A DNA stretch of 59,812 nucleotides from Candidatus Staskawiczbacteria bacterium. Lineage in GTDB: Bacteria > Patescibacteriota > Minisyncoccia > Minisyncoccales > Staskawiczbacteraceae. How positions within the stretch are numbered: the stretch's first letter is position 1; each line of letters starts with the position of its first letter. The translations under genes and the position numbers were made by a program. The DNA lies in the NCBI GenBank assembly GCA_041659225.1, contig JBAZYR010000007.1, positions 1 through 59,812 on the forward strand, written 5' to 3'. Below the pieces are notes generated by a model. That model was not told the DNA's origin. It saw only the letters and a program-made list of their open reading frames with translations, and ran no database searches. This document shows, piece by piece, positions 1 through 59,812 of the stretch.

Positions 1-1318
1 GAGATCCGTTAGAACGGACTGGAGGAGTAGTATCACCCGTAGGACCGGCGCTAACTGAAAAAGATATTGTGTAGTCGTCAACGTTGGCATTGCCTGAAGC
101 ATCTTGGCACCTGATATAATAGATATAGGTAACACCGTTTGATAATCCTGAAACTATTTTCGAATGAGTGGTGCCCCCTGTGGTGCTAAAGGTGCCTGTG
201 GCGGAGGAATATGCGACTCCGGGGAGCGTGGAATATTTACAGGTTGAACCTTCATTTGTCCCTAGAGATAAATTGACCTGAGTAGTGCCCGATACCAAGG
301 TTCCAGATGGAAAACCGCTAGAACGGACAGGTGGGGTGGTGTCGGGCGGGACAGGAATAGTAAAAGAGATAACAAAGCTAGTAGTATTTTGATTCACCGC
401 CTTATCCTGACATAATATATTATATGAATGCGTACCAGCTGCGAGTCCTATTAAAAGCCGAGAGTGGTAAGTTTTCCATCCTCCAAATGTTAAGTAAACG
501 GGCGCATAACTATCTTGATACCAGCAAATCGCATCTTCGTTTGTGTTAAGAGAAATTGTAGCTTGAGTGGTTCCCGGAGCTAATGTCCCCGAGGGAGAAC
601 CGTTAGAACGAACAGGTGGGGTTATGTCGGGTTGTATTGTAAATGATATAGGATAATCGGTGGCATTAGTGTTCATGCCTGTATCAACACATCGCACATA
701 AAAAGTGAAATCGCCCGGCGCCAATCCCGAGATAATCTGGGAGTGTGATGTCCCCCCTGTAGAAGAGAATGCGTTGGACATCGCAAAGAAATTAGTCTCC
801 GGATAAAATGAATACCTACAGGCAGAAACTTCATTTGTTTTAAGAGAAATGGTAACTTGAGTAGTTCCATTAGGTAAATTTCCTGAAGGAGAACTGTTAT
901 AAATCCCGGGGGCGGTAAAATTTTGTGGTACGGCGCCGACTAAGAAAGATATCAGATAGTCATCTGTATTAGTATTGCCCCATGCATCTTGACATTTGAT
1001 GTAAAAAGTAAAATTACCACCAACATAAAATCCAGTGTTAACGAACGCGTGCAAATTCGCCCCAGTAGTACTAAATGTGTTATTCATCGCAGAATATGTA
1101 ACGCCTGGTGTAGACGAATATTTGCAAGTGGCATCCTCGTCGGTGCTGAGGGAAACCATGATACCCAACCGGGCAGTATCAGTATTTATCGAACCTGTCG
1201 GAAAACCGCTTGAGCGTAAGGGAGGAGCAGTTTCAGAGGCCAAGACTGAGGGTCCGGGTTGAAAAAGTAATAAAAACGATCCGCAAAATATTAAGCCTAT
1301 TCTTCGAAAATTTATCAT
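1..1318 (-). CDS. Secreted protein with tandem ~105-aa Ig-like (Big_5/SbsA-like) repeats; partial, C-terminus lies beyond the window edge. Not in the supplied ORF track.
   Basis: ATG at 1318-1316, open to position 2 by manual translation. Signal peptide MINFRRIGLIFCGSFLLLFQPGPSVLA. At least 4 repeats of TPPVRS.G.PSG.L..GTTQ..ISL.TNE...C.Y....Y......F.TTGG..H...I.GL..G...F...C.D..GN.N..DY.ISF. Confidence 0.8.
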   Translation of the reverse strand, partial: MINFRRIGLIFCGSFLLLFQPGPSVLASETAPPLRSSGFPTGSINTDTARLGIMVSLSTDEDATCKYSSTPGVTYSAMNNTFSTTGANLHAFVNTGFYVGGNFTFYIKCQDAWGNTNTDDYLISFLVGAVPQNFTAPGIYNSSPSGNLPNGTTQVTISLKTNEVSACRYSFYPETNFFAMSNAFSSTGGTSHSQIISGLAPGDFTFYVRCVDTGMNTNATDYPISFTIQPDITPPVRSNGSPSGTLAPGTTQATISLNTNEDAICWYQDSYAPVYLTFGGWKTYHSRLLIGLAAGTHSYNILCQDKAVNQNTTSFVISFTIPVPPDTTPPVRSSGFPSGTLVSGTTQVNLSLGTNEGSTCKYSTLPGVAYSSATGTFSTTGGTTHSKIVSGLSNGVTYIYYIRCQDASGNANVDDYTISFSVSAGPTGDTTPPVRSNGS

Positions 1319-1400
1319 ATTTTTTACATGTTTAAATTAATTTCTTTATTATACACCAAAAGCAACTAAAAATAGTACGGGTGTTGATAACTCCTAACCA

Positions 1401-1422
1401 AAAACCGCCCGAAGGCGGTTTT
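1401..1422 (-). terminator. Intrinsic terminator after the 1453..2208 gene
   Basis: Minus strand reads AAAACCGCC-UUCG-GGCGGUUUU followed by U-rich tail: 9-bp stem with UUCG tetraloop, 30 nt after the stop codon. Confidence 0.7.
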
Positions 1423-1452
1423 CAGATACTCAACTATTCTAATCGGTAGGCT

Positions 1453-2208
1453 TTATAAATTATCTGAAGAAGAGTTCTCTCCTGAGGCTGGACCCTTGCA
1501 CGCCTTTCTCGCAGTAGAGTATTGGTTCCAAGCCGCTTTTCTTGAAACGCTATATGCGGTTTTGGCATCTTTCTTTGATTTGGTAAAAGCAGACCAAGCC
1601 GCTTTGACAGCTTTGTTTCTTTCAATTGTATTGGATATCGTCCATGCTGCTGTTAAGGCCGAGCTTCTTACTGTCAGTGCTGATGTTATCGCGCTTGAAT
1701 AAGCCGAAAAAGCTGTTTGAATCGCAGCTTCCCGCACGGTTAAAGCAGCAGAAACGCATGGGAGTACAGTTGTGCTCAGGCAGCTATCGTTTGTAGTACA
1801 CTCATTAGCACCAGGTCCTGGAACTAGTACGCACTTGTTATCAACATTACAAGCTTTCTTTGGACATGGACCCCATGCTCCGGCTGCAGTACAGGTTTGC
1901 TTACCTCCGGTAGAACAAGCTTTTACAGCTCCGGGAGTACAGGTGGTATTCTGGCATGCTCCCCATGTTCCGTCTGCGGCACAGGTTTGTGTACCACCAT
2001 TAGAACAGGGCTGTACAGCTCCGGGAAGACAAGCGGTGGTATTCTGGCATGGACCCCAAGTTCCGGCTGCAGTACAGGTTTGCGTACCCCCGTTGGAACA
2101 AGGTTGTGTAGCTCCGGAGGTACAGTCATCCGCCGACGCAAAAAAAGATACGCCTAGCAAGGCGATACCTATAACAAAAAATCCTAAAAAGATATTAAAT
2201 TTTTTCAT
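1453..2208 (-). CDS. Secreted cysteine-rich repeat protein with Ala/Ser-rich helical C-terminal half
   Basis: Signal peptide MKKFNIFLGFFVIGIALLGVSFFASA. Three tandem units of PGAVQPCSNGGTQTC.A.GTWG.CQNTT, then a repetitive SA.T.R..A..AW segment. Confidence 0.8.
   Translation of the reverse strand: MKKFNIFLGFFVIGIALLGVSFFASADDCTSGATQPCSNGGTQTCTAAGTWGPCQNTTACLPGAVQPCSNGGTQTCAADGTWGACQNTTCTPGAVKACSTGGKQTCTAAGAWGPCPKKACNVDNKCVLVPGPGANECTTNDSCLSTTVLPCVSAALTVREAAIQTAFSAYSSAITSALTVRSSALTAAWTISNTIERNKAVKAAWSAFTKSKKDAKTAYSVSRKAAWNQYSTARKACKGPASGENSSSDNL
1833..2130 (-). repeat. Tandem ~99-nt coding repeats (Cys-rich modules)
   Basis: Near-identical stretches such as ccggctgcagtacaggtttgc recur at ~1881 and ~2063. 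Antisense ORFs in the track mirror the repeat. Confidence 0.7.
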
Positions 2209-2280
2209 TTTTTTGATTTTTAAATACTAATTAAGTCGACCATACGTAGATTACTATTAATTATATGCCCAAATAATTAA

Positions 2281-2314
2281 AAAACAAATGCTAGACGCTT
2301 TTAACGTCTAGCAT
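2281..2314 (-). terminator. Intrinsic terminator after rpsI
   Basis: Minus strand: AUGCUAGACG-UUAAAAG-CGUCUAGCAU (10-bp stem) followed by UUGUUUUUU. Confidence 0.75.
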
Positions 2315-2334
2315 TGGAGATTCATTATTACAGA

Positions 2335-2898
2335 TTACCTCTTCGCCCACTGAGGCGCCCTTCTTGCTCTCTTGAGACCGAACTTCTTTCTTTCGCGCAT
2401 TCGTGGATCGCGGGTTAAATATCCTGCTTTTCTTAATCGTTTCCTGAAGTTAGGATTAAAATTCACAAGAACTCTGGCAATGCCATGTCGTATTGCTTCC
2501 GCTTGGGCATGACTGCCTCCCCCGCTAACCACAGCTGTCACCCGGAACCTGTCTAGGCACTTCATTTTTTTCAAAGCTGAAATGGCAATTTCCCGGATAT
2601 CTGGATGGGGAAAATATGTCTGGTATGATTTGTTATTTACCAAAAACTCTTTTTCTCCGCGAGTGTAGAATCTAACTCTTGCTACGGCAGTCTTCCTTCT
2701 GCCTGTGGCCTCGTAATATTTATCGGACTTGGCGTCTTTTTCGGAGATCAAAAAATCATCGGCAGTAATTCCGTCGTCTTCATCAAACTTCACTTCTACC
2801 GGTTTTCGGACCACAATTGGTGCAGCTACCTCAACTGGAGCGACTGCCTTTGCTACCTTCTCCGGTTTTTCTTTTTTAACGATTGGCTTTTTTGGCAT
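2335..2898 (-). CDS. rpsI: 30S ribosomal protein S9 with ~55-aa Lys/Pro/Val-rich N-terminal extension
   Basis: GRRKTAVARVRF ... GGGSHAQAEAIRHGIARVL ... LTRDPRMRERKKFGLKRARRAPQWAKR. Confidence 0.95.
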   Translation of the reverse strand: MPKKPIVKKEKPEKVAKAVAPVEVAAPIVVRKPVEVKFDEDDGITADDFLISEKDAKSDKYYEATGRRKTAVARVRFYTRGEKEFLVNNKSYQTYFPHPDIREIAISALKKMKCLDRFRVTAVVSGGGSHAQAEAIRHGIARVLVNFNPNFRKRLRKAGYLTRDPRMRERKKFGLKRARRAPQWAKR

Positions 2899-2907
2899 AA
2901 ATATCGA

Positions 2908-3285
2908 TTATTGAAACTTTAATCTTTTAATTTGTTTTGGTCGCAATCTGTTTTTAGGAAGCATTCCGAAAACTGCCCTTCTCAAAACCTCGCCTGGGTT
3001 AGACGGGAAAAGAACTTTCAATGTTTCTGTCTTTAAATTTCCCAAGTATCCTGTGTGATGATGATATTTTTTCTGTTCAATCTTCTTTCCGGTTATTTTC
3101 ATTTTCCCTGCGTTCTTGATTATAACAACATCGCCCATGTCTTGGTTCAAAACAAAATCGGGCTTTCCTTTGCCTCTGAGCAAAACCGCAATTTCTGTGG
3201 CTAATCTGCCTAAAACCTTGCCGTCTGCGTCAATGATATGCGTTTCCCGTTTGTATGAACTTGTGATTGAAACTTTCTTTACCAT
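2908..3285 (-). CDS. rplM: 50S ribosomal protein L13
   Basis: IIDADGKVLGRLATEIAVLLRGKGKPDF ... HHTGYLG; sits directly upstream of rpsI. Confidence 0.95.
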   Translation of the reverse strand: MVKKVSITSSYKRETHIIDADGKVLGRLATEIAVLLRGKGKPDFVLNQDMGDVVIIKNAGKMKITGKKIEQKKYHHHTGYLGNLKTETLKVLFPSNPGEVLRRAVFGMLPKNRLRPKQIKRLKFQ

Positions 3286-3286
3286 G

Positions 3287-3637
3287 TTATTTTACTAATT
3301 CAAAAATTACCATTTGGGCGCCGTCAGCAGTCCTTTGACCGAGCCGAATAATTCTAGTATATCCGCCCTTTCTCTCTGTGTATCTTGGCGCGATCTCGCC
3401 AACTAGCTTCTTGACTATCCTCGGCGATAAATCCTGGGCCAATAGTCTAGTGGAAGCTAATCCACCTTTTTTGGCTTTAGTTATTAACTTTTCAGCTATC
3501 ATTCTTGCTTCTTTTGCCTTAGCCTCGGTAGTTTTTATTCTTTCGCGTAAAAAAAGGTTCTCAGCTAGCCCTCGTAGCAAGGCTGTGCGCTGATCCATTT
3601 TCCTTCCAAATTTTCTTCCCTGATTTCGCTTACGCAT
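3287..3637 (-). CDS. rplQ: 50S ribosomal protein L17
   Basis: RKFGRKMDQRTALLRGLAENLFLRERIKTTEAKAKE; follows rpoA. Confidence 0.95.
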   Translation of the reverse strand: MRKRNQGRKFGRKMDQRTALLRGLAENLFLRERIKTTEAKAKEARMIAEKLITKAKKGGLASTRLLAQDLSPRIVKKLVGEIAPRYTERKGGYTRIIRLGQRTADGAQMVIFELVK

Positions 3638-3639
3638 GA

Positions 3640-4428
3640 TTACTTCTTTGCTTTTTTTACTTTTTTAACTTTTACTTCTTTCTTTGCTTTTTGGGGTTTT
3701 GCCGTATCTTCTCCGTCTTCTTTACGGAGAACCTTTTCTGCATCCATCGTGTGAGGTTCAACAAAAATATTAAAGTGTTTTATTAAAATCTGGCAAGAGT
3801 CGGCAAATGCTTCCTCTGGTGTTATTGTGCCGTCAGTTTCAATTCTAAGGTTCAATCTGTCATAGTCGGTTCTGTCCCCTACGCGCATATTTTCAATCTG
3901 GAAACTTACGGTCTTGATCGGCGTATAAATCGCATCTAATGCAATAACTCCGATTTCTGACTTCTTCTTTTTCCTTCGATCTTTAGGCTCATACCCCAAT
4001 CCTCTTTCGATTAAAATCTCCATTTCAATTTCAGCTTTGGCGTTAGTCAAAGTGGCGATATGGCAATCGGGGTTAGCGAGCTTAACCTGCGAAGGAATTT
4101 TGAAATCAGAACCTTTTATTTTCCTTTCCCCCTTCACTTTTAGTTCAATTTTATGCGATTCTCCCTCGAATATCTTAAAACGTAAATTCTTTAAATTCTG
4201 GACAATCATTATTACGTCCTCTAAAGCGCCTGGTATGGTTGAAAATTCGTGTTGCACCCCTTTAATCTTCACTTCGGTTACGGCAACTCCAGGAAGAGAA
4301 GAAAGCAAAACCCTTCGCAAAGCGTTTGCAATTGTTACTCCATAACCTGGATATAGGCCTTCGATTTGAAATACGGCCTGATCCTTTTCTTTTTGAACTA
4401 CTTTTGGCGAGAGGGGATAAGAAATCAT
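3640..4428 (-). CDS. rpoA: DNA-directed RNA polymerase alpha subunit: N-terminal domain only, with a Lys-rich tail
   Basis: GYGVTIANALRRVLLSSLPG ... canonical alpha-NTD in the rpsD-rpoA-rplQ context. Only 262 aa, ending KPQKAKKEVKVKKVKKAKK. Confidence 0.9.
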   Translation of the reverse strand: MISYPLSPKVVQKEKDQAVFQIEGLYPGYGVTIANALRRVLLSSLPGVAVTEVKIKGVQHEFSTIPGALEDVIMIVQNLKNLRFKIFEGESHKIELKVKGERKIKGSDFKIPSQVKLANPDCHIATLTNAKAEIEMEILIERGLGYEPKDRRKKKKSEIGVIALDAIYTPIKTVSFQIENMRVGDRTDYDRLNLRIETDGTITPEEAFADSCQILIKHFNIFVEPHTMDAEKVLRKEDGEDTAKPQKAKKEVKVKKVKKAKK

Positions 4429-4442
4429 ATTAATTATTAAAA

Positions 4443-5072
4443 TTAACGTGAATAAAACTCGAAAATTATTGAGATCTCGGCAGGAGGCATTACCTCGGCA
4501 AGTGATGGCTCCCCTTTAACTTTTCCTATTAATGTATCTTTATTGATTTCTAGCCAGGATGGTATTGTTCTCTTTTTAAGCTGTACTTCAATATCTTTAA
4601 AGGCTCCCTTTTTCTTTTTGCCTTCCCGGATAGCTATTAGGTCGCCCTTCTTCATTTTGAACGATGGTATATTCACGGTTTTGTTGTTCACCAAGAAATA
4701 TCCGTGGGAAACCATCTGCCTTGCATTAGTTCTGGATTTAGCTAGGCCTAAGTTAAAAACTACGCTGTCTAATCTTTTTTCTAATCTTTTGATAAGCTCG
4801 TCGGCAATATCCTGAATTTTCCCTCGTTTTTCCAAAATATCTACAACATATTGCTTGAATTGGTATTCAGGCAAACCATACCAGCGTCTTAGTTTCTGTT
4901 TTTCGGTTAAAGCTTTTTTGTAGCCTGAAGCAGCGCCTGGCCTTCTCTTTTTCTCCGGACCAGGAGGAAAGGCCCTCTTAATCATAGCGCATTTCGCTGA
5001 TGCGCATCTTTCACCCTTTAGAAACAACTTCTGGCCGACTCTCCTGCAAATTTTACATTTATTGCTGTTCAT
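4443..5072 (-). CDS. rpsD: 30S ribosomal protein S4 (Cys4 zinc-finger form)
   Basis: CKICRRVGQKLFLKGERCASAKC N-terminus, S4 domain VSHGYFLVNNKTVNIPSF. Confidence 0.95.
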   Translation of the reverse strand: MNSNKCKICRRVGQKLFLKGERCASAKCAMIKRAFPPGPEKKRRPGAASGYKKALTEKQKLRRWYGLPEYQFKQYVVDILEKRGKIQDIADELIKRLEKRLDSVVFNLGLAKSRTNARQMVSHGYFLVNNKTVNIPSFKMKKGDLIAIREGKKKKGAFKDIEVQLKKRTIPSWLEINKDTLIGKVKGEPSLAEVMPPAEISIIFEFYSR

Positions 5073-5073
5073 A

Positions 5074-5529
5074 TTATACGCGCCTTACTTTCCTCGCCCT
5101 GCAGCCATTGTGAGGAATAGGTGTTACGTCTTTAATTGCTGCAATGTTTAAACCTTGGGCCATTAACGCTCTGATAGCTGAGTCTCTTCCCGGGCCGATG
5201 CCTTTGACATAAACGTGAATCCTTCTTATCCCTAATTTGATGATAATTCCGGCAATCATTTCTCCTACCTTAGAAGAAGCGAAAGCGGTTCCCTTTTTAG
5301 CTCCTTTAAAACCAACCGAGCCAGCGCTTTTCCAGGCCAAAGCCTTACCAGTAAAATCAGTAAGTGTAATCATTGTATTATTATATGAAGAAGAAATGAA
5401 AACCTTTCCGTCGGTCCCAGCTTGAGGCGCAGAAGTAATTCTAGCCTCTTTTTTAAATCCTGCCTCTATTTTATCGGTTTCTTTTATTATCTCTTCTTGA
5501 GATTTTTGTATAACGTGTTTTTTCCCCAT
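5074..5529 (-). CDS. rpsK: 30S ribosomal protein S11
   Basis: FNNT-like SSYNNTMITLTD, GFKGAKKGTAFA, C-terminal DVTPIPHNGCRARKVRRV. Confidence 0.95.
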   Translation of the reverse strand: MGKKHVIQKSQEEIIKETDKIEAGFKKEARITSAPQAGTDGKVFISSSYNNTMITLTDFTGKALAWKSAGSVGFKGAKKGTAFASSKVGEMIAGIIIKLGIRRIHVYVKGIGPGRDSAIRALMAQGLNIAAIKDVTPIPHNGCRARKVRRV

Positions 5530-5541
5530 TTCTTTAAATTA

Positions 5542-5931
5542 TTATGTTGGAGCTGCTGCAGCTTTTCTGCCAGAACCCATTGTCTTCCTGGTGTTCCCTC
5601 GGACGGTTCGTGTATTAGTCTTTGTTCTTTGGCCTCTTACTGGCAAACCCTTAATGTGTCTGTATCCTCTCCAGCAGCCGATGTCTTTTAACCTTTTTAC
5701 GTTCACCATTGTCTGACGTCGCAAATCTCCTTCAATTTTATAGTGTTTCTCGATAATCTCTCTTAAAGAATTAACTTCCTGTGCAGTTAAGTCTTGCGAT
5801 TTCTTGGTTGGATCAACTTTAACTTCTTTGAGGATTTTTCTACTTAAATGATCCCCTATTCCGTAAATGTAGGTTAAAGCGACTACTATTATTTTATTGT
5901 CAGGGATTGTAACTCCCGCTATTCTTGGCAT
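5542..5931 (-). CDS. rpsM: 30S ribosomal protein S13
   Basis: MPRIAGVTIPDNK ... CWRGYRHIKGLPVRGQRTKTN. Confidence 0.95.
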   Translation of the reverse strand: MPRIAGVTIPDNKIIVVALTYIYGIGDHLSRKILKEVKVDPTKKSQDLTAQEVNSLREIIEKHYKIEGDLRRQTMVNVKRLKDIGCWRGYRHIKGLPVRGQRTKTNTRTVRGNTRKTMGSGRKAAAAPT

Positions 5932-5933
5932 AC

Positions 5934-6047
5934 TTATCCTTGTCTTTGTTTATGTTTTGGATTGCTGCAGATAACGCAAACGCGCCGTTTCCTTTTGACG
6001 ATTTTACACTTGCTGCATATTTTTTTTACTGAAGGTCTTACTTTCAT
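5934..6047 (-). CDS. rpmJ: 50S ribosomal protein L36 (37 aa; below the ORF-track size cutoff)
   Basis: Manual translation gives [37 protein letters not shown], between infA and rpsM. Confidence 0.9.
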
Positions 6048-6111
6048 TTGCGTTAAAAATTAAAAAACAAACTTCTAAAGTTATTTTAGATTTAATTACG
6101 AAGTTTCACTT

Positions 6112-6339
6112 TTATCGTAATCTATATGTGATCCTTCCTTTCTCGTCATCATACGGGGTCATCTCAATCGAGACCCGATCTCCTGGCAAAATGGTGATTC
6201 GATTCATCCTCATCTTGCCGGATAGAACGGCCCTGATCTCCTTTCCGTCATCTAATTTTACCTTAAAAAAGGTATTTGGCAATGCCTCAGTAACCTGTCC
6301 CTCTTTCTTGATTATTTTTTTCGCTGGATTTTCGCTCAT
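6112..6339 (-). CDS. infA: Translation initiation factor IF-1
   Basis: [52 protein letters not shown]. Confidence 0.95.
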
Positions 6340-6387
6340 TTAGTGTAGCTTTGATAATAGCAAACTTATTCCAAACGGTCAACCCCT

Positions 6388-9300
6388 TTATTTGGACATA
6401 CCATTCACCCACCCCCGCGTCCCAGGCCCGAAGTAACCGGTGGCAGAAATCGTGTAACCAGATAAATTGGATATTTCTGCTTTGTATTTATTCTGGAAGC
6501 ACTGAACTGCCTTTAGAGTCAAAGGACCAAAGTAGGTGGTATTGGAAACTCCGGATATGCAATCTTCTGCAGCTAAGATTAATTTTAGCTGGATAACATC
6601 CTTATCGACTATCCCCAGGTATAGGTTCTTGTTAAATATATATTGCAACTCGGGATCAGTGACTTTCTCCTGATTGTAGACAATACTGTCTGATACCGCA
6701 GCGGAAGCCTGTCCATATTTAGTGAAGAACTTAGCGTAGATAGTCTTTGTTCCATTACCTTCGGGGAGCATCCATGTTGTTGTCGCAAGATATTGCGTTT
6801 GAACCGCATTAGTAAACTCAGGGTTGTCAGAGAGTGCCATTCTGAGAGTGTCAGAACCTGCGGCAAGGGCAAGAGTAACTATCCTTGAGTTAGTCGTTGA
6901 AGCATTGCTGTTGATAGAGACAGAAAAACCCCCTTGAGGAATGATTGGGGGTTGAAGGGCTCCAGCGGGCAAACCACCTCCACCGCAACTTAAAGTGGTG
7001 GCAGCAGAGATGTCTGTGTAGCTAGTCGACAGTCCATCCCCGTTTCTAGCTTTTACCTTAAAGGAGTAGCTTTTGCTACAAGTAAGGTCTGAGGACGCCC
7101 AAGAAGTATCGGTCGTCCAACCTGAATTAGTAGAAGCCGTGGTGTTTTCAATATAGTATTGGGTGCCGACTGGATTGGAATTGGCTGACCAGGAAGCAGT
7201 GATTTGAGAAGCTGAGTCAGCAACAAGCGTCAGTGAAGAAGGGACATTAGGAAGAACATTGACCGTAATCGAACCCGTACCGGTCCCAGGATAAGGCCAA
7301 TCATCAGTTGCACTGACAACCAAAGTAAATTGTGAATTAATTTGAGAATCGAAAGCCGATGGATCATTTACTGTTATCGCACCAGTGGAAGAATTAATCG
7401 CAAAAGCACTGCCGGTATTACCGCTGACGAAGGCGTAAGAAAGTGAATCGCCGCCATGGGAATCAGTCGCGCTAACTGTGCCCACTGCGGTACCGGCGAC
7501 TGAACCGGTGGTAATCGATAGGGTGGCAGCAGTGACTGCGGGCACGCTGTTAGGTACAAAAGCACTTAAGTCCAACGCGGTGACCTGATAACCGCCGCCA
7601 TCACCGAGAGTAACGATAGCGTCATTAATCTCATCAATATACCTACCGATAAAAGGACCGCTGACCACCGTCTGATTGGTCAAAACGAGAACGGGCTGAT
7701 CGTTAACGACAAAAAATCCGGCGTCGCCAGAGTCCCCAGCAATAATGTCTCCTCGAAAAGCATAGCGTTCAGAATCGGTTGGTGAAGGCGTTTCATGAAT
7801 GATTGAGGCATCAGTAATTGTCCCAAGGCCGAACCCCACCATATCTTTTAGAATCGGACTATCAAGTTGGTTGAATAATACTAGAGGAACGCGGAGACTG
7901 GAAGAATAGTCTTTAAATTGCTCGTACGACATGATGGGATAGTAAGCAATCGTGGCGGGAACTGCTGCGTTAAGCACCAATAATTGTATATCAGAGTCGC
8001 CAATCTGCATCTGGTCAGACACTGTTCTGCTAACAATGGTATTGTCAGCTGTTACAAAGATAACCGTGGAATTGTTGTTTATAGGATAGTGGTTGGCAAC
8101 CAAAACATGAAGCGGAGTAATTAAGGTACCAGCACGATAATAGCCATTGGAGTTCCATGGCGAAACACCGGTGAAGTCAAGGTCTGCCCCCCAAAAAGAA
8201 CTGTTTCTGCTCCAGCCGCTAGCTCCGTTACCTCTGGTCGCCCAAATATCTTGGGTGGAGTCACTGGGAGTTAGACTGGTTAAACGATTCTCCACCTCGT
8301 AGGTCATTTCTTCACAGAGATCCGATGAATTCAAGGGGGAACAGCCCACCACCGATGAAGGCCAGGTCTCATCCTCTGTAATGCCGACGCTAACCGGAGA
8401 GGCGTCGTAATTGTTATAATCCGTATCGGTCGAAGTGATTGATTCGGTAATCTGCGCGATTCTATTGCCAGAATAAGCAGAATCATTTAAAGCTGAAACA
8501 GTAACAGTTTGGCCGATACTCCAATTGTCAGCAGTAAATGTAAGCGTGCTAGGAGATATGGAAATCGAAGAACCGTAACCGGGAGCAGTAACAGCTAACG
8601 AGATAACAACATTGGCAGTAGGTTCAGTTGAGAGACTGATGGAGAATGAATCGCTTGCGCCCTCCGTGACAGAGACTGTAGATGGTGAGGCTACTGGCCG
8701 AGGCGTAGTATCAGCTAACAGTGAGTACGAAAAAATAGTCCCAACGTTGGCATTGCCACCGATACTGGTCAACCCGTAGAGCGTGGAGCCGGAAAGGACT
8801 AAGGACCCATAGGGATTAGCACCGTCATCAACCCCGCCGGCGAAATTGTGAAGCACCGTGAAGCCCGAGCCGTCAACTCCGACTGAAAAGATATCTCCAA
8901 CGAGGGAACTGCCGCCAGTACTGGTCATTCCGTAAAAAATGGAGTCAAAGATAATAAGTGATCCTAAAGGATTATTCCCAGCTGCATTTATAAAATCGTA
9001 AAGCACCGTGAAGCCCGAGCCGTCAACTCCTACAGAGAAAATTGTTCCGACGTTAGAATCGCCCCCGCTCTTAGTCATTCCATAAAGCGTGGAGCCGGAG
9101 AGGACCAGAGAATCATAACTAGGACTAGCGCCGTCATTAGGCTGGCCGGCAAACTCGTGAAGCAGAGTGAAGTTTAAACCATTAGTTCCGATTGAAAAAA
9201 TAGTTCCGACGTTGGCGTCGCCACCAGTGTTGGTCATTCCATAAAGCGTGGAGCCCGAAAGTATCAAGGAGCTATATGGATCAGAACCGTCAGCAACTCC

Positions 9301-9900
9301 GCCGGCAAATCGATGAAGTAAAGTGAAGTTTGAACCGTCAACTCCGACTGAAAAGATTACTCCGACGTCGGCAAGACTACCACCATTTTTAGCCATTCCA
9401 TAAAGCGTGGAGCCGGAGAGGACTAAAGCACCAAAAGGATAAGAGCCATCATTAATCCCGCCGGCGAACTCGTGGATTAGAGTGAAGGCTGAACCATCAA
9501 CTCCCATAGAAAAAATAGTGCCGGCGCTATTATCGCCGCCAAGAAGGGTCATTCCATAGAGCGTAGTGCCGGAAACAAGCAAGGAACTGCCATAATAGGG
9601 CCAAGCGCCATCGTTGACCCCACCGGCAAACTCGTGAAGAATAGTGTAGGTGGTGAGATCATCCGGATCAACTGAAAAAATCGTTCCGGCGTCGTCATTA
9701 CCTCCATTGGTGGTCATTCCATAAAGCGTGGAGCCGGAAAGAACCAAGGACCCTTGCGGAGTCTTGCCGTCAGCAACCCCGCCGGCAAACTCGTGCAGCA
9801 TAACGGTACTGGTCGCGCTAGCCATCGCTGGGATAATGATAACGCTAAAACAAAATAGAGAAATTAGCGATATATATATTTTACGAGAGAACATTACCAT
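6388..9900 (-). CDS. Multidomain secreted surface protein: 7 GloVer-type repeats, Calx/Ig-like region, trypsin-like serine peptidase domain, cadherin-like repeat, FN3, C-terminal peptidoglycan-binding domain
   Basis: Signal peptide. Seven ~53-aa units of LHEFAGG..DG..P.GSLVLSGSTLYGMT..GG....GTIFS....DGS.FT. Triad-like motifs TPLHVLVANH / DSDIQLLVL / GDSGDAGF (Ser codon 7729-7731). Cadherin-like ATDSHGGDSLSYAFVSGNTGSAFAINSSTGAITV. FN3-like PSSLTLVADSASQITASWS. PG_binding_1-like YFGPLTLKAVQCFQNKY. Confidence 0.75.
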   Translation of the reverse strand: MVMFSRKIYISLISLFCFSVIIIPAMASATSTVMLHEFAGGVADGKTPQGSLVLSGSTLYGMTTNGGNDDAGTIFSVDPDDLTTYTILHEFAGGVNDGAWPYYGSSLLVSGTTLYGMTLLGGDNSAGTIFSMGVDGSAFTLIHEFAGGINDGSYPFGALVLSGSTLYGMAKNGGSLADVGVIFSVGVDGSNFTLLHRFAGGVADGSDPYSSLILSGSTLYGMTNTGGDANVGTIFSIGTNGLNFTLLHEFAGQPNDGASPSYDSLVLSGSTLYGMTKSGGDSNVGTIFSVGVDGSGFTVLYDFINAAGNNPLGSLIIFDSIFYGMTSTGGSSLVGDIFSVGVDGSGFTVLHNFAGGVDDGANPYGSLVLSGSTLYGLTSIGGNANVGTIFSYSLLADTTPRPVASPSTVSVTEGASDSFSISLSTEPTANVVISLAVTAPGYGSSISISPSTLTFTADNWSIGQTVTVSALNDSAYSGNRIAQITESITSTDTDYNNYDASPVSVGITEDETWPSSVVGCSPLNSSDLCEEMTYEVENRLTSLTPSDSTQDIWATRGNGASGWSRNSSFWGADLDFTGVSPWNSNGYYRAGTLITPLHVLVANHYPINNNSTVIFVTADNTIVSRTVSDQMQIGDSDIQLLVLNAAVPATIAYYPIMSYEQFKDYSSSLRVPLVLFNQLDSPILKDMVGFGLGTITDASIIHETPSPTDSERYAFRGDIIAGDSGDAGFFVVNDQPVLVLTNQTVVSGPFIGRYIDEINDAIVTLGDGGGYQVTALDLSAFVPNSVPAVTAATLSITTGSVAGTAVGTVSATDSHGGDSLSYAFVSGNTGSAFAINSSTGAITVNDPSAFDSQINSQFTLVVSATDDWPYPGTGTGSITVNVLPNVPSSLTLVADSASQITASWSANSNPVGTQYYIENTTASTNSGWTTDTSWASSDLTCSKSYSFKVKARNGDGLSTSYTDISAATTLSCGGGGLPAGALQPPIIPQGGFSVSINSNASTTNSRIVTLALAAGSDTLRMALSDNPEFTNAVQTQYLATTTWMLPEGNGTKTIYAKFFTKYGQASAAVSDSIVYNQEKVTDPELQYIFNKNLYLGIVDKDVIQLKLILAAEDCISGVSNTTYFGPLTLKAVQCFQNKYKAEISNLSGYTISATGYFGPGTRGWVNGMSK
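8700..9804 (-). repeat. Seven tandem ~159-nt coding repeats (GloVer-type units)
   Basis: The string cattccataaagcgtggagcc(g/c)ga(g/a)a recurs at ~9071, 9237, 9395 and 9716, and in degenerate form elsewhere. Confidence 0.8.
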
Positions 9901-9964
9901 ATTTAAAAACGATCAACGACAACGTGCAATTTGTTATAGGCTCTTCGTCATTAACTCCCTCCCT

Positions 9965-11245
9965 CTATTCAAACTTCAATTCAATCTTAATCTTCTCTTG
10001 GTCATTAGGCGCCTTTTTCACCCAAAACGGCCAAAAATCCACTACAACGCTATTGATTTGCTCAGGAAATTCTCCGTTTATAACATTCGTGATCTCACTG
10101 ACTTTCTTTCCCATAAAAGCCAAAGTCATGGCTTGTTCGTCAATCGTTGGGAAAACCTCTGTAACTATATTCAAGTTAAGCTCTATTTCTTTTGTTTTTA
10201 AATCCACTGTTTCTGAGCCGTAGTTTAAAACAAAACTTTTTTGCAGAATAGTTTTTTCTCCGGAATACTGATCAAGAATATATTTTACGGCTATATCTTT
10301 CAAATCCGCTTCCTTAATCACTAGCGCGCTAACCTTCACCTTTGCCTTATATGTGAACTTCTCCACCTCTGCGCCGGCTTTAACCGAGGAAGAGCTTTCA
10401 AGGACATCCTTGGCGAAAGAATCGTTAAACATGACTAAAGATTCCGATGATATTTTTCCCTTTAAAATATCTTCGGTATCGCTTAGAAGTTTCTGCGTTA
10501 AACTATTCTTTGCGTCTTCAATATCCTCAGCTGTAACTATTTTTAAAGCTGACTCATAACCACCGGTCATCTTTTCAGTTGTTTCTCCGTAAATGTTATA
10601 AAAGGAAGCTGTGCCGGCTAACCCGGGGAGCGAAAACTTTGAAGGATTGATATTATATGCTTCCCCCGACTCAACCGCAGTAACCTTAACATCAACCCAA
10701 CCAGGAGTTACTTTACTGCCTTTAATTTCAGCTGCTGGAACAGTTACCTTATTAACTGATCTAAATAGTTTTCCTGTATCGGATAAAAACCTTGTCTTGG
10801 CCACAAAGGTAAAAGATTTTGCCGGATTCGCCTTGTTATATACCCGAATAGTTCCTCCAGCTATCCCCTCTTTTGAGCTTGAGCCGGTTGCAGGAAACTC
10901 TTGAAAAAGTTCGTTCTCTTCTTCGAGAAGTTGCGCAGGGACTTCATTATTCGCTAAATCAACTTCCAGCACATCAACGCCGGCTGTTATCGGCTTATCC
11001 AAAGCAACGGCTTCGGTTTTAGGCCAAATCTCGACCTTCGCTGAGGCTAAGGCAAAATATAAATAGCTGGCGAAAAGAACGATGACAATCCCGGCAAAAC
11101 TGAAAATCACTTTCAATCTTGAAAACTCTTTCTTGCCTTTCTTAGACTTTTTTTTCTTACTTTTGATTCCCATTAAATCTTTTGCTTTATCTTCCACGTC
11201 GGATATTAAATGCGGCGGGATTATATCGAAAAACTTTTTAGCCAT
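9965..11245 (-). CDS. Hypothetical membrane-anchored protein (N-terminal MAKKFFDIIPP motif, one TM helix, large extracytoplasmic domain)
   Basis: Long ORF with a basic stretch, then TM helix VIFSFAGIVIVLFASYLYFALA. I cannot name a family with confidence. Confidence 0.6.
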   Translation of the reverse strand: MAKKFFDIIPPHLISDVEDKAKDLMGIKSKKKKSKKGKKEFSRLKVIFSFAGIVIVLFASYLYFALASAKVEIWPKTEAVALDKPITAGVDVLEVDLANNEVPAQLLEEENELFQEFPATGSSSKEGIAGGTIRVYNKANPAKSFTFVAKTRFLSDTGKLFRSVNKVTVPAAEIKGSKVTPGWVDVKVTAVESGEAYNINPSKFSLPGLAGTASFYNIYGETTEKMTGGYESALKIVTAEDIEDAKNSLTQKLLSDTEDILKGKISSESLVMFNDSFAKDVLESSSSVKAGAEVEKFTYKAKVKVSALVIKEADLKDIAVKYILDQYSGEKTILQKSFVLNYGSETVDLKTKEIELNLNIVTEVFPTIDEQAMTLAFMGKKVSEITNVINGEFPEQINSVVVDFWPFWVKKAPNDQEKIKIELKFE

Positions 11246-11288
11246 ATAAGTAATGAATTGCTAATAACTTAGCTTTAATAATTAAAAA

Positions 11289-13154
11289 TTATTCTAAAAT
11301 TGCTTTAATTCTTCTAACGCCCGCGCTAGAAGACTCTTCTTTTTGGATTTTAAAATGGCCCAGTATTCCTGTCGTCTCAACGTGCGGGCCTCCGCATATT
11401 TCCCTACTTGTAGTTTCATTATAATCGCCGATAGTATAAACCTTAACCTTGTCCCCGTATTTTGATTCAAAAACTCCCATGGCGCCGGATTCGTGGGCTT
11501 GGTTCAAATCCATTTCTTCACAATTTACAGGAAGATTCGCCTCTATCGCCTTGTTAACGAAATCCTCAACAAGCTTAATTTGCTCGGGTGTCATTTTCTC
11601 TTTGTGGAAAAAATCAAACCTTAAACGTTCAGCATTTATGTTGCTTCCTTTTTGCGTAACATGGTCGCCCAAAACTTTTCTTAAGCCGGCGAGCATTAAA
11701 TGCGCAGCCGTATGTAGCTTTGTTGTTTCTAAACTCGCATCTGCTAAACCGCCCTTAAATGCGCCCGCCGAAACAGTTCGAGATAATTCTTTGTGCTTCA
11801 CAAATTCCTTCTGGAATTCCTCCATATCCACCTCCAATCCTTTCTCTTTTGCTAGTTCTTCGGTCATCTCAATCGGGAACCCGCATGTTTGGTAAAGATC
11901 AAAGGCATCTTTACCGGAAATCGTATTTTTCCGCCATATGATCTCACACTCCTTTAATCCCTTTTCTAGGGCCAAAACAAATTTTTCTTCTTCAGCATCT
12001 AAGCAAGCGGCGATAAAGCTGAGGTTCTTTTCTATCTCGGGGTAAACCAAAGCATAGTCCTTTGCTATTATCTTGGCTATTTCTTTTGTCCACGAGGCTT
12101 TGCAAATCCCCAATAGCTTTCCAAATCTTATTGCCCGTCGGATTAATCTTCTTGCAATGTATCCCTGACCTACATTGCTCGGGCTGATGCCGCTATCGTC
12201 CCCGATTATAAAGGTAACGGCCTTTAAATGGTCGGCTACGATTTCAAAAGCTTTTATATTGTCTTTATACCTTTTTCCGGACAGCTCCTCTATCTTAGAT
12301 ATGACGTTGACGAATAAATCTGTCTGAAAAATATTATCCAATCCTTCAGTCACCATAGTCATTCTCTCTAACCCTCCCCCAAAATCTACATTGAATTGTT
12401 TTAGTTTCTCAAATCCTTTTTCTGTTTTTTTATACTCCATAAAAACGCTGTTCCCTATTTCAATAAATCTTCCGCAGTCGCAGTTAACATGGCACGGCTG
12501 GTCAGCGAATACTGAGTTTTCATGTTTCTTTAAGTCAGCTCCCAGGTCATAGAATATTTCGCTGTCCGGACCCCCTATTTCCCCCACTGGCATTTTTTCT
12601 GGAGAGCCAGATCTTGACCACCAATTTTTGCTTCCCGGGTAGTAAAAAATCCTGGCATCCCCCATGCCTTTTTCTTCGGCGAAATCCAGATCTTTATTAT
12701 CAAGGTCGCGCTCTTTTAATATCGCCTTCCAAATATTTACGGAATCTTCGTCCTTCTTCACCCCTATTTTTTCGTCTCCGCGGAAAACGGTGACGTATAG
12801 GCGACTGGGGTCGATCTTTAATTCGTCGACTAGGAAAGAAAATATCCAAGGTAATTGTTCTTTTTTGAAATAGTCCCCTAAGGACCAGTTACCAAGCATC
12901 TCAAAAAAAGTAGTATGACGTCCGTCGCCTACTTCCTCGATATCTTCTGCCCGAAAAGACTTCTGCGAATCAGTTAAACGAGTTCCCAAAGGATGTTTTT
13001 CTCCGAGTAAATAAAGAACAAGAGGCTGCATACCTGAGCCGATGAATAAAGTCGAAGAATCATTGACTGGGATTATTGAAGAACTGGGAATTATAGCGTG
13101 GTCTTTGGACTTAAAAAAGTCTAAAAATTTCTGCCTTACGTTAAAGGAATTCAT
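11289..13154 (-). CDS. alaS: Alanine--tRNA ligase, short form (621 aa; catalytic, tRNA-binding and editing domains; no C-Ala domain)
   Basis: FLDFFKSKDHAIIPSSSIIPVNDSSTLFIGSGMQP; editing motifs HTAAHLMLAGL and CGGPHV. Start moved to ATG 13154 (MNSFNVRQKF), because the track start at 13253 runs through a terminator hairpin. Confidence 0.9.
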   Translation of the reverse strand: MNSFNVRQKFLDFFKSKDHAIIPSSSIIPVNDSSTLFIGSGMQPLVLYLLGEKHPLGTRLTDSQKSFRAEDIEEVGDGRHTTFFEMLGNWSLGDYFKKEQLPWIFSFLVDELKIDPSRLYVTVFRGDEKIGVKKDEDSVNIWKAILKERDLDNKDLDFAEEKGMGDARIFYYPGSKNWWSRSGSPEKMPVGEIGGPDSEIFYDLGADLKKHENSVFADQPCHVNCDCGRFIEIGNSVFMEYKKTEKGFEKLKQFNVDFGGGLERMTMVTEGLDNIFQTDLFVNVISKIEELSGKRYKDNIKAFEIVADHLKAVTFIIGDDSGISPSNVGQGYIARRLIRRAIRFGKLLGICKASWTKEIAKIIAKDYALVYPEIEKNLSFIAACLDAEEEKFVLALEKGLKECEIIWRKNTISGKDAFDLYQTCGFPIEMTEELAKEKGLEVDMEEFQKEFVKHKELSRTVSAGAFKGGLADASLETTKLHTAAHLMLAGLRKVLGDHVTQKGSNINAERLRFDFFHKEKMTPEQIKLVEDFVNKAIEANLPVNCEEMDLNQAHESGAMGVFESKYGDKVKVYTIGDYNETTSREICGGPHVETTGILGHFKIQKEESSSAGVRRIKAILE

Positions 13155-13200
13155 TAGGTAATTGTAGCTTAATAAAAAAGGAAATTCAAATTTAATGTAT

Positions 13201-13234
13201 AAAAAGAGGCCTCCGGAGGGTTGCCCCGGAGGCC
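13201..13234 (-). terminator. Strong intrinsic terminator ending structured RNA element A, about 45 nt upstream of the alaS ATG
   Basis: Minus strand: GGCCUCCGG-GGCAACCCU-CCGGAGGCC (9 GC-rich bp) followed by UCUUUUUAU. Confidence 0.8.
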
Positions 13235-13766
13235 CTTGGCATGCGATTCGCACGAACTTCCTGTCAGGAAGACACAGTGCGGCGCCGAAAAAGGGCTCGC
13301 ATACCTATACTAGGGCCAGAGATGATCTCTGGCGAGAAAATGTGCTAAAAAGATGGACAGTTGACAGACGGCTTGAGCTGTCGGTTTGAGTGTCGGCGGC
13401 GGGCGTTTTGCCCTGAATCGGACTATGTCGCCGATAGGGTAGCAACGTTGCCCCCAGAATCTCGGAACCACAGCGTGGGACCGGCCCGCGTTCACGCGAA
13501 AGCGCTCCCCGGGCATCGTTGGGCCGTTGGTAACCGTTTTGTGCAACTCTAGAATTGCACAATCATTCGCCTCAGTGACAAACTGGTGGCTCTCCAAGAG
13601 AGTCAGTCTGAAACTACTCAGCTTACATCGCTTGGCACACGATGCATGCTTTCGGTCCGCATAAATAGCGGGTTAGGCGAATACTGTCAACTGTCCAGGA
13701 GATTACTTATCACCAAATATGATAAACAATCTACTGGACAGCTGATATTCTTAAATGAACAACCAC
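13201..13766 (-). ncRNA. Unclassified GC-rich structured RNA or leader (element A) between the ykuK-like gene and alaS
   Basis: GC-rich block in an AT-rich genome, with overlapping ORFs in several frames. Perfect 13-bp closing helix 13696-13684 / 13367-13355. Nested helices 13682-13675 / 13572-13565, CAGACUG/CAGUUUG (G-U valid only on the minus strand), GUGCAA/UUGCAC and CGCG-UGAA-CGCG. Own promoter and terminator. Confidence 0.6.
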
Positions 13767-13772
13767 TCTGGT

Positions 13773-13800
13773 ATATTAGCAAATCAATACTGCTTGTCAA
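13773..13800 (-). promoter_or_regulatory. Sigma70-like promoter for element A / alaS
   Basis: Minus strand: TTGACA (13800-13795), 16-nt spacer, TAATAT (13778-13773). Begins 4 nt after the ykuK-like stop codon. Confidence 0.55.
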
Positions 13801-13803
13801 TGC

Positions 13804-14322
13804 CTAAGAATACTTGTCAGCTATTGAAGAAGCGGCAAAGGATTCTGGTTTAATCTTTGCTTCGAATCCATTACTTTTGATTAAACCGACAATCTCCTTT
13901 ACCATATCCCGAGTCTTACCCACTTCCCCGACATCAGCATGTATATACCGAAACTGGTAGTTAAGGAGATTTTCGTGGTTAATAGCTTCCTTCAAGATCG
14001 CTTCCTTTAGGAATAGTGCTAAGTCGCAGGATAATAAAACCTCTTCTAAAATCCTCTGGTGCCAATGCGAGAACTTCTTGCTTATATTATCCGGGTAGGT
14101 GATCTTTTTGATAAAGAATCTTCCACCTCCGCCAACGCGCCAGACAACTATTACAACCGGGAAAAAAACTTTATCCCCTGAAGATGAATCGCAACCTACG
14201 ATAATATCATAAAAATTCTGGGGTTTTTCCTGGATGTATGCAAAGATTTCTTTGATTACATTATCAAAAGTTAAATTCCCTTTGCTGGGGTTATAGAAGT
14301 AACCTTCTTCAAATCGATGCAT
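13804..14322 (-). CDS. YkuK/DUF458 family RNase H-fold protein
   Basis: FYNPSKGNLTFDNVIKEIFAYIQEKPQNFYDIIVGCDSS matches my recollection of the YkuK N-terminal signature. Confidence 0.6.
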   Translation of the reverse strand: MHRFEEGYFYNPSKGNLTFDNVIKEIFAYIQEKPQNFYDIIVGCDSSSGDKVFFPVVIVVWRVGGGGRFFIKKITYPDNISKKFSHWHQRILEEVLLSCDLALFLKEAILKEAINHENLLNYQFRYIHADVGEVGKTRDMVKEIVGLIKSNGFEAKIKPESFAASSIADKYS

Positions 14323-14325
14323 AAG

Positions 14326-15075
14326 TTAAATTGCTGCCTTTACTATTTTAATAAACTCGTCTGCATTTAAAGATGCGCCACCCACTAGCAAACCCTGCAT
14401 TTTTGCTTCCTTCAAATATCCACCTGCATTCTGGCTATTAGCGCTTCCACCATAAATAATTCGGATGTCCTTCGTGCCCTCCTGACCATACATCGAAACC
14501 AATAGACCTTGAATATACAAAAATATCTTTTCAATTTTTTCTACAGTCGGCAACTCCTTTGTTGTATACGGATCTCCCGTGCTTATAGCCCAAATAGGCT
14601 CATAAGCAACGTTGAGATTCTTAACTTCGGTTACACCGTTGAGCGCAGCCGCTAGCTGCGATTTTAAGATATCCTTTGTTTCGTTCTTTTCCCTTTCTTC
14701 AAAGCTCTCGCCAATGCATAAAATCACTCTCAATCCAGCGTGGATAGCTTTTTTAACCTTCCGGTTAACATCTTCGTCAGTTTCCTGAAAGTGCTTTCTT
14801 CTTTCGGAATGGCCGATAATAACATATTCGGCTCCGATGTCTTTTAACATTAAAGCGGAGACTTCCCCCGTATAGGTGCCTTTTTCTTCCCAGGAGCAGT
14901 TCTGGCCGCCCAAGGGTAAGCCTTTAAATAAGGGTAAATAAAGGGAGGCCGGACAAATTACTGTTTCGACGTTCTTGATATTTTTTACTCCTTTTTTTAT
15001 CAGCTCAAAAAGCATCTTGGCCTCTCTCTGGTTTGTTGGATTCATTTTCCAATTACCGACAATAAGTGGTTTCAT
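14326..15075 (-). CDS. tpiA: Triosephosphate isomerase
   Basis: MKPLIVGNWKMN, IIGHSERR, YEPIWAISTG. I prefer the ATG at 15075 over the track start at 15105 because of the conserved N-terminus. Confidence 0.9.
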   Translation of the reverse strand: MKPLIVGNWKMNPTNQREAKMLFELIKKGVKNIKNVETVICPASLYLPLFKGLPLGGQNCSWEEKGTYTGEVSALMLKDIGAEYVIIGHSERRKHFQETDEDVNRKVKKAIHAGLRVILCIGESFEEREKNETKDILKSQLAAALNGVTEVKNLNVAYEPIWAISTGDPYTTKELPTVEKIEKIFLYIQGLLVSMYGQEGTKDIRIIYGGSANSQNAGGYLKEAKMQGLLVGGASLNADEFIKIVKAAI

Positions 15076-15167
15076 ATATTTTGTATTATGTTTCCATTCT
15101 AACACTTTAAAAAAAGAAAAAAAGAACCCCGATAATGGGGCGTTATTAATAGGCTACAACCGCCTCA

Positions 15168-15914
15168 TCAGCCAACAGTGAGAACTTTGTATCCCTTCTT
15201 TGTTACCGCAATCATATGCTCAAAATGAGCAGACAAAGAACCGTCTTTTGTTTGGTACCCGTAGTTATCCCTGGCTTTTTTTATTCTCCAGTCTCCAACG
15301 GTTGTCATAGGCTCAATGCATATTACCATTCCCTCTTTAAGAGCTGTCCCTTTGCCCTTGTCGTTATAGTTCGGAACCTTCGGATCTTCGTGAACTGTTT
15401 TCCCTATTCCATGGCCGCAAAGTTCTCTCACTACACCGAATCCCTCTTTCTCAATATATTTTTCAATAGCTTCGCCAATATCATTGGTGGTCGCCCCGGG
15501 CTTTACTTTTTCAATCCCAACCTCCAGCGCTCTTTTGGTGACCTTTATTAATCTCTGATTTTCTTTTGAAATCTTTCCCACTCCTACGGTAACTGCCATA
15601 TCACTATTAAAACCTTTGTATAAAACTCCGGAATCCAATGAGATAATATCCCCCTCTTTCAAAACTCTGCCGGACGGTATTACATGGACTAATTCCTCGT
15701 TGACTGAAGTACATAAAGAAGCAGGAAAATTATCGTATCCTTTAAATGCTGGTTTGGCGTTATATTTAAAAATAAGAGCCTCGGTGGCTCTATCTAATTC
15801 CTCAGTGGTAACCCCTGGTTTCACTATCGCAGAAACTTCCTTTATAATCGCAGCTAGAATCTTACCGCCCTCCGCCATTATTTGAATTTCCTCAGGGGTC
15901 TTTATGGAGATCAT
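15168..15914 (-). CDS. map: Type I methionine aminopeptidase
   Basis: DSGVLYKGFNSDMAVT, CGHGIGKTVHEDP, EPMTTVG, HFEHMIAVT. Confidence 0.95.
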   Translation of the reverse strand: MISIKTPEEIQIMAEGGKILAAIIKEVSAIVKPGVTTEELDRATEALIFKYNAKPAFKGYDNFPASLCTSVNEELVHVIPSGRVLKEGDIISLDSGVLYKGFNSDMAVTVGVGKISKENQRLIKVTKRALEVGIEKVKPGATTNDIGEAIEKYIEKEGFGVVRELCGHGIGKTVHEDPKVPNYNDKGKGTALKEGMVICIEPMTTVGDWRIKKARDNYGYQTKDGSLSAHFEHMIAVTKKGYKVLTVG

Positions 15915-16625
15915 CTACTCGGATATTTTTTTTAAAATCTCTTTGTAAACATCGGGAACTAATTGTTCGCCGTTAACTCTCTTTACCTTCAGCCCGTCTT
16001 GTTCGAAATATTCAACTAAAGGAAAAGTTCTTTCTTTGTATTGCTCGATCCTAACTTTTATAGTTTCGGGATCGTCCAGCCCTACTCTCTTCATTAGTTT
16101 CGAGCCGTCCAATGGACAGACAGTCAATTTTTCTGTCTCTGGAGTGAATAGAATAGGATGGCGCATTAATTCGCAAATTCTACGGTTGGAGTTTCTATAA
16201 ATTGTTTGTTCCGGGCTCAATTCAATTAAAACTATTTTAATATTCTCTCCCCCATAAAGCTCTTTTAGTAGTGGCATGACTTCCCTGCCTTCAACAAGAG
16301 TGCGTGGAGAACCAGCTAGTAACAAGTCCTTGCCTTCGTCAGCAAGCTTTTTTATCTTTTCTTTTACCAGATAGGCAACAAAAGGAGGGCTACATAGCAG
16401 TCCTTCGGTCCATATCTTTTTCTCGTTTAAAATATCGTACTTTTCACCGTTAACCTCAACAAACCTTTCTGGTGAATCTTCCGGAAGTCCGGCTGATTCT
16501 TCAAACTTATTCTCCAAAACTTTGCTCGTTTCAAAATAAAAAAGGTTCAGCTTATCTGACAATAATTCACCTTGCGTTCCTTTTCCTGCTCCTGGAGGTC
16601 CTAAAAGAATAACAACTTGTTTCAT
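15915..16625 (-). CDS. adk: Adenylate kinase
   Basis: LLGPPGAGKGTQGELL P-loop, in the secY-adk-map context. Confidence 0.9.
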   Translation of the reverse strand: MKQVVILLGPPGAGKGTQGELLSDKLNLFYFETSKVLENKFEESAGLPEDSPERFVEVNGEKYDILNEKKIWTEGLLCSPPFVAYLVKEKIKKLADEGKDLLLAGSPRTLVEGREVMPLLKELYGGENIKIVLIELSPEQTIYRNSNRRICELMRHPILFTPETEKLTVCPLDGSKLMKRVGLDDPETIKVRIEQYKERTFPLVEYFEQDGLKVKRVNGEQLVPDVYKEILKKISE

Positions 16626-16629
16626 ATGA

Positions 16630-17907
16630 TTAAAATGTATCGTATTCGCGCATCTCTAGCTGAGAATTAATTTGCCTCATTGTATCTAGAACTACGCTAA
16701 CCACAATTAATAAACTTGTACCACCGACCAAAAATGCAAAACTTTGCACCCCAGTTGTTCCGGCTATAATAGACGGTAAAACAGCGATTAATCCTAAAAA
16801 TATAGCACCAGTGAATAGGACTCGGTTCAAAATGACATTCAAAAATGCAGCAGTTGACTCGCCAGGCCGAACGCCAGGAATAAATCCTCCCATCTTTTGA
16901 AGATTACTTGAAATGTTTTTAGGATCAAAGGTTACCATTGTATAAAAATACGTGAACAGTATAACCAGCAAAAAGTAGAAAATCCCGTTAACCCAGACAT
17001 TGGCAAAAAAATTACCGACGCTCTGAGCTATGGCGCCCACTGAACCCCCGGCTGTACCTAGGAAGTTCGCTATCATTCCGGGAAACATCAAAACAGAAAT
17101 AGCAAAGATGATAGGGATAACTCCTGCCGGGTTTACGTTCATGGGCAAATATGTTGAAGATCCGCCATAAATCTTGTTCCCCCTTACCCTCTTGGCATAA
17201 GATATTGGAATATTACGCCGCGCTTCAGTAATCAAAACTACGCCCCCGATTATGATCAAAGCTGAAACGAGGAATAAAAGATAAGACGGAATTTTAGAAG
17301 GATTCCACGTCACCAAGGTTTCATAAATCGACATTGGCAGGCTGGCGATAATACCGGCGAAAATTAAAAGGGAAATTCCATTCCCAAGTCCTTTTTCAGA
17401 TATTAATTCTCCTAACCACATTAAAAATGTAGCTCCGGCTGCAATAGTTAAAAGCGCGCTGATCATAACAAATGGCGAAAGGTCGCCAATTAGGTTCTGC
17501 CTTTGAAAAATCGTTATCATCCCATAACCTTCGAACAAAGCCAGCGGAATACCGAGCAGCCTGCCATATTGATTAAATTTCTGCCTTCCCTGCTCCCCTT
17601 CTTCTTTATACAGCTTTTCAAGGGCCGGAAAAATCATAGTTAAAAGCTGCAAAATAATTGTGGCGGTGATATATGGGCCAAGACCCAACATAACAAGCGA
17701 AAAATTACTTAAAGCTCCGCCGGTAAAGACGTTCAAAAGACCGAAGACCTGATTTGTATCAAAGAATTGGCGCAAGTTTTCAATACCTACTCCCGGAATC
17801 GGAATATTAGCGGCTAATCTGAAAACAACAAAAACTCCTAGTATAAAAAGGACTTTGTTACGAAGTTCCTTGTTTTTAAAAAGAAAAGCTAATTTTTGAT
17901 ACCACAT
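16630..17907 (-). CDS. secY: Preprotein translocase subunit SecY
   Basis: 10-TM protein with ANIPIPGV, GALSNFSLVMLGLGPYITATIILQLL and GISLLIFAGI. Confidence 0.95.
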   Translation of the reverse strand: MWYQKLAFLFKNKELRNKVLFILGVFVVFRLAANIPIPGVGIENLRQFFDTNQVFGLLNVFTGGALSNFSLVMLGLGPYITATIILQLLTMIFPALEKLYKEEGEQGRQKFNQYGRLLGIPLALFEGYGMITIFQRQNLIGDLSPFVMISALLTIAAGATFLMWLGELISEKGLGNGISLLIFAGIIASLPMSIYETLVTWNPSKIPSYLLFLVSALIIIGGVVLITEARRNIPISYAKRVRGNKIYGGSSTYLPMNVNPAGVIPIIFAISVLMFPGMIANFLGTAGGSVGAIAQSVGNFFANVWVNGIFYFLLVILFTYFYTMVTFDPKNISSNLQKMGGFIPGVRPGESTAAFLNVILNRVLFTGAIFLGLIAVLPSIIAGTTGVQSFAFLVGGTSLLIVVSVVLDTMRQINSQLEMREYDTF

Positions 17908-17925
17908 ACCAAATTATTGAGCTGT

Positions 17926-18393
17926 TTATTTTTTCTTACCGGTTTTGGCCGGGGCTTCAAACGGTTTTACCTTACCGCCTGCTTTCTCAATCTTTATCTG
18001 CGCTCCTTTTGAAACTTTACAGCCTTCGATTGTTAAAGTTTTCTTCAGTTCACCTCGGCTCAAAATTTTAACCGTAGGCGCCTTTCCTTCTATATTACTA
18101 ATAATTCCCTTTTCTAACAAACTTTTGACATTAACTATCTCTCCAGCTTCAAATCTTCTCTCGAGAACATCAACATTTACAGCAACTAAATTACTTGGGA
18201 GGCCGCCATATCTGTAGCCTCTTAATTTAGGGTACCTCTTAATGATCTCACGGATCATGGGCATCATCTTTCTTCCTGCCCGAGATGACTGACCCTTTAC
18301 CCCACGGCCAGAATAAGTACCCCGCCTTCCTCCGCGGCCTATTCTCTGGCCCTTTCTTGATTTATGAGTTTGTTTTAATTCGTTTAACTGCAT
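17926..18393 (-). CDS. rplO: 50S ribosomal protein L15
   Basis: LNELKQTHKSRKGQRIGRGGRRGTYSGRGVKGQ. Confidence 0.95.
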   Translation of the reverse strand: MQLNELKQTHKSRKGQRIGRGGRRGTYSGRGVKGQSSRAGRKMMPMIREIIKRYPKLRGYRYGGLPSNLVAVNVDVLERRFEAGEIVNVKSLLEKGIISNIEGKAPTVKILSRGELKKTLTIEGCKVSKGAQIKIEKAGGKVKPFEAPAKTGKKK

Positions 18394-18399
18394 ATTCGT

Positions 18400-18879
18400 T
18401 TATTTTTTAATCTGTTGAAGCGCCATAACAGTGGCTTTGGCATTATTAAGCTTATTCTTTGTCCTCGAAAGCATTTTTGAGGATATATCCTTAATCCCGG
18501 CTAAATCACAAATCGTCCTCACTACTCCGCCTGCTACCAAACCCCTTCCCTTCATTTGAGGCTTTAGAAGAATTACAGCAGGACCGTATTTAGCCTGTAC
18601 TTCGTGCGCTATTGTATTGTCCTTTAGTACGATTGTAATTAAATTCTTCTTCGCCCGTCTTGTAGCCTTCTCGACAGCTTGTGAAACATCCTTTCCTTTA
18701 TCTAGTCCTAATCCAATGCGACCCTTTCTATCGCCTACGGCAACAACAGCACGGAAACGTAAACGTTTTCCTCCTCCGGTTACCCTGGTAACTCTGGCTA
18801 AATCTAAAAGTTTTGAATCAAATTCGTCTTTTGGCGCAGAATCTCTTCTCCCTCTTCTTTTGTCGTTTGGATTAAACAT
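18400..18879 (-). CDS. rpsE: 30S ribosomal protein S5
   Basis: RVTRVTGGGKRLRFRAVVAVGDRKGRIGLGLDKGKDV ... GRGLVAGG. Confidence 0.95.
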   Translation of the reverse strand: MFNPNDKRRGRRDSAPKDEFDSKLLDLARVTRVTGGGKRLRFRAVVAVGDRKGRIGLGLDKGKDVSQAVEKATRRAKKNLITIVLKDNTIAHEVQAKYGPAVILLKPQMKGRGLVAGGVVRTICDLAGIKDISSKMLSRTKNKLNNAKATVMALQQIKK

Positions 18880-18890
18880 ATATTTATATT

Positions 18891-19253
18891 TTAAAATTTA
18901 AGTCCGCCCTCTCTTGCGCCTTCAGCCACTGCTTTTATTCTACCACAGAAGACAAACCCTCCACGGTCGAAAACCGCCTCTTCTATTTTTAATTTCTTAG
19001 CTTCTTCTGCAATCAATACGCCGACTTGATGGGCAACAGCTACTTTTCTATTTTTATCCTTCGGGACCTTTGACACTTTAGAATCGTTCACAGCGATTAA
19101 TGTTTTGCTGTTTTCGTCGTCAATTAACTGAGCATATATATGGTTAGAAGATTTAAACACGCAAAGACGAGGGCGCTTCTTGGTGCCTGATATCTTTGCC
19201 CGGATTCTCGTGTGGCGTCGCTCTCTTTTTTGATATTTATTTACTAAACTCAT
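18891..19253 (-). CDS. rplR: 50S ribosomal protein L18
   Basis: RPRLCVFKSSNHIYAQLIDD ... FDRGGFVFCGRIKAVAEGAREGGLKF. Confidence 0.95.
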   Translation of the reverse strand: MSLVNKYQKRERRHTRIRAKISGTKKRPRLCVFKSSNHIYAQLIDDENSKTLIAVNDSKVSKVPKDKNRKVAVAHQVGVLIAEEAKKLKIEEAVFDRGGFVFCGRIKAVAEGAREGGLKF

Positions 19254-19264
19254 TTTTTTATATT

Positions 19265-19819
19265 TTATTTCTTAGCCGATACGACTTTCTTACCTTCCTT
19301 TCTCCTTATCTTCTCACCGGCATATTTAATCCCTTTGCCCTTGTATGGTTCGGCTTTCTTTGCTGCCCTTATTATAGCTGCAATCTGTCCGACTTGCGCC
19401 TTATCAAAGCCTGAAACCGTCATAACGTTTTTTTCAACAGTAAACTTTACTCCTTCCGGACACTTTATCTTTACGGGGAGGGTAAAACCAACGTTTAAAG
19501 TAAGATCCTTTCCGTCCAACGCTACCCTGTAACCGACTCCCTCAAGCTCCAATTTCTTTTCAAATCCTTTTGTCACGCCCGTTATCATATTGGATATTAA
19601 AGAACGGTACAGACCCCATAAAGCACGGCTCTTGGTGGGTAAATAGTCTTTCTTTACCGGAGTAACTAAAATCTGTCCATCCTTTATTTCAAGACTTATT
19701 TGCCTGTCAATGCGTTGTGCCAAATTCCCCAAAGGTCCTGAAACCTTTATTTCTCCGTCCACTATATCAATTTTGACATTCTCTGGCACTATAATTGGTT
19801 TTTTACCTATTCTTGACAT
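19265..19819 (-). CDS. rplF: 50S ribosomal protein L6
   Basis: MSRIGKKPIIVPENVKI ... GVGYRV ... EPYKGKGIKY. Confidence 0.95.
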   Translation of the reverse strand: MSRIGKKPIIVPENVKIDIVDGEIKVSGPLGNLAQRIDRQISLEIKDGQILVTPVKKDYLPTKSRALWGLYRSLISNMITGVTKGFEKKLELEGVGYRVALDGKDLTLNVGFTLPVKIKCPEGVKFTVEKNVMTVSGFDKAQVGQIAAIIRAAKKAEPYKGKGIKYAGEKIRRKEGKKVVSAKK

Positions 19820-19837
19820 AATATTTGAATATTTATT

Positions 19838-20227
19838 TTACCATACTTCGCAGAGAACTTCTCCGCCCAACTTTACCTTCCAAGCCTGCTTATTGGTCAT
19901 CAATCCTTTCGAAGTGGATATAATAGTGATTCCTTTTCCGCCCTTAACCGGCTTTATATCCGATACTTTTATGTAAATCCTTTGCCCGGGCTTGGATATT
20001 CTGTTCAATCCAGTAATCGCAGGTATATTCTCTTTATACTTTAAAGTAATCTTTAATGTATTGTCGTCTTTCTTAGTTGATTTCTTGGCGCTGTTGATAA
20101 ATCCTTCCTCAACTAAAATCTGGCTAATCTCCTCTTTTAGCTGCGAAAACAAAACAGATACCTCCGGCTTTGCAACAGCCTGAGCATTCCTTATTTGATT
20201 TAACATATCGGTTATGGGATCTGTCAT
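19838..20227 (-). CDS. rpsH: 30S ribosomal protein S8
   Basis: TDPITDMLNQIRNA ... ISKPGQRIY ... TSKGLMT ... GGEVLCEVW. Confidence 0.95.
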   Translation of the reverse strand: MTDPITDMLNQIRNAQAVAKPEVSVLFSQLKEEISQILVEEGFINSAKKSTKKDDNTLKITLKYKENIPAITGLNRISKPGQRIYIKVSDIKPVKGGKGITIISTSKGLMTNKQAWKVKLGGEVLCEVW

Positions 20228-20245
20228 CTTTTTAAATTATTTGAA

Positions 20246-20431
20246 TTACCAACTACTTTTTTTAATACCTGGAATCTGACCTTTATTGGCTAATTCGCGG
20301 AAACAAATCCTGCAAAGGCCGAATCTTCTCATAAATCCCCTTCTTCTTCCGCATCGGAAACAACGTCGCATGATTCTCACGCTGAACTTCGGTTTCTTTT
20401 TTGATTTTGCCATTTGGCCGGTTGTAGTCAT
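20246..20431 (-). CDS. rpsN: 30S ribosomal protein S14, type Z (zinc-binding, 61 aa)
   Basis: [49 protein letters not shown]. Confidence 0.95.
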
Positions 20432-20442
20432 TGTTTTATATT

Positions 20443-20997
20443 TTATTTCTTAAACGGAAATCCTAATGCTTTGAATAAATTTAATCCTTCTTCTGCTGTT
20501 TTAACATTAGTTACTATCGTAACTTCAAAGCCAAAAATCGTTCTTTCTTTTTCTGTAATAACCTCGGGAAAGGCAATGTGTTCCTTAAAACCTATATTCA
20601 AATTACCGGCTTTATCAATCGATTTGGAATCAATTCCTTTAAAATCTCTTAAACGGGGCAAAGTTAAAGAAACAAGCTTGTCCAGAAAGTCATACATCTT
20701 ATCCTTCCTCAAAGTTACCATTGAAGCAATTTCAATTCCGCTTCTCAATTTAAATCCGGCAACTGATTTCTTTGACTTTACCAATTTAGGCTTCTGGCCA
20801 GAAATCGCCATTAAATCCTGGATAACATTCTTGGCGGTCTTTTCTCTCTCTTGGCCTGTTTTGTTCACAACATCTTTACCAAAGCAGGAATTCAAAACAA
20901 CCTTCTTGATCCGAGGTACAGCCATTGCATTCTTGTAGCCAAACTTCTCCATCATCATCGGCACTACTTCTTTTTGATATTTATCTTTTAAATTCAT
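20443..20997 (-). CDS. rplE: 50S ribosomal protein L5
   Basis: [34 protein letters not shown] ... [15 protein letters not shown]. Confidence 0.95.
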
Positions 20998-21010
20998 TTT
21001 ATTGGTATAT

Positions 21011-21316
21011 TTAGTTTTCTTGGCCGCATTTCTTGCAAATACGGTATTTCTTATCTCCTTCCTTCTTATATCCGGTTCTTGAAGCTTTTCCGCATTTTGA
21101 ACAAATCAATTTCACATTTGAAACATTCAAGGGCACTGGAACTTTGATTGTCTGGCCTTTTTCTCCTGATCTTTTCGGTCGGATGTGCTTGGTCCTTTGG
21201 TTAAGCCCCTCGACTACAACAGTTCCGGCGGCGTTAAAAACATTCAAAATTTTTCCGGTTTTATTACGGTCTTTGCCTGAAATTATTAATACTGTGTCGC
21301 CTTTCTTGATTTTCAT
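21011..21316 (-). CDS. rplX: 50S ribosomal protein L24 with C-terminal CxxC...CxxC zinc-ribbon-like segment
   Basis: KOW motif MKIKKGDTVLIISGKDRNKTGKI; C-terminus CSKCGKASRTGYKKEGDKKYRICKKCG. Confidence 0.95.
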   Translation of the reverse strand: MKIKKGDTVLIISGKDRNKTGKILNVFNAAGTVVVEGLNQRTKHIRPKRSGEKGQTIKVPVPLNVSNVKLICSKCGKASRTGYKKEGDKKYRICKKCGQEN

Positions 21317-21326
21317 ATTTTTGTGT

Positions 21327-21695
21327 TTATACTAACTCCGTTGCCAGGGTGGCTACTTCGTCAAAACCTTTTTCTTTAATTTCTTTAGCCATGGGGCCCG
21401 ATACTCTTCCGCCTCTTGGTTTCTTCTCAGCGTCTACAACCACCCCGGCGTTATCGTCAAAACGGATGTAGGAACCGTCGGCTCTTTTAATCTCCTTTCT
21501 TTGGCGGATAATAAGGACCTTTACAATTTCGTGTTTCTTAATCAATTTCCTTGGCTCGGCTTTCTTGACTGTGCCAACCACAATATCGCCTATTTGCGCA
21601 TAGTGTTTTCTGGTTCCTCCTGGGATATTGATACATTGGACAATCTTCGCTCCAGTATTATCGGCAATTTTTATCATTGTTCTTGGTTGGATCAT
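21327..21695 (-). CDS. rplN: 50S ribosomal protein L14
   Basis: MIQPRTMIKIADNTGAK ... RFDDNAGVV. Confidence 0.95.
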   Translation of the reverse strand: MIQPRTMIKIADNTGAKIVQCINIPGGTRKHYAQIGDIVVGTVKKAEPRKLIKKHEIVKVLIIRQRKEIKRADGSYIRFDDNAGVVVDAEKKPRGGRVSGPMAKEIKEKGFDEVATLATELV

Positions 21696-21706
21696 ATTTT
21701 ACAATA

Positions 21707-21943
21707 TTATTTTTGTATCTTTTCAATAACTTTCCAGTTCTTATCCTTACTAATCGGGCTGCATTCTTGAATCACTACTTTATCTCCCATCTTGTATTCG
21801 CCCTTTTCGTCATGAGCTTTGTATTTCTTGTGGACCTTAAATCTCCTCTTGTACTTAGGATGTATCTTAATCCTTTCAACCTGGACCACCACGGTCTTTT
21901 GCATTTTATCTGAAACAATTATACCTATAAATTTCTTGGCCAT
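21707..21943 (-). CDS. rpsQ: 30S ribosomal protein S17
   Basis: GIIVSDKMQKTVVVQVERIKIHPKYKRRFKVHKKYKAHD. Confidence 0.95.
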   Translation of the reverse strand: MAKKFIGIIVSDKMQKTVVVQVERIKIHPKYKRRFKVHKKYKAHDEKGEYKMGDKVVIQECSPISKDKNWKVIEKIQK

Positions 21944-21944
21944 T

Positions 21945-22127
21945 TTATTTTTGTTTCATTATTGTTAATATCCTCGCAATATCTTTTTTCGTATTCTTAA
22001 TCGCTTTCACATCTTTCAGTTTGTTAGCGGCAACTTTGAAAAGCAAATCTCCCAAGTGTTCCTTCTTGTCGTGCAAGTTCTTCTTGAGTTCGTCAATATT
22101 CATTTTTTGAAGTTCTTGGGCTTTCAT
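21945..22127 (-). CDS. rpmC: 50S ribosomal protein L29
   Basis: 60-aa helical protein, ELQKMNIDELKKNLHDKKEHL, between rplP and rpsQ. Confidence 0.9.
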   Translation of the reverse strand: MKAQELQKMNIDELKKNLHDKKEHLGDLLFKVAANKLKDVKAIKNTKKDIARILTIMKQK

Positions 22128-22128
22128 A

Positions 22129-22539
22129 TTATTTCTTAATAAATTTAGTCCTAATCGGTAGTTTGTTTCCGGCTATGCGAAATGCCTCCTTAGCCATGTC
22201 CTCTTTTATCCCATCCAATTCAAAAATTATTCTGCCTGGCTTAACCGCGAACACATAATGGTCAACTGCTCCTTTACCACCCCCCAATGGTACTTCGCTT
22301 CCTTTAGAGGTTACGGGTTTATCCGGAAAAATACGGATCCACATCTTTCCTCCTTTCTTAAGATAACGGATAATAACCCGGCGGGCTGATTCAATCTGTC
22401 TGGCTGAAACCCATTTAGTATCCAATGACTTCATGCCGAAAACGCCGAAGTTAAGCTCTGTTGCGCGGGTTTCCACTCCTTTGGAGGTTCCCTTGTGCCA
22501 TTTCCTGTGCTTTACTTTTTTGGGCATTAATATTGACAT
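22129..22539 (-). CDS. rplP: 50S ribosomal protein L16
   Basis: MPKKVKHRKWHKG ... ARQIESARRVIIRYLKKGGKMWIRIFPDKPVT. Confidence 0.95.
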   Translation of the reverse strand: MSILMPKKVKHRKWHKGTSKGVETRATELNFGVFGMKSLDTKWVSARQIESARRVIIRYLKKGGKMWIRIFPDKPVTSKGSEVPLGGGKGAVDHYVFAVKPGRIIFELDGIKEDMAKEAFRIAGNKLPIRTKFIKK

Positions 22540-22543
22540 ATTT

Positions 22544-23191
22544 TTATTCGAATTTTTCTCCTTTATATATCCAAACTTTTATTCCCACTACGCCGTAGGT
22601 GCAGTACGCCCTTGCGTCGGCGTAATCAATATCTGCTCTTATTGTCTGGCGCGGTAACCGGCCTAATCTTAACCATTCTCTTCTAGCTATCTCAACACCG
22701 TTTAACCTTCCTGAAACTTCGACTCTTACTCCCTTGGCTTCTTTATTCTCCATAACTCTTTCAATAGTCCTTTTCAAAACTTGTCGAAACGGAATTCGTT
22801 TCTCGATTTGCTGGGCCATTTGCTGCCCGACCAAAGCGGCAGACATCCATGGATTCTTAATCTCCCTAATTTCTATTTTAATTTCTCTTTTATCGTTTTT
22901 CTGCGCACCCATCATTTTCCTTATGGTTCCTTTCAATTTTTCTACGTCCTCGCCTCCGCGGCCGATAACAATGCCGGGACGGGCGGTGAATATGATAACG
23001 TTCATTTTATTCATTGAATGCTCTATTTCAACATCAGCAACTGACGCTTCAGCTAATTTCTTTATCAAAAACTCTCTTATTTTAAAATCATCCTCAAACT
23101 TTTTAGCGATTTTCTTGCCGTAAAATCCGCGGATTATCCAATCTTCCGAGCCTTTTATTCTAAATGATTTTGGGTGAACTTTATGTGCCAT
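22544..23191 (-). CDS. rpsC: 30S ribosomal protein S3
   Basis: MAHKVHPKSFRI ... ARPGIVIGRGGEDVEKL ... GRLNGVEIARREW. Confidence 0.95.
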   Translation of the reverse strand: MAHKVHPKSFRIKGSEDWIIRGFYGKKIAKKFEDDFKIREFLIKKLAEASVADVEIEHSMNKMNVIIFTARPGIVIGRGGEDVEKLKGTIRKMMGAQKNDKREIKIEIREIKNPWMSAALVGQQMAQQIEKRIPFRQVLKRTIERVMENKEAKGVRVEVSGRLNGVEIARREWLRLGRLPRQTIRADIDYADARAYCTYGVVGIKVWIYKGEKFE

Positions 23192-23201
23192 ATTTTTTTA
23201 T

Positions 23202-23741
23202 TTATATCGCCTTTCTTCTGAATATTCTATTCATTGTATCGCGGCCTTTTGAATTTCTTGAATCTCTTTTTTCAAATCTTGGCTTTGCTGCATTCCTCGC
23301 TGTTATCTCAGAAGTGGAATCCTTTTCGGTTGTTTCAACGGCTTCTACTGTTTCGGCGGTTTTCTTCTGCTCTTTCTTTATCTTTGCTATCTTGCTCTTG
23401 GCTGTCGGTTTTATCTCTCCTAAAGTTAAGGTAATATGCGATCCTCTTTTCCACAAAGGATGTCCGCTTCCCCTTGAAACCGGCTCCCATCGTTTTAATT
23501 TCGGGCCTTCATTAACGAAAATCTCGGAGATGTATAGATTATCAGAATCTAATTTATAGTCGTTCTTGGCCGCTGCCACTCCGCTTCTTAAAAGCTTAAG
23601 TATGCACTTTCCCGGCTTGTTAGCTAAAACATCAAGCATGGCATCAGCTTGTTCGGCCTTCTTTCCACGCACCAAATTTGCAGCTTGTCTGACTTTTCTT
23701 GGCGCGATTCGTAAATAATTTAATTTAACTGTAACTTCCAT
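23202..23741 (-). CDS. rplV: 50S ribosomal protein L22 with ~65-aa C-terminal extension
   Basis: LRIAPRKVRQAANLVRGKKAEQA ... VNEGPKLKRWEPVSRGSGHPLWKRGSHITL. I prefer the ATG at 23741, since the track start at 23768 overlaps rpsS. Confidence 0.9.
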   Translation of the reverse strand: MEVTVKLNYLRIAPRKVRQAANLVRGKKAEQADAMLDVLANKPGKCILKLLRSGVAAAKNDYKLDSDNLYISEIFVNEGPKLKRWEPVSRGSGHPLWKRGSHITLTLGEIKPTAKSKIAKIKKEQKKTAETVEAVETTEKDSTSEITARNAAKPRFEKRDSRNSKGRDTMNRIFRRKAI

Positions 23742-23745
23742 AAAA

Positions 23746-24081
23746 TTATTTCTTCTTAGTGGTATCAACTGCAGTTACTTTTTCTGTCTCCTTTACAGCT
23801 GCTTTCTGCTCAATATCTCTTTGCATCTTTCCACCATGTCTTTGGAATTTAGTAGAAGGAGCAAATTCTCCCAACTTGTGGCCAACCATGTCTTCAGCAA
23901 TATATACTGGGACGTGTTCTTTTCCATTGTGCACCCCAAAGGTAAACCCAACCATCTCAGGCGTGATACTGCAGGCTCTGGACCAGGTTTTGATGATTAT
24001 GTTCTCATCTTTTCTGACCTTAGCCATCTTTTCCAATAATCTTGGGTCGACATATGGACCTTTTCTTGAACTTCTTGACAT
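23746..24081 (-). CDS. rpsS: 30S ribosomal protein S19 (short C-terminal extension)
   Basis: [12 protein letters not shown] ... [30 protein letters not shown]. Confidence 0.95.
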
Positions 24082-24086
24082 AGTTT

Positions 24087-24917
24087 TTATTTATTCTTTA
24101 TTCTTCTTTGAATAATATATTTATTGGATAAATTCTTTCTCTTCCTGGTCTTTACTCCTAAGGCTATCTTTCCTCTATAGGTTTTAGGATGTTTCAAACC
24201 AATTGGTTGGCGTCCTTCACCTCCACCATGTGGATGGTCTACCGGGTTCATGGCTGATCCTCTTACTCCCGGTCGTATTCCCATTCTGCGGGCCCTTCCG
24301 GCTTTTCCAATATTCATAAACCTGTGCTCGGAATTAGAAACTGTTCCGATTGAAGCGAAACATTCGTTTTTTACTTTCCTAATTTCAGTCGAAGGCATTT
24401 TAAGCTGAGTGTAATTTCCTTCCTGGGCTAAAATCTGAGCTGCTGTACCTGCTCCTTTTACCATCACCCCGCCTCTGCCCGGCTCCATTTCAATATTATA
24501 CACCATTGTTCCTACAGATAAGTTCTTCAGCATTGTTCTGTTTCCCAATTTTGATAATGGCTTTTCTGAACAAATTACTTCGTCGCCGACATTTAATCCT
24601 TGGGGAGCTAAAATGTATGCTTTCTTATTATCAGGGTACTGAATTAAAGCAATAAAAGCTGTCCGATTTGGATCATATTCTAAAGCAATAGTTTTGGCAG
24701 CTACATCTAAATTAGCTTGTCCGAATTCAACAATTCTATACATTTTTTTTACGCCACCGCCCTGATGGCGAGTGGTAATTCTTCCGTTCCACGCTCTGCC
24801 AGCCCTATTCTTCAACGGCCTCAAGAGAGCCTTTTCCGGCTCCTTCTTGGTAAGCATGGACTGGTCTGTCCTTGTCATCCCTCTTCGGCCTGCTGATGTT
24901 GGGTTATAGAATTTCAT
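24087..24917 (-). CDS. rplB: 50S ribosomal protein L2
   Basis: [17 protein letters not shown] ... [16 protein letters not shown]. Confidence 0.95.
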
Positions 24918-24919
24918 AA

Positions 24920-25318
24920 TTACATTATCTCAATTGTTTGTCCCTCCTGTATTTTAACTATTGCCTTTCTGTATCCGCTTTTAAGTCCCATGACTCCGCC
25001 TAATCTTCGTTTTTTAGGAGAAATCGTAATCATATTAACGGATAAAACTTTGACTCCGTAAATCTTTTCAATGGCTTTCTTTGTTTGCTGTTTATTTACT
25101 CCAGGGAAAACTTTAAAAGTATACTGGTTTATCTTACCTAAATTCGTTGATTTTTCGGAAATATGCGGAACTTTAACAACGCCGTAAATTATCCCAGCCT
25201 TTTTCTGAGTTGCCACTTCCTTCGTAGGAGCTGCCTTCGCTTCCTTTATCTCTGATTTTACCGCAACAGCCTTTTTTTTCGGCTCCTTCTTTTTTTTAAA
25301 AATATTAAAGCTTGCCAT
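24920..25318 (-). CDS. rplW: 50S ribosomal protein L23 with ~35-aa Lys/Ala-rich N-terminal extension
   Basis: PHISEKSTNLGKINQYTFKVFPGVNKQQTKKAIEKIYGVKV. Confidence 0.9.
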   Translation of the reverse strand: MASFNIFKKKKEPKKKAVAVKSEIKEAKAAPTKEVATQKKAGIIYGVVKVPHISEKSTNLGKINQYTFKVFPGVNKQQTKKAIEKIYGVKVLSVNMITISPKKRRLGGVMGLKSGYRKAIVKIQEGQTIEIM

Positions 25319-25950
25319 TATTTTATTTTAACAAACGTGTCTTTAATCTTTTTTACCGCGTCTTTCGTTATTAATAAATTCTTGTAGGTCATTACTTCCA
25401 AAACATTCAAATTTCTGGCTTCAACTGTAGAATAACCCGGAAGGTTTCTTGCAGCTAAAATTATCTTTTTATCGTATTCTGGAAAAACTATTAAACAGTT
25501 CTCTTTACATTTTACGTTTTTTAAAATCTTTACCATCTCGGCGGTCTTCGGTTTTTCAAGATTCAAATCCTCTACAAAAGTTAAAAGATTCCTCTTGAAT
25601 TTCTCGGTTAATACCATAAACAAAGCTTTTCTTCTTATCTTTTCCGGGATTTCTTTTTTAAATATCTTATCATTCCTCGGGCCAAATGTTACTCCGCCAC
25701 CTTTCCAAATAGGAGATCTGTTTGAACCAACTCTTGCTCTGCCTGTTCCTTTTTGTCTCCAAGGCTTTCTTCCGCCGCCGCTTACTTCTGATCTGTCTTT
25801 GGTATGGGCGCTTCCCTGTCTTCTGTTAGACATTTGAGAAACAACAACTTGGTGCAGAAGATCGGAATTCATAGCTACGTCAAAAATCTCCTTCGGCAGC
25901 ATTATGCTCCCCGCTTCCTTTCCTTCTTGATCATAAACAATAGCTTTCAT
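25318..25950 (-). CDS. rplD: 50S ribosomal protein L4
   Basis: QMSNRRQGSAHTKDRSEVSGGGRKPWRQKGTGRARVGSNRSPIWKGGGVTFGP. Confidence 0.95.
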   Translation of the reverse strand: MKAIVYDQEGKEAGSIMLPKEIFDVAMNSDLLHQVVVSQMSNRRQGSAHTKDRSEVSGGGRKPWRQKGTGRARVGSNRSPIWKGGGVTFGPRNDKIFKKEIPEKIRRKALFMVLTEKFKRNLLTFVEDLNLEKPKTAEMVKILKNVKCKENCLIVFPEYDKKIILAARNLPGYSTVEARNLNVLEVMTYKNLLITKDAVKKIKDTFVKIK

Positions 25951-25954
25951 GGTT

Positions 25955-26550
25955 TTAACCTCTGATTTCTAATAATGTTCCTTTTCTTCCCGGAACAGCG
26001 CCTCTTATGGCTAATATGTTATTCTCGACATCAATTTTCGCTATTCTCAAATTCTTGACTGAGGTTCTTTCCCCACCCATTCGTCCAGGCATCTTTTTCC
26101 CGGGCACTACTCGCTGAGGGAAACGTCCTCCGATAGAACCTATCACCCGATGCTCGTGTTTCACCCCGTGGGAAGCTCCCTTGCCGAAAAATTCCATTTC
26201 TTCATTGAACCCTGGAAACCTTTTCCTTTAGAAATACCTGAAACCTTCACCTTTTCTCCTTCCTTAAAAATGGACAAATCAACCTTATCTCCCAGCTTAA
26301 GCTGGTTTTCCCCTTCGATTCTTTCTTCTTTAATATATCTGTACTCTTTGCCTTTTGCTGTCTTTTTAACTTTGTTTTTCTTTTCGATTTTGCTAAATCC
26401 GAACTGAAGGGCCTCATAGCCGTCTTTCTCAGTGCTTTTTATCTGTAAAACCTCGCATGGTCCGCATTCAAGCAAAGTTACCGGTACAAATTTACCTTCT
26501 GCGGTGAAGAACTGCGTCATTCCAATTTTTTGACCGATAATGAATTTCAT
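25955..26550 (-). pseudogene. rplC: 50S ribosomal protein L3 split into two ORFs by a 1-nt frameshift in an A5 (plus-strand) run at 26187-26191; probably a sequencing or assembly artefact
   Basis: ORF 26161..26550 ends ...GFQGSMKKWNF-SARELPTG*. ORF 25955..26197 continues (ME)FFGKGASHGVKHEHRVIGSIG... Adding one T to AAUUUUUC restores a canonical L3 (KKWNFFGKGASHG). Confidence 0.9.
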
Positions 26551-26684
26551 TTCTTTAACTAAACACCGGGCATCAAGCCCGGTATTTTATTTAAAAAATA
26601 TGGACTTAGAACGGTTAAAAATTATAACTAATTTTTACCATAATAGTATCCTCGAAAACTAAATTTTAGAGTAAGTGAATACTA

Positions 26685-27056
26685 CTAAATTTTCACTGTA
26701 ATGTCAACTCCCGAAGGAAGATTAATATCCCTCAGGGCTTCCAGTATGTCTGAGTTGGGATTTAAGATGTCAATTATGCGCTTATGGACCCTCATTTCAA
26801 ATTGCTCCCTTGCGTTCTTGTGTATAAAGCTCGATCTGTTAACCGTGAACTTCAATACCTCTGTCGGCAAAGGAACCGGCCCGACCACTTCTGCGCCGTA
26901 ACGAGTAGCAATATCAATAATCTGTCGAGCACTGTTATCGATAATTTTGTTATCGTAGGCTCGAAGCTTTATCCTCAATCGAGGTTTTGCCCCATTCTCT
27001 CCGTTGCTGTCTGCCTTATCAATATTCTTCTTTGCAGTGGTTTTTTTAATTGGCAT
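26685..27056 (-). CDS. rpsJ: 30S ribosomal protein S10 (about 20-aa N-terminal extension)
   Basis: RLRIKLRAYDNKIIDNSARQIIDIATRYGAEVVGPVPLPT ... SFIHKNAREQFEMRVHKRIIDI. Confidence 0.95.
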   Translation of the reverse strand: MPIKKTTAKKNIDKADSNGENGAKPRLRIKLRAYDNKIIDNSARQIIDIATRYGAEVVGPVPLPTEVLKFTVNRSSFIHKNAREQFEMRVHKRIIDILNPNSDILEALRDINLPSGVDITVKI

Positions 27057-27090
27057 TTCTTAAAGAGCTAATCGTTACTTTTCTATCTGA

Positions 27091-28287
27091 TTATTTAATT
27101 ATTTTAGTTACTACCCCTGCTCCTACGGTCTTTCCTCCTTCTCTAATAGCGAATCTGGATTTTTCTTCAAGGGCTACTGGAGCAATAAGTTTAACAGCTA
27201 AGTTGGCAGTATCTCCAGGCATAATCATTTCTGTTCCTTGAGGCAAAATTACCTCACCGGTGATATCAGTTGTTCGGATGTATAGCTGTGGTTTATAGCC
27301 GGCAAAGAACGGAGTGTGTCGTCCGCCCTCTTCTTTTGTCAAAACATAGATCTCAGCCTCGAATTCGGTATGAGGAGTGATAGATCCTGGTTTAGCCAAT
27401 ACCTGTCCTCTTTCAATATCTTCTTTCTTTACGCCCCTTAATAGGATACCGACGTTATCTCCAGCTCTTCCTTCGTCTAAGGATTTATTAAACATCTCAA
27501 CGCTGACTACAACTGTCTTTTGAGTTGGTTTAATCCCAACTATTTCAACCTCTTCGTTAGAATGGACTATTCCCCTCTCAACTCTTCCGGTAGCAACTGT
27601 TCCTCGGCCCTCGATAGAGAAGACGTCTTCAATAGCCATAATGAATGGCTTGTCTAACTCACGAGTTGGCTCAACGATATAGTTGTCGACTGCGTCAAGC
27701 AATTCGGTAATGCACTTGATCTTTTCATCTTCCAGCGTAGTAGCTTCTAATGCTTTGGTAGCTGAACCTCGAATAATAGGAGTCTCGTCTCCTGGGTATT
27801 GGTATTTCTTTAAAAGCTCTCTTACTTCTGATTCAACCAATTCTAAAATCTCAGGATCGTCAACCTGGTCCACTTTATTTAAGAAAACTACCATGTTCGG
27901 CAATCCGACCTGCTTGGCCAGCAAGATGTGCTCTTTTGTTTGAGGCATAGGACCGTCCGGAGCGGAAACTAAAAGAATAGCTCCGTCCATTTGAGCGGCT
28001 CCTGTAACCATGTTCTTAATATAGTCAGCGTGGCCCGGGCAATCAATCAAGGCATAGTGGCGTTTTGGTGTCTCAAATTCCAAGTGGGAAATAGAGATCG
28101 TTACTCCTCTTGCTTTCTCTTCAGGGGCTGAATCAATCTGGTCAACTCCTTTGTCAGACGATTTCATACCTCTTAATTTAGAAGCATGCAAAATCGCGGC
28201 GGACAACGTAGTCTTACCGTGGTCAACGTGACCAATCGTACCTATATTAAGGTGGGGCTTAGATCTCTCAAATTTTTCTACTGCCAT
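27091..28287 (-). CDS. tuf: Elongation factor Tu
   Basis: [19 protein letters not shown] ... DCPGHADY ... NKVD. Confidence 0.97.
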
Positions 28288-28373
28288 AGTTTTTTAAATT
28301 ATTAATTTTTTAATTTTTGTTATACAAAGCTTATAATAATGCAAAATTAGAATAAGGTCAAGAGTTTCCCCCT

Positions 28374-30449
28374 TTATTTTCTCTTTCCCTCCATAATCTC
28401 TCTTGCTATATTCTCCGGAACCTTCTCATATCGGTCAAATTCCATAGTAAATGTCGCTCTTCCTTCAGTCAAAGAACGGATGGCAGTAGAATAGCCGAAC
28501 ATCTCAGCTAAAGGCACAGAAACATTAATTATTCTCATGCCTGCTCTTTCTTGCGTATTATCAATTTTACCTCGTCTTGAATTCAAATCAGAGATTACTT
28601 GTCCGAAGAAACTCTCAGGGCTTACAACTTCTGTTTTCATAACCGGTTCAAGCAAAACTGTCTTTCCTCGTCTAGCTGCTTCTTGGAAAGCCATGGAACC
28701 TGCAATCTTGAAGGCGAATTCAGAAGAGTCAACCTCGTGGAAGCTTCCGTCGTATAGGGCGACGGATACGTCAACAAATGGATACCCGGCTAAGACACCT
28801 TTATCCATAGCCTCTTTAATACCTTTCTGGGTGGCTGAAATAAACTCCTTCGGGATTACCCCGCCCTTGATTTCATCAAGGAATTCAAATCCTGCTCCTC
28901 TCTCTCGCGGGGTCATTCTAAGACGGACGTGACCGTATTGGCCCTTACCACCTGATTGACGAATATATTTTCCTTCGGCTTCTGCTTCCTGTAAAATAGT
29001 TTCCCGGTAGGCAACTTGAGGCCTGCCGTAATCAGCGTCAACCCTGAATTCTCTCTTTAACCTATCGGTAATAATATCTAAGTGCAACTCTCCCATTCCG
29101 GAAATAATAGTCTCGGAGGTTTCTTTATCTTCTTTAATCGTAAAGGTTGGATCCTCATCAGCTAATTTTCGTAAAGACATAATCAGTTTCTCCTGATCAG
29201 CTTTTGTCTTGGGCTCTACCTTAATAGAGATAACTGGTTCGGGGAAGACAATCTTTTCTAATATAATAGGATGTTCTTTGTCGCAAAGAGTGTTTCCTGT
29301 CCCGGTGTTCTTTAAACCGACGGTTGCACCAATTTCACCGGAATATAAAGCATCCATTTCTGCTCTTGAGTCAGCATTCATTCTTAAAATTCTGCTGATT
29401 CTCTCCTGTTCCCCGGTATTAGCGTTCAAAACATATGATCCTTTTGTTAGAACCCCGGAATATATTCTGAAGAAGGTTAAGGTTCCGACATAAGGATCGG
29501 TGGCAATTTTGAAAACCAAGCACGAAAAAGGTTCGGCATCATCTGCTTTTCTGGTTATAGCTTGGCCGGTTTGAGAATCAGTTCCTTCAATTGGCGGCAG
29601 ATCTATCGGAGAAGGCAAGTAGTCGACAACCCCGTCAAGAACCGGTTGCACTCCTTTATTCTTTAAAGCTGAGCCGCAGAACACTGGGATAAGCTTGTAA
29701 GCTAAACATCCCTTTCTTAGAGCTGTTTTTAACTCTATAGTTGATATTTCCTTCTTTTCGATAAACTTTTCAACTAAATCATGGTCTTCAGCCACAATCT
29801 TTTCTATCATTTTCTCTCTATAGGCAGCTGCTTTTTCCTGAAACTCAGCTGGTATTTCTCCGATTACAACTTTCTCTCCCATATCTCCTTCAAAGTATAT
29901 GGCCTTCATATCAAAAAGATCGATTACTCCTTTAAGATTACTTTCCTCTCCTACTGGAATCTGCAGGGGCACAGCGTTGGGAGTAAGCTTGTCGTAAATA
30001 GACTGGAGGCTCTTTTCAAAAGAAGCACCCGTTCTATCAAGTTTGTTGATAAAACAAATCCTTGGAATGTTATACTTATCAGCTTGGCGCCAGACAGTTT
30101 CTGATTGAGGCTCAACTCCGGCTACACCGTCGAAAACAACAACTGCTCCGTCCAAAACGCGCAAAGATCTTTGAACCTCTGCGGTAAAATCAATGTGACC
30201 CGGAGTATCGATAAGATTCATTTGGTGGCCGTTCCAAAAAAGAGTTGTTGCAGCTGAAGTGATAGTGATTCCTCTTTCTCTCTCTTGAACCATCCAATCC
30301 AAGGTTGTTGTTCCTTCGTCTATGTTTCCTATTTTATGGGAAACTCCGGTATAAAAAAGAAACCGTTCGCTTACGGTCGTTTTACCGGCATCGATATGCG
30401 CGATAATACCAATGTTTCTGTTTTTTTCTATAGGACAAACACGTGCCAT
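28374..30449 (-). CDS. fusA: Elongation factor G
   Basis: [14 protein letters not shown] ... DTPGHIDF ... NKLDR; 691 aa. Confidence 0.97.
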
Positions 30450-30466
30450 TTTATTACAATTACTTA

Positions 30467-30928
30467 TTAACGAGCGAAATGGGCAAAAGCCTTGTTGGCT
30501 TCAGCCATTCGATGAGTGTCATTTTTCTTTTTAATTGCTCCGCCGGCGTTATTAGCTGCGTCAATTATCTCCTGGCTTAATTTCTCAGCCATGGGTTTGC
30601 CTTTTTTCGTTCTGGCTCCCAAAAGTATCCATCTGATAGCTAAGGCCAATCTTCGGTTTCCTTTAACCTCTACCGGAACCTGATAGGTTGCTCCACCGAT
30701 ACGTTTCGGACGCACTTCCAAAATTGGGGAAGCGTTTTCAATAGCAGTTCTAAAAACCTCTAGAGGATCCTTTTTTGTTTTTTCCTTTACTATCTCGAAA
30801 GAATCGTAGAGTATTCTCTGGGCCGTTGTTTTCCTCCCGCTCTTCATTATCATGTTTACAAACTGAGAGACAACAACGTCGTTGTACATTCTGTCAGGTT
30901 CAATTATGTGCTTCTTGAATCTCTTCAT
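30467..30928 (-). CDS. rpsG: 30S ribosomal protein S7
   Basis: [20 protein letters not shown] ... [17 protein letters not shown] ... [13 protein letters not shown]. Confidence 0.95.
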
Positions 30929-30930
30929 AA

Positions 30931-31344
30931 TTATTTCTTAGCTTTTTTAGTTCCATATTTGCTTCTTTCCTGCTTCCTTCCCTCTACCCCGGCGGTATCT
31001 AAAATACCCCGAACAATGTGATATCTTACTCCTGGTAAATCCTTTACCCTTCCGCCTCTTATCATAACAACAGAGTGTTCCTGCAAATTATGCCCTTCGC
31101 CCGGGATATATGCGGTAACCTCCATGCCATTTGAAAGTTTAACTCTAGCCACTTTTCTTAATGCAGAGTTTGGTTTCTTAGGCGTGGTTGTGAAAACTTT
31201 AACGCAAACTCCCCTCTTTAAAGGAGCGGGGTAATAGGTTGGTCTGTTCTTTAAAACATTGAATCCGAACTCAAGAGCCGGCATCTTTGTGCGGTTCTTT
31301 GCCTTTGATCTTCCCTTCTTAATTAGTTGATGTATTGTTGGCAT
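30931..31344 (-). CDS. rpsL: 30S ribosomal protein S12
   Basis: [12 protein letters not shown] ... [20 protein letters not shown] ... [12 protein letters not shown]. Confidence 0.97.
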
Positions 31345-31368
31345 TTAATAAATTGGAATACAAAAAAT

Positions 31369-31397
31369 AGTTTAACAGATAATACTGCGAGAGTCAA
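31369..31397 (-). promoter_or_regulatory. Candidate sigma70-like promoter for the rpsL operon
   Basis: Minus strand: TTGACT (31397-31392), 17-nt spacer, TAAACT (31374-31369). Confidence 0.4.
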
Positions 31398-31400
31398 CGT

Positions 31401-32027
31401 TTACATAAGCGGACTCGCTCCTGCGACTAACCGAAACAAGGTTGTGGCTATGTCAGACAGGAATCCTATGCCGAAGAATATGAAAAAAATTAGGATAATG
31501 GTTCCGTACTGATAAAGAAAGTTTTTTATATCCATCCATTGCCGGTTCCTCGGAAAAAAAGAGAAAATAATATGTGAGCCGTCAAGCGGCGGAATCGGAA
31601 GCAGATTAAATAACGCCCAGAGAAAGTTATAGACCGTAATTATTGTAAAGGGAATCAAAAGTGCCTGCGGTAAATCAATGAACCTTATTACCAAACCGAA
31701 AAGTATAGCAACGGCAAAGTTCGCAGCAGACCCGGCCAAAGAAACTTTGATCATCCCCCATTTCTGGTCTTTTAAGTTATACGCATTAACTGGCACCGGC
31801 TTTGCCCATCCGAAAATCGGCCCCTGCCCTCTGGTTGCTAAAAGTAAAAACAAGGGAAGAATAATCGAGCCGAACAGATCCAGATGTTTTAATGGATTTA
31901 AGGTAAGTCTGCCTTCCCGCTTGGCCGTACTGTCTCCTAAAAAAAGAGCGACACTGCCATGAGCAATTTCGTGTATGATAATCGAAAAAAGCAGAATAAC
32001 TAAGGAAAATACGGTTATCGCAAACAT
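31401..32027 (-). CDS. Site-2 protease family (peptidase M50) membrane metalloprotease
   Basis: HEIAHG zinc motif in TM1, RLTLNPLKHLDLFGSI, NLLPIPPLDG; multi-TM. Confidence 0.85.
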   Translation of the reverse strand: MFAITVFSLVILLFSIIIHEIAHGSVALFLGDSTAKREGRLTLNPLKHLDLFGSIILPLFLLLATRGQGPIFGWAKPVPVNAYNLKDQKWGMIKVSLAGSAANFAVAILFGLVIRFIDLPQALLIPFTIITVYNFLWALFNLLPIPPLDGSHIIFSFFPRNRQWMDIKNFLYQYGTIILIFFIFFGIGFLSDIATTLFRLVAGASPLM

Positions 32028-32045
32028 GTTGTCATAATATCACAC

Positions 32046-32074
32046 TTGAAAGAAAAGTGAAACTAAGATAGTAT
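32046..32074 (+). promoter_or_regulatory. Candidate promoter for rpmB / tRNA-Pro
   Basis: TTGAAA (32046-32051), 17-nt spacer, TAGTAT (32069-32074). Confidence 0.4.
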
Positions 32075-32104
32075 GAATTAATTAGAAAATATAAATTCCT
32101 ATTT

Positions 32105-32329
32105 ATGGCAAAAACCTGTACAATTTGCGACAAAACATCCACAATGGTTTGGAAATTGAAAAAACTTCGTGGTAAATACAATCCGACCGTAAAAAGAAGG
32201 AAATATCCAAACCTTCAATGGGTCCTTGTTCCAAAAGATATAAAATCTCCAAAGATGGCCATTCCTTTAAAAGGCAAGCGAGTTTTGGCTTGCACCAAAT
32301 GCATAAAGGCAATGGCAAAGACTAAATAA
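32105..32329 (+). CDS. rpmB: 50S ribosomal protein L28 (Cys-containing form)
   Basis: MAKTCTICDKT ... RGKYNPTVKRRKYPNLQWV ... LACTKCIK. Confidence 0.85.
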   Translation: MAKTCTICDKTSTMVWKLKKLRGKYNPTVKRRKYPNLQWVLVPKDIKSPKMAIPLKGKRVLACTKCIKAMAKTK

Positions 32330-32350
32330 TCTTTACCCCGAGATTATTTA

Positions 32351-32421
32351 CGGGGCATAGTGCAACGGTAGCACGAGTCCATGGGGTGGATTTAGTTCGA
32401 GTTCGAATCTCGATGCCCCGA
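32351..32421 (+). tRNA. tRNA-Pro (anticodon GGG); CCA not encoded
   Basis: Manual cloverleaf: acceptor CGGGGCA/TGCCCCG, D arm GTGC-AACGGTA-GCAC, anticodon arm AGTCC-ATGGGGT-GGATT, T arm TCGAG-TTCGAAT-CTCGA, discriminator A. Confidence 0.85.
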
Positions 32422-32461
32422 CATAGAATGAGTTCTTTCACAAACAAAGAAGGGAGACCTT

Positions 32462-32704
32462 ATGTCTTCATCCAGCTCAATAGAAACTCTTACCGAAATT
32501 GAAGTTGACAACAATACCGGCATACGGGACGTTGTAGATTTTCTGACCGCACTGTCGCCCAGTCAAGGCCACGGAATCATAGTCGTAATTCAGAGAGTAA
32601 TTCCAAGGACAGTACTGCTGGTCGAAGGCGGATTAAGCATCAAAAACGGCTCGAGAGAGCAAATTCCAGACAAACCAACCGCCGGTGATACTGGCGACGA
32701 TTAA
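32462..32704 (+). CDS. Hypothetical acidic 80-aa protein
   Basis: ATG preceded by GAAGGGAGACCTT (Shine-Dalgarno GGGAG). GC-richer than its surroundings. No family recognised. Confidence 0.45.
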   Translation: MSSSSSIETLTEIEVDNNTGIRDVVDFLTALSPSQGHGIIVVIQRVIPRTVLLVEGGLSIKNGSREQIPDKPTAGDTGDD

Positions 32705-32808
32705 CATAGGCTTCCCTCCGGATAGGTAGGCGTGATCAGGAACGCAAACCTTTCGCGACCTACCTATCTATTTATATAGAAACGGCTCGTTTACGAGCCG
32801 ACGAACCC

Positions 32809-32914
32809 GGAGAGGGGGCATGCGCACATCCAGGCCACATGCCCTGGATGAAAATCTTTGTGGTAGAACCAACCCGAACCGAACCACGAGTTTTATTGCC
32901 CCCTCCCCTTTTTT
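32809..32914 (+). ncRNA. Candidate Y-shaped small RNA or elaborate terminator
   Basis: GGAGAGGGGGCA (32809-32820) pairs with UGCCCCCUCCCC (32897-32908) with one A-C mismatch. It encloses hairpins CAUCCAGG-CCACAUGC-CCUGGAUG and GUGGU...ACCAC, and is followed by U6. Confidence 0.3.
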
Positions 32915-32925
32915 ACATTCAAAAA

Positions 32926-32950
32926 CCAGCGAAGGATTCCCCCTCGCTGG
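32926..32950. terminator. Bidirectional terminator between convergent units
   Basis: CCAGCGA ... TCGCTGG stem, flanked by A5 upstream and TTTTGTTTTTT downstream; 10 nt from the stop of the 32960..34651 gene. Confidence 0.65.
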
Positions 32951-32959
32951 TTTTGTTTT

Positions 32960-34651
32960 TTATTTATCAGTCAAATCCTCTATATCCTTAACTTCTTTTA
33001 TAACAGCCTTTTCTGTGGCTTTGAGCGCTTCTTTCAAACTATCACTGATTTTCTTTTCTTTCGCAGTCAAACCAGGCTTGCCATCAAGCTTAGCTATCTC
33101 CTTCTCTATTTTTTCCCGCAAAATTTCAAAAGACTTACGGAAATTTTCCTCGATTTTTTTAGCTTCCTTCTTTATCTTCCGCCTTCTCATAATAAACCGA
33201 CGGCATAGATATGCCAGCAATACTAAAATGCAGAGTATCAAAATTCCCAAGCCGATTAAAACACTGGGACAGCTAAGATTTAACTGGCCGAACTCAAAAA
33301 TACTCTGTGCAGAAACAATTGAAGAATATCTTGAAGTCGGATTGCTTTTTGCACCGCGCTGGTCAATTGCCTCCAGCCAAAACTCGTAAGATCCCTTTCT
33401 TATTCGGTCTTGCCAAATAACCGTAAAGTTTCCCTTCTCGTCAGCGGTTACTTCTTTTGAAGAAATTTTTTCGCTGCCTTTAAGCTGGAGAAAAATCCGG
33501 ACGGTTGATTGGGGATAGCTGGTTCCCTGGACAATAAAAGGATCATTCTCCATAATCTTTTCAGAATAATCGGTAACTACCGGCGCATCGATAGCTGCAA
33601 CTTCAAATTCCGCAGATTCAGCCAAGAAATTGCCTGCTTCGTCCACAGCTTTTACAGAAATTGTGTGTTTTCCCGGATCCATGGCCTGGGTTTTATAGTT
33701 TCCGGCTGGTTCGATATTTTTTACTTCCTGTCCATCGATTTGGACTTCATAGTGATCAATACCGGAAGTTTCATCACTAGATTCAAGAGAAAATTCTGCC
33801 TGCGGATCCGTTAAATCAGAACGTTTAATTTCTTGTATCCGGAGATATTCTGGTTTCTCTGTATCAATCTGGAAAGCAAAATGCGAAACCTCTCCCCAGC
33901 CGCTACTCGTACGTGCTTGCATGTGAAAATACCACTTGCCTTCACCAATATTATCCAATTGTTTTTCTGCCACAGCAGGCTCATAAAGAACGTTTGGCGA
34001 GGAAGAAGCTCCTCTGCTGTAAAGAAGTCTTACGCCGGAAGCGCCGCTAGGCAATGTCCAATTGAATTTAGGGTTTGCATTTGCATACCACTTTGTAGAG
34101 TCAGGATGAGTAGTTGAATAGATGGTAGAAGTAACAGGCGGCTCAGGAGTTTCCGGAGTTTCTGCGCTGGTAGTTAATACATAACTGGCGCCTGTCATAT
34201 TTCTCAATACATTCGTTCCTAAGCCGTCGTTCGACAACACCGACCCGCTGGAGAAAACTACGGATGCCGTGCCGCTGCTTTTAGCCCTGAAGGTAACTGT
34301 CATTATCTTCCCTTTATTCCCGGAAAACCCAGGGTTTAAAACAATTCCTTCAAAGTTAAACGTGCCGCTGCTATTTGAAAATATCGGCTCTTGAACCCAT
34401 AAACTTATGATAGAGCCGCTCTTTGAGATAGAAACCGCTTCTACCTTATTTGAAGGGAAGGTTACCACTCCGGAAATAGCATTTATTGTTTCTGACGGTG
34501 CAGCGACATAAACGCTCATAGAAAAATTCTGGCCCACGGTGAATGACCCGGAAGCCGGGCTAATAGACAAGTCTGCGGCCTGCACCAGAGCTGGGGCAAA
34601 AGCCAAAAGACTTAAAAACAAGACTGACGACAAAATTATTTTTTTCTCCAT
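32960..34651 (-). CDS. Cohesin-like domain surface protein with Ig/FN3-like repeats, C-proximal TM helix and charged cytoplasmic coiled-coil tail
   Basis: Signal peptide. DLSISPASGSFTVGQNFSMSVYV...INAISGVVTFPSNKVEAVSISKSGSII...GKIMTVTFRAKSSGTASVVF. TM helix VLIGLGILILCILVLLAYLC, then a KE-rich tail. Confidence 0.6.
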   Translation of the reverse strand: MEKKIILSSVLFLSLLAFAPALVQAADLSISPASGSFTVGQNFSMSVYVAAPSETINAISGVVTFPSNKVEAVSISKSGSIISLWVQEPIFSNSSGTFNFEGIVLNPGFSGNKGKIMTVTFRAKSSGTASVVFSSGSVLSNDGLGTNVLRNMTGASYVLTTSAETPETPEPPVTSTIYSTTHPDSTKWYANANPKFNWTLPSGASGVRLLYSRGASSSPNVLYEPAVAEKQLDNIGEGKWYFHMQARTSSGWGEVSHFAFQIDTEKPEYLRIQEIKRSDLTDPQAEFSLESSDETSGIDHYEVQIDGQEVKNIEPAGNYKTQAMDPGKHTISVKAVDEAGNFLAESAEFEVAAIDAPVVTDYSEKIMENDPFIVQGTSYPQSTVRIFLQLKGSEKISSKEVTADEKGNFTVIWQDRIRKGSYEFWLEAIDQRGAKSNPTSRYSSIVSAQSIFEFGQLNLSCPSVLIGLGILILCILVLLAYLCRRFIMRRRKIKKEAKKIEENFRKSFEILREKIEKEIAKLDGKPGLTAKEKKISDSLKEALKATEKAVIKEVKDIEDLTDK

Positions 34652-35526
34652 AAAAATCTTGAGAGCGCAACAGCTACGACGCTGCTGACTATTATTAATA
34701 TTATTATAAGATAAACTAAATAGTTTTCATACCACAATAAAGGATTCGGGGCCGGTAGGATTACAATTCTGGCGTTACCGGCCCGATCAACTGCTTTCAG
34801 ATAAACAAAACTCCGCAGTTGCTGGTCTTTCAATAAATACGGGCTTTCTGCATTTTCCCATCCGGTTAAAAAAGATAATAAATCCTGTTTTACTTCGCGA
34901 ACCTGGTAGTAATCAATGCCTGAGTTTTTGTCCTGAGTGTTAAAAGATAAAAACCATTGCCCGTCAAAAATATCCGGGTGCTGGCTAATTTCCGGAATAA
35001 AGGACTCAGGAAGTTCTGTGTCTGCCGGCTCTTCCGGTATTACTTCTTCGGGCGGTCCAGCTGCTATTACTTGGAAATTAAGAGCACTGGGATTTAAAGT
35101 AGCTTCCGTCCCCTGTCCGTCGTTCAATAAAATCTTAGCCTGGTTGATAGCAAAACTCTTTTCTCCTGTGTTTAAAGGGACTAAATAAATTTTCAGAAGC
35201 ACGCCGGTCTTCCCCTGAAAACCGCCGGCCATGATTCCAGACAACGATATCTCTCCGCTATCCTTGGATAGAACTGGCTGTTCTATCCAAAAACTGATTA
35301 CAGAACCTGCTTCATTTATCCTTTTAACAAGGAAGTCTTCTTTCGAATAATTTAATTTTAGATCTATCGCGTTAATATTCTGATCCTCCGTGTCTATGGA
35401 TAAGATCACCTCAGCCGTCTGATTAACGACTAATTGCGGAGGGAACATAATAAATCGGGACGCTCTCGCCTCGCTCGCGTAAGATAGAAGTATTAAACTG
35501 ATGAAAAATACAACGACCTTTTTCAT
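34636..35526 (-). CDS. Cohesin-like domain protein with C-terminal TM anchor
   Basis: Signal peptide. VVNQTAEVILSIDTEDQNINAIDLKLNYSKEDFLVKRINEAGSVIS...GVLLKIYLVPLNTGEKSF. C-terminal LVYLIIILIIVSSVVAVALSRFLWRKK. Overlaps the next gene by 16 nt. Confidence 0.6.
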   Translation of the reverse strand: MKKVVVFFISLILLSYASEARASRFIMFPPQLVVNQTAEVILSIDTEDQNINAIDLKLNYSKEDFLVKRINEAGSVISFWIEQPVLSKDSGEISLSGIMAGGFQGKTGVLLKIYLVPLNTGEKSFAINQAKILLNDGQGTEATLNPSALNFQVIAAGPPEEVIPEEPADTELPESFIPEISQHPDIFDGQWFLSFNTQDKNSGIDYYQVREVKQDLLSFLTGWENAESPYLLKDQQLRSFVYLKAVDRAGNARIVILPAPNPLLWYENYLVYLIIILIIVSSVVAVALSRFLWRKK

Positions 35527-35558
35527 TTATTTATCAAATTTATATAATACATATATTT

Positions 35559-36875
35559 CTAGCCGGTCCAGTAATACGCCATTATACTAAAATCAACTAA
35601 ATCAATTTTGTTGTCGCTATTCAGCTTTTCCCGTTCCAAAGCTGCAAACGATTCACTAAGCTGGCGTTTGTACCAAAAGGCGGCTATTGAGAAATCCACA
35701 AGGTTGACTTTGCAATCTCCGTTAAGGTCCGCTTTTGCCGGACACTTTGTTGGAACTTTTGGTGTTGTTTTATTCCCAACCTTAAACCCAACCGAAGGGC
35801 TGAAGGAACTTATTAATCCAGCCACAGCGGTTTTAGATTTTGCTGCATGCTGGCCTAAATCTAAGGGCGAGGTATCAAAATATGAAAGGTAAACGCCGTC
35901 TTTATCAGATTTTGTTTTAACAAAGAACTCTTCCTCGGAATTAATACTGATAGTAACCTCGCCTTCTGGAACGCTTTGGCCCAAAACTACTATGTTGTCC
36001 CCTCTCTTAACTTCTGTTTTATCAACGTCGATAGTCGGAGAAAGAAAAATTCCGGTAATGTTAGCCACAGAACCCTGAGTAACTGCTACTTGGAAGTTAA
36101 AGGAAGAAGATTTTCTGTTCTGGCTATCTTCACTGAAAACTGAAAAAAGATAATTACCGGAAGAAAGGCTGTTCAGGCTAACGCTGAAATTCGCATCCAA
36201 CCCGGCAATTGTAGTAATGCTAATTTGCCCATCCTTCAAAACCGTAACCTTACTCATAGGATAAGCCCTACCGGAGAAAACAACTTGGGTTACGGGGGGC
36301 GGAGGGGGCCCTCCGCCGCCGCCACCGCCACCGCCGCCACCGGGACATTGCCCGCAATCGGCAGAACAGGTATTACAAGCCTCTCCGTTGTTACAAATTC
36401 CGTCCCCGCAGTAAGGAGCAACTGTTCTGGTGCTCAACGGCCGCCAATCTGTTACAACCTTACAACTTAGGCAGGTTGAGGAATTAAAATTAATAACTCC
36501 TGTGATATCTCCGTTGGCCGTACCGGTAAATTCGCCCGAGGAATTTATAACAACACCAGCAAAGTTTATCCATCCGGTATTTTCTCCCCAAGCGTAGCCG
36601 GAAAGCGTACCTTCGTTATTATTCTTCACTCCGCTTTGCGTCGGGTTTAAATTGATCCAGCCGTAATTAGCTGACCAAATATAGCCCGTTAGCGCAGCAT
36701 CAGTTACGTGAACGTTGCCCACTGTAGTCCCGAAATTTAACCAAGCGATATCTTCCGACCAAGCGTATTTATACGTCGAATTTATTGTGCCGTCAGAAGT
36801 CGATGCAAATACAATTGCAGATGAGCCGAGTGTTCCGACAATGATAAATAGAATTAGTAATAATTTATTTTTCAC
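35559..36875 (-). CDS. Secreted protein with Trp-rich GWINF repeats, Cys-rich module, Gly11-Pro5 linker, Ig-like region and C-terminal dockerin-like EF-hand pair
   Basis: YAWSEDIAWLNF / ANYGWINL / ENTGWINF. YCGDGICNNGEACNTCSADCGQC. PGGGGGGGGGGGPPPPP. DLNGDCKVNLVDFSIAAFWY and NSDNKIDLVDFSIMAYYW. Confidence 0.65.
   Translation of the reverse strand: MKNKLLLILFIIVGTLGSSAIVFASTSDGTINSTYKYAWSEDIAWLNFGTTVGNVHVTDAALTGYIWSANYGWINLNPTQSGVKNNNEGTLSGYAWGENTGWINFAGVVINSSGEFTGTANGDITGVINFNSSTCLSCKVVTDWRPLSTRTVAPYCGDGICNNGEACNTCSADCGQCPGGGGGGGGGGGPPPPPVTQVVFSGRAYPMSKVTVLKDGQISITTIAGLDANFSVSLNSLSSGNYLFSVFSEDSQNRKSSSFNFQVAVTQGSVANITGIFLSPTIDVDKTEVKRGDNIVVLGQSVPEGEVTISINSEEEFFVKTKSDKDGVYLSYFDTSPLDLGQHAAKSKTAVAGLISSFSPSVGFKVGNKTTPKVPTKCPAKADLNGDCKVNLVDFSIAAFWYKRQLSESFAALEREKLNSDNKIDLVDFSIMAYYWTG
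36294..36353 (-). repeat. GC-rich simple-sequence tract encoding the Gly11-Pro5 linker
   Basis: ggggggcggagggggccctccgccgccgccaccgccaccgccgccaccggg. Confidence 0.9.
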
Positions 36876-36905
36876 TGAATAATCGTTCTCTAATTTGATT
36901 GACTG

Positions 36906-39224
36906 TTATTTCGCTGCCGGCGCCTCCTCAACCGGTGCGGGTATTTCCTGCCCTATTCCTTCCAATGGTTTGTTCCCTGATTTAAGATTATTCAAAACTT
37001 TCTTTATGGTCTCATCGGCTGGATTCAGATCCACCACTTTTTGGATGCTGTCAATTGCTTTCGCATTTTGCCCAAGCTCGTAATAGGTTAAGCCCAAAAA
37101 GTATAGGGCATTGGAATAATTCGGCGATATTCCGACTGCCCTCTCGAATTCCCCTTGGGCGCCTTGATAGTCTTTGCTCTGGTAGTAAAGCAAGCCTAGC
37201 TGGAGAGCCAAGCCGACATCTTGCGGTGCATAATTTCTAGTATCTTCTAAGCGACTAATCGCTTCATCTGTCTTCCCAGCCGCCTGAGATACCATGGCCA
37301 TTTGGAAACGCGCTGGCGCGTAATCAGACTTTAACAAAATAGCTTTGCTCAACTGTTCTTCAGCTTGTGAAAGCAAGCTGGCTTTCTCTCCTGCTTTATC
37401 CTGAGGCAAAGAAAGCGCTTGATTCAAAAATACTATTCCTTTTTGCGTTGGATAATATGGATTATTCGGTGCCAATTCCATAGCAGAATCATAGGCTTTT
37501 ATTGCCCATGACTCTGAATCAGGAACTAAGCCGATTAAATTCTGATAAATCAATCCTCTCACCGCCCAATTAGAGTCGTTCTTTGAATTTATATCAGTTG
37601 CTATTTTCGAAGCGTTTATCGAGTTCGCTACCAGCATTTGAATATTTTTGCCTCTTTCCTCCTGAGAATTATCTGTTCTCTGAGCCTCCTGTTTAACCTT
37701 GGAAAGATACAACTGAGATAATTGCCTAAAGTAAAGATCAGAGGATGGATTCAAACTTGCTGCTTTTTCAATATTTTTAATTCCTTCGTCGCCATTGCCT
37801 TTCTGCAGCTGCGTTAATCCGGCGGTGTAATTAATTTCGGCAATATATTTTTGGCCCGTTAAAATCAAAAGCCCTAAGCCGAATATGAAACAAAGGGTGA
37901 AAATGAAAGTCACGCTCAAAGCCATCACAGAAGACGATTCCAATGGATATTGCTTTCTCTCCTTGGAGGTTAGGGCGATAAACACGGCAATCAGAAAGAA
38001 ATACAGGAAATCTAAGACAAACGCGCTGTTGTAAAGGAAGTATCCGACGCTTAGAACCATAAAAGCAGCGATAACTCCAAGAGTTACATTCCAATGCTCA
38101 TCATTGTTTTTCTTAGCTAAGAAGACTTTAATTCCTTGGAAAATAGTAATAAACATTAAGAATAAAAAAGAAAGCGCGCCTAGGATCCCCGTCGTTCCTA
38201 AAACAGTTAAAAACTTTGAGCCCGCCCCTCCAAATTTTACGTTCCAAAACATGCTGGCGTTAAAATCAGCTCCTATATACTTAGAAAAATCATAAACAAA
38301 TGTTCCTGGACCGGAACCGAAGATCGGACTGGCTTTCAAAGTTTGTAAAACAATATCCAGACTTGCCTTCTGACTTAATGAAAATTCAGCAGGAGCCGAA
38401 GACAAAATATTTACTGCCGGCCTTAAAACAACAAAGAATAAGGAAAGGGCCAAAAAGAACATCGGCAAGATTAACCAGCGGCTATCAAAAGAACTCTTTT
38501 TCTGCATTCCGAAAATTATGATCAAGGCTGACCCTACTATCACCAGCCACCATAACACCAAAAAGTTAAGCGCCACGATCAAAACCAATGTGAATATCAC
38601 AGCCCAAAAAAGAATCGCTGCCAATGCTTTCCTTTTCGTGAGCAAAGAAATAACGAGCGGTAAAAATACGACAGCTAGCAATCCCAATGCTCCGGCTGCG
38701 CCGATTGTATTGAACGCTGTAGCTTTCGTAAAAGCCAACGGGAGTAAGAATAAACCGAAAATTTGCAAACATCCGAATATCAGGGCCAGAAATCCCGAGA
38801 AGGCTAGGATTAAAACTAAATTATATATTTCTTTTTTGTTGAATATGTTGCTTACCAGGAAATAGAAAACAATCAGCCCTATCAGTCCTACTAGACTTTC
38901 AGAAACAACCTGCGGCCAACCCCAGAAACTCCCGTATCTCCATAAAGAAAATATAGTTGAAAGAAGGGAAAAAACAAAAAACACAACCACAGCGATATGT
39001 ATTTTGCTCAAATTTATGCTTATTTGTTTGGAAATAACGGACTTAAGCATCCACGCAAAAAGAGACAAGGCAGAAAGCAATAAAAGCAATGTTTGTTTAT
39101 TAAAATCAAGTATGTCAGACGTCCATGGAAGGAAAAAGATTGGAAGTAACGCAACCAGGACGTAAATGCTATACTTGGCGACATAATCACAAATTCTGGC
39201 TATGAGAGAGTTCTCTTTTGGCAT
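36906..39224 (-). CDS. O-antigen ligase/Wzy_C-family polytopic membrane protein fused to C-terminal TPR repeats
   Basis: At least 10 TM helices. Wzy_C-like loop ending SPIFGSGPGTFVYDF. C-terminal ~290 aa of TPR-like repeats (YFRQLSQLYL, ALYFLGLTYYELGQNAKAIDSIQKVVDLNP). Confidence 0.7.
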   Translation of the reverse strand: MPKENSLIARICDYVAKYSIYVLVALLPIFFLPWTSDILDFNKQTLLLLLSALSLFAWMLKSVISKQISINLSKIHIAVVVFFVFSLLSTIFSLWRYGSFWGWPQVVSESLVGLIGLIVFYFLVSNIFNKKEIYNLVLILAFSGFLALIFGCLQIFGLFLLPLAFTKATAFNTIGAAGALGLLAVVFLPLVISLLTKRKALAAILFWAVIFTLVLIVALNFLVLWWLVIVGSALIIIFGMQKKSSFDSRWLILPMFFLALSLFFVVLRPAVNILSSAPAEFSLSQKASLDIVLQTLKASPIFGSGPGTFVYDFSKYIGADFNASMFWNVKFGGAGSKFLTVLGTTGILGALSFLFLMFITIFQGIKVFLAKKNNDEHWNVTLGVIAAFMVLSVGYFLYNSAFVLDFLYFFLIAVFIALTSKERKQYPLESSSVMALSVTFIFTLCFIFGLGLLILTGQKYIAEINYTAGLTQLQKGNGDEGIKNIEKAASLNPSSDLYFRQLSQLYLSKVKQEAQRTDNSQEERGKNIQMLVANSINASKIATDINSKNDSNWAVRGLIYQNLIGLVPDSESWAIKAYDSAMELAPNNPYYPTQKGIVFLNQALSLPQDKAGEKASLLSQAEEQLSKAILLKSDYAPARFQMAMVSQAAGKTDEAISRLEDTRNYAPQDVGLALQLGLLYYQSKDYQGAQGEFERAVGISPNYSNALYFLGLTYYELGQNAKAIDSIQKVVDLNPADETIKKVLNNLKSGNKPLEGIGQEIPAPVEEAPAAK

Positions 39225-39242
39225 GGTTTAATTATATTAATT

Positions 39243-42200
39243 TTAAAACTTAATTAATTTTCCAATTTCTTCTTTCAAATTGCTTATGATATTCAATACT
39301 CCTTGTAATAATCCCGACGTTGCCGAGCCGGCTGCTTCCTTTATCGTCGGAGTAGATTCTTTAATAAAACTCATAATCTTCGGAAACAGTCCTGCTGCTG
39401 CCGATTCCTTAACAAACTCCGCTGATTCTTCCACTGCTTTTAAGGCTTTGTCCAGCAAACCTGTGGGCTCTGCTTCTTCCACAGGTGGCTCCTCTGCGGG
39501 CACTTCTTCCTGCACTTGGATCTCCTCTAGCGGTGGCGTCTCTTCCAGGACCTCTGGTTCCGGCTCTACCGGCTGAGATAGTTCTTCAACCTGCACTTGT
39601 AAATCCTCAACATCTTCTTTAATGTTCTCAACTTTTTTATCAATTGATTTATTCAACTCGCTCTTTAATTCCTGTTTAACTTCTTGCTTTATCTCTTCGA
39701 CTGAACCCTCTGGTAAAACCTCTGGTTGGACCTCTGGCGTAATTTCTATATCTGGTTCAGTCTCAATCTCTGGAGCCGGTTCCGGGGTTGGCTCAATCAC
39801 AACCTCTTCTATCGCGTCGCAAGCCCCTTTAGTTTTTTGCCACTCGCCATTTTCAATCCATGTACAGTATGCGTCTCCATTAGCAGAGTCAATCATTTCC
39901 ATTTTCTCAAGACGAGCAGTCCTGGCGGTAAACTTATCTGCAACCACCTCCTTTAATGTGGCCACCCCGTTAACAACTGCCATGCCTAAATCCATCAAAG
40001 ACTGGCCTATCGCTTGACTTGAAACTCCTGAAACTTGTCCGCCGCCGACATAACCAGTGCCGCCTATTTGTATTGAACCTCCGCCTAAAATATTAATCTT
40101 CTGGTCCAGCTCTTTCACCGCTTCAAGCAACACCGCCGTAAATTGGGAATAATTTATTCCGAGATCACCGTTCGGATTTTCCACAACCAACTCTGGGAAT
40201 TGCTGCTGCATCTCCTCGGCAATCATACCTATTTGAACTTGGCCGGGGGCGGTAATCGGGTTAGTCTCCAAATATTTATCGTCGTACGAATAATACACAC
40301 CCCGCAAGGCCATAACCTTGTCGATAACCGAACCCAAGCCCGCTATATCTTTTTTATTCTTAATATCTGAGGTGGTGCAAGATATGACAATGCCTTTGCT
40401 GACATTCACAGAGGTGCAACCCGTTCCATCTACTCCGGCTGTCGAGCCGGCAAAATAATTGGTGATGTAAGCATTTTTATAAATATGAGTAGTGTCGCCT
40501 AAATCTATGTCGTTCGTAGTTGTGGGCGCTAACTTCCCGTCAACTAGCCCAATTTGAGATGTCCCGTTAAAGGCGAACTTTAATACACCTGTTTTATTAT
40601 CTATCCAGCTATCCGTTCCGTTGTGATAAATAGATAAATCTGTGCCGGAGCCAAAATACATCTTTACGTTATCATTCATTATGTTGTCCGCATCCGAGAT
40701 AAAACCGTAAGCGTTTACTGTTCCGGTAAGAGCACCTGTATCTACATTATACACCGCGGGAACAGTGAGATATAGTTGTGCGAGATTAAAATTACCTGCG
40801 TAATCGGTTGTCCTTTCGTTTTGGAGAGTATTTGTTAGTTGAAGATTATAAAATGATTGGGTAGTCGCATCCGCTGTCCACGTAGCTGCGTCTTTTATGG
40901 TATTAAGCGCTTGAATGTTTGTTCCTATGCCATTTATCACATAACCAGAGGGGTCTCCATCATATCCGCCTTGAACTTTCCAAGAGTTAGGGTAATAAAC
41001 ATCAGCTAGGCCATTAGTATAGTGATCTATCGCAACTAAAGAATTTATAAAAGTAGAGTTATCCTCATTAGGATTCCTATAGTCCACCTGTAAGTCTATT
41101 CCTTTACCAATAAAGCTATCGGTAGTTGAGTCCAACCTTACATAAAACGGTATGCCTGCCTGCCCATAGGCAGCAGAGCCAAGATTAAAAGTATTATATG
41201 CATTTACTGTCTGCGCTGTTGTGGAAGCCCACCTCTTAGCAGAGCTGCCGTTGCTATAGACATTGTCGCTGATTGGAGATATTGTACTCGGTGAAAAAAT
41301 CCCGCCAACCGATATATCTCCGGCAGTAGTCAGGTTGCCGCCCCAAAGCTCGCTGGTGACAGTAATCTGAGTTTGTTTTACCCCTATGCGGGTATAATCA
41401 TAATAGGCATAAATATCGCCGCCTCCGCTCACAACATTTCTGCTCATCAAATAGACCTTAAAATCATCTCCGATATAGTTTCCTACATTAGAGGTCATTG
41501 CCTCGTTAACATCTTGGAGCGTTGCTCCGCTTGCATTAGCGCCAATCTGCTCCCAGGAAACAGTATTGTAATTCCAGATGTAGAATGCGAAGGTTTTACT
41601 GCTTGCCCAATAAGCTATGACTTGAGCGTAAATAGCCGAGTAGTATGATTCTGGTACTCCTGTTGGTAGTTGAATTTTAGTTAAAAACCCATGCCAATTG
41701 ACTGATTCAAACAAATATCCCGTCGCATTATCGATAACGATTCCGTCGTTGATTGAAAATTGAGTTAGCTGCCCAGCACCCGTTATTTGAGTCGCTCCGG
41801 TAATCCAGGTCGCTGGCGCTGCAGTAAGATCAGATTCTGTGGCGGAAGACTTAGCATACAAACTCGTGACGCTGGAACCTCTTAAGAAATCATAGTACGT
41901 ATAAGAAGGCGCCGCTGCATCTATTTTATAGGTTGGCGCCTGAAAAGAACCTGTGGTAGTAAATCCTCCTGCGGTTAAAGTAGTACCGTCAAAAGTCAGA
42001 TTGGCATTGTCGCCTATTGTATTAGCTGATGTTGAATAAAGAACTCTAGTTGAAGTCGTGGTCGCAGGATATACGACGGTACTGTTCACCCAGTTCGTTC
42101 CGTCTGATCTTAATAATGTGTTCAATGTTCCTCCGGTTGCAGGATAGGTTGCTGTGGACCAAGCCGGAGCACCCGTTCCTCCGCTCCGAAGAATCTGGCC

Positions 42201-45026
42201 TGACGATCCAGCTGCAAGGTGGCCGTAAGCGGTCGTGCTGGTGGAATAAAGCATCTCCCCGCCGCCGGCAGCCGTAATATTGGCGCCCAAACCGCCCCTT
42301 GAGGCAGCGAGATATTGTTCGGCAGCAACCGTATTAGTCCCTGACCAATAGGCTGCGTAGTTTTCTGTACCGGTTCCGGTAGCTACCGTTCCCGAGGTCG
42401 GCAAAGTTAAGGTTGTATCACCACTTGTTGAAAATGTAAGACTATTCGCCCCTATATTTAATGTTTTACTGTCTGCCCCTGCAGATAAAGAAATCGTATT
42501 ATTAACTGTCAACGTTTTACCGTCGGCAATAGTAAGTGTTGCACCCGTAGCAGGAGCTGTAATAGCCACCTTGTTTATTGAGGTGGCAGTTGCAACTCCT
42601 AATACCGGTGTTATCAAAGTCGGTGAGGTACCGAATACCAGCAGCCCGGAACCTGTTTCGTCGAATATAACTGTACTTAGTCCTTCAGAAGTTGTTGAGG
42701 CAAACTCACTTAATCTATTAGCAGTGAGAGCAACAGTTCCTGAAACGCCGGGAAAGGTCCATACCTGTGAAGAGCCGACGAGCGAAGCCATTGTGATTGT
42801 TCCGGTATATGTTCCATCTGAATCTAAAACAATCTGATTTGTGCTGGCAGTAAACTTTCCCGTGCCGAATGTACCGCTACCCGTAGTAAGCAAATTTCCA
42901 TCCTGAAAGTCAAAGTTTTGACTAGTGTCGATAGCTAGCGCTGTTGTGTTGTTTGTTATAAAATATAGTGCGTGATTCGTTTGTGTCCCAAAAATACCGA
43001 TCGTATCCTGTGATTGTTGAATTACTGAAACGGTATTTGTATCATCTACGGTGGCAATCGTTGGATTGGCGGCATTTTCAACTAATATATTTTTACTAAA
43101 ACTAAAACTTGTAACTCCGCTCGTTGATCCGATTATTACTGAGTTAAGGGTGCTTTCAAAATCAAAGGTTAAGTTCGCGTTATTTCCAGCGGTCTTAAGT
43201 CCTGTCAAAGTAAGGATTCCGTTCGTCGCGGTGGCAGAAACACCAGTCGAAGAACCAAAATCCACTATCCCTATCACTCCCGTTTGAGAAACATACATAT
43301 TTCCGCTAAAATATCCCGCCCAATTGGTGGTAGCGTCCGAAGCATATGCAAAAATACCATAGTTTGTATCAGCCGTGCCACCCGCGTTAAACCATCCTCC
43401 GTAATGGCTAGTTTCTCCAGTTGTTCCAATATCTCCGCCAGAGGTTCCCCTTATCCCTATCGCTGATTCTTGAACAGTGGATAGGGTTGCAGGAGCACCT
43501 ATAACGGTGAATGCTAAGCCATAAGGGTTGAATATAGTATCTCCGTCACCTGTAAAAGTTACGCCAGATGCGTCGACATTAGAATAATACCCTGATGGAT
43601 AATAGGTGGTATCCGAACCGTCACCTACCGCGCCGACTACATTATCTAAATCTAATAAAACGTGGTATCCAAATGTATTATAGGCCTGAAGACTAGCGGC
43701 AATTGGAGCTGTCGAAGTATAACTTAACTTATATCCATAGTTATTTGATAATATCGAAGAAACCGACGAGGTTACGTTAACCGACGTTGAAGTAGTATTG
43801 TTTAATATACTTGCTAGGCCAAATGTACCAGTGCCCGTAGTGGTGAGGTCGAACGAGCCGGATTTATCACCGGTAAGCAAAGTTTGATCGTCGCCGTTGA
43901 GCCAAGCACCCGAAAGAGAGGTTAATAAAGTAAGGTCGCCGCTTGCTAAAATGGAGGAACCATTAATTGATTTTATATTCGTTCCCGAAACCAATGTCGG
44001 CTGGACGGCTATGTCTCCGCTCCCCAAAAGTGTGGTTGAATTAACTGTTTTAATATTAGTACCACTAACCAATGCCGCTTGTTTCGCAGTAAAGGTATTA
44101 TAATCTGTCTTACTCAATAATCCCGCAGTGACGTCTGTCGCTGAAGCCATAGGAATATTAAGAGTATGGGTGGTAGTCGCCGAACCCCAGGCAGGTTCGG
44201 TGCCGCTAGTTCCAATAGCAAAAGTTTGCGAAGCACCAGTCAGACCGTTAAGACTCGTGATTGCCGCAGTAAGATAGGTCGAAGTGTCCCAACTCATTAC
44301 GCCGGCATCACTTGATTTCATAAAACCACTCAATCCCGTACCCGGATATGCAGTAGGCAGCGTATAGGTCAAATCTATGGACTGATCCCCGCCCTGAAGA
44401 ATTGAGTATTTTATTGGGGTATCGCCACTCTCTAAAATCCGTAAACCTATTGTGCTAATATTTTGCGAACCTAAGTTTAACCCTGCCGTAGCTCCGGTAT
44501 ATGGCACATAAGTTGACGATGCGTCTGCTGTTGCAAGGTAAGTACCCGTATCAAAACTTAGAACCCCGGCGTTAGAAGACTTTAAAAATCCGCTCGAAGC
44601 CGGGAAAGCGGAGGGCAAAGTAAAAATCGCGCTACTAGAAATTGCATCAGGTGACTTAAAACCGACGTAATTAGTACCGTCAGCTGCCAATTCTAGAAAC
44701 CTTACCTCCCCTGTTTGACCGGTAGAAGTTCCGAATGGAGATAAAACTATTGCTGCTTGTAAATTTAATCCAGAAAGTGCGGTGATGTCGGTATTGACTC
44801 CAGAAATTGCCGGAGTTGTTACGGTACAATTACTAGAAAGCGGAGCACAACTTGGATTCAATGTTGCACCTGGAGCATATGGGCTATCCGGCGGCGTAGC
44901 GAAAGCATAAAGAGCGAAAGAAAAAACTCCGGCAATAACAAACCCGTTGAAGATGGAATTTAAAACGCCTCGGTTTATCGGAATCTTTCTATTTGCGTTT
45001 CTTTTTGATAGCCTTTTTACTGGCAT
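39243..45026 (-). CDS. Giant (1927 aa) Ser/Thr/Gly-rich tail-fibre-like surface protein with a peptidase S74 (intramolecular chaperone autocleavage) domain and an acidic Pro/Glu-rich C-terminal region
   Basis: N-terminal TM/signal. Phage-fibre-type repeats SGTNIKTVNSTTLLGSGDIA / SGTNIKSINGSSILASGDL. S74 signature TSDIKNKKDIAGL...ALRGVYYSYD...IGMIAEEMQQQFPELV...INYSQFTAVLLEAVKEL (Ser codon 40370-40368). Confidence 0.8.
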   Translation of the reverse strand: MPVKRLSKRNANRKIPINRGVLNSIFNGFVIAGVFSFALYAFATPPDSPYAPGATLNPSCAPLSSNCTVTTPAISGVNTDITALSGLNLQAAIVLSPFGTSTGQTGEVRFLELAADGTNYVGFKSPDAISSSAIFTLPSAFPASSGFLKSSNAGVLSFDTGTYLATADASSTYVPYTGATAGLNLGSQNISTIGLRILESGDTPIKYSILQGGDQSIDLTYTLPTAYPGTGLSGFMKSSDAGVMSWDTSTYLTAAITSLNGLTGASQTFAIGTSGTEPAWGSATTTHTLNIPMASATDVTAGLLSKTDYNTFTAKQAALVSGTNIKTVNSTTLLGSGDIAVQPTLVSGTNIKSINGSSILASGDLTLLTSLSGAWLNGDDQTLLTGDKSGSFDLTTTGTGTFGLASILNNTTSTSVNVTSSVSSILSNNYGYKLSYTSTAPIAASLQAYNTFGYHVLLDLDNVVGAVGDGSDTTYYPSGYYSNVDASGVTFTGDGDTIFNPYGLAFTVIGAPATLSTVQESAIGIRGTSGGDIGTTGETSHYGGWFNAGGTADTNYGIFAYASDATTNWAGYFSGNMYVSQTGVIGIVDFGSSTGVSATATNGILTLTGLKTAGNNANLTFDFESTLNSVIIGSTSGVTSFSFSKNILVENAANPTIATVDDTNTVSVIQQSQDTIGIFGTQTNHALYFITNNTTALAIDTSQNFDFQDGNLLTTGSGTFGTGKFTASTNQIVLDSDGTYTGTITMASLVGSSQVWTFPGVSGTVALTANRLSEFASTTSEGLSTVIFDETGSGLLVFGTSPTLITPVLGVATATSINKVAITAPATGATLTIADGKTLTVNNTISLSAGADSKTLNIGANSLTFSTSGDTTLTLPTSGTVATGTGTENYAAYWSGTNTVAAEQYLAASRGGLGANITAAGGGEMLYSTSTTAYGHLAAGSSGQILRSGGTGAPAWSTATYPATGGTLNTLLRSDGTNWVNSTVVYPATTTSTRVLYSTSANTIGDNANLTFDGTTLTAGGFTTTGSFQAPTYKIDAAAPSYTYYDFLRGSSVTSLYAKSSATESDLTAAPATWITGATQITGAGQLTQFSINDGIVIDNATGYLFESVNWHGFLTKIQLPTGVPESYYSAIYAQVIAYWASSKTFAFYIWNYNTVSWEQIGANASGATLQDVNEAMTSNVGNYIGDDFKVYLMSRNVVSGGGDIYAYYDYTRIGVKQTQITVTSELWGGNLTTAGDISVGGIFSPSTISPISDNVYSNGSSAKRWASTTAQTVNAYNTFNLGSAAYGQAGIPFYVRLDSTTDSFIGKGIDLQVDYRNPNEDNSTFINSLVAIDHYTNGLADVYYPNSWKVQGGYDGDPSGYVINGIGTNIQALNTIKDAATWTADATTQSFYNLQLTNTLQNERTTDYAGNFNLAQLYLTVPAVYNVDTGALTGTVNAYGFISDADNIMNDNVKMYFGSGTDLSIYHNGTDSWIDNKTGVLKFAFNGTSQIGLVDGKLAPTTTNDIDLGDTTHIYKNAYITNYFAGSTAGVDGTGCTSVNVSKGIVISCTTSDIKNKKDIAGLGSVIDKVMALRGVYYSYDDKYLETNPITAPGQVQIGMIAEEMQQQFPELVVENPNGDLGINYSQFTAVLLEAVKELDQKINILGGGSIQIGGTGYVGGGQVSGVSSQAIGQSLMDLGMAVVNGVATLKEVVADKFTARTARLEKMEMIDSANGDAYCTWIENGEWQKTKGACDAIEEVVIEPTPEPAPEIETEPDIEITPEVQPEVLPEGSVEEIKQEVKQELKSELNKSIDKKVENIKEDVEDLQVQVEELSQPVEPEPEVLEETPPLEEIQVQEEVPAEEPPVEEAEPTGLLDKALKAVEESAEFVKESAAAGLFPKIMSFIKESTPTIKEAAGSATSGLLQGVLNIISNLKEEIGKLIKF

Positions 45027-45173
45027 TTTCTAGGGAATTTATTGGTGTATATAAAATGCTTTCGGGAACTTATTCTCTCCTTCCTTTGCATTCATATATT
45101 TTAACACAAATTTAATCCGTCAACTATCTGTGGATAACTCTTTTTCCATCTCTGTTTAGCTTAACCGAGAAAT

Positions 45174-45199
45174 AAAAAGGCCTAAGATGCACTCAGGCC
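45174..45199 (-). terminator. Intrinsic terminator after the PEP-CTERM gene
   Basis: Minus strand: GGCCU-GAGUGCAUCUU-AGGCC followed by UUUUUAUUU. Confidence 0.5.
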
Positions 45200-45215
45200 A
45201 TAACAGACGAATGTT

Positions 45216-46193
45216 TTACTTTTTGCGGTGAAGAAGAAGGATCCCGCCAAAGGCAAGGATACATATGGTTGTGGGTTCAGGAATCGTATAGATAAAACCT
45301 TGCTCACTGCTGACAGCAGCAACATTAAAACCAAACGTTCTTGGTTGGAATGTACCGACAAGGGTATTGCCGGATATTCCATACACGACAGTAGCGCTTG
45401 CGTTTGGTGCGTCGATAGTGACCCACGTGGCGGCAGCGCTTGCGTTTGGTGGACCAGCAATAGCTTGGGCTGAACCTGTAATGTTGTAAATAAATCCGTG
45501 CATTATGTTGTCAGCGTCTACATAGCCACCGACAATATTATCGCCCTCGATGCTCCATGGAGTAGTACTGTGTAACATAGAATCGGGTATGCTGAAGTTA
45601 ACCCAGGTTTCATCTGCGATATTGTAAATGAAGCCGTACTGCCGAGCAAGAGAATCAGTGTAACGACCGACGATTCGGTTTCCAGAGACTCCCCGGGGGT
45701 TTACCTTAGTCAACCCGACCATATTGAGGGGGGTAAATAGTGAAGTCGCCAAATTGTAGACAAAAGCACCATTGCCGCCTTGATAGCCACCGACAATATT
45801 ATCGCCGTCGATAGCATTTATCCAGGTAGTCGTATCGTTCATATCAAGCGTGGTCCAAGTTGAGCTTCCAATATTGTAGAGAAGACCGTGGGAGATACCT
45901 TGATTATCTTGATAAGTACCGACAATTCGGTCGCCCGAAACGCCAGTTAAAATCGTGTCAATCGCGCCTGGCTTATCGAGCGTGAGCCAGGTCTCAGTAG
46001 TTGAGTTATACACAAAACCATGGTCATAAGGGTACGAAGCGGCCGTCATATAGAAACCGACGACATTGTCACCATCTACGCAACGCGGGTGCGTACTTGA
46101 TGCCTCAGGCACACTTAGAGTGGTCCAATCGGCCACTGCATAATTCCCGCCAAAAAGTGCGACCACCGCACAAATTACAGCTACCTTCTTCAT
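45216..46193 (-). CDS. HAF-type repeat protein with C-terminal PEP-CTERM sorting signal
   Basis: Signal peptide. Repeated G(D/N).IVG.Y.......HGF(I/L)YN units. C-terminus IPEPTTICILAFGGILLLHRKK (PEP motif, TM helix, basic tail). Confidence 0.75.
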   Translation of the reverse strand: MKKVAVICAVVALFGGNYAVADWTTLSVPEASSTHPRCVDGDNVVGFYMTAASYPYDHGFVYNSTTETWLTLDKPGAIDTILTGVSGDRIVGTYQDNQGISHGLLYNIGSSTWTTLDMNDTTTWINAIDGDNIVGGYQGGNGAFVYNLATSLFTPLNMVGLTKVNPRGVSGNRIVGRYTDSLARQYGFIYNIADETWVNFSIPDSMLHSTTPWSIEGDNIVGGYVDADNIMHGFIYNITGSAQAIAGPPNASAAATWVTIDAPNASATVVYGISGNTLVGTFQPRTFGFNVAAVSSEQGFIYTIPEPTTICILAFGGILLLHRKK

Positions 46194-46244
46194 CGCTTTC
46201 TCCTTTTCAAAGGACTGGTTCGAACGAACTACACGATGTATTTA

Positions 46245-46272
46245 AGTATAATGGAACCCCCCTTGATGTCAA
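46245..46272 (-). promoter_or_regulatory. Sigma70-like promoter for the PEP-CTERM gene
   Basis: Minus strand: TTGACA (46272-46267), 16-nt spacer, TATACT (46250-46245). Strong SD AAAGGAGAAAG upstream of the ATG. Confidence 0.5.
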
Positions 46273-46509
46273 ATATCTTTTTTCTAACGGAGCTAGATGA
46301 GAAAATCCCAAGCAGCAAAAAAGCCCAGTGTTACTGAGCGTCTCTGCGCCCCGCTATTCTTAAAATTTCAATAATAATCTAAGTGGGTGTCCTCACGTTT
46401 TGGCCAAGGCCAGAACAAATATTGGACTCCCTATAAAAAAGTTTGTTAGAAATTTTTAATTGGCAGGGCTGCCTCTATTTTAACTCCTTTAAAGATAAGG
46501 TCAAGACCC

Positions 46510-47583
46510 CTATAAACCTAGGGCTTGGACTAATTGTTTTATTAAAGAAACAACAACAGGAGGCGGCATCAAACTGTTCGAGGCAACTCCCTCGTCGTCT
46601 AAAACCTGCCAGGGTTTTTCTATCGTCTCCACTTTATTCTCAGCCTCGTTATACGTGTATTCATATCCTGGAGTAATCTCATAATCATCCGTAGCCTCCT
46701 GTACTTTCTCTACGGGTATAGAATTTCTCAGGAATATCTTCGGGATGCCCTGCAAAGAAAGCGCTTGTCGGATTAAAATTTCGTCCTTTTCTAATCTATC
46801 TTTTATGGGCGCGATTCCTAATTCATCCCCTTCTTTCGTAACCATCCTTGAACCGTTGCAGGCGGGATTATCGCAAAGAAGATAAAACTTATTGTCTTTC
46901 TTATCAAATTCAACTGTCTTTGTCGTTAAAAGCTTCAAGTTCCTAGATGTTTGGCAGACCGGGCAGATAACTCGGAACTTTACCCTTTCGTCAATTACTG
47001 AAGTGGGAACATCAATTGAAACAAAAACATCTGGATCCTGCCTGTAATTAATAAGATCCCGAAAGAATAAAGAATACGATATTTGGTCTAAATCCCTTGG
47101 GAAGCCGTCTATGAAGATGGCTTTCCTGCCCAATTTCGCTATTTCCCTTTTCGCTAACACTAAAATCAATTCGGTCGGCAGAAGAAACTTCGTACTTCGG
47201 TTCTCCAAAGATTTTAATATATCATCCAAGGGAATGAATCCGCGATAGTTATCCTTGAGGAAGGAAACTAATTCTTGTTTCTTGGCCTCATCTTTTTTAA
47301 TATCGTCAAAAGACCTTATCATGTCTCCGATTGAAAAGTGCGCAATTCTGTCTGGAGCAACAACCTCTTTTAACATTTTAGAATAAGTTCCTTTGCCTGA
47401 AGATTTCTTCCCCAGAAGATAGGCGATGAAAGTATTTTCTTTCAAGTATTCCCGCAGTTTTTGTATTTCAGGCCCTGCTTTATATTCAAAATATGCCTGT
47501 CTTTGATTGAAATCAGTTAAATCAAACTTTTTACTAGAATCCTCTGATTTTGTTTTAAAAATTGGAAAATCAATTCCTTTCAT
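46510..47583 (-). CDS. Adenylate kinase-family paralogue with N- and C-terminal extensions and a Cys4 LID
   Basis: GKKSSGKGTYSKML P-loop, IDGFPRDLDQ, and CPVCQ...CDNPAC in the LID-equivalent position. Confidence 0.6.
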   Translation of the reverse strand: MKGIDFPIFKTKSEDSSKKFDLTDFNQRQAYFEYKAGPEIQKLREYLKENTFIAYLLGKKSSGKGTYSKMLKEVVAPDRIAHFSIGDMIRSFDDIKKDEAKKQELVSFLKDNYRGFIPLDDILKSLENRSTKFLLPTELILVLAKREIAKLGRKAIFIDGFPRDLDQISYSLFFRDLINYRQDPDVFVSIDVPTSVIDERVKFRVICPVCQTSRNLKLLTTKTVEFDKKDNKFYLLCDNPACNGSRMVTKEGDELGIAPIKDRLEKDEILIRQALSLQGIPKIFLRNSIPVEKVQEATDDYEITPGYEYTYNEAENKVETIEKPWQVLDDEGVASNSLMPPPVVVSLIKQLVQALGL

Positions 47584-47584
47584 A

Positions 47585-48451
47585 TTAGTTATTTATTATT
47601 TTTATATTTTTACCGTCAGAGATAAATTTAATATCCCCGCTTAGGTCCGTTCTTAATGTTTCTATACCAAATTTATCCAGTCTTGCCAATAGCTCCTCGG
47701 CCGGATGGCCGTAAGTGTTCTTGCCGACGGATATAACGGCGACAGACGGAGAAACTATATTCAAGAATTCTTCGGAAGTGGAATATTTGCTGCCATGATG
47801 CGCTATTTTTAAAACATCTGCTCCAATCCTTTCTCCCAATAATTGCTCCCCTGAGCTGTTTATGTCTCCGGTGAGCAGAAACGTTCTGTCCCCTATTATC
47901 AAAGAAAGAACAATAGAAGTATTATTACTGTCTTCTAGCTTCTTACCCCTTAGGTTCTCCGGCGGGTTCAAAATATTAATTACTATGCGCGGAGATTCTT
48001 TTTGCAAAACTAGCTCTCCCCCGGCTTGCGCTATCCATATTCCTGCCCCTTCTTCTTCAATGAGGCTGTTCCACTCTCTCCATTCTGCAGTATCTCGAAT
48101 CACCCCCGTCCATAAAACGTTCCTCACCTCGTATCTTTTCAAAACCTCTAAAAGCCCTGTCATGTGATCAGCTTCAGGGTGGGTTAGGATTATTAGGTCA
48201 ATGGTTCTGTCCTGTGGAAGCATTTCCTGCCCTAGTTTCTCCAATATCGTTGAGTCCGGCCCGCCGTCAATTAGAATCTGCTGTTTGCTTGGCGTTTCTA
48301 CGAACGTCGCGTCCCCCTGCCCAACGCTCAAAAAATCAACCTTTAAATACTGCTGGCTGGATAAATTAAAAACTATTTGCCAGGCAAAACCGTTCAGCAG
48401 AACCAATAGTCCTATCGCCCCAATAATTATTTTGTTTTTGGTAATTTCCAT
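47585..48451 (-). CDS. ComEC/Rec2-type metallo-beta-lactamase domain protein (single N-terminal TM helix, no channel domain)
   Basis: FLSVGQGDATFVE...ILIDGGP, ILTHPEADHMTGL, IAHHGSKYSTS, VISVGKNTYGHP. Confidence 0.75.
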   Translation of the reverse strand: MEITKNKIIIGAIGLLVLLNGFAWQIVFNLSSQQYLKVDFLSVGQGDATFVETPSKQQILIDGGPDSTILEKLGQEMLPQDRTIDLIILTHPEADHMTGLLEVLKRYEVRNVLWTGVIRDTAEWREWNSLIEEEGAGIWIAQAGGELVLQKESPRIVINILNPPENLRGKKLEDSNNTSIVLSLIIGDRTFLLTGDINSSGEQLLGERIGADVLKIAHHGSKYSTSEEFLNIVSPSVAVISVGKNTYGHPAEELLARLDKFGIETLRTDLSGDIKFISDGKNIKIINN

Positions 48452-48509
48452 ATCTTTTTCTATTATACCCCTATCAGAGTAAAAACTATTAGGGTATATC
48501 TAATACCCC

Positions 48510-48539
48510 TTGACAAAGTATTATGATATATGGTATAAT
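48510..48539 (+). promoter_or_regulatory. Near-consensus sigma70 promoter with extended -10
   Basis: TTGACA (48510-48515), 18-nt spacer ending TGG, TATAAT (48534-48539). Confidence 0.6.
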
Positions 48540-48606
48540 GTATATGTGTTCGTTACCAACCGTTTTCCAGGGATGGCTATACAGCCAATTACGAAAGGGA
48601 AATGCC

Positions 48607-48792
48607 ATGCAATTCAAAGTGGTTTTCAGCGCGTCGGATAGAGGTAGAGCCCAGGTAACCGATGAAGAGCGTCGGGCGAGCTTCGAGAAAGAGCTCAACA
48701 CGCTCGGAGCCGAGGGGTGGGTGGTCGCTAAGGTTGAGTTCCCGAACGGACCCAACAGCAACTCCTACCACGCCCTCATGCAGAAGAGCTAA
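48607..48792 (+). CDS. DUF4177-like small protein (61 aa)
   Basis: MQFKVVFSA...FEKELNTLGAEGWVVAKVEF. SD AAAGGGAAA upstream. The track start at 48523 lies inside the promoter. Confidence 0.55.
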   Translation: MQFKVVFSASDRGRAQVTDEERRASFEKELNTLGAEGWVVAKVEFPNGPNSNSYHALMQKS

Positions 48793-48832
48793 TCCTGGCT
48801 CCCCGATCACCTCCCATTTTAGGAGAGTTACA

Positions 48833-48994
48833 ATGACGGACAAGAAAAAGAGAGCCAAATGGCTCAAGAAAGCAAAGAAGGCGATGCTCAAGGGAACGAT
48901 TTCCCTTCAGCAACTCAAGGCGAGCCAAACTGGTACCTGTGTGACCACGGTCAGACAGCTCCAGGAGGAGCTCCCAAAGGGGCTGATCGACTAG
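48833..48994 (+). CDS. Hypothetical basic 53-aa protein (below the ORF-track cutoff as an independent ORF)
   Basis: AGGAGAG SD 6 nt upstream of the ATG; MTDKKKRAKWLKKAKKAMLKGTISLQQLK... Confidence 0.45.
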   Translation: MTDKKKRAKWLKKAKKAMLKGTISLQQLKASQTGTCVTTVRQLQEELPKGLID

Positions 48995-48996
48995 GT

Positions 48997-49084
48997 TCTC
49001 GCTTCGGCGAGAGCAACAAAGTCCTTGTACCAGCGCGTACGAGGACTTTTCATTTAAGCAAACACCCCTTTTCAAGGGGCGTTT
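48997..49084. terminator. Three consecutive hairpins between convergent small genes
   Basis: UCUCGC-UUCG-GCGAGA (48997-49012). AAAGUCCU...AGGACUUUU (49018-49050). CCCCUU-UUC-AAGGGG with flanking U/A runs (49062-49084). Confidence 0.5.
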
Positions 49085-49101
49085 GTTAAGAGTTCTTTTT
49101 C

Positions 49102-49263
49102 CTATTTCTTGTTTCCTAGGATTCGAAACATTTTAGTTCCGCAAACCGGGCAAGTGCCAGACATGGCGTTTCTTTTTTTGCCTCCCTTTGCGTTGAAACT
49201 AACTTCCTTCGGGTCTTTCATCTCTCTTTTGGCCTTGCATTTTACACAATAAGCTTCTGTCAT
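49102..49263 (-). CDS. DUF5679-type zinc-ribbon protein (53 aa; not in the ORF track)
   Basis: Manual translation: MTEAYCVKCKAKREMKDPKEVSFNAKGGKKRNAMSGTCPVCGTKMFRILGNKK. Confidence 0.7.
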   Translation of the reverse strand: MTEAYCVKCKAKREMKDPKEVSFNAKGGKKRNAMSGTCPVCGTKMFRILGNKK

Positions 49264-49416
49264 TGTTTTTCTTCGCCACCGCTGGTTGAGGTCCGTTGTT
49301 TACCAACGGTTGAACTCAGCTAAATTTGCCAGAGGGCAATATTTAACTGGAGTAAAGGCGATTTGTTTATTAAACTCGACCTTGTTTTAAATTAAAGTGT
49401 TTTTTCCTCTGAGCCT

Positions 49417-49445
49417 ATTCTATACCTATATATGAGGGCGGTCAA
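49417..49445 (-). promoter_or_regulatory. Candidate promoter driving a ~150-nt leader and the DUF5679 gene
   Basis: Minus strand: TTGACC (49445-49440), 17-nt spacer, TAGAAT (49422-49417). Confidence 0.45.
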
Positions 49446-49458
49446 CCTAAAATGCAGA

Positions 49459-50244
49459 TTAGCCTGCTATCCATCCGCCGTCGACAACCATTACAGAGCC
49501 TGTCATGTATGAGGACTCGTCCGAGGCCAAGAATAGAACCGCATTGGATATTTCTTCAGGCTTGCCCATTCTTCTTAGAGGAACTCCAGCCAACATCGAA
49601 TCCAAGGTTTTCATATCTTGCTTTACGGTGGCGACCATCGGAGTGTCGATCGCTCCTGGAGCTATTGTATTTACTCGTATACTCAACGGAGCCAGCTCCA
49701 AAGCCATTGCCTCAGCCATGGCAACTATCCCACCCTTTGAAGCACAGTAGTGGGTTAAACCTTGAAATCCTACGCCTACCTGGCCCATTGCGATGGAGGC
49801 AATGTTCACAATAGAACCATTCTTTTGCTTTGCCATTTCTTTAGCAGCGGCTTGGGCGCATAAGAAATACCCTTTTAGATTAACATCAATTGTTTTGCTG
49901 AATTCTTCCTGAGACATTTCTAAAAATGGCTTGAAGATGCAGATTCCTGCATTATTCACCAAAATATCTAGTTTGCTGAACTGTTCAACGGTTTTCTGAA
50001 CCAAGGCATCAACTTCTACTTTATTGCTGACGTCACACTTTACCGCAATTGCCTTGCCTCCCAGCTTCTTTATCTCGTCAGCCACTTTCTGGCATTCTTC
50101 CTGGGAAATATCTGAAACAACTACTTTCGCACCGGCTTTAGCTAATACGATAGCATGAGTTCTTCCCATTCCCCTCCTAGCTCCAGTTACAATGGCGACT
50201 TTCCCCTTCAAATCGCAGAACGGCTTTGTTTTAGGTCTGAACAT
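49459..50244 (-). CDS. Short-chain dehydrogenase/reductase (FabG / glucose dehydrogenase-like)
   Basis: GKVAIVTGARRGMGRT, NNAG, YCASKGG, PGAIDTPM. Confidence 0.85.
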   Translation of the reverse strand: MFRPKTKPFCDLKGKVAIVTGARRGMGRTHAIVLAKAGAKVVVSDISQEECQKVADEIKKLGGKAIAVKCDVSNKVEVDALVQKTVEQFSKLDILVNNAGICIFKPFLEMSQEEFSKTIDVNLKGYFLCAQAAAKEMAKQKNGSIVNIASIAMGQVGVGFQGLTHYCASKGGIVAMAEAMALELAPLSIRVNTIAPGAIDTPMVATVKQDMKTLDSMLAGVPLRRMGKPEEISNAVLFLASDESSYMTGSVMVVDGGWIAG

Positions 50245-50264
50245 ATTAATACCTTAGTTAATTA

Positions 50265-50792
50265 TTACTCTTTGCAGCAATCAATTACTTTTTTTACCAC
50301 CTCTCCTAATTTTCCAAGAAATCCTTTCTTATCTTTATCTTCTTTATTCAATTGGTCGTCATCAATCTTTTTCATATCTCCAACGTTAACCAGTTTCAGA
50401 TTTATTCCCCAAAAAAGGGAATAGAGGTTATAGGCTTTTGAAAATAGGTCTTCGGCGTCTGATTTCTTGCCTTGCGAGAGATATTTGGTTCCTACCTCCA
50501 TCAGCCTCATTGAAGCTGCTAAAAGATGCTTGGAGATGCACCAAACTTCTCCTTCATAGTCTTTTATTATTCTCTTGAGCAAATCCTTCCTCATCTCCCG
50601 CGTAGTCAGTAATAAATCATAATACTCGCTTTTCCCCGTCTTCGCTCCGGTAAAGAAAAAATGCTCTTCGATTGAGATTAAGTTCATTATGGCAATAGAT
50701 AAATCCTCATCAGAAGACAAATCTAAGCCGCTCTTTTTGCTTTCTTCAACTTTCTTTATTAAGTTTTCTACTTCCTTATCTAACTCTACCAT
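50265..50792 (-). CDS. Hypothetical helical cytoplasmic protein
   Basis: 175-aa ORF, overlapping the upstream gene by 7 nt (translational coupling likely). Confidence 0.6.
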   Translation of the reverse strand: MVELDKEVENLIKKVEESKKSGLDLSSDEDLSIAIMNLISIEEHFFFTGAKTGKSEYYDLLLTTREMRKDLLKRIIKDYEGEVWCISKHLLAASMRLMEVGTKYLSQGKKSDAEDLFSKAYNLYSLFWGINLKLVNVGDMKKIDDDQLNKEDKDKKGFLGKLGEVVKKVIDCCKE

Positions 50793-51295
50793 TTGAGTAA
50801 ATAATATGTGATTAAACTAATGACAGCCAAAAAGGAAACTGGGAAGACTACCTTCTGATAAGGGAAATATGGCTTCCCGTTATTTTTTTTCTTAGAAAGT
50901 TTATACGCTAGAGCTCCCAATAAAAACGTAATCGTTCCTATGACAATTCCAAATAGTATTCTATCAATTCCCCATATTTTATTCAAAGGGTGTCCGATAA
51001 TATTTGTGTAAAATAGCGGTAAAAGGGTTAATAAATAGAACGCTAACACTATAGTTAGATTGCGTAGATAGAAATTAAGCTTTTTTTGATCGAGATAATC
51101 CAAAAGCCACATTATCATTGATACTATCAAGCCACCTATCCAGATGCCGGATATGATGTCATCTATCCCAATCCACCGGGAAAAGCCAACTCCGGCACCA
51201 ACCGCAACTGTGCAAAGGGGGCAAATCGCTTCAGTTCTTTGCCCGACAAGGAGGCCGAAGGACAATAGGCTTAGAAAAAAGTATAATTTCTTCAT
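50786..51295 (-). CDS. Polytopic membrane protein with a single CPLC motif at the first periplasm-facing boundary
   Basis: Signal/TM1, then EAICPLCTVAVGAGVG; about 5 TM helices; only two Cys in the protein. 4-nt overlap with the upstream thioredoxin-fold gene. Confidence 0.6.
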   Translation of the reverse strand: MKKLYFFLSLLSFGLLVGQRTEAICPLCTVAVGAGVGFSRWIGIDDIISGIWIGGLIVSMIMWLLDYLDQKKLNFYLRNLTIVLAFYLLTLLPLFYTNIIGHPLNKIWGIDRILFGIVIGTITFLLGALAYKLSKKKNNGKPYFPYQKVVFPVSFLAVISLITYYLLKW

Positions 51296-51672
51296 TGTAC
51301 AAGGGCTCTCATTTTAAGATCAAAAAAATTGACGATCTCGGTTTCTCCCTGTATGCAATTGGTTCCATCCCATAAGAAAGGTATGGATATGTTGCTTGTG
51401 TCCAGATTACAGGCTTTGGCCTTCTCTATCAGAGAATTGATGGCTTCTTGATCATCCCCTATTTCTACCTTCTTAAAATTTATTTTCTTTTCTACTCCAT
51501 TATCCTGGATATATTTGGCGACATTCTGGCAGTGAGGACAAACTGCGTTAGAAAACAAGACTATTCCAGATTCAGGAAGAGCAGCGCTTTGCTGATAAAG
51601 AAAAAACACAGCTATCGCTATAATTACAACGGCAACAACGGCGATTATTGCGATTAATATATTTTTATTCAT
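51292..51672 (-). CDS. Membrane-anchored thioredoxin/glutaredoxin-fold protein with DsbA-type CPHC active site
   Basis: N-terminal TM helix ILIAIIAVVAVVIIAIAVFFLY, then VLFSNAVCPHCQNVAKYI. Confidence 0.7.
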   Translation of the reverse strand: MNKNILIAIIAVVAVVIIAIAVFFLYQQSAALPESGIVLFSNAVCPHCQNVAKYIQDNGVEKKINFKKVEIGDDQEAINSLIEKAKACNLDTSNISIPFLWDGTNCIQGETEIVNFFDLKMRALVQ

Positions 51673-51702
51673 ATATATATTACCTTAATTTACTAATTAT
51701 GC

Positions 51703-52869
51703 TTATTGTACCATAACTTTAATTTCTTTTGTAATACCAGCTACAATCTTTTTAATATTAAGCTTCTTTTCTAATTCTTTGACAACCTCTAATTTTCCAT
51801 CAGCTGTCGAGTGTTTGGGCGTGAATAATGTACAGCAATCTTCATGGGGTTTGATAGAAATTTCGTAGGTTTTAATTTGTTCAGCCAATTTAATTATCTC
51901 TTCCTTATCCATGGCTATTAACGGCCTGAATACGGGCATCCTTATAGCATCTGAAACAATCGTTATATTCTGTAATGTCTGCGAACTTACTTGCCCCAAG
52001 CTTTCACCGGTTACCAGGGCTTTGCACCTTTCTTTTTTCGCGATGGCTTCAGCTATTCTGAACATTAACCGCCTATAAAGTAAAATCCTATACCCGGCAG
52101 GCGCTTTAGTTTTTATCTCCACTTGAGCCCTGGAGATGGGTACAAAGTATATTTTAAGATGCGCCTGATAGCTTGAGAATATCCTTGCTATCTCTTTTAT
52201 CTTTTCAATGCTTTTATTAGAAACCAAGGGGAAACTATGGAAATGCAGCCAGACATTCTCGGCCCCTCTTTTAGATATTAAATGAGCCGCAACAGGAGAA
52301 TCAATACCGCCGGACATCAAAACCAAGACCCTTCCGGAAGCGCCAAACGGCAGGCCTCCCTGCGCCCGCTGTTTTTTAAAATACAGAAACCAACCCTGCT
52401 TGCGTATTTCAATGGATAATTCCTTTTTAGGATTGTTCAAATTAACCTTGCGATCTATGCGGCGCGCAATTCTTTCGATTACTTCCTTAGTTGCCAAAGA
52501 CGTACTCGAAGAAACGTCGCTCATTTTTAAGTTTATTGCGAATGTTTCCCGGCTTTTTATCCAATTATGATAGTTTTTATCCACGAAATCCCCAAACTCT
52601 TTTAAATCCGACTCAGGGAAATACAAGCATTCGGCAAACCAGGATATCCCGAATATATTCTTTAAAACCTTTATTACGGCTTTCGGCTGTTCAGTTTCAA
52701 TAAAGATTCTTTCCCGAAGCAAAAACAGCTTGAAATCAACAGTGTTTTTTGCAAGAAAAAAACGCAGGTTATCAACTAACCGTTTTTGAAATAGCTTCTT
52801 TACGCCTTCGGATTTTAAAAATAGCTCTCCGAAGGCGATCATTACGCCGTTTTTAGGAGTTTTATCCAT
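51703..52869 (-). CDS. thiI: tRNA 4-thiouridine(8) synthase ThiI (THUMP plus PP-loop)
   Basis: VLVLMSGGIDSPVAA, GESLGQVSSQTLQN. Confidence 0.85.
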   Translation of the reverse strand: MDKTPKNGVMIAFGELFLKSEGVKKLFQKRLVDNLRFFLAKNTVDFKLFLLRERIFIETEQPKAVIKVLKNIFGISWFAECLYFPESDLKEFGDFVDKNYHNWIKSRETFAINLKMSDVSSSTSLATKEVIERIARRIDRKVNLNNPKKELSIEIRKQGWFLYFKKQRAQGGLPFGASGRVLVLMSGGIDSPVAAHLISKRGAENVWLHFHSFPLVSNKSIEKIKEIARIFSSYQAHLKIYFVPISRAQVEIKTKAPAGYRILLYRRLMFRIAEAIAKKERCKALVTGESLGQVSSQTLQNITIVSDAIRMPVFRPLIAMDKEEIIKLAEQIKTYEISIKPHEDCCTLFTPKHSTADGKLEVVKELEKKLNIKKIVAGITKEIKVMVQ

Positions 52870-53950
52870 TGCCTTTAATTATGCCCCCTCCGATTAATTT
52901 TTTACCGCTGTAGAAAACTACTGACTGCCCCGGGGTTATAGCCCTCTGTGGTTTTAGAAAATCCAAGGAATAGAAATTTGAATTTACTTTCTTCACAATA
53001 GCAGATTGCCCCGGGGTTCGATAACGGATTTTGGCCGTCACTCTAATTGGGAACTTCGGGCTGACACCGGATATCCAATTGATATTTCCTGCAATTAATT
53101 TTCTAGAAACCAGATCTTTCTCGTTCTGGCTGATGACTAATTCATTTTTCTTAATATTTTTGCTTAAAACATAATATGGCTTTCCGGAAGCTATCCCTAT
53201 ACCCCTCCTTTGGCCGATCGTATAGAACCAAAGGCCATGATGAGAACCCAGGATATTTCCGCTGAGGTCAACAATATTCCCGGTCTTCTCTCGTAAATAT
53301 TTCCTAAGAAAACTATTAATTTCTGCGTCGACAAAACATATTTCCTGGGATTCTAAGGTTTTTGCGTTTGGTAATTTAAACTTTTTCGCTAACTCCCGGA
53401 CTTTGCTCTTTGTATAGTTGCCCACAGGAAACAAAATATGTTTTAGCTGTTTTTGATTAAGCTTCCATAAAAAATATGATTGATCTTTGTCCTTATCCTC
53501 CCCTTTCAGTAATACGCAGCTTTGAGTCTTGGGCTCTTTGTAGATTTGGACGTAATGCCCTGTCGCGACGTAAGCTGCGTCAAGCTTAAATGCTTTTTCT
53601 AATAACAAGCCAAACTTTATTTCCTTATTGCAAACCACGCAAGGGTTTGGCGTTCGTCCCGCTCTATTCTCTTTTAGAAAATAGTCGACAACTTTCTTTT
53701 TGAATTCCCTCTCTAAATTTAAAACGTAAAAAGGGATATCCAGCTTTTTTGCTACTAACCTAGCCATTCTCTCTGATTCTAGCGTGCAACATCTATTTTC
53801 GTTTGATTTCCCGAAAGATTTAGGCTTCCAGAATTTCATGAAAACACCTATGACATCATGACCCTGTTTCTTTAACAGGGCTGCAGCTACAGAACTATCA
53901 ACTCCGCCGGACATTGCCACAATTATTCTATTCTTATTTTCTCTCTTCAT
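52862..53950 (-). CDS. mnmA: tRNA-specific 2-thiouridylase MnmA
   Basis: IIVAMSGGVDSSVAA, CCT, NPCVVCNKEIKF, ATGHY, DQSYFL. Confidence 0.9.
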   Translation of the reverse strand: MKRENKNRIIVAMSGGVDSSVAAALLKKQGHDVIGVFMKFWKPKSFGKSNENRCCTLESERMARLVAKKLDIPFYVLNLEREFKKKVVDYFLKENRAGRTPNPCVVCNKEIKFGLLLEKAFKLDAAYVATGHYVQIYKEPKTQSCVLLKGEDKDKDQSYFLWKLNQKQLKHILFPVGNYTKSKVRELAKKFKLPNAKTLESQEICFVDAEINSFLRKYLREKTGNIVDLSGNILGSHHGLWFYTIGQRRGIGIASGKPYYVLSKNIKKNELVISQNEKDLVSRKLIAGNINWISGVSPKFPIRVTAKIRYRTPGQSAIVKKVNSNFYSLDFLKPQRAITPGQSVVFYSGKKLIGGGIIKGNG

Positions 53951-54376
53951 TTATATTAAAAAAGCTAACACTAATCCTGAAACCGGCCAAAGACAATAAA
54001 AAATCGTTGATATCATGTGTTGCTTGGTGGATTTGCGGATAATAAAATATGGCAGAAAGGTAAGAAAACCCCAAAGCTGAATCAGAACTATTGATCCTGG
54101 GATAAATAAAAGAGGGCTGGATAGAAAGGGGTTTTTCCACAAAAGTTCAAAGCCGTACATGATTATTAACATTGCGATCAAAACCCTTCGATAGTTCCAA
54201 TTTTTTACAAAAAGCAAAAACCAAAATATGAGAATGATAAAAAGATACTGCAGCAAAATCCAGGGCATGTATGACACCCATACTGACAAGTTTGTTCTCC
54301 AAGTCGTGATGTATTCGATAATTATCCAAAACACGAACGAAAGTATAATATAGGCCCTTGCTTTGCTTTTATCCAT
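53951..54376 (-). CDS. Hypothetical 4-5 TM membrane protein
   Basis: Hydrophobic ORF abutting mnmA. The track start at 54412 is a TTG inside the terminator U-tract, so I prefer ATG 54376 (MDKSKARAY...). Confidence 0.55.
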   Translation of the reverse strand: MDKSKARAYIILSFVFWIIIEYITTWRTNLSVWVSYMPWILLQYLFIILIFWFLLFVKNWNYRRVLIAMLIIMYGFELLWKNPFLSSPLLFIPGSIVLIQLWGFLTFLPYFIIRKSTKQHMISTIFYCLWPVSGLVLAFLI

Positions 54377-54413
54377 ATTTTTAACTCTGCCATAATAAAA
54401 CTCATTTTTCAAC

Positions 54414-54437
54414 GAAAAAGGCCACGAGTGTGTGACC
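54414..54437 (-). terminator. Intrinsic terminator ending structured RNA element B
   Basis: Minus strand: GGUCAC-ACACUC-GUGGCC (contains a G-U pair that would be a C-A mismatch on the plus strand), followed by UUUUUCGUU. Confidence 0.6.
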
Positions 54438-54762
54438 TATGCGGAATGAAGGAATAAATTGGAAAAGAGCAAACGCTGCTGGGCAGTCGACAGGGTTGGT
54501 GTAGGGTATGCGCCCAAGTAAGAGCATCTCATGCACACATTGGGTCCGGGATCCACCCTAGCTCTCCTTGGGAATAATCCCAAAACCTTGTTTCGGGAGT
54601 CGGCTCCCGAATCATCCCTATCCTACGCACCACCTGCGCGTGGAGGTTGTGCCATGGCTAGCACCAGCTTCTCTGTGATGCTTCGGCCCTGTCAACTGCC
54701 CAGCAAATTAGTAATTAATTGAATAACAACTAATTTGCCGAGCATTTAACAGTTTTACAACC
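54414..54762 (-). ncRNA. Unclassified GC-rich structured RNA or leader (element B) between nifU and the membrane-protein/mnmA/thiI operon
   Basis: 18-bp closing helix 54704-54687 / 54495-54478 (G-U on the minus strand, C-A mismatch on the plus). Inner helices AGCAUC/GAUGCU, GGGAG-CCGA-CUCCC, UUGGGA-UUAU-UCCCAA and GCGCA-GGUGG-UGCGU. Own promoter and terminator. Confidence 0.6.
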
Positions 54763-54768
54763 AGAGTC

Positions 54769-54796
54769 ATAATAGCAAATAAAAGCTTAATGTCAA
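54769..54796 (-). promoter_or_regulatory. Sigma70-like promoter for element B
   Basis: Minus strand: TTGACA (54796-54791), 16-nt spacer, TATTAT (54774-54769). Begins 8 nt after the nifU stop codon. Confidence 0.55.
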
Positions 54797-54803
54797 GACA
54801 ACC

Positions 54804-55277
54804 CTATGCCCACTTCTTGTACCTTTTTTCGATAATCTCTCTCTCGCGGCTAATTCTGCTGTGTCGTTCCTTTAATTCTTTGGATATTTCCTTTTTGTTT
54901 TTAGAAAGATAATCAAAAATTGCCTCCACTAGGGCGTCAACGGCTAAAACTGAACAATGAAATTTAATTTTAGGCAAACCGCCTAAAGATTCCACGACAT
55001 TATCCTTCGTAATCTCCAGCGCCTCTTTTATTGTTTTGCCTTTTGCCAAATCAGTGATCATGCTACTCGTGCTGATTGCCGCGACGCAACCGAAGGTTTC
55101 AAATTTTATATCCTTAATCACTTCCCTCTTATCAACTTTTATATATAGCCACATAACGTCACCGCAGGTCGGATTGCCGACTTTGCCGACACCATCGGCG
55201 CTCTTTATCTTACCGTAGTTATGAGGTTTTTTAAAAAGATCCAGAACCTTTTTTGTGTAAACTCCTTTTTCTTGCAT
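54804..55277 (-). CDS. nifU: IscU/NifU-type Fe-S cluster scaffold with charged C-terminal extension
   Basis: GNPTCGDVM, FETFGCVAAI, KFHCSVLA. Confidence 0.9.
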   Translation of the reverse strand: MQEKGVYTKKVLDLFKKPHNYGKIKSADGVGKVGNPTCGDVMWLYIKVDKREVIKDIKFETFGCVAAISTSSMITDLAKGKTIKEALEITKDNVVESLGGLPKIKFHCSVLAVDALVEAIFDYLSKNKKEISKELKERHSRISREREIIEKRYKKWA

Positions 55278-55278
55278 A

Positions 55279-56430
55279 TTATTTAAACGGAGAAATCTCC
55301 CTTAATTGTTTAATAATTTTTGGAAGTAGAGTCAGTAAGCGATTAATTTCTTCCTTAGTCGTCCAACGGCCAAGCGAAATTCTCAACGAACCATGGGCCT
55401 CCTGAGGCCTCAGGCCAAGCGCCAACAGAACATGGCTTGGTTCTAGCTTTATTGAAGAGCATGCAGAGCCAGTGGAGGCTGCTATTCCTTCCAGATCTAA
55501 TTGGATTATGAGTGCCTCCCCTTCAATAAAATCAAAGCGAAAATTAGCATTGTTCTGCAGCCTGTCTACTGGATGGCCGTTTAAATAACTTCCTTTTGTC
55601 TTCAAGACTTCTTTTATCAAATAATTTCTTAACTCCATTATCCTTTTATTCTCTGACACACCTTCTTTCTGGGTGATTTTAACGGCTTCTGCGAAACCGA
55701 CAACAGCTGGAACATTTACAGTTGAAGAACGTAACCCTGATTCCTGCCCGCCACCGTGCAAAAAAGGCTCAATCCTTACTCCTTCCCTCACAAACAAACA
55801 ACCTGCGCCTTTCGGACCGTATATTTTATGTGAACTGGCAGTTAATAAATCGATATTCATTTTATTAACATCAATCGGAATCCTGCCGAAACTTTGACTG
55901 GCGTCGGTATGGAAATATATATTATTCTGCCGGCATATTTTCCCAATCTCTTCTATGGGTTGGATAGTTCCGATTTCGTTCGAGGCATGTATTATGGAAA
56001 CTAAAACCGTATTCTTCTTAATTGCTTTTTTTATATTATCAACGCCTACCTTCCCGTATTTATCAACTTTAACTTCTGTTATCTCGAACCCTTGTTTCTT
56101 CAGCCACTTCGCTGATTCGACAATACATGGGTGTTCAATGGCCGAAATAATAATGTGGTTGCCTCTCCCCTTATTTGCAAAAGCAACTCCCTTCAAAGCT
56201 AAATTGTTGCTTTCAGTAGCCGAACCAGTGAAAATTATTTCATTTGTTTTTGCAGACAATAAATCAGCGATTATTTGCCGGCTTTCTTCAAGGGCTACCT
56301 TTGCCTCCTGTCCGAAACTATGCAGCGACATTGTGTTGCCGAATTTACGGCTATAGTAAGGCTCCATCGCCTTTTTCACGCGCGGATCTATCGGAGTTGT
56401 TGCAGCGTAATCAAAATATATTTTCTTCAT
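55279..56430 (-). CDS. nifS: Cysteine desulfurase (NifS/IscS class)
   Basis: YFDYAATTP, SAIEHPC, SSHKIYGPKG, STGSACSS. Confidence 0.9.
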   Translation of the reverse strand: MKKIYFDYAATTPIDPRVKKAMEPYYSRKFGNTMSLHSFGQEAKVALEESRQIIADLLSAKTNEIIFTGSATESNNLALKGVAFANKGRGNHIIISAIEHPCIVESAKWLKKQGFEITEVKVDKYGKVGVDNIKKAIKKNTVLVSIIHASNEIGTIQPIEEIGKICRQNNIYFHTDASQSFGRIPIDVNKMNIDLLTASSHKIYGPKGAGCLFVREGVRIEPFLHGGGQESGLRSSTVNVPAVVGFAEAVKITQKEGVSENKRIMELRNYLIKEVLKTKGSYLNGHPVDRLQNNANFRFDFIEGEALIIQLDLEGIAASTGSACSSIKLEPSHVLLALGLRPQEAHGSLRISLGRWTTKEEINRLLTLLPKIIKQLREISPFK

Positions 56431-56432
56431 AA

Positions 56433-56822
56433 CTACTTCTTTTTTATTAAATCCGCTAAAGTAACTGCATTCAATGTATTGTCAAACGAATCCTGAGCTT
56501 CGCTCCATATATCCTCACTTGTGCACTGTCCGGCCATAGCGCAGCCCGAACAATGGGAAGTAGCCATATCTTCCTCTAAAACCAGCACAATGTCCCAGGG
56601 GGTTATTTTGTTGCTCGGTCGTGCTAAAAAATATCCTCCTTGGCTGCCTTTCTTGGCTTTCACTAAATTTGCCTTTTCCAGCTCGCCGATGATCTTTTCT
56701 AAGTAATCAAAAGAAATATCTTCCTTCTTGGATATTTCTTTTAAGGAAATCACCTTTTTAGGGTTTTTCGCGAGATGGAGAATTGCCCTCAAGCCATATT
56801 CTGTTTTTTTAGATACCTTCAT
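56433..56822 (-). CDS. Rrf2-family transcriptional regulator (IscR-like, Cys-containing)
   Basis: KTEYGLRAILHLAKN wHTH; CSGCAMAGQC cluster-ligand region. Confidence 0.85.
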   Translation of the reverse strand: MKVSKKTEYGLRAILHLAKNPKKVISLKEISKKEDISFDYLEKIIGELEKANLVKAKKGSQGGYFLARPSNKITPWDIVLVLEEDMATSHCSGCAMAGQCTSEDIWSEAQDSFDNTLNAVTLADLIKKK

Positions 56823-56932
56823 GTTTTTATGTTATCTCCGACTAATTTTGTCGGTATTGATTAAATATAGCGCGAGAGAAAATCTATGTCAAGAGCCCCA
56901 CCACTCTCGTGATGGGGCTCTCTTGAAATTAA

Positions 56933-57184
56933 CTAAATCTGACTTGTCGGTAAATTCTTATCCTTCCTTTTACTAAAATAGAAAAGATAGAGAATTTCTA
57001 AAATTCCCATTGTATTTACTACCAAAAGAACTATAAACCAAGTCTTTTGGAAGTTCCGGCTAGCCTTCCATAGGGCCAACCCTTTCCAGACCATGGACCA
57101 GATGGCTAAGATAATAATGAGAACAGCGGTTATAGGGTTCTCCATTAATTTGATAAGCTGCTCTGGCGAAGTAAGTGGTATCAT
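56933..57184 (-). CDS. DUF5652-type small membrane protein
   Basis: AIWSMVWKGLALWKASRNFQKTWFIVLLVVNTMGILEILYLFYF. Confidence 0.6.
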   Translation of the reverse strand: MIPLTSPEQLIKLMENPITAVLIIILAIWSMVWKGLALWKASRNFQKTWFIVLLVVNTMGILEILYLFYFSKRKDKNLPTSQI

Positions 57185-57232
57185 ATTTTTTATTTTTTAT
57201 TAATCCGCAACCTCCGACCCAAAGGCTGCGCT

Positions 57233-58159
57233 TTATTTATTAACATTTTTAGCTAATTTCAGTTCTCTGAAAGAAAGACCCATAAAGATCGCCAGCATGA
57301 TAGTAGTATTCAGCGGAGCCAGCCAGAAAGGGTAATGCCGGCCGAATGCCTCCAGAACCATAAGACCCCCCAACATGCCTATTGAATACATCGCTCCGTT
57401 TTTTAAATAGGCAAATTTAGAAATTACATTTATTCCCCGTACTGTGAATTCCCTGACAACTAAAGCGCCCAAACCGTTTCCAATAAATATAAGGGGGATG
57501 GATATCGTGAAGGCAAAGGCACCGATTACGCCATCGATAGAAAATGAGGCGTCAAGGATTTCCAAATATAATATCTTGCTCCAGGCGCTTATACTAGACG
57601 TGAGTAGTTCCCTTTCCTTTTCCTCAGCATTTCTTTTAAATCCGTCGGTAATGAAATACGCGGTGGCTCCTATTGAAGCTGCAAGCGCTAAAAATGGGTT
57701 AACCTTAAGCGCAAAGTATATTATTACAGTGAAAAATAAGGAAGAACTTGCATAAAACCAAATTGACTGGCGGTGTATGAACTTCTCGACTAAAAAAGCG
57801 TATTTCTTCTCTTCCATAAACAGCCATCCGAGAAACACCATGAAAAGATACATCCCGCCTCCAAGCAACAAAAGAGGCTTAGATTTTTCAACGTAACCCT
57901 CAATTTCGGGGGTTGGGCTAAAAACGAAGGAGACAACCTGGAATAATGATAATCCTGGATTAGCGATCCAAACGATAATAAACGGCAACACGCCGCGGAC
58001 AACGAAAACCGCCAATATCAAACCCCAGAATAAAAAAATCTTCCTATACTTCTCTGGAAGAGTTTTCAGAACAGAGGCATTAATAATAGCGTTGTCGATA
58101 CTACTAATAACCTCAAAAAGGCACAGACCGAATATAACGATTAGAAATTCTACTATCAC
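57233..58159 (-). CDS. DUF475/TerC-related integral membrane protein
   Basis: N-terminal LFEVISSIDNAIINASVL signature; multi-TM. Confidence 0.6.
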   Translation of the reverse strand: MIVEFLIVIFGLCLFEVISSIDNAIINASVLKTLPEKYRKIFLFWGLILAVFVVRGVLPFIIVWIANPGLSLFQVVSFVFSPTPEIEGYVEKSKPLLLLGGGMYLFMVFLGWLFMEEKKYAFLVEKFIHRQSIWFYASSSLFFTVIIYFALKVNPFLALAASIGATAYFITDGFKRNAEEKERELLTSSISAWSKILYLEILDASFSIDGVIGAFAFTISIPLIFIGNGLGALVVREFTVRGINVISKFAYLKNGAMYSIGMLGGLMVLEAFGRHYPFWLAPLNTTIMLAIFMGLSFRELKLAKNVNK

Positions 58160-58162
58160 GTT

Positions 58163-58831
58163 TTAGAGGAGGCGAAAATTATTAATTACTAAACCAAAAC
58201 TATGGCCTAGATATTCCGCCGCCAATCTGCAAAAAACCATTCTGTCGGTAAAAATTTCAAAGTATTCCATTATTGGAACAAAGTTCGTATCGATTTTAAG
58301 CGTAAGAGTAATTCTTTTTTTTGTCTTATCCACCTTCAACTGACATTCTGTCGTAGCGTAATTAACCCTGTCATGAATATCTGTCTTTATATCCTCTATT
58401 TTCTTTGTAATCACGCGCGAGCGATGAACATCTGATTTATCGGCCAAAACAACTATGGCAGAAATAGGATTAGCGAAACTCATATCCTCCTGGCTTTTGT
58501 CATGGTTAGCTATGGCCTGCATCAGAACCCCGAGTTCATCGGAATCAAAATCCTTGTTGAATAGTTGGTAAAAAAGTATGGAAGTAAAATAATTATGATG
58601 GCTCCGGCTGATAAAATTACCCATGTCGTGGCAAAAGCTTGCTATTCCAGCCAGTTCCTGGGCTCTTGCGTCCAATCCGATGTCTTTGGCAATTCTTGTT
58701 GCTCTCTCGGCTGTTATATTAGCATGCCTTAAGCCGTGGTCGGTGAATGACAACGCAGACAAAGTTTTTTCTGTTTGGCCTATAAACTCCAATACGTGCT
58801 TATTTTGTTTAACCTGAGATAAGGTAATCAT
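58163..58831 (-). CDS. HD-domain phosphohydrolase
   Basis: HGLRHANITAERA ... FCHDMGN. Start uncertain (ATG 58831 or 58855). Confidence 0.75.
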   Translation of the reverse strand: MITLSQVKQNKHVLEFIGQTEKTLSALSFTDHGLRHANITAERATRIAKDIGLDARAQELAGIASFCHDMGNFISRSHHNYFTSILFYQLFNKDFDSDELGVLMQAIANHDKSQEDMSFANPISAIVVLADKSDVHRSRVITKKIEDIKTDIHDRVNYATTECQLKVDKTKKRITLTLKIDTNFVPIMEYFEIFTDRMVFCRLAAEYLGHSFGLVINNFRLL

Positions 58832-58871
58832 GTTTTTATTATAAAAGTATAACAAATTATTTCACCCCTTG

Positions 58872-59471
58872 CTAGGATGCCCTTCCCAATCGTGCTCCAA
58901 CTTCCTTCCAATCCACAATATTCCAAAAACCTTCAATAAACTTTGCTCTATCATTTTTATAATCTAAATAATAGGCATGTTCCCAAACATCTAAAACCAA
59001 TAAAAGACTGTAAGAGGGAAAAACATTCACATTATGTTTTTCGATTTGCATCATCAGCAGTTTTCGTCTTTCTGGATCAAACGTCAAAACTGCCCAGCCG
59101 GACCCTTCTACCGATAAAGCTGTCTGGCTAAATTCTTTTTTGAATCTTTCTATGCTGCCGAAGCTCTCGTCAATTAATTTCTTTAGCTCACCCTCCGGCT
59201 CAGATTTCGTCGGCGCTAAATTAGTCCAGAATAGATTATGGAGGGTATAGCCACCTGTGTGAAAGGATAATTCCTTGAGGGTTGCCTTAAAATCTAGCTC
59301 ACTATCTTCCTTTCGCGACTTTTCCAATCTTTCGAAAATAGCATTCGCACCATTCACGTACGCCTGATGATGCTTCTGGTGATGAATTCTTAATTGTTCT
59401 TCCGAAATGTATGGCTCTAAATCTTTATATCCATATGGTAATTGCAAAAGAGTGTATAATTTATTTTCCAT
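58872..59471 (-). CDS. sodA: Fe/Mn superoxide dismutase
   Basis: [29 protein letters not shown] ... [11 protein letters not shown]. Confidence 0.95.
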
Positions 59472-59480
59472 AGTTTTTTA

Positions 59481-59812
59481 TTAGGGTTGTAAAATATCCT
59501 CAATTCGGCCGTCTATCGAGATAACGACATCGCTGATTGTAGGAAATTGCTTTAGCGTTTCTATAATTTGACGACGGATAGCGGTTACTAAGCAGGATCC
59601 TCCAATCTGGTATTCCAACTGTGCGTTAAAATCTACCTTAGCGATGCCGTCTTCTATTGTTAAACTCTGGATTGTAACGCCTGGAGTTATACCAGTTGAG
59701 AACCCCTCGGCTTTTTCCGAATCCGTTGGACCCTTTAAAAGCTCTTCTAGGGCGGCCCTGGCAACTCCTTCGGTTTTAGGAATCTCCCGTTCAACGGAAT
59801 AAACATTCTCGC
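59481..59812 (-). CDS. GerMN-domain protein; partial, N-terminus beyond the window edge. Not in the ORF track.
   Basis: Manual translation: ...AALEELLKGPTDSEKAEGFSTGITPGVTIQSLTIEDGIAKVDFNAQ...IIETLKQFPTISDVVISIDGRIEDILQP*. Confidence 0.65.
   Translation of the reverse strand, partial: ENVYSVEREIPKTEGVARAALEELLKGPTDSEKAEGFSTGITPGVTIQSLTIEDGIAKVDFNAQLEYQIGGSCLVTAIRRQIIETLKQFPTISDVVISIDGRIEDILQP

Follow-up and report, generated by a model that had tools for sequence, protein, structure and literature searches.

Element A and its position upstream of alaS

In the 59,812-nucleotide stretch of Candidatus Staskawiczbacteria DNA analysed here as a whole (the window), a sharply GC-rich block precedes the minus-strand gene alaS, as had been noted in an earlier reading made from the letters of the DNA alone (the sequence-only reading): positions 13201-13600 reach 57% GC, the highest value of all 400-nt bins, in a window of about 41% GC. 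We recovered all features listed by that reading in place and call the block together with its transcription signals element A (Table 1). The promoter TTGACA-16-TAATAT agrees with the consensus at 10 of 12 positions, with a TG preceding the -10 box, and the transcription start is predicted at about 13766. What had been described as a 9-bp GC terminator with a U-run before alaS is a stem of 12 pairs, nine of them G-C, spanning 13235 to 13207; with its stem-loop and U-run it has the form of an intrinsic (Rho-independent) terminator, and the last U of the run is at 13201, which leaves 46 nt to the alaS start codon at 13154. Both transcript ends are predicted from these signals. The A region was found with 100% identity and in the same orientation in three independent samples.

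The AT-rich leader of about 70 nt proposed by the sequence-only reading is present but not unstructured, as it folds into a hairpin of about 27 bp (13745-13687). The helix described there as perfect over 13 bp and enclosing about 316 nt, which we call P1, turned out to have 14 bp: its arms are 14 nt long, 100% complementary and separated by 316 nt, and a search with the 13-mer arm allowing up to two mismatches gave four matches in the window versus 0.61 expected. The helices proposed inside P1, i.e. AUUCGCCU/AGGCGAAU, CAGACUG/CAGUUUG, CUCUC-UUG-GAGAG, GUGCAA/UUGCAC and CGCG-UGAA-CGCG, are all part of the minimum-free-energy fold, as are the hairpins CCAGAGAU/AUCUCUGG and CUUCCUG/CAGGAAG beyond it. 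The minus strand of A folds with -239.2 kcal/mol, its shuffled versions with -178.8 on average (z = -8.4); for the plus strand z is -7.05, and for the core alone it is -3.8 in sense and -2.0 in antisense orientation. As the core has no homologue at the DNA level or in translation, thermodynamics is what supports its nested helices. The 3' arm of the leader hairpin (13698-13687) overlaps the 5' arm of P1, and the two helices are therefore mutually exclusive in A; the energy gap between the two folds is 5.5 kcal/mol in A and 2.4-5.5 kcal/mol across A and two further elements, B and L174_1, described below.

Table 1. Positions of the features of elements A and B and of the alaS promoter-like site in the window.
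Feature	Position	Strand	Description
Sigma-70-type promoter of A	13773..13800	-	TTGACA 13800-13795; 16-nt spacer with TG; TAATAT 13778-13773
UUGUUCAUUUAAGAA in 5' leader of A	13748..13762	-	possible, weak resemblance to boxA
Leader hairpin of A	13687..13745	-	12 bp + 1x1 internal loop + 14 bp
P1 5' arm of A, UGGACAGUUGACAG	13684..13697	-	family clamp motif YRGYUGRYNGG
GC-rich core of A	13368..13683	-	316 nt, 56% GC, multi-branched predicted fold
P1 3' arm of A, CUGUCAACUGUCCA	13354..13367	-	14/14 complementary
U-rich motif UCUUUUUAGCAC right after P1 of A	13342..13353	-	weak version of UUUGYUCUUU
3' tail of A	13236..13341	-	hairpins GCCAGAGAU/AUCUCUGGC 13333-13315; CUUCCUG-ACA-GGAAG 13271-13256
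Intrinsic terminator of A	13201..13235	-	12-pair stem (9 G-C), 5-nt loop, CUUUUU
alaS promoter-like site TTGAAT-17-TACAAT	13152..13189	-	-10 ends 6 nt before ATG 13154-13152; outside A, at its downstream boundary
Element B, paralogue of A	54413..54803	-	promoter 54796-54769; leader hairpin ~54743-54698
P1 arms of B	54704-54687 (5'), 54495-54478 (3')	-	191-nt core between
3' parts of B		-	UUUGCUCUUUU 54473-54463; terminator 54437-54415

The failure of the sequence-only reading to place A in a known family was upheld, no Rfam, tRNA or tmRNA match being obtained for it. The Rfam scan proposed there as a check leaves the region unexplained by any significant match: at gathering thresholds the whole window yields a tRNA-Pro only, and a permissive scan (E up to 10) of 13000-14000 returns noise, i.e. 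miRNA-like hairpins far below threshold. A matches none of the covariance models of RNase P, tmRNA, SRP and 6S in Rfam, ARAGORN detects no tmRNA, and there is no Rfam match of A to OLE, ROOL, GOLLD or group I/II introns at E up to 10. At the same E-value the T-box model RF00230 is unmatched in 13000-14000 and at the related loci L084, L171 and L173, the riboswitch models are unmatched in A, B and these three loci, and a GGUGGNACCGCG-like T-box sequence is not visible in the element A region. For element B, Rfam returned nothing. Across A, both strands carry overlapping ORFs, six in all and 45-95 aa long, and the earlier view that such overlap in several frames speaks for RNA rather than protein is borne out: the three ORFs tested have no Pfam match, and a 120-aa stop-to-stop frame across the core has zero homologues among 5.8 billion proteins.

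Several special candidates were rejected. An 11-codon frame considered as a leader peptide in A has neither AUG nor Shine-Dalgarno sequence and is not conserved. P1 does not qualify as an integron attC site, its GUUGAC/GUCAAC misfitting the GTTRRRY/RYYYAAC core sites and an integrase being absent, and an invertible promoter (inverton) is contradicted by the constant orientation and identity in the three samples and by the lack of a usable -10 box after the TTGACA in P1. Retron non-coding RNAs have a1/a2 inverted repeats around msr-msd and an adjacent reverse transcriptase gene; inverted repeats are present here, but no reverse transcriptase was found among 29 larger ORFs including those flanking A and B. 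CRISPR and TIGR arrays are built of short direct repeats and short spacers and accompanied by cas or tas genes, and we detected only a 13-nt repeat in 2.3 copies and no cas-like genes. We found no description matching element A in the literature on CPR structured RNAs. Our data support A being a highly structured minus-strand non-coding RNA with its own promoter and terminator and without a known family, in line with what the sequence-only reading had proposed.

A modular family with a covarying frame

Element A is a member of an undescribed modular RNA gene family, so far seen in few related CPR/Parcubacteria. Within the roughly 20-60 kb sampled per genome, we identified 11 modules of P1 and core in four distinct genomes: A and B in the window, L084a and L084b, L171_1 and L171_2, and L174_1, L174_2a, L174_2b, L174_3 and L174_4. 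A further locus, L173, holds a leader-only version; with its hairpin and subsequent U8, it has the appearance of an empty site. The relatives carrying copies have alanyl-tRNA synthetases 71-76% identical and up to five modules in about 3.5 kb. All modules sit on the transcribed strand and share a frame consisting of a consensus promoter, a 20-bp leader hairpin and the P1 clamp with the inner sequence YRGYUGRYNGG. A perfect TTGACA opens eight units besides A (B, L084a, L084b, L171, L173, L174_1, L174_3, L174_4), and a promoter and a terminator are recognisable in nearly every unit. P1 is followed by a U-rich stretch in most modules, with UUUGYUCUUU lying 0-6 nt past P1 in 5 of 11; in A, UCUUUUUAGCAC might be read as boxA-like or as a U-tract. 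UUGUUCAUUUAAGAA of the A leader is not conserved among the other family members. In L174 the tandem units abut, the terminator U-run of L174_2 meeting the TTGACA of L174_3 and that of L174_3 meeting the TTGACA of L174_4, and AUUAUUUGCUCUUUUUCUAAUA is the sole joint between L174_2a and L174_2b. A leader stretch of 21 nt is identical in L171 and L174_1.

Searches beyond these genomes were negative. The leader-hairpin covariance model R1 retrieved known members only from 71 sources. A phage or plasmid origin was rejected, blastn giving no match in phage and plasmid collections and a 17-mer of the leader motif giving five matches in IMG/VR, all without the hairpin and at chance level.

We show that the leader hairpin and P1 both covary and that their G·U pairs fit the transcribed strand only. 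In the P1 alignment (8 modules, 12 bp), 97.9% of the cells are paired, a figure inflated because the modules were recognised partly by complementarity; 7 of the 12 pairs are changed on both sides, none of 500 shuffles reaches the observed score and sliding the register cuts pairing to 14-57%. The leader hairpin of A, aligned with its homologues in B, L171, L173, L174_1 and L084b (6 sequences, 20 bp), is 95% paired, with compensatory changes at nine pairs and again none of 500 shuffles reaching its score. The sequence-only reading had called the minus strand from one G·U pair; this is now backed by a G·U excess throughout the family, with 9 G·U cells versus 1 C·A cell in P1 of the eight modules and 15 G·U versus 2 A·C cells in the leader hairpin, where U·G is conserved at two positions, and by the scores of model R1, 44.5 bits on the sense versus 36.6 on the antisense strand. 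In 9 of 11 modules, the core has a lower folding z-score in sense than in antisense orientation.

The cores behave differently from the frame. They are GC-rich and 93-316 nt long, and no alignment is possible even between cores occupying equivalent places in the genome, as in L084b and L174_1. Comparison of cores with each other by blastn-short, nhmmer --max, six-frame blastp and shared k-mers gave one match only, the 13-mer CCCGGGGAGCGCU common to A and L084b (E = 0.026). Some cores are not significantly structured (z = +0.3 for L174_1, -0.8 for L171_2). The expectation that an RNA at this place should be conserved and covary in relatives thus has a divided outcome, the frame being conserved and covarying and the 316-nt core of A having no detectable homologue. 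Unalignable cores are unusual for a functional RNA and would also fit neutral or selfish cargo.

Relation to alaS and rival explanations

Considering all observations, we regard A as probably being an autonomous non-coding RNA gene of a clade-specific, "clamped" modular RNA family, a reading we hold with moderate confidence. Its position next to alaS suggests another one, in which A is a cis-regulatory alaS leader, i.e. an attenuator, riboswitch or T-box-like element with a ligand or tRNA shifting the balance between leader hairpin and P1 to control termination. Four genomes (the window, L084, L171, L174) have the element in front of alaS, its terminator in A ends 46 nt from the start codon, the two exclusive helices are of near-equal energy and a U-rich tract follows P1. 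However, alaS appears, from promoter-like boxes, to have a promoter of its own: TTGAAT-17-TACAAT intervenes between the A terminator and the gene, although a T-box leader has no promoter between itself and its gene, and a -10 box is found 6-13 nt ahead of the start codon not only in the window and L084 but also in L086, which has no element. Seven relatives have short AT-rich spacers or unrelated genes instead of a module at alaS, and an eighth (L173) has the leader hairpin only. Furthermore, the same frame is found upstream of tpiA (L084b, L174_1) and of a cluster of an unknown-protein gene, mnmA and thiI (element B), the supposed sensor cores have neither sequence nor k-mers in common, and the T-box and riboswitch models of Rfam are empty at E up to 10. 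The promoter of alaS and the members before unrelated genes make a role of A as alaS leader or T-box unlikely, and the functional link to alaS implied by the sequence-only reading is not supported in view of the -10 box before the ATG, the members elsewhere and the relatives without module; the leader reading as a whole is improbable. A conserved alaS leader was rejected on a broader scale too: nhmmer of A against 80 GTDB alaS loci gave no match, and none of 80 alaS loci from JGI metagenomes, at most 65% identical, has a module. A T-box Stem I in the L171/L173 leader (GAAGCUAGUA) was dismissed since the antiterminator is absent and Rfam is negative. Pairing of UUUGUUCUUUUUU in antisense to alaS codons (12854-12866, FKKEQ) was judged a low-complexity coincidence, because members away from alaS carry the same motif.

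A could also be a DNA-level mobile or recombining cassette, MITE-like or inserting at hairpins, in which the inverted repeats serve recombination or transposition, the core is foreign cargo and any RNA structure is incidental. Patchy presence among relatives, 0 to 5 copies at the same hot spot, conserved termini around unrelated GC-rich interiors, GC-rich small protein genes at the same hot spots in other relatives and the resemblance of L173 to an empty site all speak for it, and the P1 arms are terminal inverted repeats as in MITEs, although their departures from perfect pairing are G·U in sense orientation only (9:1). Against it, in the 20-60 kb or so covered per genome there are no flanking direct repeats, i.e. 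no target-site duplications, and no two cores are alike, MITEs having similar interiors; the neighbouring genes include no transposase, integrase or reverse transcriptase, and phage and plasmid collections have no match. Every module is on the transcribed strand with a promoter and a terminator in nearly every unit, the three samples are identical in sequence and orientation, and G·U is in excess on the sense strand (9:1 in P1, 15:2 in the hairpin), which G·T in folded single-stranded DNA could mimic. We consider mobility rather doubtful as the explanation. Quite unlikely is a role of A as transcriptional punctuation or RNA-stability element that ends and protects the ribosomal-protein/secY/adk/map/tpiA transcript, the identity of the core being irrelevant: no terminator is found from the stop codon of the RNaseH-like gene (13804) to the A promoter, the neighbouring genes all point in one direction and A has several terminator-like hairpins, but this would not account for a consensus promoter within A, for the sequence conservation of the leader hairpin and of the inside of P1, or for the promoter-bearing tandem units, and a simple terminator suffices at the same place in relatives. 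We judge it very improbable that A is a highly diverged RNase P, tmRNA, SRP, 6S, OLE, ROOL, GOLLD or group I/II intron. RNAs of these kinds are typically of such a size, GC-rich and multi-branched, yet apart from hairpin noise no Rfam model responds at E = 10, ARAGORN finds no tmRNA, and one genome presents two unrelated cores in the same frame; cores not conserved between relatives are incompatible with a housekeeping RNA. An equally small chance is given to a small protein gene or decayed pseudogene. ORFs of 64-95 aa exist, and one gene caller annotates a 64-aa ORF on the plus strand (L082), but Pfam is empty, the 120-aa frame is unmatched, six-frame similarity between cores is absent, and the longest sense-strand ORFs begin with TTG, long frames being expected by chance in GC-rich DNA.

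Proposed mechanism and comparison with known systems

For an autonomous RNA gene of the clamped family, we propose a model according to which a consensus sigma-70 promoter would drive an untranslated transcript, in which the leader hairpin, conserved in sequence and at least 20 bp long, would form first and P1, of 12-18 bp, would then close round the idiosyncratic GC-rich folded core; beyond P1, the polymerase would pass the pyrimidine-rich motif and more hairpins before reaching the strong terminator. The long duplexes may be processing sites for a dsRNA-specific nuclease, e.g. RNase III, whose cleavage we propose from the duplex length (27 bp in the leader hairpin, 14-18 bp in P1), and cutting there could release or stabilise the core as a structured RNA acting in trans. 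The pyrimidine motif may help RNA polymerase through untranslated, terminator-like sequence, as boxA would. Leader hairpin and P1 would compete for CUGGACAG, a putative switch which may decide between a stop at P1 and the U-tract and read-through to the final terminator.

CPR/Patescibacteria represent a large share of bacterial diversity, and almost nothing is known of their non-coding RNAs. The 60-kb window, from a genome on a 785-kb contig, contains two genes for structured RNAs of 350-560 nt, each with a promoter, and one relative has five modules in about 3.5 kb beside core translation genes. A conserved covarying frame around folded cores that are not conserved fits neither the usual functional RNAs nor selfish repeats. 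Tentatively, and as a minor possibility, the loci might be expression cassettes of a new kind, in which the conserved frame presents a repertoire, fast in turnover, of unrelated folded GC-rich cargo RNAs. If so, the products would be diversifying RNA effectors, such as decoys or binders directed at phage or host factors, or RNAs that are released or exchanged, rather than housekeeping RNAs, and cores forming a diversifying repertoire would amount to a new mode of RNA evolution. In a symbiont genome of about 0.8 Mb, the units form tandem arrays at a small number of hot spots. Leader hairpin and P1 motif together offer a search pattern by which whole genomes can be surveyed for further members.

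In T-box leaders, a Stem I with a specifier loop is accompanied by a conserved T-box sequence, and the antiterminator which the latter forms is in competition with a terminator. Like these and other leaders of aminoacyl-tRNA synthetase genes, A lies upstream of a synthetase gene and combines alternative helices with a terminator; unlike them, it has no T-box sequence, conserved specifier or antiterminator and is Rfam-negative, alaS has its own promoter-like site and the family is not restricted to alaS. CRISPR arrays reportedly carry boxA in their leader. With such arrays the family shares long untranslated arrays in which conserved repeats flank hypervariable segments, a strong promoter in the leader and, possibly, read-through dependent on boxA. 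Its repeats, however, are inverted and form pairs among themselves, its variable stretches are folded, GC-rich and 93-316 nt in length, and cas genes and short direct repeats are absent. Within a genome, the intervening sequences of 23S rRNA and MITE-like transcribed repeats, e.g. Correia, BOX and RPE, resemble one another in their interiors, and they are without promoter or terminator of their own. The clamped family resembles them in its sporadic occurrence among relatives, in long terminal inverted repeats that become an RNA stem and likely RNase III substrate, and in insertion at hairpins; it differs in that no core recurs and almost all units are transcription units complete in themselves. 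As with the large ornate bacterial RNAs OLE, ROOL and GOLLD, the products are multi-branched, GC-enriched non-coding RNAs of several hundred nucleotides that stand alone among unrelated genes (PMC12286853). Those RNAs have conserved cores with extensive covariation (PMC12286853), whereas here the frame alone is conserved and their Rfam models are unmatched, and the multi-copy, tandem and modular arrangement belongs to this family and not to OLE, ROOL or GOLLD.

By analogy, the layout of A would most resemble the organisation of rRNA operons, in which boxB, boxA and boxC are followed by a leader-trailer helix with an RNase III site (PMC10250234). In both, a consensus promoter is combined with an untranslated, structured and GC-rich product whose two flanks pair in a long helix, a counterpart found here in P1 with 14/14 bp in A and covariation across 8 modules; a GYUCUUU-type pyrimidine motif lies between successive helices, and several modules are possible per transcript. 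The products of the family, in contrast, are 93-316 nt long, mutually different, not conserved and not rRNA, and its motif follows the helix rather than preceding it, tandem arrays excepted. The gamma-proteobacterial boxA consensus is GYTCTTTAANA, and UUUGYUCUUU fits positions 1-7 of 11 of it (PMC5725501), while the 3' half (AANA) is unmatched, the copy in A is degenerate, and the 9-mer TTGYTCTTT is common in the genome of element A (6 found versus 3.3 expected); boxA is therefore a weak reading of the family motif, and binding and cleavage are putative. If the rRNA operons of this lineage had UUUGYUCUUU and a leader-trailer helix of the CAGUUGAC type, a shared Nus/RNase III reading would be strongly favoured, and if the rRNA-operon-like layout is real, transcription of the Nus/boxA type and RNase III maturation would gain a new class of substrates.

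Layout of element A and its non-coding character

Element A, the structured RNA unit upstream of alaS, carries its promoter, long-range helix (P1), further hairpins and terminator on the minus strand as claimed by the sequence-only reading, every nested helix named there being present in the minimum-free-energy fold (Table). The GC-rich block described there was likewise recovered, the 13201-13600 bin being the top bin of the window with 57% GC compared to roughly 41% for the window. The 581-nt RNA folds with -239 kcal/mol versus -179 ± 7 kcal/mol in dinucleotide shuffles (z = -8.4), the plus strand giving a folding z of -7.05. The proposed AT-rich leader is present but not a plain one, as it forms a 27-bp hairpin (13745-13687) whose 3' arm overlaps the P1 5' arm, so that both helices cannot coexist. 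The terminator U-run stops 46 nt upstream of the alaS ATG (13154). A 13-nt tandem repeat CUCAARCCGWCWG (RNA strand; 2.3 copies, 13369-13397) immediately 5' of the P1 3' arm resembles this arm; slippage or duplication during the origin of the helix may have produced it.

The reported lack of a known RNA family agrees with our Rfam scans, for which the sole match in the whole window was a tRNA-Pro, a permissive scan returning merely hairpin noise below threshold. ARAGORN found no tmRNA in element A, Pfam gave no match for three tested overlapping ORFs, and the longest open frame across the core had no relative among 5.8 billion proteins. Together with the lack of translated similarity between cores, these searches effectively exclude a diverged housekeeping RNA or protein gene. 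Our analyses show an untranslated minus-strand unit with putative promoter and terminator signals. Scans of the window, of element B and of the relatives' loci revealed no Rfam family for such elements, and we found no paper describing them.

Table. Coordinates of features in the window and in alaS-bearing loci of relatives (L numbers)
Feature	Position	Strand	Description
Element A promoter	13800..13773	minus	TTGACA-16-(TG)TAATAT
Element A leader		minus	~70 nt, between promoter and P1 5' arm
Element A P1	13697-13684 paired with 13367-13354	minus	perfect 14 bp, 316 nt enclosed
Element A 3' part		minus	~120 nt of additional hairpins after P1
Element A terminator	13235..13207	minus	12-pair stem, then U-run
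Element B	54413-54803	minus	promoter-to-terminator structured RNA, 191-nt core unrelated to that of A
Site complementary to UUUGUUCUUUUUU	12854-12866	plus	antisense to alaS; same position in many alaS loci
Small GC-rich hot-spot genes	L169 1245-1874; L170 500-925; L084 17691-17980		52-59% GC versus 38-41% for genomes
L086/L087	upstream of alaS		113-nt spacer, gene order tpiA/RNaseH-like/alaS as in window; no module
L169	upstream of alaS		AT-rich spacer, 258 nt; no module
L181	upstream of alaS		94-nt spacer; no module
L182	upstream of alaS		102-nt spacer; no module
L170	upstream of alaS		141-aa gene, then 142-nt spacer; no module
L172	upstream of alaS		73-aa gene, then short spacer; no module
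L175	upstream of alaS		gene order differs; no module

A family with a conserved frame and dissimilar cores

Element B was recognised from two further occurrences of the 13-nt P1 arm, at 54481-54493 and 54689-54701, which carry compensatory changes; it is flanked by iscU and an uncharacterised 153-aa gene, beyond which lie mnmA and thiI. Both elements have the promoter, 5' leader, leader hairpin and a CUGGRCAGUUGACAG arm in common, whereas their cores could not be aligned. The element B terminator ends few nt upstream of the annotated TTG start of the 153-aa ORF, for which an in-frame ATG at 54376 is the likelier start.

Among relatives, L084 has two units, one upstream of alaS and one (L084b) upstream of tpiA, and L171 has a GC-rich 1.1-kb transcript with two P1 helices. 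Four modules (P1 plus core) occupy 1.8 kb upstream of alaS in L174, two of them joined by a U-rich spacer alone, and in its last three units the preceding terminator U-run passes directly into the next TTGACA; another L174 unit, L174_1, lies in the map-tpiA spacer, with a small uncalled ORF between it and tpiA. L173 (3340-3515) has a leader-only version consisting of promoter, conserved hairpin with branched apex and U8, lacking P1 and core. L171, with an AlaRS 88% identical to that of L173, is 900 nt longer at the same point. In total, P1-core modules number 11 in four distinct genomes. A generic module scan of all 170 loci gave no further convincing module (0-1 hits in shuffled controls), and a covariance model of the leader hairpin recovered known members only. 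Within the sampled sequence, the family is confined to the clade of the window.

Sequence is conserved at the base of the leader hairpin (GUCCAGGAAAUUGGUAAUUA / UAGUUAYCAGYUUYCUGGAC), and a 21-mer of the leader is identical in L171 and L174_1, although the AlaRS proteins of the set are only about 71-76% identical. Across six sequences the hairpin is 95% paired with 9/20 pairs changed on both sides and U·G wobbles kept at two positions. P1 (inner consensus YRGYUGRYNGG) is 97.9% paired in eight modules, which were recognised partly through complementarity, with both-side changes in 7/12 pairs; for either helix 0/500 shuffles reached the observed score. Cells that depart from Watson-Crick pairing are, read on the transcribed strand, mostly G·U (9:1 in P1, 15:2 in the leader hairpin), the models score higher in sense than antisense (50 versus 35, 44.5 versus 36.6 and 44.2 versus 26.3 bits) and the core folding z-score is lower on the sense strand in nine of the 11 modules, together indicating that selection acts on the RNA, or at minimum on the transcribed strand. 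Immediately 3' of P1, UUUGYUCUUU is found in 5/11 modules and U-runs in four others.

The cores span 93-316 nt with 49-63% GC versus 34-41% for the genomes and a mean sense-strand folding z of about -2.6 over the 11 modules. They show no similarity by sequence, k-mer or translation, except for one 13-mer common to A and L084b. L084b and L174_1 occupy the same genomic position and have leader and terminator in common, their cores still being dissimilar.

Relation to alaS and alternative explanations

The host genome is of the Patescibacteria (Parcubacteria-type); the window sequence also lies on a 785-kb contig, and three independent samples contain it with 100% identity. Element A is located between an RNaseH-like gene (PF04308, 13804-14322) and alaS, at the end of the gene string ribosomal-protein/secY/adk/map/tpiA. 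An alaS-leader role, as implied by the sequence-only reading, or more specifically an attenuator, riboswitch or T-box, is contradicted by several observations. An nhmmer search with element A gave no matches in 80 GTDB alaS loci and, as the nearest AlaRS proteins were merely 73-74% identical, their contigs were fetched for comparison, seven relatives among these having no module adjoining alaS and an eighth, L173, having the leader hairpin alone. Moreover, alaS has its own -10 box 6-13 nt upstream of the ATG in the window (13152-13189), L084 (9985-10003) and L086 (9957-9993), the latter keeping it although being without the element. Element A is thus a transcription unit separate from alaS, and the family members preceding other genes as well as the unrelated would-be sensor cores further contradict such a role in alaS control.

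The most serious alternative, a DNA-level mobile or recombining cassette, which would be compatible with an RNA function too, is favoured by presence and copy number varying among relatives and by GC-rich protein genes sitting at the same hot spots in others; however, we found no target-site duplications, repeated cores or recombinase nearby, the G·U bias is strand-specific, and nearly every unit has complete transcription signals. Simple operon punctuation or 3'-end stabilisation does not explain the promoters and the conserved frame. As a structured non-coding RNA gene, the element is a known kind of object; what is new is that a very small genome combines a covarying frame conserved in sequence with folded cores that are not conserved and with tandem units equipped with promoters. 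With a minority probability, the units form a cassette system of diversifying "cargo RNAs"; this would, if true, be new in kind.

Further observations concern the surroundings. No Shine-Dalgarno sequence is visible for alaS in the window, L084 and L086; this and the position of the -10 box suggest that alaS mRNAs of the lineage are leaderless or nearly so. The window AlaRS (11289-13154) has only 621 aa, far shorter than typical bacterial AlaRS and similar to CPR relatives (599-675 aa), with catalytic and second additional (SAD) domains present. A conserved A-rich stretch of the alaS mRNA (codons FKKEQ) is the complement of the U-rich family motif UUUGUUCUUUUUU; we judged antisense pairing a low-complexity coincidence because members not adjoining alaS have the motif too. 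In relatives, small GC-rich protein genes with TTGACA promoters of their own lie at the same intergenic hot spots or close to them; the one in L169 has a long 5' UTR with a hairpin and, in its 3' UTR, UUUGCUCUUCUUUAGACAC, similar to the post-P1 motif of A. A 1-kb gap between called genes (48452-49458) contains a 53-aa CxxC...CxxC zinc-ribbon ORF (49263-49102, minus strand), with no feature assigned to the ~140 nt upstream of its ATG, and a consensus plus-strand promoter (48510-48539) downstream of which small plus-strand ORFs may lie. The region 32423-32959 (47% GC) has several hairpins, no ORF reaching 120 aa and no Rfam match at gathering thresholds; it is flanked by the tRNA-Pro (32351-32422), the only plus-strand gene in the vicinity, and a 563-aa Ig-domain protein.

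Helix competition and comparison with rRNA operons

The two covarying helices, leader hairpin and P1, compete for the segment CUGGACAG, the energy gap between hairpin fold and P1 fold being 5.5 (A), 2.4 (B) and 3.2 kcal/mol (L174_1). We infer the module layout to copy that of rRNA operons, in which boxB-boxA-boxC come after a strong promoter, the two flanks of every rRNA form long leader-trailer helices with RNase III sites, and a second boxA lies ahead of the next helix (PMC10250234). In our proposal, a dsRNA nuclease would cut the leader-hairpin and P1 duplexes, releasing or stabilising the GC-rich core as a putative trans-acting RNA. The pyrimidine motif might recruit Nus factors or provide the U-tract for termination at P1, and which role it takes may depend on how hairpin and P1 compete. 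Compared to the gamma-proteobacterial boxA consensus GYTCTTTAANA (PMC5725501), the module motif leaves the remaining four positions unmatched but matches GYUCUUU, i.e. the first seven.

Follow-up and report, generated by a model that had tools for sequence, protein, structure and literature searches.

Does a tightly packed set of five surface-protein genes in a Patescibacterium encode one dedicated apparatus for attachment to a host? The question is raised by a stretch of 59,812 nucleotides (contig JBAZYR010000007.1 of Candidatus Staskawiczbacteria bacterium; hereafter the window), in which genes G1 to G5 follow each other on the minus strand. A sequence-only reading had joined them into a single apparatus consisting of a giant fibre, a membrane protein with TPRs, a dockerin-bearing protein and two cohesin-like anchors. 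To our knowledge, host attachment and host interaction of the ultra-small, host-dependent Patescibacteria are largely unknown outside Saccharibacteria.

The ORF listing returned the five minus-strand reading frames, their spacing and the downstream terminator just as they had been described (Table 1). Gaps of 18 nt (G1/G2), 30 nt (G2/G3) and 32 nt (G3/G4) separate the genes, and G4 and G5 overlap by 16 nt. The ORFs are real genes, since G2 to G5 have hundreds to thousands of homologs each and G1 contains a Pfam domain at the curated threshold. The downstream hairpin begins 10 nt past the G5 stop codon, a shorter version of it was picked up by the terminator scan, and Rfam gave no match in the 500-nt gap past this terminator. 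The gene upstream of G1 possesses a terminator-like hairpin of its own; therefore, G1 plausibly opens a new transcription unit. A candidate promoter was recognized by eye; consensus scan of positions 45027-45178 reported no sigma-70 site, and neither Shine-Dalgarno motifs nor a confirmed promoter were found at the five-gene block. Terminators on both sides and short internal gaps mark the boundaries of a putative transcription unit, and the five genes, a co-directional set of envelope proteins, are probably co-transcribed.

Table 1. Features of the five-gene block and its borders (nucleotide positions are those of the window)
Feature	Gene	Residues (aa)	Nucleotides	Strand	Remarks
Gene	G1		39243-45026	-	1927 aa, fibre-like
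N-terminal signal anchor	G1	21-43	44898-44966	-	hydropathy, one TM segment
Peptidase_S74 intramolecular-chaperone domain	G1	1553-1614	40185-40370	-	Pfam
Gene	G2		36906-39224	-	772 aa, polytopic membrane protein with TPRs
Hydrophobic segments, about 11-12	G2	14-458	37851-39185	-	hydropathy
C-terminal TPR domain	G2	~570-750	36975-37517	-	TPR families pass Pfam cut-offs
Gene	G3		35559-36875	-	438 aa, GTG start, secreted dockerin protein
Head with Y-x-W-x(3-5)-GWINF repeats	G3	25-150	36426-36803	-	
Two Ig-like (Big_6) domains	G3	196-370	35766-36290	-	
C-terminal dockerin	G3	376-438	35562-35750	-	
Gene	G4		34636-35526	-	296 aa, type-I membrane protein, cohesin
Cohesin domain	G4	23-154	35065-35460	-	
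Ig-like domain	G4	179-257		-	
TM helix	G4	266-294	34645-34731	-	
Gene	G5		32960-34651	-	563 aa, type-I membrane protein, cohesin
Cohesin domain	G5	26-160	34172-34576	-	
Three beta-sandwich domains	G5	177-262, 269-351, 358-447		-	
TM helix	G5	461-489	33185-33271	-	
Conserved helical, coiled-coil-like cytoplasmic tail	G5	490-563	32963-33184	-	
Intrinsic-terminator-like hairpin			32921-32950	-	10-bp stem and 5-nt loop at 32950-32926, then T5 run; read from sequence
Terminator-like hairpin of preceding gene (45216-46193)			45179-45199	-	scan: GGCCTGAGTGCATCTTAGGCC then TTTTTATTTC
Candidate promoter			45098-45123	-	TTGACG 45123-45118; extended -10 TGtTAAAAT 45106-45098; 14-nt spacer; by eye

Gene order was surveyed in 80 related loci. 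Three of them, whose contigs end within or just after G3, were excluded; in all 77 testable loci, belonging to many Parcubacteria-type lineages, G3, G4 and G5 are adjacent and co-directional. G1 and G2 accompany this trio in one of the 80 loci only, the closest relative (L002). The synteny expected by the sequence-only reading thus fails for the block of five and holds for its G3-G4-G5 core. Beyond L002, similarity to G1 is limited to the S74 region and to three loci, and L044 and L063 have only distant, partial matches to G2. In 68 of these 77 loci G4 comes before G5, the remaining ones having the order reversed or a third paralog in between; G3 and G4 are separated by a median of 21 nt. Independent gene calls in L081 and L082 gave the same cassette layout. 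In Ca. Microsyncoccus PMX.50 the cassette occupies positions 9989-13598 of L040, and relatives of G3 occur in at least 375 species genomes. The 60-kb window contains exactly one dockerin and two cohesins; across the loci this 1:2 ratio prevails, about twenty loci having 1:3. Judged by these sequence comparisons, G3-G4-G5 is a Patescibacteria-wide, non-cellulosomal cohesin-dockerin cassette. In the literature on dockerins and cohesins of CPR, Patescibacteria and Parcubacteria we found no description of it.

The two anchors had been recognized as cohesin-like proteins with a C-terminal TM helix, and this is borne out, the cohesin assignment holding at the level of family and fold only. Signal peptides of the cassette proteins and the C-terminal TM helices of G4 and G5 were confirmed; AF2 models have a pLDDT of 93.4 for G4 and 88.6 for G5. 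In G4 the signal peptide is followed by the cohesin, an acidic, proline-rich linker, the Ig-like domain and the TM helix. G5 likewise starts with a signal peptide, and its Big_13 match passes the Pfam cut-off. Pfam Cohesin (PF00963) scores 12.9 bits on G4 itself, below the cut-off of 24.1, and does not match G5 itself at E <= 1; at E <= 0.01 it matches 11 of 42 members of the G4 family and 20 of 36 members of the G5 family. Because single-sequence searches of the PDB with G3, G4 and G5 returned nothing significant, family profiles were needed. The G4-family profile matches PDB cohesins at E 5e-4, among them ScaB cohesins of R. flavefaciens, and the best 50 PDB matches of the G4 model in Foldseek are all cohesins (TM (target) about 0.7, up to 0.74; rmsd 2.8-3.7 A). 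The nine-stranded beta-sandwich (jelly-roll) of cohesins is found in the G4 model and, via homology, in G5. Whole-chain Foldseek of G5 is swamped by tandem Ig/FN3 arrays and is not a clean cohesin test, so the G5 assignment was settled via the G4 model and hhalign, which aligns G5 with the G4 family across cohesin and Ig domains (probability 100%, E 3.9e-42). Near-invariant residues of both cohesin families fall, by strand order, on strands 3, 5 and 6 and just after strand 8 (in G4, for example, N52, W80, P84, G97, P100-G102 and N135-G139), a set of strands which we take to be the dockerin-binding face of established cohesin structures. In at least seven protein clusters G4 and G5 are naturally fused with a coherent TM hairpin kept, which argues that the two anchors would act together.

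G3 is composed of a signal peptide, a lineage-specific head, a Cys-rich motif, a poly-Gly/Pro linker, two Ig-like domains and a dockerin. Its dockerin label, too, stands at family and fold level only: Dockerin_1 (PF00404) scores 17.9 bits on G3 itself, below the Pfam gathering threshold of 22.9, and matches 16 of 20 G3 homologs at E <= 1e-3, with a precomputed PF00404 annotation on 34 of 120 listed homologs. The G3-family profile matches the PDB dockerins 2y3n_B, 2yik and 5nrm_B (best E 1.6e-4), and aligns with 2y3n_B over the full length of the dockerin. The G3 dockerin has two segments in tandem, each about 22 residues long and made up of a Ca2+-loop (D-x-N-x-D-x6-D) with a helix behind it. 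Segment 1, DLNGDCKVNLVD plus FSIAAFWYKR, is canonical; segment 2, KLNSDNKIDLVD plus FSIMAYYWTG, has Lys instead of the canonical Asp at loop position 1. The same DxNxDxxxxxxD-helix segments appear in the alignment of G3 homologs as a duplication, a near-identical pair. Among homologs the dockerin is nearly invariant, in contrast to the highly variable N-terminal head.

G1 had been called tail-fibre-like, and rightly so. Its Peptidase_S74 domain (PF13884) reaches 33.9 bits (cut-off 22) and covers profile positions 1-57 of 58, with Ser1553 and Lys1558 forming the Ser/Lys dyad at its start, and PHROG tail-fibre families match at 1.5e-14 and 1.4e-09, covering only aa 1476-1647. Short internal repeats occur at aa 141/229 and 318/344. 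Past the S74 match, G1 unusually continues for about 310 aa as a coiled-coil and Glu/Pro-rich tail. With the 1448-aa protein of the closest relative, G1 shares no more than aa 19-254 at its N-terminus and aa 1671-1749. In the S74 family, the C-terminal chaperone is released by autoproteolysis after trimerisation. G1 may accordingly be pictured as a trimeric tail-fibre-like protein held in the membrane by its N-terminus, whose chaperone domain would, by family analogy, cleave itself off at Ser1553. The idea that G1 plugs into the cohesins via a dockerin must be given up: it has none and, with a membrane anchor of its own, needs no socket.

In the Wzy_C-TPR label of G2 the second half is solid, the TPR families passing Pfam cut-offs; the first half has weak support. 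Wzy_C (PF04932) does not match G2 itself at E <= 1 in Pfam; at E <= 0.01 it matches 9 of 50 full-length homologs (best 8.6e-06). The roughly 11-12 hydrophobic segments of G2 agree with the 10-12 or so TM segments expected of Wzy_C and O-antigen ligases, a weak and non-specific criterion, and a profile search of PDB sequences with the G2 family gave TPR proteins only, and no WaaL/Wzy structure, among the 60 matches listed. G2 is possibly a polytopic O-antigen-ligase-like (Wzy_C) TPR protein, which may glycosylate surface proteins or help their assembly. The family comprises 1868 representatives at E <= 1e-30. G2-family genes mostly sit elsewhere in the genome and not beside the cassette.

The region upstream of the cassette displays a pattern of its own. 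Of 43 loci with sufficient upstream sequence, 25 have an ORF of at least 1000 aa there and 18 have none, compared with 5 of 42 loci that have one downstream (Fisher p = 1e-5). The upstream giant genes are mostly unrelated to G1 in sequence. G3 heads of the GWINF type were found only in L001, L002 and L018, and in the latter two the upstream giant protein is related to G1. More generally, G3 head types and upstream gene types vary together, a relation confounded by phylogeny. G1 and G2 are lineage-specific occupants of a variable slot that is often home to giant surface proteins, and what links them to the cassette may be no more than position. A looser association of fibre and cassette does survive, giant and sequence-diverse fibre-like proteins being significantly enriched just upstream.

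We therefore favour, with a probability of roughly 0.65, a locus of two layers: a conserved plug-and-socket cassette, G3-G4-G5, downstream of a hypervariable fibre slot occupied here by G1 and G2. In this reading, signal peptides mediate the export of G4 and G5, and one C-terminal helix keeps each of them in the cytoplasmic membrane, where it presents one N-terminal cohesin atop an Ig-like stalk, the longer one in G5. The C-terminal dockerin of secreted G3 is predicted to plug, in a Ca2+-dependent manner, into the cohesin of G4, of G5 or of both, and docking would tether the Ig-Ig stalk and lineage-variable head of G3 to the cell surface. The predicted pairing draws on co-occurrence in 77 of 77 loci, fold, the 1:2 ratio and conserved residues on the expected face. 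A role of such a surface complex in host attachment is plausible.

How does this reading stand against others? If all five genes formed one dedicated host-attachment apparatus, as first proposed, G4 and G5 would hold G3 as adaptor, G3 would hold or brace G1 as distal fibre, and G2 would glycosylate or assemble the fibre. Tight packing between two terminators, the enrichment of giant genes directly upstream, the few loci sharing the GWINF-type head and a G1-related protein, and the correlation of head with upstream gene are all what such an apparatus would leave behind. It is nevertheless distinctly unlikely, given that G1 and G2 adjoin the cassette in a single one of the related loci, that many loci lack a giant upstream ORF, that G1 has its own anchor and no dockerin, and that G2-family genes usually reside elsewhere. 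Conversely, the cassette might be a housekeeping envelope scaffold, beside which variable surface genes lie incidentally; it could link the membrane with the wall or an S-layer, or the cytoplasmic coiled coil of G5 could serve to organise the envelope. Across candidate phyla, the Ig-Ig-dockerin core of G3 retains 57-63% identity, and in four loci its identity is close to that of EF-G and S7, respectively (58% vs 62% and 57% in L021, 60% vs 59% and 58% in L051, 61% vs 61% and 61% in L070, 58% vs 59% and 52% in L032), which is unusual for a host-specific adhesin. The conserved cytoplasmic tail of G5, the presence of the cassette in hundreds of species and its frequent location near S12-S7-EF-G genes point in the same direction. 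We consider such a scaffold somewhat unlikely, however, because the G3 head is highly variable, the significant excess of giant genes upstream suggests a tie to variable surface functions, and domain searches of G3-G5 found no peptidoglycan-binding or SLH-type wall-binding domain.

Two further readings take their cue from domain families. The tail-fibre matches and S74 domain of G1 could mean that the block is a prophage remnant, G1 being the tail fibre of a phage and its neighbours accessory genes. A prophage origin was rejected as very improbable: the checked flanks are cellular (adenylate-kinase-like protein, metallo-beta-lactamase, M50 peptidase and ribosomal proteins) and contain no phage genes, PHROG coverage of G1 is narrow, no relative of G3 was found among 2.9 million viral contigs, GC content is unremarkable and the N-terminal membrane anchor of G1 is of cellular type. 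Cohesin and dockerin modules, in turn, recall a small-scale, cellulosome-like scaffold for polysaccharide-degrading enzymes. With a single cohesin per anchor, one dockerin gene lacking a catalytic domain and no CAZyme domains in the five genes, this is scarcely credible, and the earlier verdict against a cellulosome is upheld. Returning to the two-layer locus, we also considered whether G3-G4-G5 could be a universal Parcubacteria-type membrane 'socket', a so far overlooked, modular organelle for host recognition that is assembled from cellulosome parts and matches the translation apparatus in conservation. Here, a near-invariant dockerin-cohesin joint would couple the conserved anchor with its cytoplasmic coiled-coil tail to an exchangeable G3 head, which would be matched to the hypervariable giant fibre or surface complex encoded just upstream. 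This we hold to be rather unlikely.

In the two-layer reading, hundreds of species carry a fixed three-gene cohesin-dockerin unit beside giant fibre genes that evolve rapidly. This unit supplies a well-defined protein-protein joint for tests in vitro, can serve as a marker with which variable surface loci are located in MAGs, and points to candidate targets in the small number of cultured Paceibacteria (Minisyncoccus, Microsyncoccus). It would also carry cohesin-dockerin biology beyond enzyme scaffolding, into the core envelope architecture of a major radiation of bacteria. Even without such a joint, these three genes would make up an envelope gene set that is widely conserved and deserves a name.

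Among known systems, phage tail fibres and endosialidase tailspikes share with G1 the S74 domain and the spacing of the Ser/Lys dyad, and the polarity is that of tail fibres, with the N-terminus proximal and the C-terminus distal. Unlike phage fibres, G1 has a membrane anchor instead of a baseplate adaptor at its N-terminus and extends about 310 residues past the Pfam match, and its gene lies in cellular, not viral, context. Several genes for surface proteins are also combined in the WxL/Csc loci of lactobacilli and enterococci. In many loci related to ours, TM-anchored proteins of about 200-340 aa are encoded just upstream of the cassette, and one tested example gave a sub-threshold WxLIP_PGBD match (22.1 bits, cut-off 27.3); in contrast to WxL/Csc loci, no WxL domains were seen, and genes for such TM-anchored proteins are absent from the window. 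Within Patescibacteria, SEML1_0315 of Southlakia epibionticum (Saccharibacteria) is described as a dockerin-domain envelope protein, essential in co-culture by Tn-seq (PMC10633639). By its description it resembles G3 in being non-enzymatic, Ig-rich and dockerin-bearing (PMC10633639). It is, however, encoded by a stand-alone gene of 927 aa with no adjacent cohesin genes (PMC10633639), and we rejected it as an instance of the cassette for this reason.

Further parallels are found in cohesin-dockerin systems themselves. The G4 model superposes on the OlpA and OlpC cohesins of the C. thermocellum cellulosome (3ul4, 4dh2) with TM (target) 0.70-0.73 and rmsd of about 3 A, and the duplicated Ca2+-loop/helix of the G3 dockerin is like that of type-I pairs in clostridial cellulosomes. 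The predicted logic, a surface-anchored cohesin capturing a secreted dockerin protein, would be the one of clostridial anchoring scaffoldins. There are also differences: G4 and G5 are anchored by a C-terminal TM helix and not by SLH domains or sortase, each has one cohesin, the single dockerin gene is enzyme-free, CAZymes are lacking, and the bearer is a tiny-genome Patescibacterium instead of a cellulolytic Firmicute. The best structural match of G4 is the cohesin-FN3 module 2w1n of C. perfringens (rank 24 for G5), which shares with G4 and G5 the arrangement of a cohesin followed by an FN3/Ig module. C. perfringens cohesin 2vo8 and Archaeoglobus fulgidus cohesin 2xdh rank third and sixteenth for G4 (TM (target) 0.73-0.74). 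In the glycoside-hydrolase toxin complexes of C. perfringens, as in the cassette, the pair would serve something other than cellulose degradation. Its modules reside there on secreted enzymes, whereas here they are carried by dedicated membrane anchors and a non-enzymatic Ig-stalk protein, and, unlike the non-cellulosomal systems of C. perfringens and A. fulgidus, the cassette is a fixed three-gene unit.

The family of G3, the dockerin protein of the five-gene block G1 to G5, was searched for in one genome per GTDB species, using its alignment as query. At least 375 genomes encode a G3 relative. We compared the 80 best of these loci, each with 10-kb flanks, by tblastn with the proteins of the window. 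They span many candidate phyla of the Parcubacteria type (Nomura-, Wolfe-, Staskawicz-, Taylor-, Portnoy-, Magasanik-, Uhr-, Falkow-, Buchanan- and Veblenbacteria), and Ca. Microsyncoccus archaeolyticus, an archaeal parasite from an enrichment culture, is among them. Homologs of G3 and of the membrane-anchored cohesin proteins G4 and G5 are adjacent and co-directional in 77 of the 80 loci, the remaining three ending within or just after G3. In 68 of the 77, G4 lies ahead of G5; the median gap between G3 and G4 is 21 nt, and independent gene calls of another contig give the same layout. G1 and G2 accompany this cassette in a single locus of the 80, that of the closest relative (L002), whose EF-G and S12 are 78-90 % identical to those of the window; recognisable parts of G1 are there confined to aa 19-254 and 1671-1749, within a 1448-aa protein. 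The five-gene module proposed in the sequence-only reading is therefore not a conserved unit. The conserved unit is the three-gene cassette G3-G4-G5.

The dockerin and cohesin calls themselves proved right, as evidenced by family profiles, homolog matches, the fold of G4 and the homology of G5 to G4. The Pfam models suggested for checking them could not settle the matter on the window's own proteins alone: G3 scores 17.9 bits on Dockerin_1 (cut-off 22.9) and G4 12.9 bits on Cohesin (cut-off 24.1), and it is members of their families that match. Dockerin_1 is found at E <= 1e-3 in 16 of 20 G3 homologs, PF00404 is precomputed on 34 of the 120 homologs listed, and NCBI names some of them dockerin type I repeat-containing protein. 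The three PDB matches of the G3-family profile (E <= 0.01) are all dockerins, and the printed alignment with the best one, 2y3n_B, covers the whole dockerin. Two loop-helix segments are plain in the G3 sequence, loop 2 starting with Lys, not Asp. The Ig-Ig-dockerin core retains 57-63 % identity across candidate phyla, versus 30-50 % for G4 and G5, and is about as conserved as EF-G and S7 in four loci carrying all of them. A search of 2.9 million viral contigs yielded no relative of G3.

G3 varies strongly in its N-terminal head. In the window's protein this head carries Y-x-W-x(3-5)-GWINF repeats (aa 25-150, positions 36426-36803), a type that recurs solely in loci L001, L002 and L018. Outside G3, the repeat head also occurs in L039 (16530-17648) and L062 (16611-17510), in ORFs of their own that lie some 6 kb further downstream than the cassette; it thus acts like a mobile module.

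Pfam Cohesin matches 11 of 42 G4-family members, and the G4-family profile matches Ruminococcus flavefaciens ScaB cohesins. The top 50 PDB matches of the G4 AlphaFold2 model (pLDDT 93.4) are all cohesins, among them 2w1n, a cohesin-FN3 module of Clostridium perfringens, and 2xdh, a cohesin of Archaeoglobus; TM (target) reaches 0.74, and rmsd is about 3 Å. G5 is, judging by sequence comparison, a paralog of G4 (BLASTP E 1e-10; hhalign of the two families: probability 100 %, E 3.9e-42, over the cohesin and an Ig-like domain), and 20 of 36 members of its family match Pfam Cohesin. In its model (pLDDT 88.6) the signal peptide is followed by the cohesin (aa 26-160) and three beta-sandwich domains; a TM helix beginning at aa 461 leads into a long cytoplasmic tail, which is helical. 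Near-invariant cohesin residues sit in strands 3, 5 and 6 and just past strand 8, in the strand order of the models. In solved cohesin-dockerin complexes the binding face consists of strands 3, 5, 6 and 8, and we infer that the conserved residues of G4 and G5 map to the predicted dockerin-binding face. Some G4 and G5 homologs (P0155, P0164, P0235, P0282, P0285, P0301, P0302, P0324, P0340) contain extra PF13366 (PDDEXK_3) or PF22296/PF05635 (23S rRNA intervening-sequence-protein-like) domains, suggesting insertions or read-through into small mobile ORFs.

Across the 60-kb window, custom HMMs detect a single dockerin and exactly two cohesins. The same 1:2 ratio holds in most loci, and a third cohesin paralog occurs in about 20. 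In at least seven protein clusters (P0124, P0126, P0128, P0129, P0138, P0147, P0151), G4 and G5 are naturally fused into proteins of about 870-886 aa, retaining the G4 TM helix, a short basic loop and the signal-peptide-like segment of G5. The result is a coherent hairpin topology, and such fusions argue for two anchors that work side by side.

The cassette lies at the 3´ side of a locus for variable surface proteins and is preceded in the window by a tail-fibre-like giant (G1) and a possibly ligase-like TPR protein (G2). ORFs of at least 1000 aa occur within 10 kb upstream in 25 of the 43 loci with enough flank (23 of the 25 on the same strand), versus 5 of 42 downstream (Fisher p = 1e-5). 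These upstream giants mostly bear no sequence relation to G1, and custom HMMs detect no cassette-type dockerin in them. Of 26 giants, 3 have Peptidase_S74 and 2 have Peptidase_G2, intramolecular chaperones of the kind that trimeric phage fibres and spikes typically carry, and a conserved C-terminal block is common to the group. Other loci have TM-anchored proteins of about 200-340 aa in the same place, and in some a TM protein of 137 aa or a protein with the beta-lactamase fold is encoded there as well. Upstream type and G3 length, a proxy for head type, go together (medians of about 442 and about 350 aa, p = 1.7e-5), phylogeny being a confounder; the giants upstream in L002 and L018, which share the GWINF head, are G1-related.

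Two arrangements recur. TM-anchored proteins of about 300-340 aa precede the G3 homolog in L015, L019, L023, L031, L038, L047 and others. A giant (1400 to >2900 aa), sometimes a beta-lactamase-fold protein of about 335 aa, a TM protein of about 137 aa and the cassette follow one another in L016, L024, L035-L037, L052, L056, L063, L067 and L074; the conserved 137-aa protein has no Pfam family.

G1 possesses a single N-terminal hydrophobic segment (aa 21-43) and two short internal repeats. Its tail-fibre-like character is confirmed by Peptidase_S74 (Pfam, 33.9 bits, curated cut-off 22; aa 1553-1614, from profile position 1), by Ser1553 and Lys1558, spaced as in the endosialidase-type Ser/Lys dyad, and by PHROG tail-fibre families matching aa 1476-1647. 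About 310 more residues, with a coiled coil and a Glu/Pro-rich stretch, follow the S74 domain, which is unusual for it. As for G2, with its 11-12 or so hydrophobic segments, the assignment as a Wzy_C protein with TPRs is sound in its second half, the C-terminal TPR domain being solid in Pfam. The Wzy_C half is weak: G2 itself gives no Pfam match at E <= 1, 9 of 50 full-length homologs match at E <= 0.01, and no ligase structure is among the 60 best matches shown for the G2-family profile against PDB sequences.

Coordinates of the block and its predicted signals
Feature	Position	Strand	Remarks
G1	39243-45026	minus	1927 aa ORF
G2	36906-39224	minus	772 aa ORF
G3	35559-36875	minus	438 aa ORF, GTG start
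G4	34636-35526	minus	296 aa ORF
G5	32960-34651	minus	563 aa ORF
Terminator-like hairpin, 10 bp + TTTTT	32950-32926	minus	begins 10 nt past G5 stop; read from sequence
Terminator-like hairpin of gene 45216-46193	45199-45179	minus	scan
Putative extended -10, TGtTAAAAT	45106-45098	minus	by eye; TTGACG 14 nt upstream

The layout, spacing and downstream terminator agree exactly with what had been described: the ORF listing gives gaps of 18, 30 and 32 nt from G1 to G4 and a 16-nt overlap of G4 and G5 in different reading frames, and a terminator scan also reports a shorter version of the hairpin after G5. Since the gene upstream of G1 has its own terminator-like hairpin, G1 plausibly starts a new transcription unit. 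Between that hairpin and G1, a scan for the sigma-70 consensus gave no match, and none of the five start codons has an obvious Shine-Dalgarno-like motif in the 45 nt before it (32960-45071). The surroundings are ordinary chromosome, with an adenylate-kinase-like and a metallo-beta-lactamase-fold gene on one flank, M50 peptidase, S12, S7, EF-G and EF-Tu on the opposite one, and no shift in GC content at the block. The cassette of Ca. Microsyncoccus archaeolyticus PMX.50 (L040, 9989-13598) lies in the same larger synteny as in the window: it is preceded by an MBL gene and followed by M50, S12, S7 and EF-G. A metatranscriptome has been published for this organism (PMC10936435).

The 325-aa protein encoded directly upstream of G1 (45216-46193) has an N-terminal hydrophobic segment and its own terminator, matches neither a Pfam nor a PHROG family and is possibly a further surface protein. 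In the 357-aa adenylate-kinase-like product (46510-47583), ADK and AAA_17 matches are limited to about aa 58-219, the extensions being unexplained. Convergent with the cassette are a 74-aa plus-strand ORF within 32105-32422, by its sequence presumably ribosomal protein bL28, and, after it, tRNA-Pro(GGG) at 32351-32422. The next 500 nt or so up to the cassette terminator (32423-32920) hold no convincing ORF and no Rfam family; the minus strand has a strong hairpin there (32800-32783).

The analysis establishes which domains are present, the signal peptides and TM anchors, the conserved gene order, the gene ratio, the fusions and the upstream enrichment; how the parts might cooperate can be proposed. 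G4 and G5 would be type-I membrane proteins whose Ig-like stalks hold the cohesin away from the membrane. Secreted G3 would dock on them via its Ca2+-loop dockerin and thus be kept at the surface, with lineage-specific function supplied by its variable head or by the neighbouring giant protein. G1 would be anchored N-terminally, trimerise aided by S74 and then cleave at Ser1553, exposing the distal tip, and G2 might act in the modification or assembly of surface components. For an organism of this group, host attachment, the role hypothesised from the sequence, would be a reasonable guess. A housekeeping role in the envelope would fit equally well with how strongly the G3 core and the G5 cytoplasmic tail are conserved. 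The earlier interpretation is thus supported in part, the three genes remaining and the five-gene unit being abandoned: G3-G4-G5 is a widely conserved, previously undescribed cohesin-dockerin envelope cassette.

NCBI names some members of the cassette families cohesin- or dockerin-containing proteins, and literature searches on dockerin or cohesin in CPR, Patescibacteria or Parcubacteria gave no description of the cassette. Tn-seq in Southlakia, a saccharibacterium, revealed an essential dockerin-domain envelope protein (PMC10633639). Unlike the cassette, it is a stand-alone gene without cohesin neighbours (PMC10633639) and is thereby ruled out as an instance of it. The sub-threshold match to WxLIP_PGBD (WxL-interacting-protein peptidoglycan-binding domain) in the L023 upstream protein, the one scanned, is reminiscent of the WxL/Csc surface-complex loci of Firmicutes. 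The cassette is built from the same parts as cohesin-dockerin systems, and in its arrangement it is similar to that end of a cellulosome which anchors it to the surface, a cell-bound cohesin there capturing a dockerin protein. That it is not a cellulosome was correctly foreseen: neither a multi-cohesin scaffoldin nor a dockerin-bearing enzyme was found as counterpart here. The systems nearest to it are the non-cellulosomal pairs known from C. perfringens and Archaeoglobus, represented among the structural matches of G4.

Follow-up and report, generated by a model that had tools for sequence, protein, structure and literature searches.

Element B, a predicted stand-alone structured RNA between the Fe–S cluster and tRNA-thiolation genes of a Candidatus Staskawiczbacteria bacterium

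Element B lies on the minus strand of a 59,812-nt stretch of contig JBAZYR010000007.1 (positions 1–59,812), which is called the window here. It is predicted to be a separately transcribed, highly folded RNA of ~350 nt, with its own promoter and terminator. The reading that we favour, to which we give roughly even chances, is that B is a stand-alone structured RNA gene that would belong to a small, lineage-restricted family of Parcubacteria-type Patescibacteria, whose members are built on a strand-exchange scaffold. This family is defined by three instances in two genomes, namely B, its paralogue A in the same window, and an element of a related genome, L316, which occupies the site syntenic to A. 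Because B falls into no known family, is absent from the closest relatives and has its scaffold in common with A, it looks like a young and fast-evolving RNA gene and not like an ancient sensor of sulfur or tRNA. It is presented as an orphan candidate for a new RNA family with three known instances.

Layout and folding of element B

The window carries an initial annotation by a model that worked from the sequence alone, and the present study is a computational analysis of the same window. The features of B are as follows.

54414–54796, minus strand: element B, between the Fe–S cluster genes and the tRNA-thiolation genes
54769–54796, minus strand: predicted sigma-70-type promoter, TTGACA-16-TATTAT with an extended −10 TG (11/12 matches)
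54738–54762, minus strand: AU-rich 5′ leader, which includes strand (1)
54749–54738, minus strand: strand (1), UUAAAUGCUCGG, with 11/12 positions pairing with strand (2)
54705–54737, minus strand: AT-rich hairpin that separates strands (1) and (2), found in the MFE and centroid structures
54687–54704, minus strand: strand (2), the 5′ strand of the closing helix, GCUGGGCAGUUGACAGGG
54496–54686, minus strand: GC-rich multibranched core of 191 nt with several stable hairpins
54478–54495, minus strand: strand (3), the 3′ strand of the closing helix, CCCUGUCGACUGCCCAGC
54455–54471, minus strand: boxA-like sequence and spacer of putative function, UGCUCUUUUCCAAUUUA, within a U/C-rich trailer
54414–54438, minus strand: intrinsic terminator, AGGUCAC/GUGGCCU plus U5, with a 7-bp stem and a 6-nt loop

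Each item that the initial annotation had listed for 54414–54796 is found, and on the minus strand. The near-consensus promoter, which it had placed just past the nifU stop, starts 7 nt downstream of that stop, and transcription would begin near 54762. The 18-bp closing helix, GCUGGGCAGUUGACAGGG/CCCUGUCGACUGCCCAGC, contains one U–G pair and is borne out by a pair probability of ~1 in the ensemble, and both the GC-rich core and the intrinsic terminator are present. The G+C content of the core is 0.56–0.57, as against 0.416 for the whole window. The minus strand of B folds with an MFE of −141.2 kcal/mol (z = −5.1 against dinucleotide shuffles), whereas the plus strand reaches z = −3.1, with a fold weaker by 16 kcal/mol. 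The positions in the closing helix and the terminator from which the strand had originally been deduced are indeed G–U pairs on the minus strand.

The genes around B are assigned by Pfam to Rrf2, a class-V aminotransferase (IscS/NifS), NifU_N, MnmA and ThiI, in agreement with the names that had been given to them from the sequence. A small membrane protein, which has no Pfam match, is encoded between B and mnmA. Its start had been proposed at the TTG at 54412, beside the U-tract of the terminator, and this is probably wrong, as public gene calls place it at ATG 54376, which gives a protein of 141 aa; the homologues of this protein measure 136–152 aa.

A three-strand scaffold in three elements

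The 15-mer CTGGRCAGTTGACAG of strand (2) of B recurs in the window at 13684–13698, within element A. The features of A, and the three strands of each element, are the following.

13200–13800, minus strand: element A, paralogue of B in the same window, between an RNase H-like gene and alaS
13800–13773, minus strand: promoter TTGACA-16-TAATAT with TG, placed like the B promoter
13745–13734, minus strand: strand (1) of A
13698–13684, minus strand: strand (2) of A
13367–13353, minus strand: strand (3) of A
316 nt, minus strand: core of A
13235–13207, minus strand: terminator of A, a 12-bp GC-rich hairpin
Strands of A: (1) UCAGCUGUCCAG; (2) CUGGACAGUUGACAG; (3) CUGUCAACUGUCCAU
Strands of B: (1) UUAAAUGCUCGG; (2) CUGGGCAGUUGACAG; (3) CUGUCGACUGCCCAG
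Strands of L316: (1) CUAACUGUCCGG; (2) CUGGAUAGUUAGCAA; (3) CUGCUAACUGUCCGC

Element A is a stand-alone unit. The alaS gene that follows it has its own promoter-like site after the A terminator, and its true start is ATG 13154 instead of the GTG that the ORF list gives. A and B have in common the promoter type, the AT-rich hairpin, and the 15-mer CUGGRCAGUUGACAG together with its complement. In the related loci L316–L319, whose RNase H-like protein is 80% identical, a gap of 668 nt with the same architecture is found at the syntenic site of A, whereas L311 and others (83% identity in the RNase H-like protein) have there a simple terminator and promoter only, and element A is absent. Against shuffled sequences the fold of A reaches z = −7.3 and that of L316 z = −6.2.

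The scaffold runs in a constant order, from the promoter through strand (1), the AT-rich hairpin, strand (2), a variable GC-rich core and strand (3) to a U-rich tract, and the AT-rich hairpin of B has its counterpart at the equivalent place in A and L316. In all three elements strand (2) has two exclusive partners, since it can pair with strand (1) or with strand (3). When A, B and L316 are aligned, helix (1):(2) is 97.2% paired and helix (2):(3) 97.6% paired, each with three double changes, as compared with 17–44% pairing in a slid-register control. Where A and L316 have an A as the fifth base of strand (2), B has a G, and the partners in strands (1) and (3) change from U to C alongside; at positions 11–12, strand (2) of L316 has AG in place of GA, and both partners have changed to match. 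The structure-preserving substitutions that the initial annotation had called for in homologues are seen in the related elements A and L316, where the closing helix stays paired through compensatory changes. Nine cells of the alignment are G–U pairs on the sense strand and would be A–C mismatches on the opposite strand, and this favours pairing at the level of the RNA over a DNA site.

The statistics of this covariation are weak and only suggestive, because there are three instances in two genomes; 33/500 shuffle controls for helix (1):(2) and 17/500 for helix (2):(3) reach the observed values. Parallel change in three copies of one DNA site would also mimic part of the covariation. A comparison of strains gave no covariation data, because the one B-locus assembly compared (L081) and 3/5 A-locus assemblies, from different samples, are identical to the window. 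The TTGACA inside strand (2) was considered as a second promoter and rejected, given that L316 has UUAGCA at this place and that no −10 box follows in B.

The cores behave differently from the scaffold. Those of A and L316 (316 and 320 nt) have no blastn similarity to each other, and their consensus fold reaches only −46 kcal/mol, as against about −147 kcal/mol for each alone; apart from one small hairpin, only the closing helix survives in it. The cores of A, B and L316 have no 8-mer and no loop motif in common, and all three have a G+C content of 0.54–0.57. Such poor conservation of the core would not usually be expected of an RNA that has a specific molecular role. The scaffold appears to be the conserved and co-varying part, and the core to be replaceable or very fast-evolving.

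Searches for further copies returned only A, B and L316 among ~700 kb of Patescibacteria loci, which were scanned both for the helix motif and for any three-strand arrangement followed by a T-tract. No copy is present in ~10 kb more of the same genome on one side of the window, the 15-mer alone finds only chance matches in viral contigs, and searches of phage and plasmid collections gave no similarity. A scan of metagenome contigs with the promoter plus strand (2) gave 94 matches, none of which has a strand (3) partner, and all but a handful of them are one unrelated conserved marine sequence.

Folding of the nascent transcript, up to just before strand (3), gives helix (1):(2) a probability of ~1 in A, B and L316. 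At full length the predicted ground state is not alike among the members, as the closed (2):(3) form is favoured by 4.6 kcal/mol in B, whereas the hairpin (1):(2) is favoured by 5.5 kcal/mol in A and by 12.6 kcal/mol in L316. Strand (2) overhangs its pairing with strand (1) by 2–3 nt. In A and L316, (C/U)CUUUUU comes immediately after strand (3), and in B a U-rich tract comes after a short leader–trailer extension of the closing helix. Because a U-rich tract follows strand (3), the closed helix looks like a terminator whose loop is structured and very large.

The model proposed here is that strands (1) and (2) would pair first during transcription, forming a long 5′ hairpin, and that strand (3), once it and the core have been made, would displace strand (1) from strand (2). 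This invasion could begin at the 2–3 nt of strand (2) that strand (1) leaves unpaired, and its outcome would be a long-range closing helix that joins both ends of the RNA and is followed by the U-rich tract. The closed form is predicted to be stable in B, and the 5′ hairpin in A and L316. Such a switch would set the end structure of the RNA, the formation of its 3′ end and its stability.

This arrangement is like that of attenuators and riboswitch platforms, because strand (2) has two exclusive partners, with one of the two helices directly before a U-rich tract, and because the order of transcription decides which helix forms first. It differs from them in that competition comes from a strand upstream of the shared one and not downstream of it, in that the terminator-like helix closes a structured loop of 195–320 nt, and in the lack of a conserved ligand-binding core; moreover, two of the three members stand alone, with a second strong terminator after them. 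If the three-strand scaffold is truly a strand-exchange switch, its design would be unusual, with an upstream competitor and a regulated helix that spans a whole folded domain, and it would be a case in which the switch is conserved and the enclosed domain can be replaced.

Element B at its locus and the boxA-like trailer

Since B separates the cysteine desulfurase and IscU-type genes from mnmA and thiI, it had been suggested to be a control point between IscS/IscU and tRNA thiolation. Conservation of such a role is contradicted by gene order in relatives. The relatives of the NifU protein place the window among Patescibacteria of the Parcubacteria/Staskawiczbacteria type. In the species-representative genomes mnmA comes directly after nifU, and no orthologue of B is found by synteny among the 80 NifU loci of these representatives or among the closest NifU relatives in a large protein collection. 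The latter, which are 80–81% identical in NifU, keep the order DUF5652, Rrf2, IscS, NifU, MnmA, ThiI, SDR, DUF5679, metallo-beta-lactamase and ADK-like, with a nifU–mnmA gap of 25–55 nt and without the membrane-protein gene. Because the syntenic relatives keep only these 25–55 nt, B and the adjacent membrane-protein gene are lineage-specific. Searches with nhmmer using B and A found nothing similar in 80+ related loci. The importance given to the placement beside isc and thiolation genes is also weakened by element A, in which the same scaffold lies at a site with unrelated neighbours, namely the RNase H-like gene and alaS. A conserved sulfur or tRNA sensor is therefore not supported for B, and a riboswitch or conserved leader of mnmA-thiI, with an aptamer kept upstream of the same genes, was rejected in view of the 25–55-nt gap and the empty nhmmer searches; B does have exclusive helices with a terminator behind them, as an expression platform would.

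A link to the membrane-protein gene does not hold either. The initial annotation had asked whether this protein family is always preceded by the RNA, and its homologues (48–63% identity) occur elsewhere, in other contexts, with 0–139 nt upstream, which leaves no room for the RNA. Judged by gene order, B is most simply seen as a recent insertion into the isc-mnmA operon. An operon that is conserved across relatives (isc-nifU-mnmA-thiI) can thus gain a module of promoter, RNA and terminator in one lineage.

Alternatively, B could be a cis-acting leader or attenuator of the membrane-protein gene, mnmA and thiI, an explanation that we hold to be rather unlikely. In it the closed form would terminate transcription, both through helix (2):(3) with its U-tract and through the canonical terminator, and would hide a boxA-like Nus-factor site; the open form would expose the boxA and thereby allow read-through. 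Downstream of B, no convincing promoter is found between its terminator and ATG 54376, so that the genes that follow are predicted to depend on read-through, and B would in this one lineage physically gate transcription into mnmA-thiI. The trailer of B, UGCUCUUUUCCAAUUUA, is identical at 15/17 positions to E. coli rrn boxA with its spacer, ugcucuuuaacaauuua (PMC2724277). In the comparison with boxA alone (UGCUCUUUA-like), the agreement is 8/9. Matches to boxA and spacer with ≤2 mismatches are expected 0.08 times per whole window, a figure to be read with the reservation that the match was noticed after the fact. In L316 strand (3) is followed by UGCUCUUUC, and UGCUCUUU is found after this strand there too, but element A has no boxA-like sequence, which weighs against a gate of this kind. 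In the predicted closed form of B most of the boxA-like positions are paired with the 5′ leader, and the open form frees their 3′ half; the alternative pairing with an upstream competitor strand, which such a gate would need, is conserved. On the other hand, the absence of B from the closest syntenic relatives means that regulation of these genes by B is not ancestral, the elements A and L316 are followed by strong terminators and alaS has its own promoter, and the unconserved cores leave no common ligand-binding domain visible. Local gating of mnmA-thiI by B, in this lineage only, is possible.

The boxA-like match is at the same time the only lead to a partner for the RNA, the candidates being NusB/NusE. 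Precursors of the rRNA type have a strong promoter, a leader hairpin, a long processing stem formed by 5′ and 3′ strands and cut by RNase III, and a boxA antitermination site, and in the spacers of rRNA operons the boxA comes after the 3′ strand of the stem from which 16S rRNA is processed. B is like them in its near-consensus promoter and in a leader that pairs with the trailer, in its long helix, an 18–19-bp duplex between the sequences on either side of a GC-rich structured RNA, and in the position of the 15/17 match, just past the 3′ strand. It is unlike them in that the enclosed RNA is not an rRNA or a known stable RNA, and in that A lacks the boxA-like sequence. A more speculative proposal, which we regard as distinctly unlikely, is that the scaffold is an RNA module that can be reused, perhaps with its origin in the leader and spacer of an rRNA operon. 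Its upstream decoy would keep strand (2) occupied while the enclosed RNA folds, strand exchange would then close the terminator helix and hide or expose boxA, rapidly replaced cores would ride the same scaffold at different loci, and the copy in isc-mnmA-thiI would newly gate the tRNA-thiolation genes.

Mobile repeats, invertons and known RNAs

That B and A are stand-alone RNA genes has also to be weighed against their origin as selfish or mobile palindromic insertions in the manner of MITEs or REPINs, in which the shared inverted repeats of 14–18 bp would serve as ends for transposition, with an RNA of no use to the host. We consider this unlikely. The distribution is patchy, as expected for such repeats, since syntenic relatives lack B, and A is present in L316 but missing from L311, and other GC-rich palindromic insertions occur in related genomes. 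The helix of A is also more like that of B (14/15) than that of its syntenic counterpart in L316 (11/15). The copy number is, however, low, with two copies in ~70 kb of genome and none but L316 in ~700 kb of related loci. Unlike the members of a MITE family, the copies have unrelated cores, and inspection by eye of the boundaries reveals no target-site duplication; on these grounds membership of a MITE or REPIN family was rejected. The conserved part, furthermore, is not confined to the repeats, as it includes the promoter and strand (1), which co-varies with them, and every mismatch between the copies is a G–U pair on the sense strand. No transposase or recombinase was seen among the translations of 31–59.8 kb, read by eye, or in Pfam searches of ten ORFs beside A and B.

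The lack of a recombinase among these inspected ORFs bears on a further alternative, in which strands (2) and (3) would be the inverted repeats of an inverton, at which a site-specific recombinase flips the core. This is very improbable, even though two loci do have the same inverted repeat around different intervening DNA, of 195 and 316 bp, and the repeat changes in parallel on both arms. A strong outward-facing promoter was not found inside the core, which gives instead a strong strand-specific RNA folding signal, and the differences between the arms are all G–U on the sense strand. All five A-locus assemblies, which come from different samples, as well as the B-locus assembly L081, have one orientation. 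Considered together with invertons and MITE/REPIN repeats, A and B resemble them in the short inverted repeats shared between loci, the variable DNA between these and the patchy distribution, but depart from them in the strand-specific G–U pattern, the co-varying third strand, the unrelated cores, the low copy number and the lack of a recombinase among the inspected ORFs.

It is barely credible, finally, that B is one of the known housekeeping RNAs in divergent form (RNase P RNA, tmRNA, SRP RNA or 6S RNA) or a small protein gene. At gathering scores, Rfam detects only a tRNA-Pro in the whole window, so that the match to a known housekeeping RNA that had been named as a refutation of B does not occur. 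Known RNAs of this lineage do diverge below these scores, as exemplified by the 6S RNA of this genome at 46344–46472, which was missed at the gathering score and is detected with 27 bits and E = 8e-4 by a permissive E-value search. Because it recovers this divergent 6S RNA, the permissive search is informative, and its best results for B, A, L316 and L311 are weak, chance-like matches to microRNA and snoRNA hairpin models. A T-box leader has no Rfam match up to E = 10 in B or A. ARAGORN finds no tmRNA, and in the absence of covariance-model matches RNase P RNA, tmRNA and SRP RNA were rejected; so was 6S RNA, as B is multibranched and the 6S RNA of the genome sits elsewhere. A housekeeping RNA would moreover be expected to be conserved in relatives, from which B is absent. 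A retron ncRNA was discarded too, given that the neighbours of the two elements are NifU, the membrane protein, MnmA, the RNase H-like protein and AlaRS, with no RT among them. As for a protein, the plus-strand ORF that covers the core of B encodes 63 aa and has no Pfam match, and its only matches among 1.84 billion protein representatives are to giant proteins with low-complexity repeats; these matches fall into several stretches each and reflect composition. The conserved plus-strand protein that would have spoken against the RNA is thus not seen.

B can also be compared with bacterial sRNAs of the CsrB/CsrC and RsmX/Y/Z type, which evolve fast, consist of several hairpins and have paralogues of unequal length. 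A and B are like them in standing alone, with strong promoters and intrinsic terminators, in forming paralogues of differing size and in their little conservation between relatives, but A, B and L316 have no shared repeated loop motif such as GGA, and the three-strand scaffold has no counterpart there. A description of such an RNA in Patescibacteria was not found in the literature. In the tiny genomes of Patescibacteria, where intergenic spacers are very short, a pair of long and highly structured RNAs with strong promoters and no known relatives is unlikely to be idle.

Two minor observations concern related genomes. Some of the other GC-rich palindromic insertions mentioned above lie within mnmA. 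In L311, a small GC-rich element is located between the triose-phosphate isomerase (TIM) and RNase H-like genes. A 9-bp hairpin within this element, GGCAGUUGA...UCAACUGCC, is reminiscent of the scaffold helix.

Element A and the start of alaS

Element A is a paralogue of element B, the structured RNA between nifU and mnmA-thiI, and shares with it the promoter type, the three-strand scaffold and the helix sequence.

13200-13800, minus strand, element A

Its core of 316 nt is unrelated to that of element B. A counterpart of element A is found at the same position in a related genome (L316-L319; L316 10520-11187), where the helix carries compensatory changes. The ORF list places the start of alaS at GTG 13253, and such an ORF would cross the element A terminator (13235-13207). 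The true start of alaS is ATG 13154 (MNSFNVRQKF...), which gives a protein of 621 aa and matches the public gene calls, and a promoter-like site lies ahead of this ATG, at 13189-13161.

A divergent 6S RNA

46344-46472, minus strand, divergent 6S RNA (Rfam RF00013, 27.3 bits, E = 8e-4)

This score is below the gathering score of RF00013, and for that reason the default Rfam scan missed the RNA. The whole unit, at about 46300-46500, carries a promoter and a terminator of its own. The 6S RNA element also follows an ADK-like gene in two related loci, L302 (17120-17659) and L304 (18352-18617), and a sequence similar to the element of the window is located after nifU in a third, L014.

The operon region downstream of thiI

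In the window, three small genes fill the interval from thiI to the SDR gene, where the closest relatives have a single gene of 376-380 aa; this three-for-one change is a second lineage-specific rearrangement in the operon region of element B.

51292-51672, glutaredoxin-like protein, 126 aa
50786-51295, protein of 169 aa
50265-50792, protein of 175 aa
48452-49458, 1-kb stretch between the metallo-beta-lactamase and SDR genes

The minus strand of this last stretch encodes a small zinc-ribbon ORF, DUF5679-like, and the stretch also includes a GC-rich segment where G+C rises to 0.61 and overlapping ORFs occupy both strands; the corresponding spacer is much shorter in relatives than the 1 kb of the window.

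Palindromic insertions and other motifs

GC-rich palindromic insertions with closing helices of 14-16 bp were observed in related Patescibacteria, and some of them appear to lie within the coding region of mnmA.

L002, about 4885-4989, also L004 and L007, apparently inside mnmA
L302/L303, 9831-9956, between iscS and nifU
L311, 9760-10001

In the L311 element, from a relative that lacks element A, the hairpin GGCAGUUGA...UCAACUGCC is similar to the closing helix of elements A and B.

The promoter-plus-helix pattern also matched metagenome contigs (L208-L301), where about 90 contigs have a single conserved marine sequence in common; the matching stretch is 116 nt long, and some of these contigs are found in IMG/VR too. 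This sequence is unrelated to element B, and the match is coincidental.

Just outside the window, in the same genome (L309), the motif UCUAACUCUACCC...GAAGGGGAGC occurs in two intergenic copies, at 441-602 and 1797-1900, the second of them immediately 3' of a nucleoside deoxyribosyltransferase gene and 5' of an uncalled small ORF; the pair looks like a candidate small cis-regulatory RNA.

What the first reader, a model, noticed from the sequence alone, without database searches (positions are those of the whole stretch)
54687..54796. Elements A and B look like paralogous copies of one promoter-leader-structured-RNA-terminator cassette, placed in front of two tRNA-related operons
- **Shared blocks.** Read on the minus strand, the two GC-rich RNA regions share collinear blocks outside as well as inside the structured core.
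  - TTGACA: A 13800-13795, B 54796-54791.
  - ATTTGCTA(A/T)TAT covering the -10: A 13784-13773, B 54780-54769.
  - TGGTTGT 5-7 nt later: A 13765-13759, B 54763-54757.
  - TAG(A)TTGTT 24-25 nt after that: A 13733-13722, B 54732-54723.
  - TGG(A/G)CAGTTGACAG, forming the 5' strand of a long closing helix: A 13697-13684, B 54701-54688.
  - G(A/G)CCGAA(A)GCAT just inside the helix.
- **Same context.** Both cassettes start within 10 nt of the preceding stop codon. Both end in an intrinsic terminator just upstream of the next CDS.
- **Downstream genes.** These are alaS (A) and a membrane protein-mnmA-thiI operon (B), all concerned with tRNA charging or thiolation.
- **Why it matters.** A repeated, strand-specific, structured leader in front of functionally related genes is the layout of a riboswitch or T-box-like regulator. 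I cannot match it to a family I know.
Basis: partly seen in the sequence, partly recalled or inferred. Interest (0 to 1): 0.78.

Follow-up and report, generated by a model that had tools for sequence, protein, structure and literature searches.

The report
Stem-clamped noncoding RNA cassettes, not riboswitches
Elements A and B are two separately transcribed, highly folded noncoding RNA genes of a candidate-phyla-radiation bacterium that share a promoter type and a conserved closing stem but have unrelated interiors. They belong to a small, patchily distributed, unannotated RNA cassette family and do not look like a riboswitch or T-box controlling tRNA genes.

Summary
The shared blocks exist almost exactly where stated. 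Only two of them exceed chance: a near-consensus sigma-70 promoter with an extended -10, which is generic in this clade, and a 14-nt closing-helix sequence present on both arms of both elements.

The interiors of A and B cannot be aligned (z 0.95 against shuffles). Rfam 15 gives no hit, even at E<=10.

Comparative data argue against a cis-regulatory leader:
- B, together with a 141-aa membrane ORF, is missing from the nifU-mnmA junction in all sampled relatives.
- A is missing from the alaS upstream spacer in 3 of 7 AlaS lineages.
- alaS has its own promoter after A's strong terminator.
- Both terminators fold with probability about 1.

The same clamp sequence (GGRYAGYUGRYRGG and its complement) closes other, unrelated GC-rich cores in the tpiA-alaS spacer of three related genomes. 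One of these holds five cassettes in tandem, several followed by UUUGYUCUUYU.

Across six cassettes the clamp is 98.9% paired, 9 of 15 pairs show double changes, and there are 7 G.U pairs against 1 A.C.

Best reading: a lineage-restricted family of independently transcribed, stem-clamped structured ncRNAs. The clamp and U-rich tail are conserved while the core is variable. Function is unknown.

The parts
54769..54796 (-). Promoter of element B: TTGACA, 16 nt, TG-extended TATTAT
   Evidence: 11 of 12 consensus positions, TG before the -10. It starts 7 nt after the nifU stop codon (54804).
54703..54738 (-). Leader hairpin of B. The base of its 3' arm overlaps or stacks on the clamp.
   Evidence: Centroid fold; sequence.
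54687..54706 (-). 5' arm of the B clamp (UUGCUGGGCAGUUGACAGGG)
   Evidence: 20 bp including one G.U. Pair probability about 1.
54496..54686 (-). Core of B: 191 nt, 55% GC, multi-branched
   Evidence: Core-only folding z -2.6. No Rfam hit.
54476..54495 (-). 3' arm of the B clamp (CCCUGUCGACUGCCCAGCAG)
54463..54473 (-). U-rich trailer motif UUUGCUCUUUU
   Evidence: The only match to TTTGYTCTTYT in the window. The same motif follows three clamps in L220.
54414..54438 (-). Intrinsic terminator of B: 7-bp stem and T-run, rather weak
   Evidence: ORF141 starts at 54376, and no promoter was found in between.
13773..13800 (-). Promoter of element A: TTGACA, 16 nt, TG-extended TAATAT
   Evidence: It starts 3 nt after the stop codon of the RNaseH_like gene (13804).
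13687..13745 (-). Leader hairpin of A. Its 5' arm UCAGCUGUCCAG mimics the clamp's 3' arm and sequesters the clamp's 5' arm.
   Evidence: Minimum-free-energy fold. The clamp has probability 0 in the full-length ensemble.
13684..13697 (-). 5' arm of the A clamp (UGGACAGUUGACAG)
13368..13683 (-). Core of A: 316 nt, 56% GC
   Evidence: core-only z -2.4. No Rfam hit. ORFs inside it have no Pfam or protein homologues.
13354..13367 (-). 3' arm of the A clamp (CUGUCAACUGUCCA)
13347..13353 (-). U-rich tail UCUUUUU directly after the clamp
   Evidence: Sequence.
13200..13235 (-). Strong intrinsic terminator of A: 12-bp stem with 9 G-C pairs, then a T-run
13161..13189 (-). Separate promoter-like site for alaS (TTGAAT, 17 nt, TACAAT). 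It ends 7 nt before the alaS ATG at 13154. It is not part of the cassette but marks its end.
   Evidence: Gene start taken from the gene calls.

Best explanation
A and B are independent noncoding RNA genes on the minus strand. They belong to a lineage-restricted family of 'stem-clamped cassettes' in a Paceibacteria-like CPR clade.

Each cassette has four parts:
- usually its own strong sigma-70 promoter;
- a 14-20-bp terminal helix with a conserved sequence (5' GGRYAGYUGRYRGG, 3' complement) that joins the two ends of the RNA;
- a GC-rich, multi-branched core of 80-320 nt whose sequence is unrelated from cassette to cassette;
- a U-rich tail, often UUUGYUCUUYU, followed by another cassette or an intrinsic terminator.

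Inferred mechanism: the clamp plus tail is the constant functional handle. It probably serves as a double-strand processing, protein-binding or end-protection module, in the way rRNA, 5S or Y-RNA terminal stems work. The core is a variable, stably folded body.

The cassettes sit in strongly transcribed operon spacers. They affect neighbouring genes only passively. B's promoter and weak terminator probably feed ORF141-mnmA-thiI, while A is insulated from alaS.

Shown here: the architecture, family membership, strand, covariation in the clamp, and the lack of conservation at orthologous sites. Inferred: transcription, processing at the clamp, and any trans function.
For: - Promoters and terminators are in the sense orientation at every cassette.
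- Whole-element folding z is -3.5 to -7.3. Core-only z is negative in 9 of 9 cassettes (-1.4 to -4.0) and more negative on the sense strand in 7 of 9.
- Clamp alignment of six cassettes from three genomes: 98.9% of cells paired, 9 of 15 pairs with double changes, 0 of 500 shuffles as good, and slid registers collapse to 22-44% paired.
- The clamp has 7 G.U pairs against 1 A.C, which points to RNA pairing on the predicted transcribed strand.
- The clamp pattern has 4 hits in the window against 0.34 expected.
- Further cassettes with related clamps occur in L205, L220 (five in tandem) and L221.
- The trailer motif occurs once in 60 kb of window, at B, but three times in the 1.8-kb L220 array, each time just 3' of a clamp.
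- There is no hit to any Rfam family, tRNA or tmRNA.
- There is no coding signal.
- The sequence is identical in independent assemblies.
Against: - There are no expression data.
- No orthologue of any single core was found, so helices inside the cores have no covariation support.
- Unrelated cores are odd for a functional RNA family.
- Patchy presence or absence at the same locus, and tandem arrays, are also what selfish DNA would show.
- In full-length A the leader hairpin out-competes the clamp (probability 0).
- The clamps were partly picked by eye and by a script that allowed G.U but not A.C. The G.U excess is therefore only suggestive.
- Only four genomes carry the family among roughly 90 sampled loci.
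Confidence: 0.5

Rival explanations
1. Cis-acting leader (riboswitch, T-box-like or attenuator). The structured RNA senses a signal and decides between termination and read-through into alaS or ORF141-mnmA-thiI.
For: - The cassettes have the same orientation as the downstream genes and end in terminators.
- No promoter was found between B's weak terminator and ORF141, so B's transcript must read through to express mnmA-thiI.
- In A the leader hairpin and the clamp are mutually exclusive pairings.
- Cassettes recur upstream of alaS in 4 of 7 AlaS lineages.
Against: - There is no conserved aptamer, because the cores are unalignable.
- No T-box or riboswitch covariance model hits, even at E<=10.
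- B is absent at the orthologous junction in all relatives.
- ORF141 homologues lack the RNA.
- alaS has its own promoter after A's terminator.
- Both terminators fold with probability about 1, with no antiterminator.
- Tandem arrays with internal promoters are not the layout of a leader.
Confidence: 0.1
2. Selfish or recombining DNA module. The inverted 14-20-bp ends are DNA sites (MITE, REPIN-like or recombination cassettes) that move or exchange variable cargo. The RNA folding is a by-product.
For: - Inverted repeats with a conserved sequence flank unrelated interiors.
- Presence or absence is patchy at orthologous spacers.
- There are tandem arrays.
- The 5' frame of A and B is about 60% identical while the cores are unrelated, as if cores had been swapped inside a frame.
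Against: - There are no target-site duplications at any of the three ends inspected (sequences).
- Copies share no internal sequence, unlike MITE, Correia or REPIN families.
- No transposase or recombinase lies in the flanks.
- All nine independent assemblies show the same orientation.
- The G.U over A.C asymmetry and the negative core z-scores fit RNA-level selection.
- Conserved features lie outside the repeats (promoter, U-rich trailer).
- There are no hits in phage, plasmid or IMG/VR collections.
Confidence: 0.2
3. Highly divergent versions of housekeeping RNAs (RNase P RNA, 6S, SRP RNA, tmRNA) that Rfam fails to recognise in CPR.
For: The sizes (about 345 and 225 nt), a 5'/3' terminal stem, a strong promoter and high GC content are typical of stable RNAs.
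Against: - No hit to any such model at E<=10. ARAGORN finds no tmRNA.
- The elements are absent from close relatives at the same loci, and their sequences are not conserved between relatives with 74% AlaS identity.
- One genome has five different cassettes in a single spacer.
Confidence: 0.03
4. No common function. The regions are GC-rich intergenic filler with a consensus promoter and a chance inverted repeat.
For: The similarity in the core, leader and trailer is not significant.
Against: - The clamp pattern is far above chance.
- It recurs with covariation in other genomes.
- The trailer motif recurs.
- Folding z-scores are consistently negative.
Confidence: 0.05

Closest known systems
Riboswitch and T-box leaders
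   Same: A structured RNA between a promoter and a terminator, on the same strand as the downstream genes. One of those genes is an aminoacyl-tRNA synthetase.
   Different: - No conserved aptamer or T-box sequence, and no covariance-model hit.
- The terminator has no competing antiterminator.
- alaS has its own promoter.
- The element is absent at orthologous sites.
- It occurs as tandem arrays with internal promoters.
rRNA and 5S precursor processing stems with boxA-type spacers (from my own knowledge of rrn operons, not tested here)
   Same: - A long helix formed by sequences 5' and 3' of a stable RNA.
- Several stem-enclosed RNAs in one transcription unit.
- A strong promoter.
- The trailer UUUGCUCUUUU resembles the boxA core UGCUCUUU.
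   Different: - The cores are not rRNA (no Rfam hit).
- The boxA-like motif lies after the stem instead of before it.
- Neither cleavage nor NusB/S10 binding has been shown.
Y RNAs (Ro/Rsr-associated), including bacterial YrlA and Yrn1
   Same: Paralogous RNAs share a conserved terminal stem and a U-rich 3' tail while their interiors differ.
   Different: - No hit to the Y_RNA or YrlA models.
- The cores are much larger.
- No rsr gene is seen in the window.
- The stem sequence is different and lacks the bulged Ro site.
Transcribed intergenic repeat elements (Correia/NEMIS, REP/BIME/REPIN, BOX, RPE)
   Same: - Intergenic position inside operons.
- Inverted ends that make RNA hairpins.
- Variable presence between relatives, and clusters.
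- Such elements can carry promoters or terminators.
   Different: - Those families share their internal sequence between copies and are 30-200 bp long.
- Here the interiors are unrelated, 80-320 nt long, GC-rich and folded.
- There are no target duplications and no RAYT or transposase.
Orphan large structured bacterial ncRNAs (OLE, ROOL, GOLLD, raiA)
   Same: GC-rich, elaborate folds, independent genes, unknown function, narrow taxonomic range.
   Different: Each of those has a conserved core with covariation. Here only the terminal clamp and tail are conserved.

Membership tests
Riboswitch / T-box leader | Sequence and structure of the sensing domain conserved across species in front of the same gene | tested here: not met
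   The cores of A, A' (L205), c1-c5 (L220) and d1 (L221), all upstream of alaS, are unalignable. Three AlaS lineages have no element. B is absent in 80+4 nifU loci.
Riboswitch / T-box leader | Match to a curated covariance model (T-box RF00230 or any riboswitch) | tested here: not met
   cmscan at the gathering threshold and at E<=10 gave only chance miRNA or sRNA hits.
Riboswitch / T-box leader | Expression platform: a terminator that competes with an alternative pairing | tested here: not met
   Terminator pair probabilities are 0.9-1.0 in the full-length ensembles of A and B.
Riboswitch / T-box leader | Lies in the 5' UTR of the regulated gene | tested here: inconclusive
   For A, a separate alaS promoter follows the terminator. 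For B, no promoter was found before ORF141, so B may be co-transcribed with it.
RNase P RNA / 6S / SRP RNA / tmRNA | Match to the family covariance model, or to ARAGORN for tmRNA | tested here: not met
MITE / REPIN-like mobile repeat | Terminal inverted repeats | tested here: met
   14-20-bp inverted ends.
MITE / REPIN-like mobile repeat | Target-site duplication, and copies that share internal sequence | tested here: not met
   The flanks of A, B and A' show no direct repeat. All-against-all blastn of 9 cassettes found only the clamp.
Invertible DNA segment (inverton) | Both orientations present, and a recombinase nearby | tested here: not met
   All assemblies of A (4), B (2) and A' (3) have the same orientation. 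The flanking genes are nifU, iscS, mnmA, thiI, tpiA, an RNaseH_like gene and alaS.
rRNA-type processing stem with boxA | A 5'/3' helix enclosing a stable RNA, cleaved by RNase III or a related enzyme | not testable with these tools
   The helix is present and covaries. Cleavage needs RNA-end mapping.
rRNA-type processing stem with boxA | A boxA element (UGCUCUUUAACAA-like) bound by NusB/S10 | tested here: inconclusive
   UUUGYUCUUYU follows 4 of 11 clamps. The resemblance to boxA is recalled from memory, and the motif's position after the stem is atypical.
Y RNA / YrlA | Match to the Y_RNA or YrlA models, and an rsr (TROVE) gene | tested here: not met
   No covariance-model hit. No TROVE protein is among the flanking genes scanned. 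The rest of the genome was not searched.

The most novel reading that the evidence does not exclude
The clamp (GGRYAGYUGRYRGG and its complement) together with the U-rich tag could be a universal 'handle' read by a dedicated protein of this CPR clade. The interchangeable, fast-evolving structured cores would then be its cargo. That would make a modular RNA cassette system, arranged in arrays inside the ribosomal-protein supercluster. Its role might be as decoys, scaffolds or an RNA-based interaction or defence repertoire. Its logic would resemble Y RNA-Ro or array-encoded guide systems, but with no known counterpart.
Probability: 0.15. Interest if true: 0.85.

Novelty: new variant of a known kind. 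Interest (0 to 1): 0.55.

Why it matters
CPR bacteria have tiny genomes and little spare DNA, yet some lineages spend up to 1.8 kb of a core operon spacer on arrays of strongly promoted, tightly folded RNAs that no database recognises.

A family in which only the terminal stem and tail are conserved while the body is free to change is unusual for bacterial RNAs. It points either to an unknown RNA-handling protein or processing route in CPR, or to a new kind of structured selfish element.

There is also a practical lesson. Such cassettes can be mistaken for riboswitches because they sit in front of genes. Checking orthologous junctions in relatives resolves the question quickly.

Tried and rejected
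- **Sequence searches with A, B and A'.** nhmmer and blastn against about 200 loci found only the elements themselves.
- **Phage, plasmid and viral collections.** Distant blastn of A, B and the L220 and L221 arrays against phages and plasmids gave no match. IMG/VR scans with two-arm clamp patterns gave 6 hits at B-type spacing, all coding or tandem-repeat chance matches, and 0 hits at A-type spacing.
- **Coding or pseudogene origin.** Six ORFs in A and B gave nothing in Pfam except one sub-threshold match (Transglut_core, E 0.13, 13 bits against a cut-off of 23) for the B antisense ORF. The 95-aa sense ORF of A has 0 homologues among 1.84 billion representatives.
- **RNase P, tmRNA, SRP or tRNA-like readings.** I compared the sequences by eye with remembered consensus motifs (GGAAAGUCC/ACAGAA, a G3.U70 acceptor, a 3' CCA). 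The resemblances did not hold across cassettes, and the covariance models and ARAGORN were negative.
- **Link between B and ORF141.** ORF141 homologues are not preceded by RNAs.
- **Link to the RNaseH_like (PF04308) gene.** Its presence does not correlate with cassettes.
- **Mini-ORF in the clamp (xUG GRC NNU UGA).** It is not consistent across cassettes.
- **Literature.** Three searches and one paper read found no description of such elements.

Full report
**1. What is in the sequence**

Read on the minus strand, both regions have the same order of parts.

Element A:
- Promoter at 13800-13773.
- Leader hairpin at 13745-13687.
- A 14-bp closing helix (13697-13684 pairing with 13367-13354) around a 316-nt core with 56% GC.
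- The tail UCUUUUU, a small hairpin, and a strong terminator at 13235-13200.

Element B:
- Promoter at 54796-54769.
- Leader hairpin at 54738-54703.
- A closing helix of up to 20 bp (54706-54687 pairing with 54495-54476) around a 191-nt core with 55% GC.
- The trailer UUUGCUCUUUU at 54473-54463, and a weaker terminator at 54438-54414.

The genome background is about 41% GC. The source contig is 785 kb, so this is a Patescibacteria/CPR genome.

**2. Are the shared blocks more than chance?**

All blocks are present, with one coordinate off by one.
- The clamp pattern TGGRCAGTTGACAG hits exactly the four helix arms. That is 4 hits against 0.34 expected, and 0 of 100 shuffles reach 4. Its single difference is compensated on the other arm.
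- The promoter blocks are TTGACA, 16 nt, then a TG-extended -10. The same promoter type precedes unrelated small genes in L129 and L132 and the cassettes of other genomes. It is the clade's strong consensus promoter.
- Dinucleotide-shuffle tests give z 4.8 for promoter plus leader, 1.9 for the leader alone, 0.95 for the core and 0.5 for the trailer.
- nhmmer sees no similarity between A and B.

The real signal is therefore a common 5' frame and an identical clamp. The structured cores themselves are not similar.

**3. Known families**

- Rfam 15 finds only tRNA-Pro in the window at the gathering threshold.
- At E<=10 the two regions give only chance miRNA or sRNA hits. There is no riboswitch, T-box, RNase P, 6S, SRP, tmRNA or Y RNA.
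- ARAGORN finds nothing there.
- ORFs inside A and B have no Pfam match above threshold, and the longest has no homologue among 1.84 billion protein representatives.

**4. Comparative test of the leader hypothesis**

Element B:
- None of 80 metagenomic nifU loci has a B-like sequence or clamp.
- In about 37 of them the next ORF starts within 60 nt of nifU.
- In the two closest NifU relatives (80-81% identity) the order is iscS-nifU-mnmA-thiI, with gaps of 25-82 nt.
- B and ORF141 are therefore an insertion into an older operon.
- ORF141 has about ten homologues. Those I could inspect are not preceded by an RNA.

Element A:
- Seven AlaS lineages at about 70-76% identity were sampled.
- L208 (113-nt spacer), L211 (258 nt, AT-rich) and L222 (15 nt) have no element.
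- In the window a promoter-like site (TTGAAT, 17 nt, TACAAT) follows A's terminator and ends 7 nt before the alaS ATG.

In the equilibrium ensembles both terminators form with probability about 1, so no antiterminator is visible. These results do not fit a riboswitch or T-box.

**5. What else turned up**

Three relatives carry related elements in the same tpiA/RNaseH_like-alaS spacer.
- **L205** has one cassette (A'). Its clamp is CUGGGCAACUGACGGG paired with CCCGUCAGCCCCA, and it has its own promoter and terminator.
- **L220** has a gene-free 1.8-kb spacer with five cassettes in tandem (c1-c5, 206-325 nt each). It contains two internal TTGACA promoters and terminators.
- **L221** has at least three cassettes (d1-d3).

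The clamps are recognisably the same sequence:
- UGGACAGUUGACAG (A)
- UGGGCAGUUGACAGGG (B)
- UGGACAGUUGGUAGG (c3)
- GGAUAGUUGGCUGG (d3)
- AGGUAGUUGGUGGG (c2)
- ACAGCUGACAGG (c5)
- UGGACGUUUGACGCG (d1)

An alignment of the six in-register clamps is 98.9% paired. Nine of 15 pairs have changes on both sides. None of 500 shuffles matches this, and slid registers fall to 22-44% paired. There are seven G.U cells against one A.C. That asymmetry favours RNA pairing on the strand the promoters predict. There is a caveat: my way of finding the arms tolerated G.U.

The trailer TTTGYTCTTYT occurs once in the whole window, at B. It occurs three times in the L220 array, each time just after a clamp.

The cores share nothing. 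An all-against-all blastn finds only the clamp. Even so, every core folds better than its shuffles (z -1.4 to -4.0), usually better on the sense strand.

None of these regions hits Rfam, tRNA or tmRNA. None hits phage, plasmid or IMG/VR sequences. In about 540 kb from roughly 90 CPR genomes, clamps of this type that are at least 14 bp long and have GC-rich interiors occur in three of these genomes: the window, L220 and L221. L205's shorter, interrupted clamp brings the total to four genomes.

**6. Interpretation**

The simplest account is a lineage-restricted family of independently transcribed structured RNAs. Their constant part is the terminal clamp and U-rich tail. Their variable part is the folded core.

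A terminal 5'/3' helix next to a U-rich single strand is how many stable RNAs are processed, bound or protected. Examples are rRNA and 5S precursors and Y RNAs. The resemblance of the trailer to the boxA core comes from memory and has not been tested. I therefore take the clamp and tail to be a processing or protein-binding handle. This step is inferred.

Two further details are worth recording:
- In A the leader hairpin mimics the clamp's 3' arm and wins thermodynamically. The clamp may therefore form only after 5' processing, or not at all.
- In B the leader stacks on the clamp and the 5' leader can pair with the trailer, like a long processing stem.

B probably also supplies transcription to ORF141-mnmA-thiI, because its terminator is weak and no other promoter is seen there. 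That would be a passive effect and not sensing.

**7. Rivals**

- A selfish or recombining DNA element remains possible, at about 0.2. In its favour are the patchy distribution, the arrays, the inverted ends and the swapped cores inside a conserved frame. Against it are the absence of target duplications, shared interiors, a transposase and any orientation variants, plus the RNA-type signals.
- A cis-regulatory leader gets about 0.1, for the reasons in section 4.
- Divergent housekeeping RNAs get about 0.03.
- Pure chance gets about 0.05.

**8. Novelty and score**

I found no description of such cassettes in Rfam or in the papers searched.

It is an orphan ncRNA family with an unusual conservation pattern. 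It is interesting for CPR biology, but the evidence comes from only four genomes, and there are no expression data and no covariation inside the cores. Interest 0.55.

Noticed in passing
window 32705-32962: A third GC-rich, very strongly folded intergenic stretch lies after tRNA-Pro and an 80-aa ORF (z -7.8 on the plus strand, -6.9 on the minus strand). A long-range helix (GGAGAGGGGGCA paired with UGCCCCCUCCCC) is followed by a T-run, then a separate terminator at about 32926-32955. The layout is the same (clamp, U tail, terminator) but the clamp sequence is unrelated. There is no Rfam hit at the gathering threshold.
   Followed up: partly
L220 1212-3000: A gene-free 1.8-kb tpiA-alaS spacer is made of five tandem stem-clamped cassettes with two internal TTGACA promoters. 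The 3' arm of c2 is complementary to the 5' arm of c3, so neighbouring cassettes could also pair with each other.
   Followed up: partly
L171 about 1240-1960: Two tandem copies of a structured repeat of about 300 nt lie directly after nifU in another CPR relative. The repeat is unrelated in sequence to A and B.
   Followed up: no
L213/L214 3831-3956: A 16-bp clamp (GGGGCTTGCTTCTCGG paired with CCGAGAAGCAAGCCCC) encloses a 94-nt interior with 59% GC, between iscS and nifU in the closest NifU relative. It is another small stem-closed element in the same operon, with a different clamp sequence.
   Followed up: no
window 53951-54376 (ORF141); L219: The membrane ORF that came in with B has no Pfam domain and only about ten homologues in 5.8 billion proteins. 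One homologue lies on a contig that also encodes ribosomal protein S27e, which looks archaeal. That hints at transfer between CPR and DPANN-like organisms.
   Followed up: partly
window 6388-9900: A 1170-aa cadherin/fibronectin-III repeat protein is inserted between glxA and infA inside the ribosomal-protein supercluster. It is absent at this position in L205, L208, L220, L221 and L222.
   Followed up: no
window 13154-13189: The alaS promoter-like site ends 7 nt before the ATG, so the alaS mRNA is probably leaderless. L205 and L208 show a similar arrangement, with a -10 box a few nt before the start codon.
   Followed up: partly
window 54687-54796 versus 13684-13800: Within this genome the whole 5' frame of A and B is about 60% identical while the cores are unrelated. 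The frame runs from the -35 box through the transcription start TGGTTGT and both arms of the leader hairpin to the clamp. Cassettes of other genomes lack the TGGTTGT start and the long leader hairpin. This suggests duplication of the frame or concerted evolution within the genome.
   Followed up: partly
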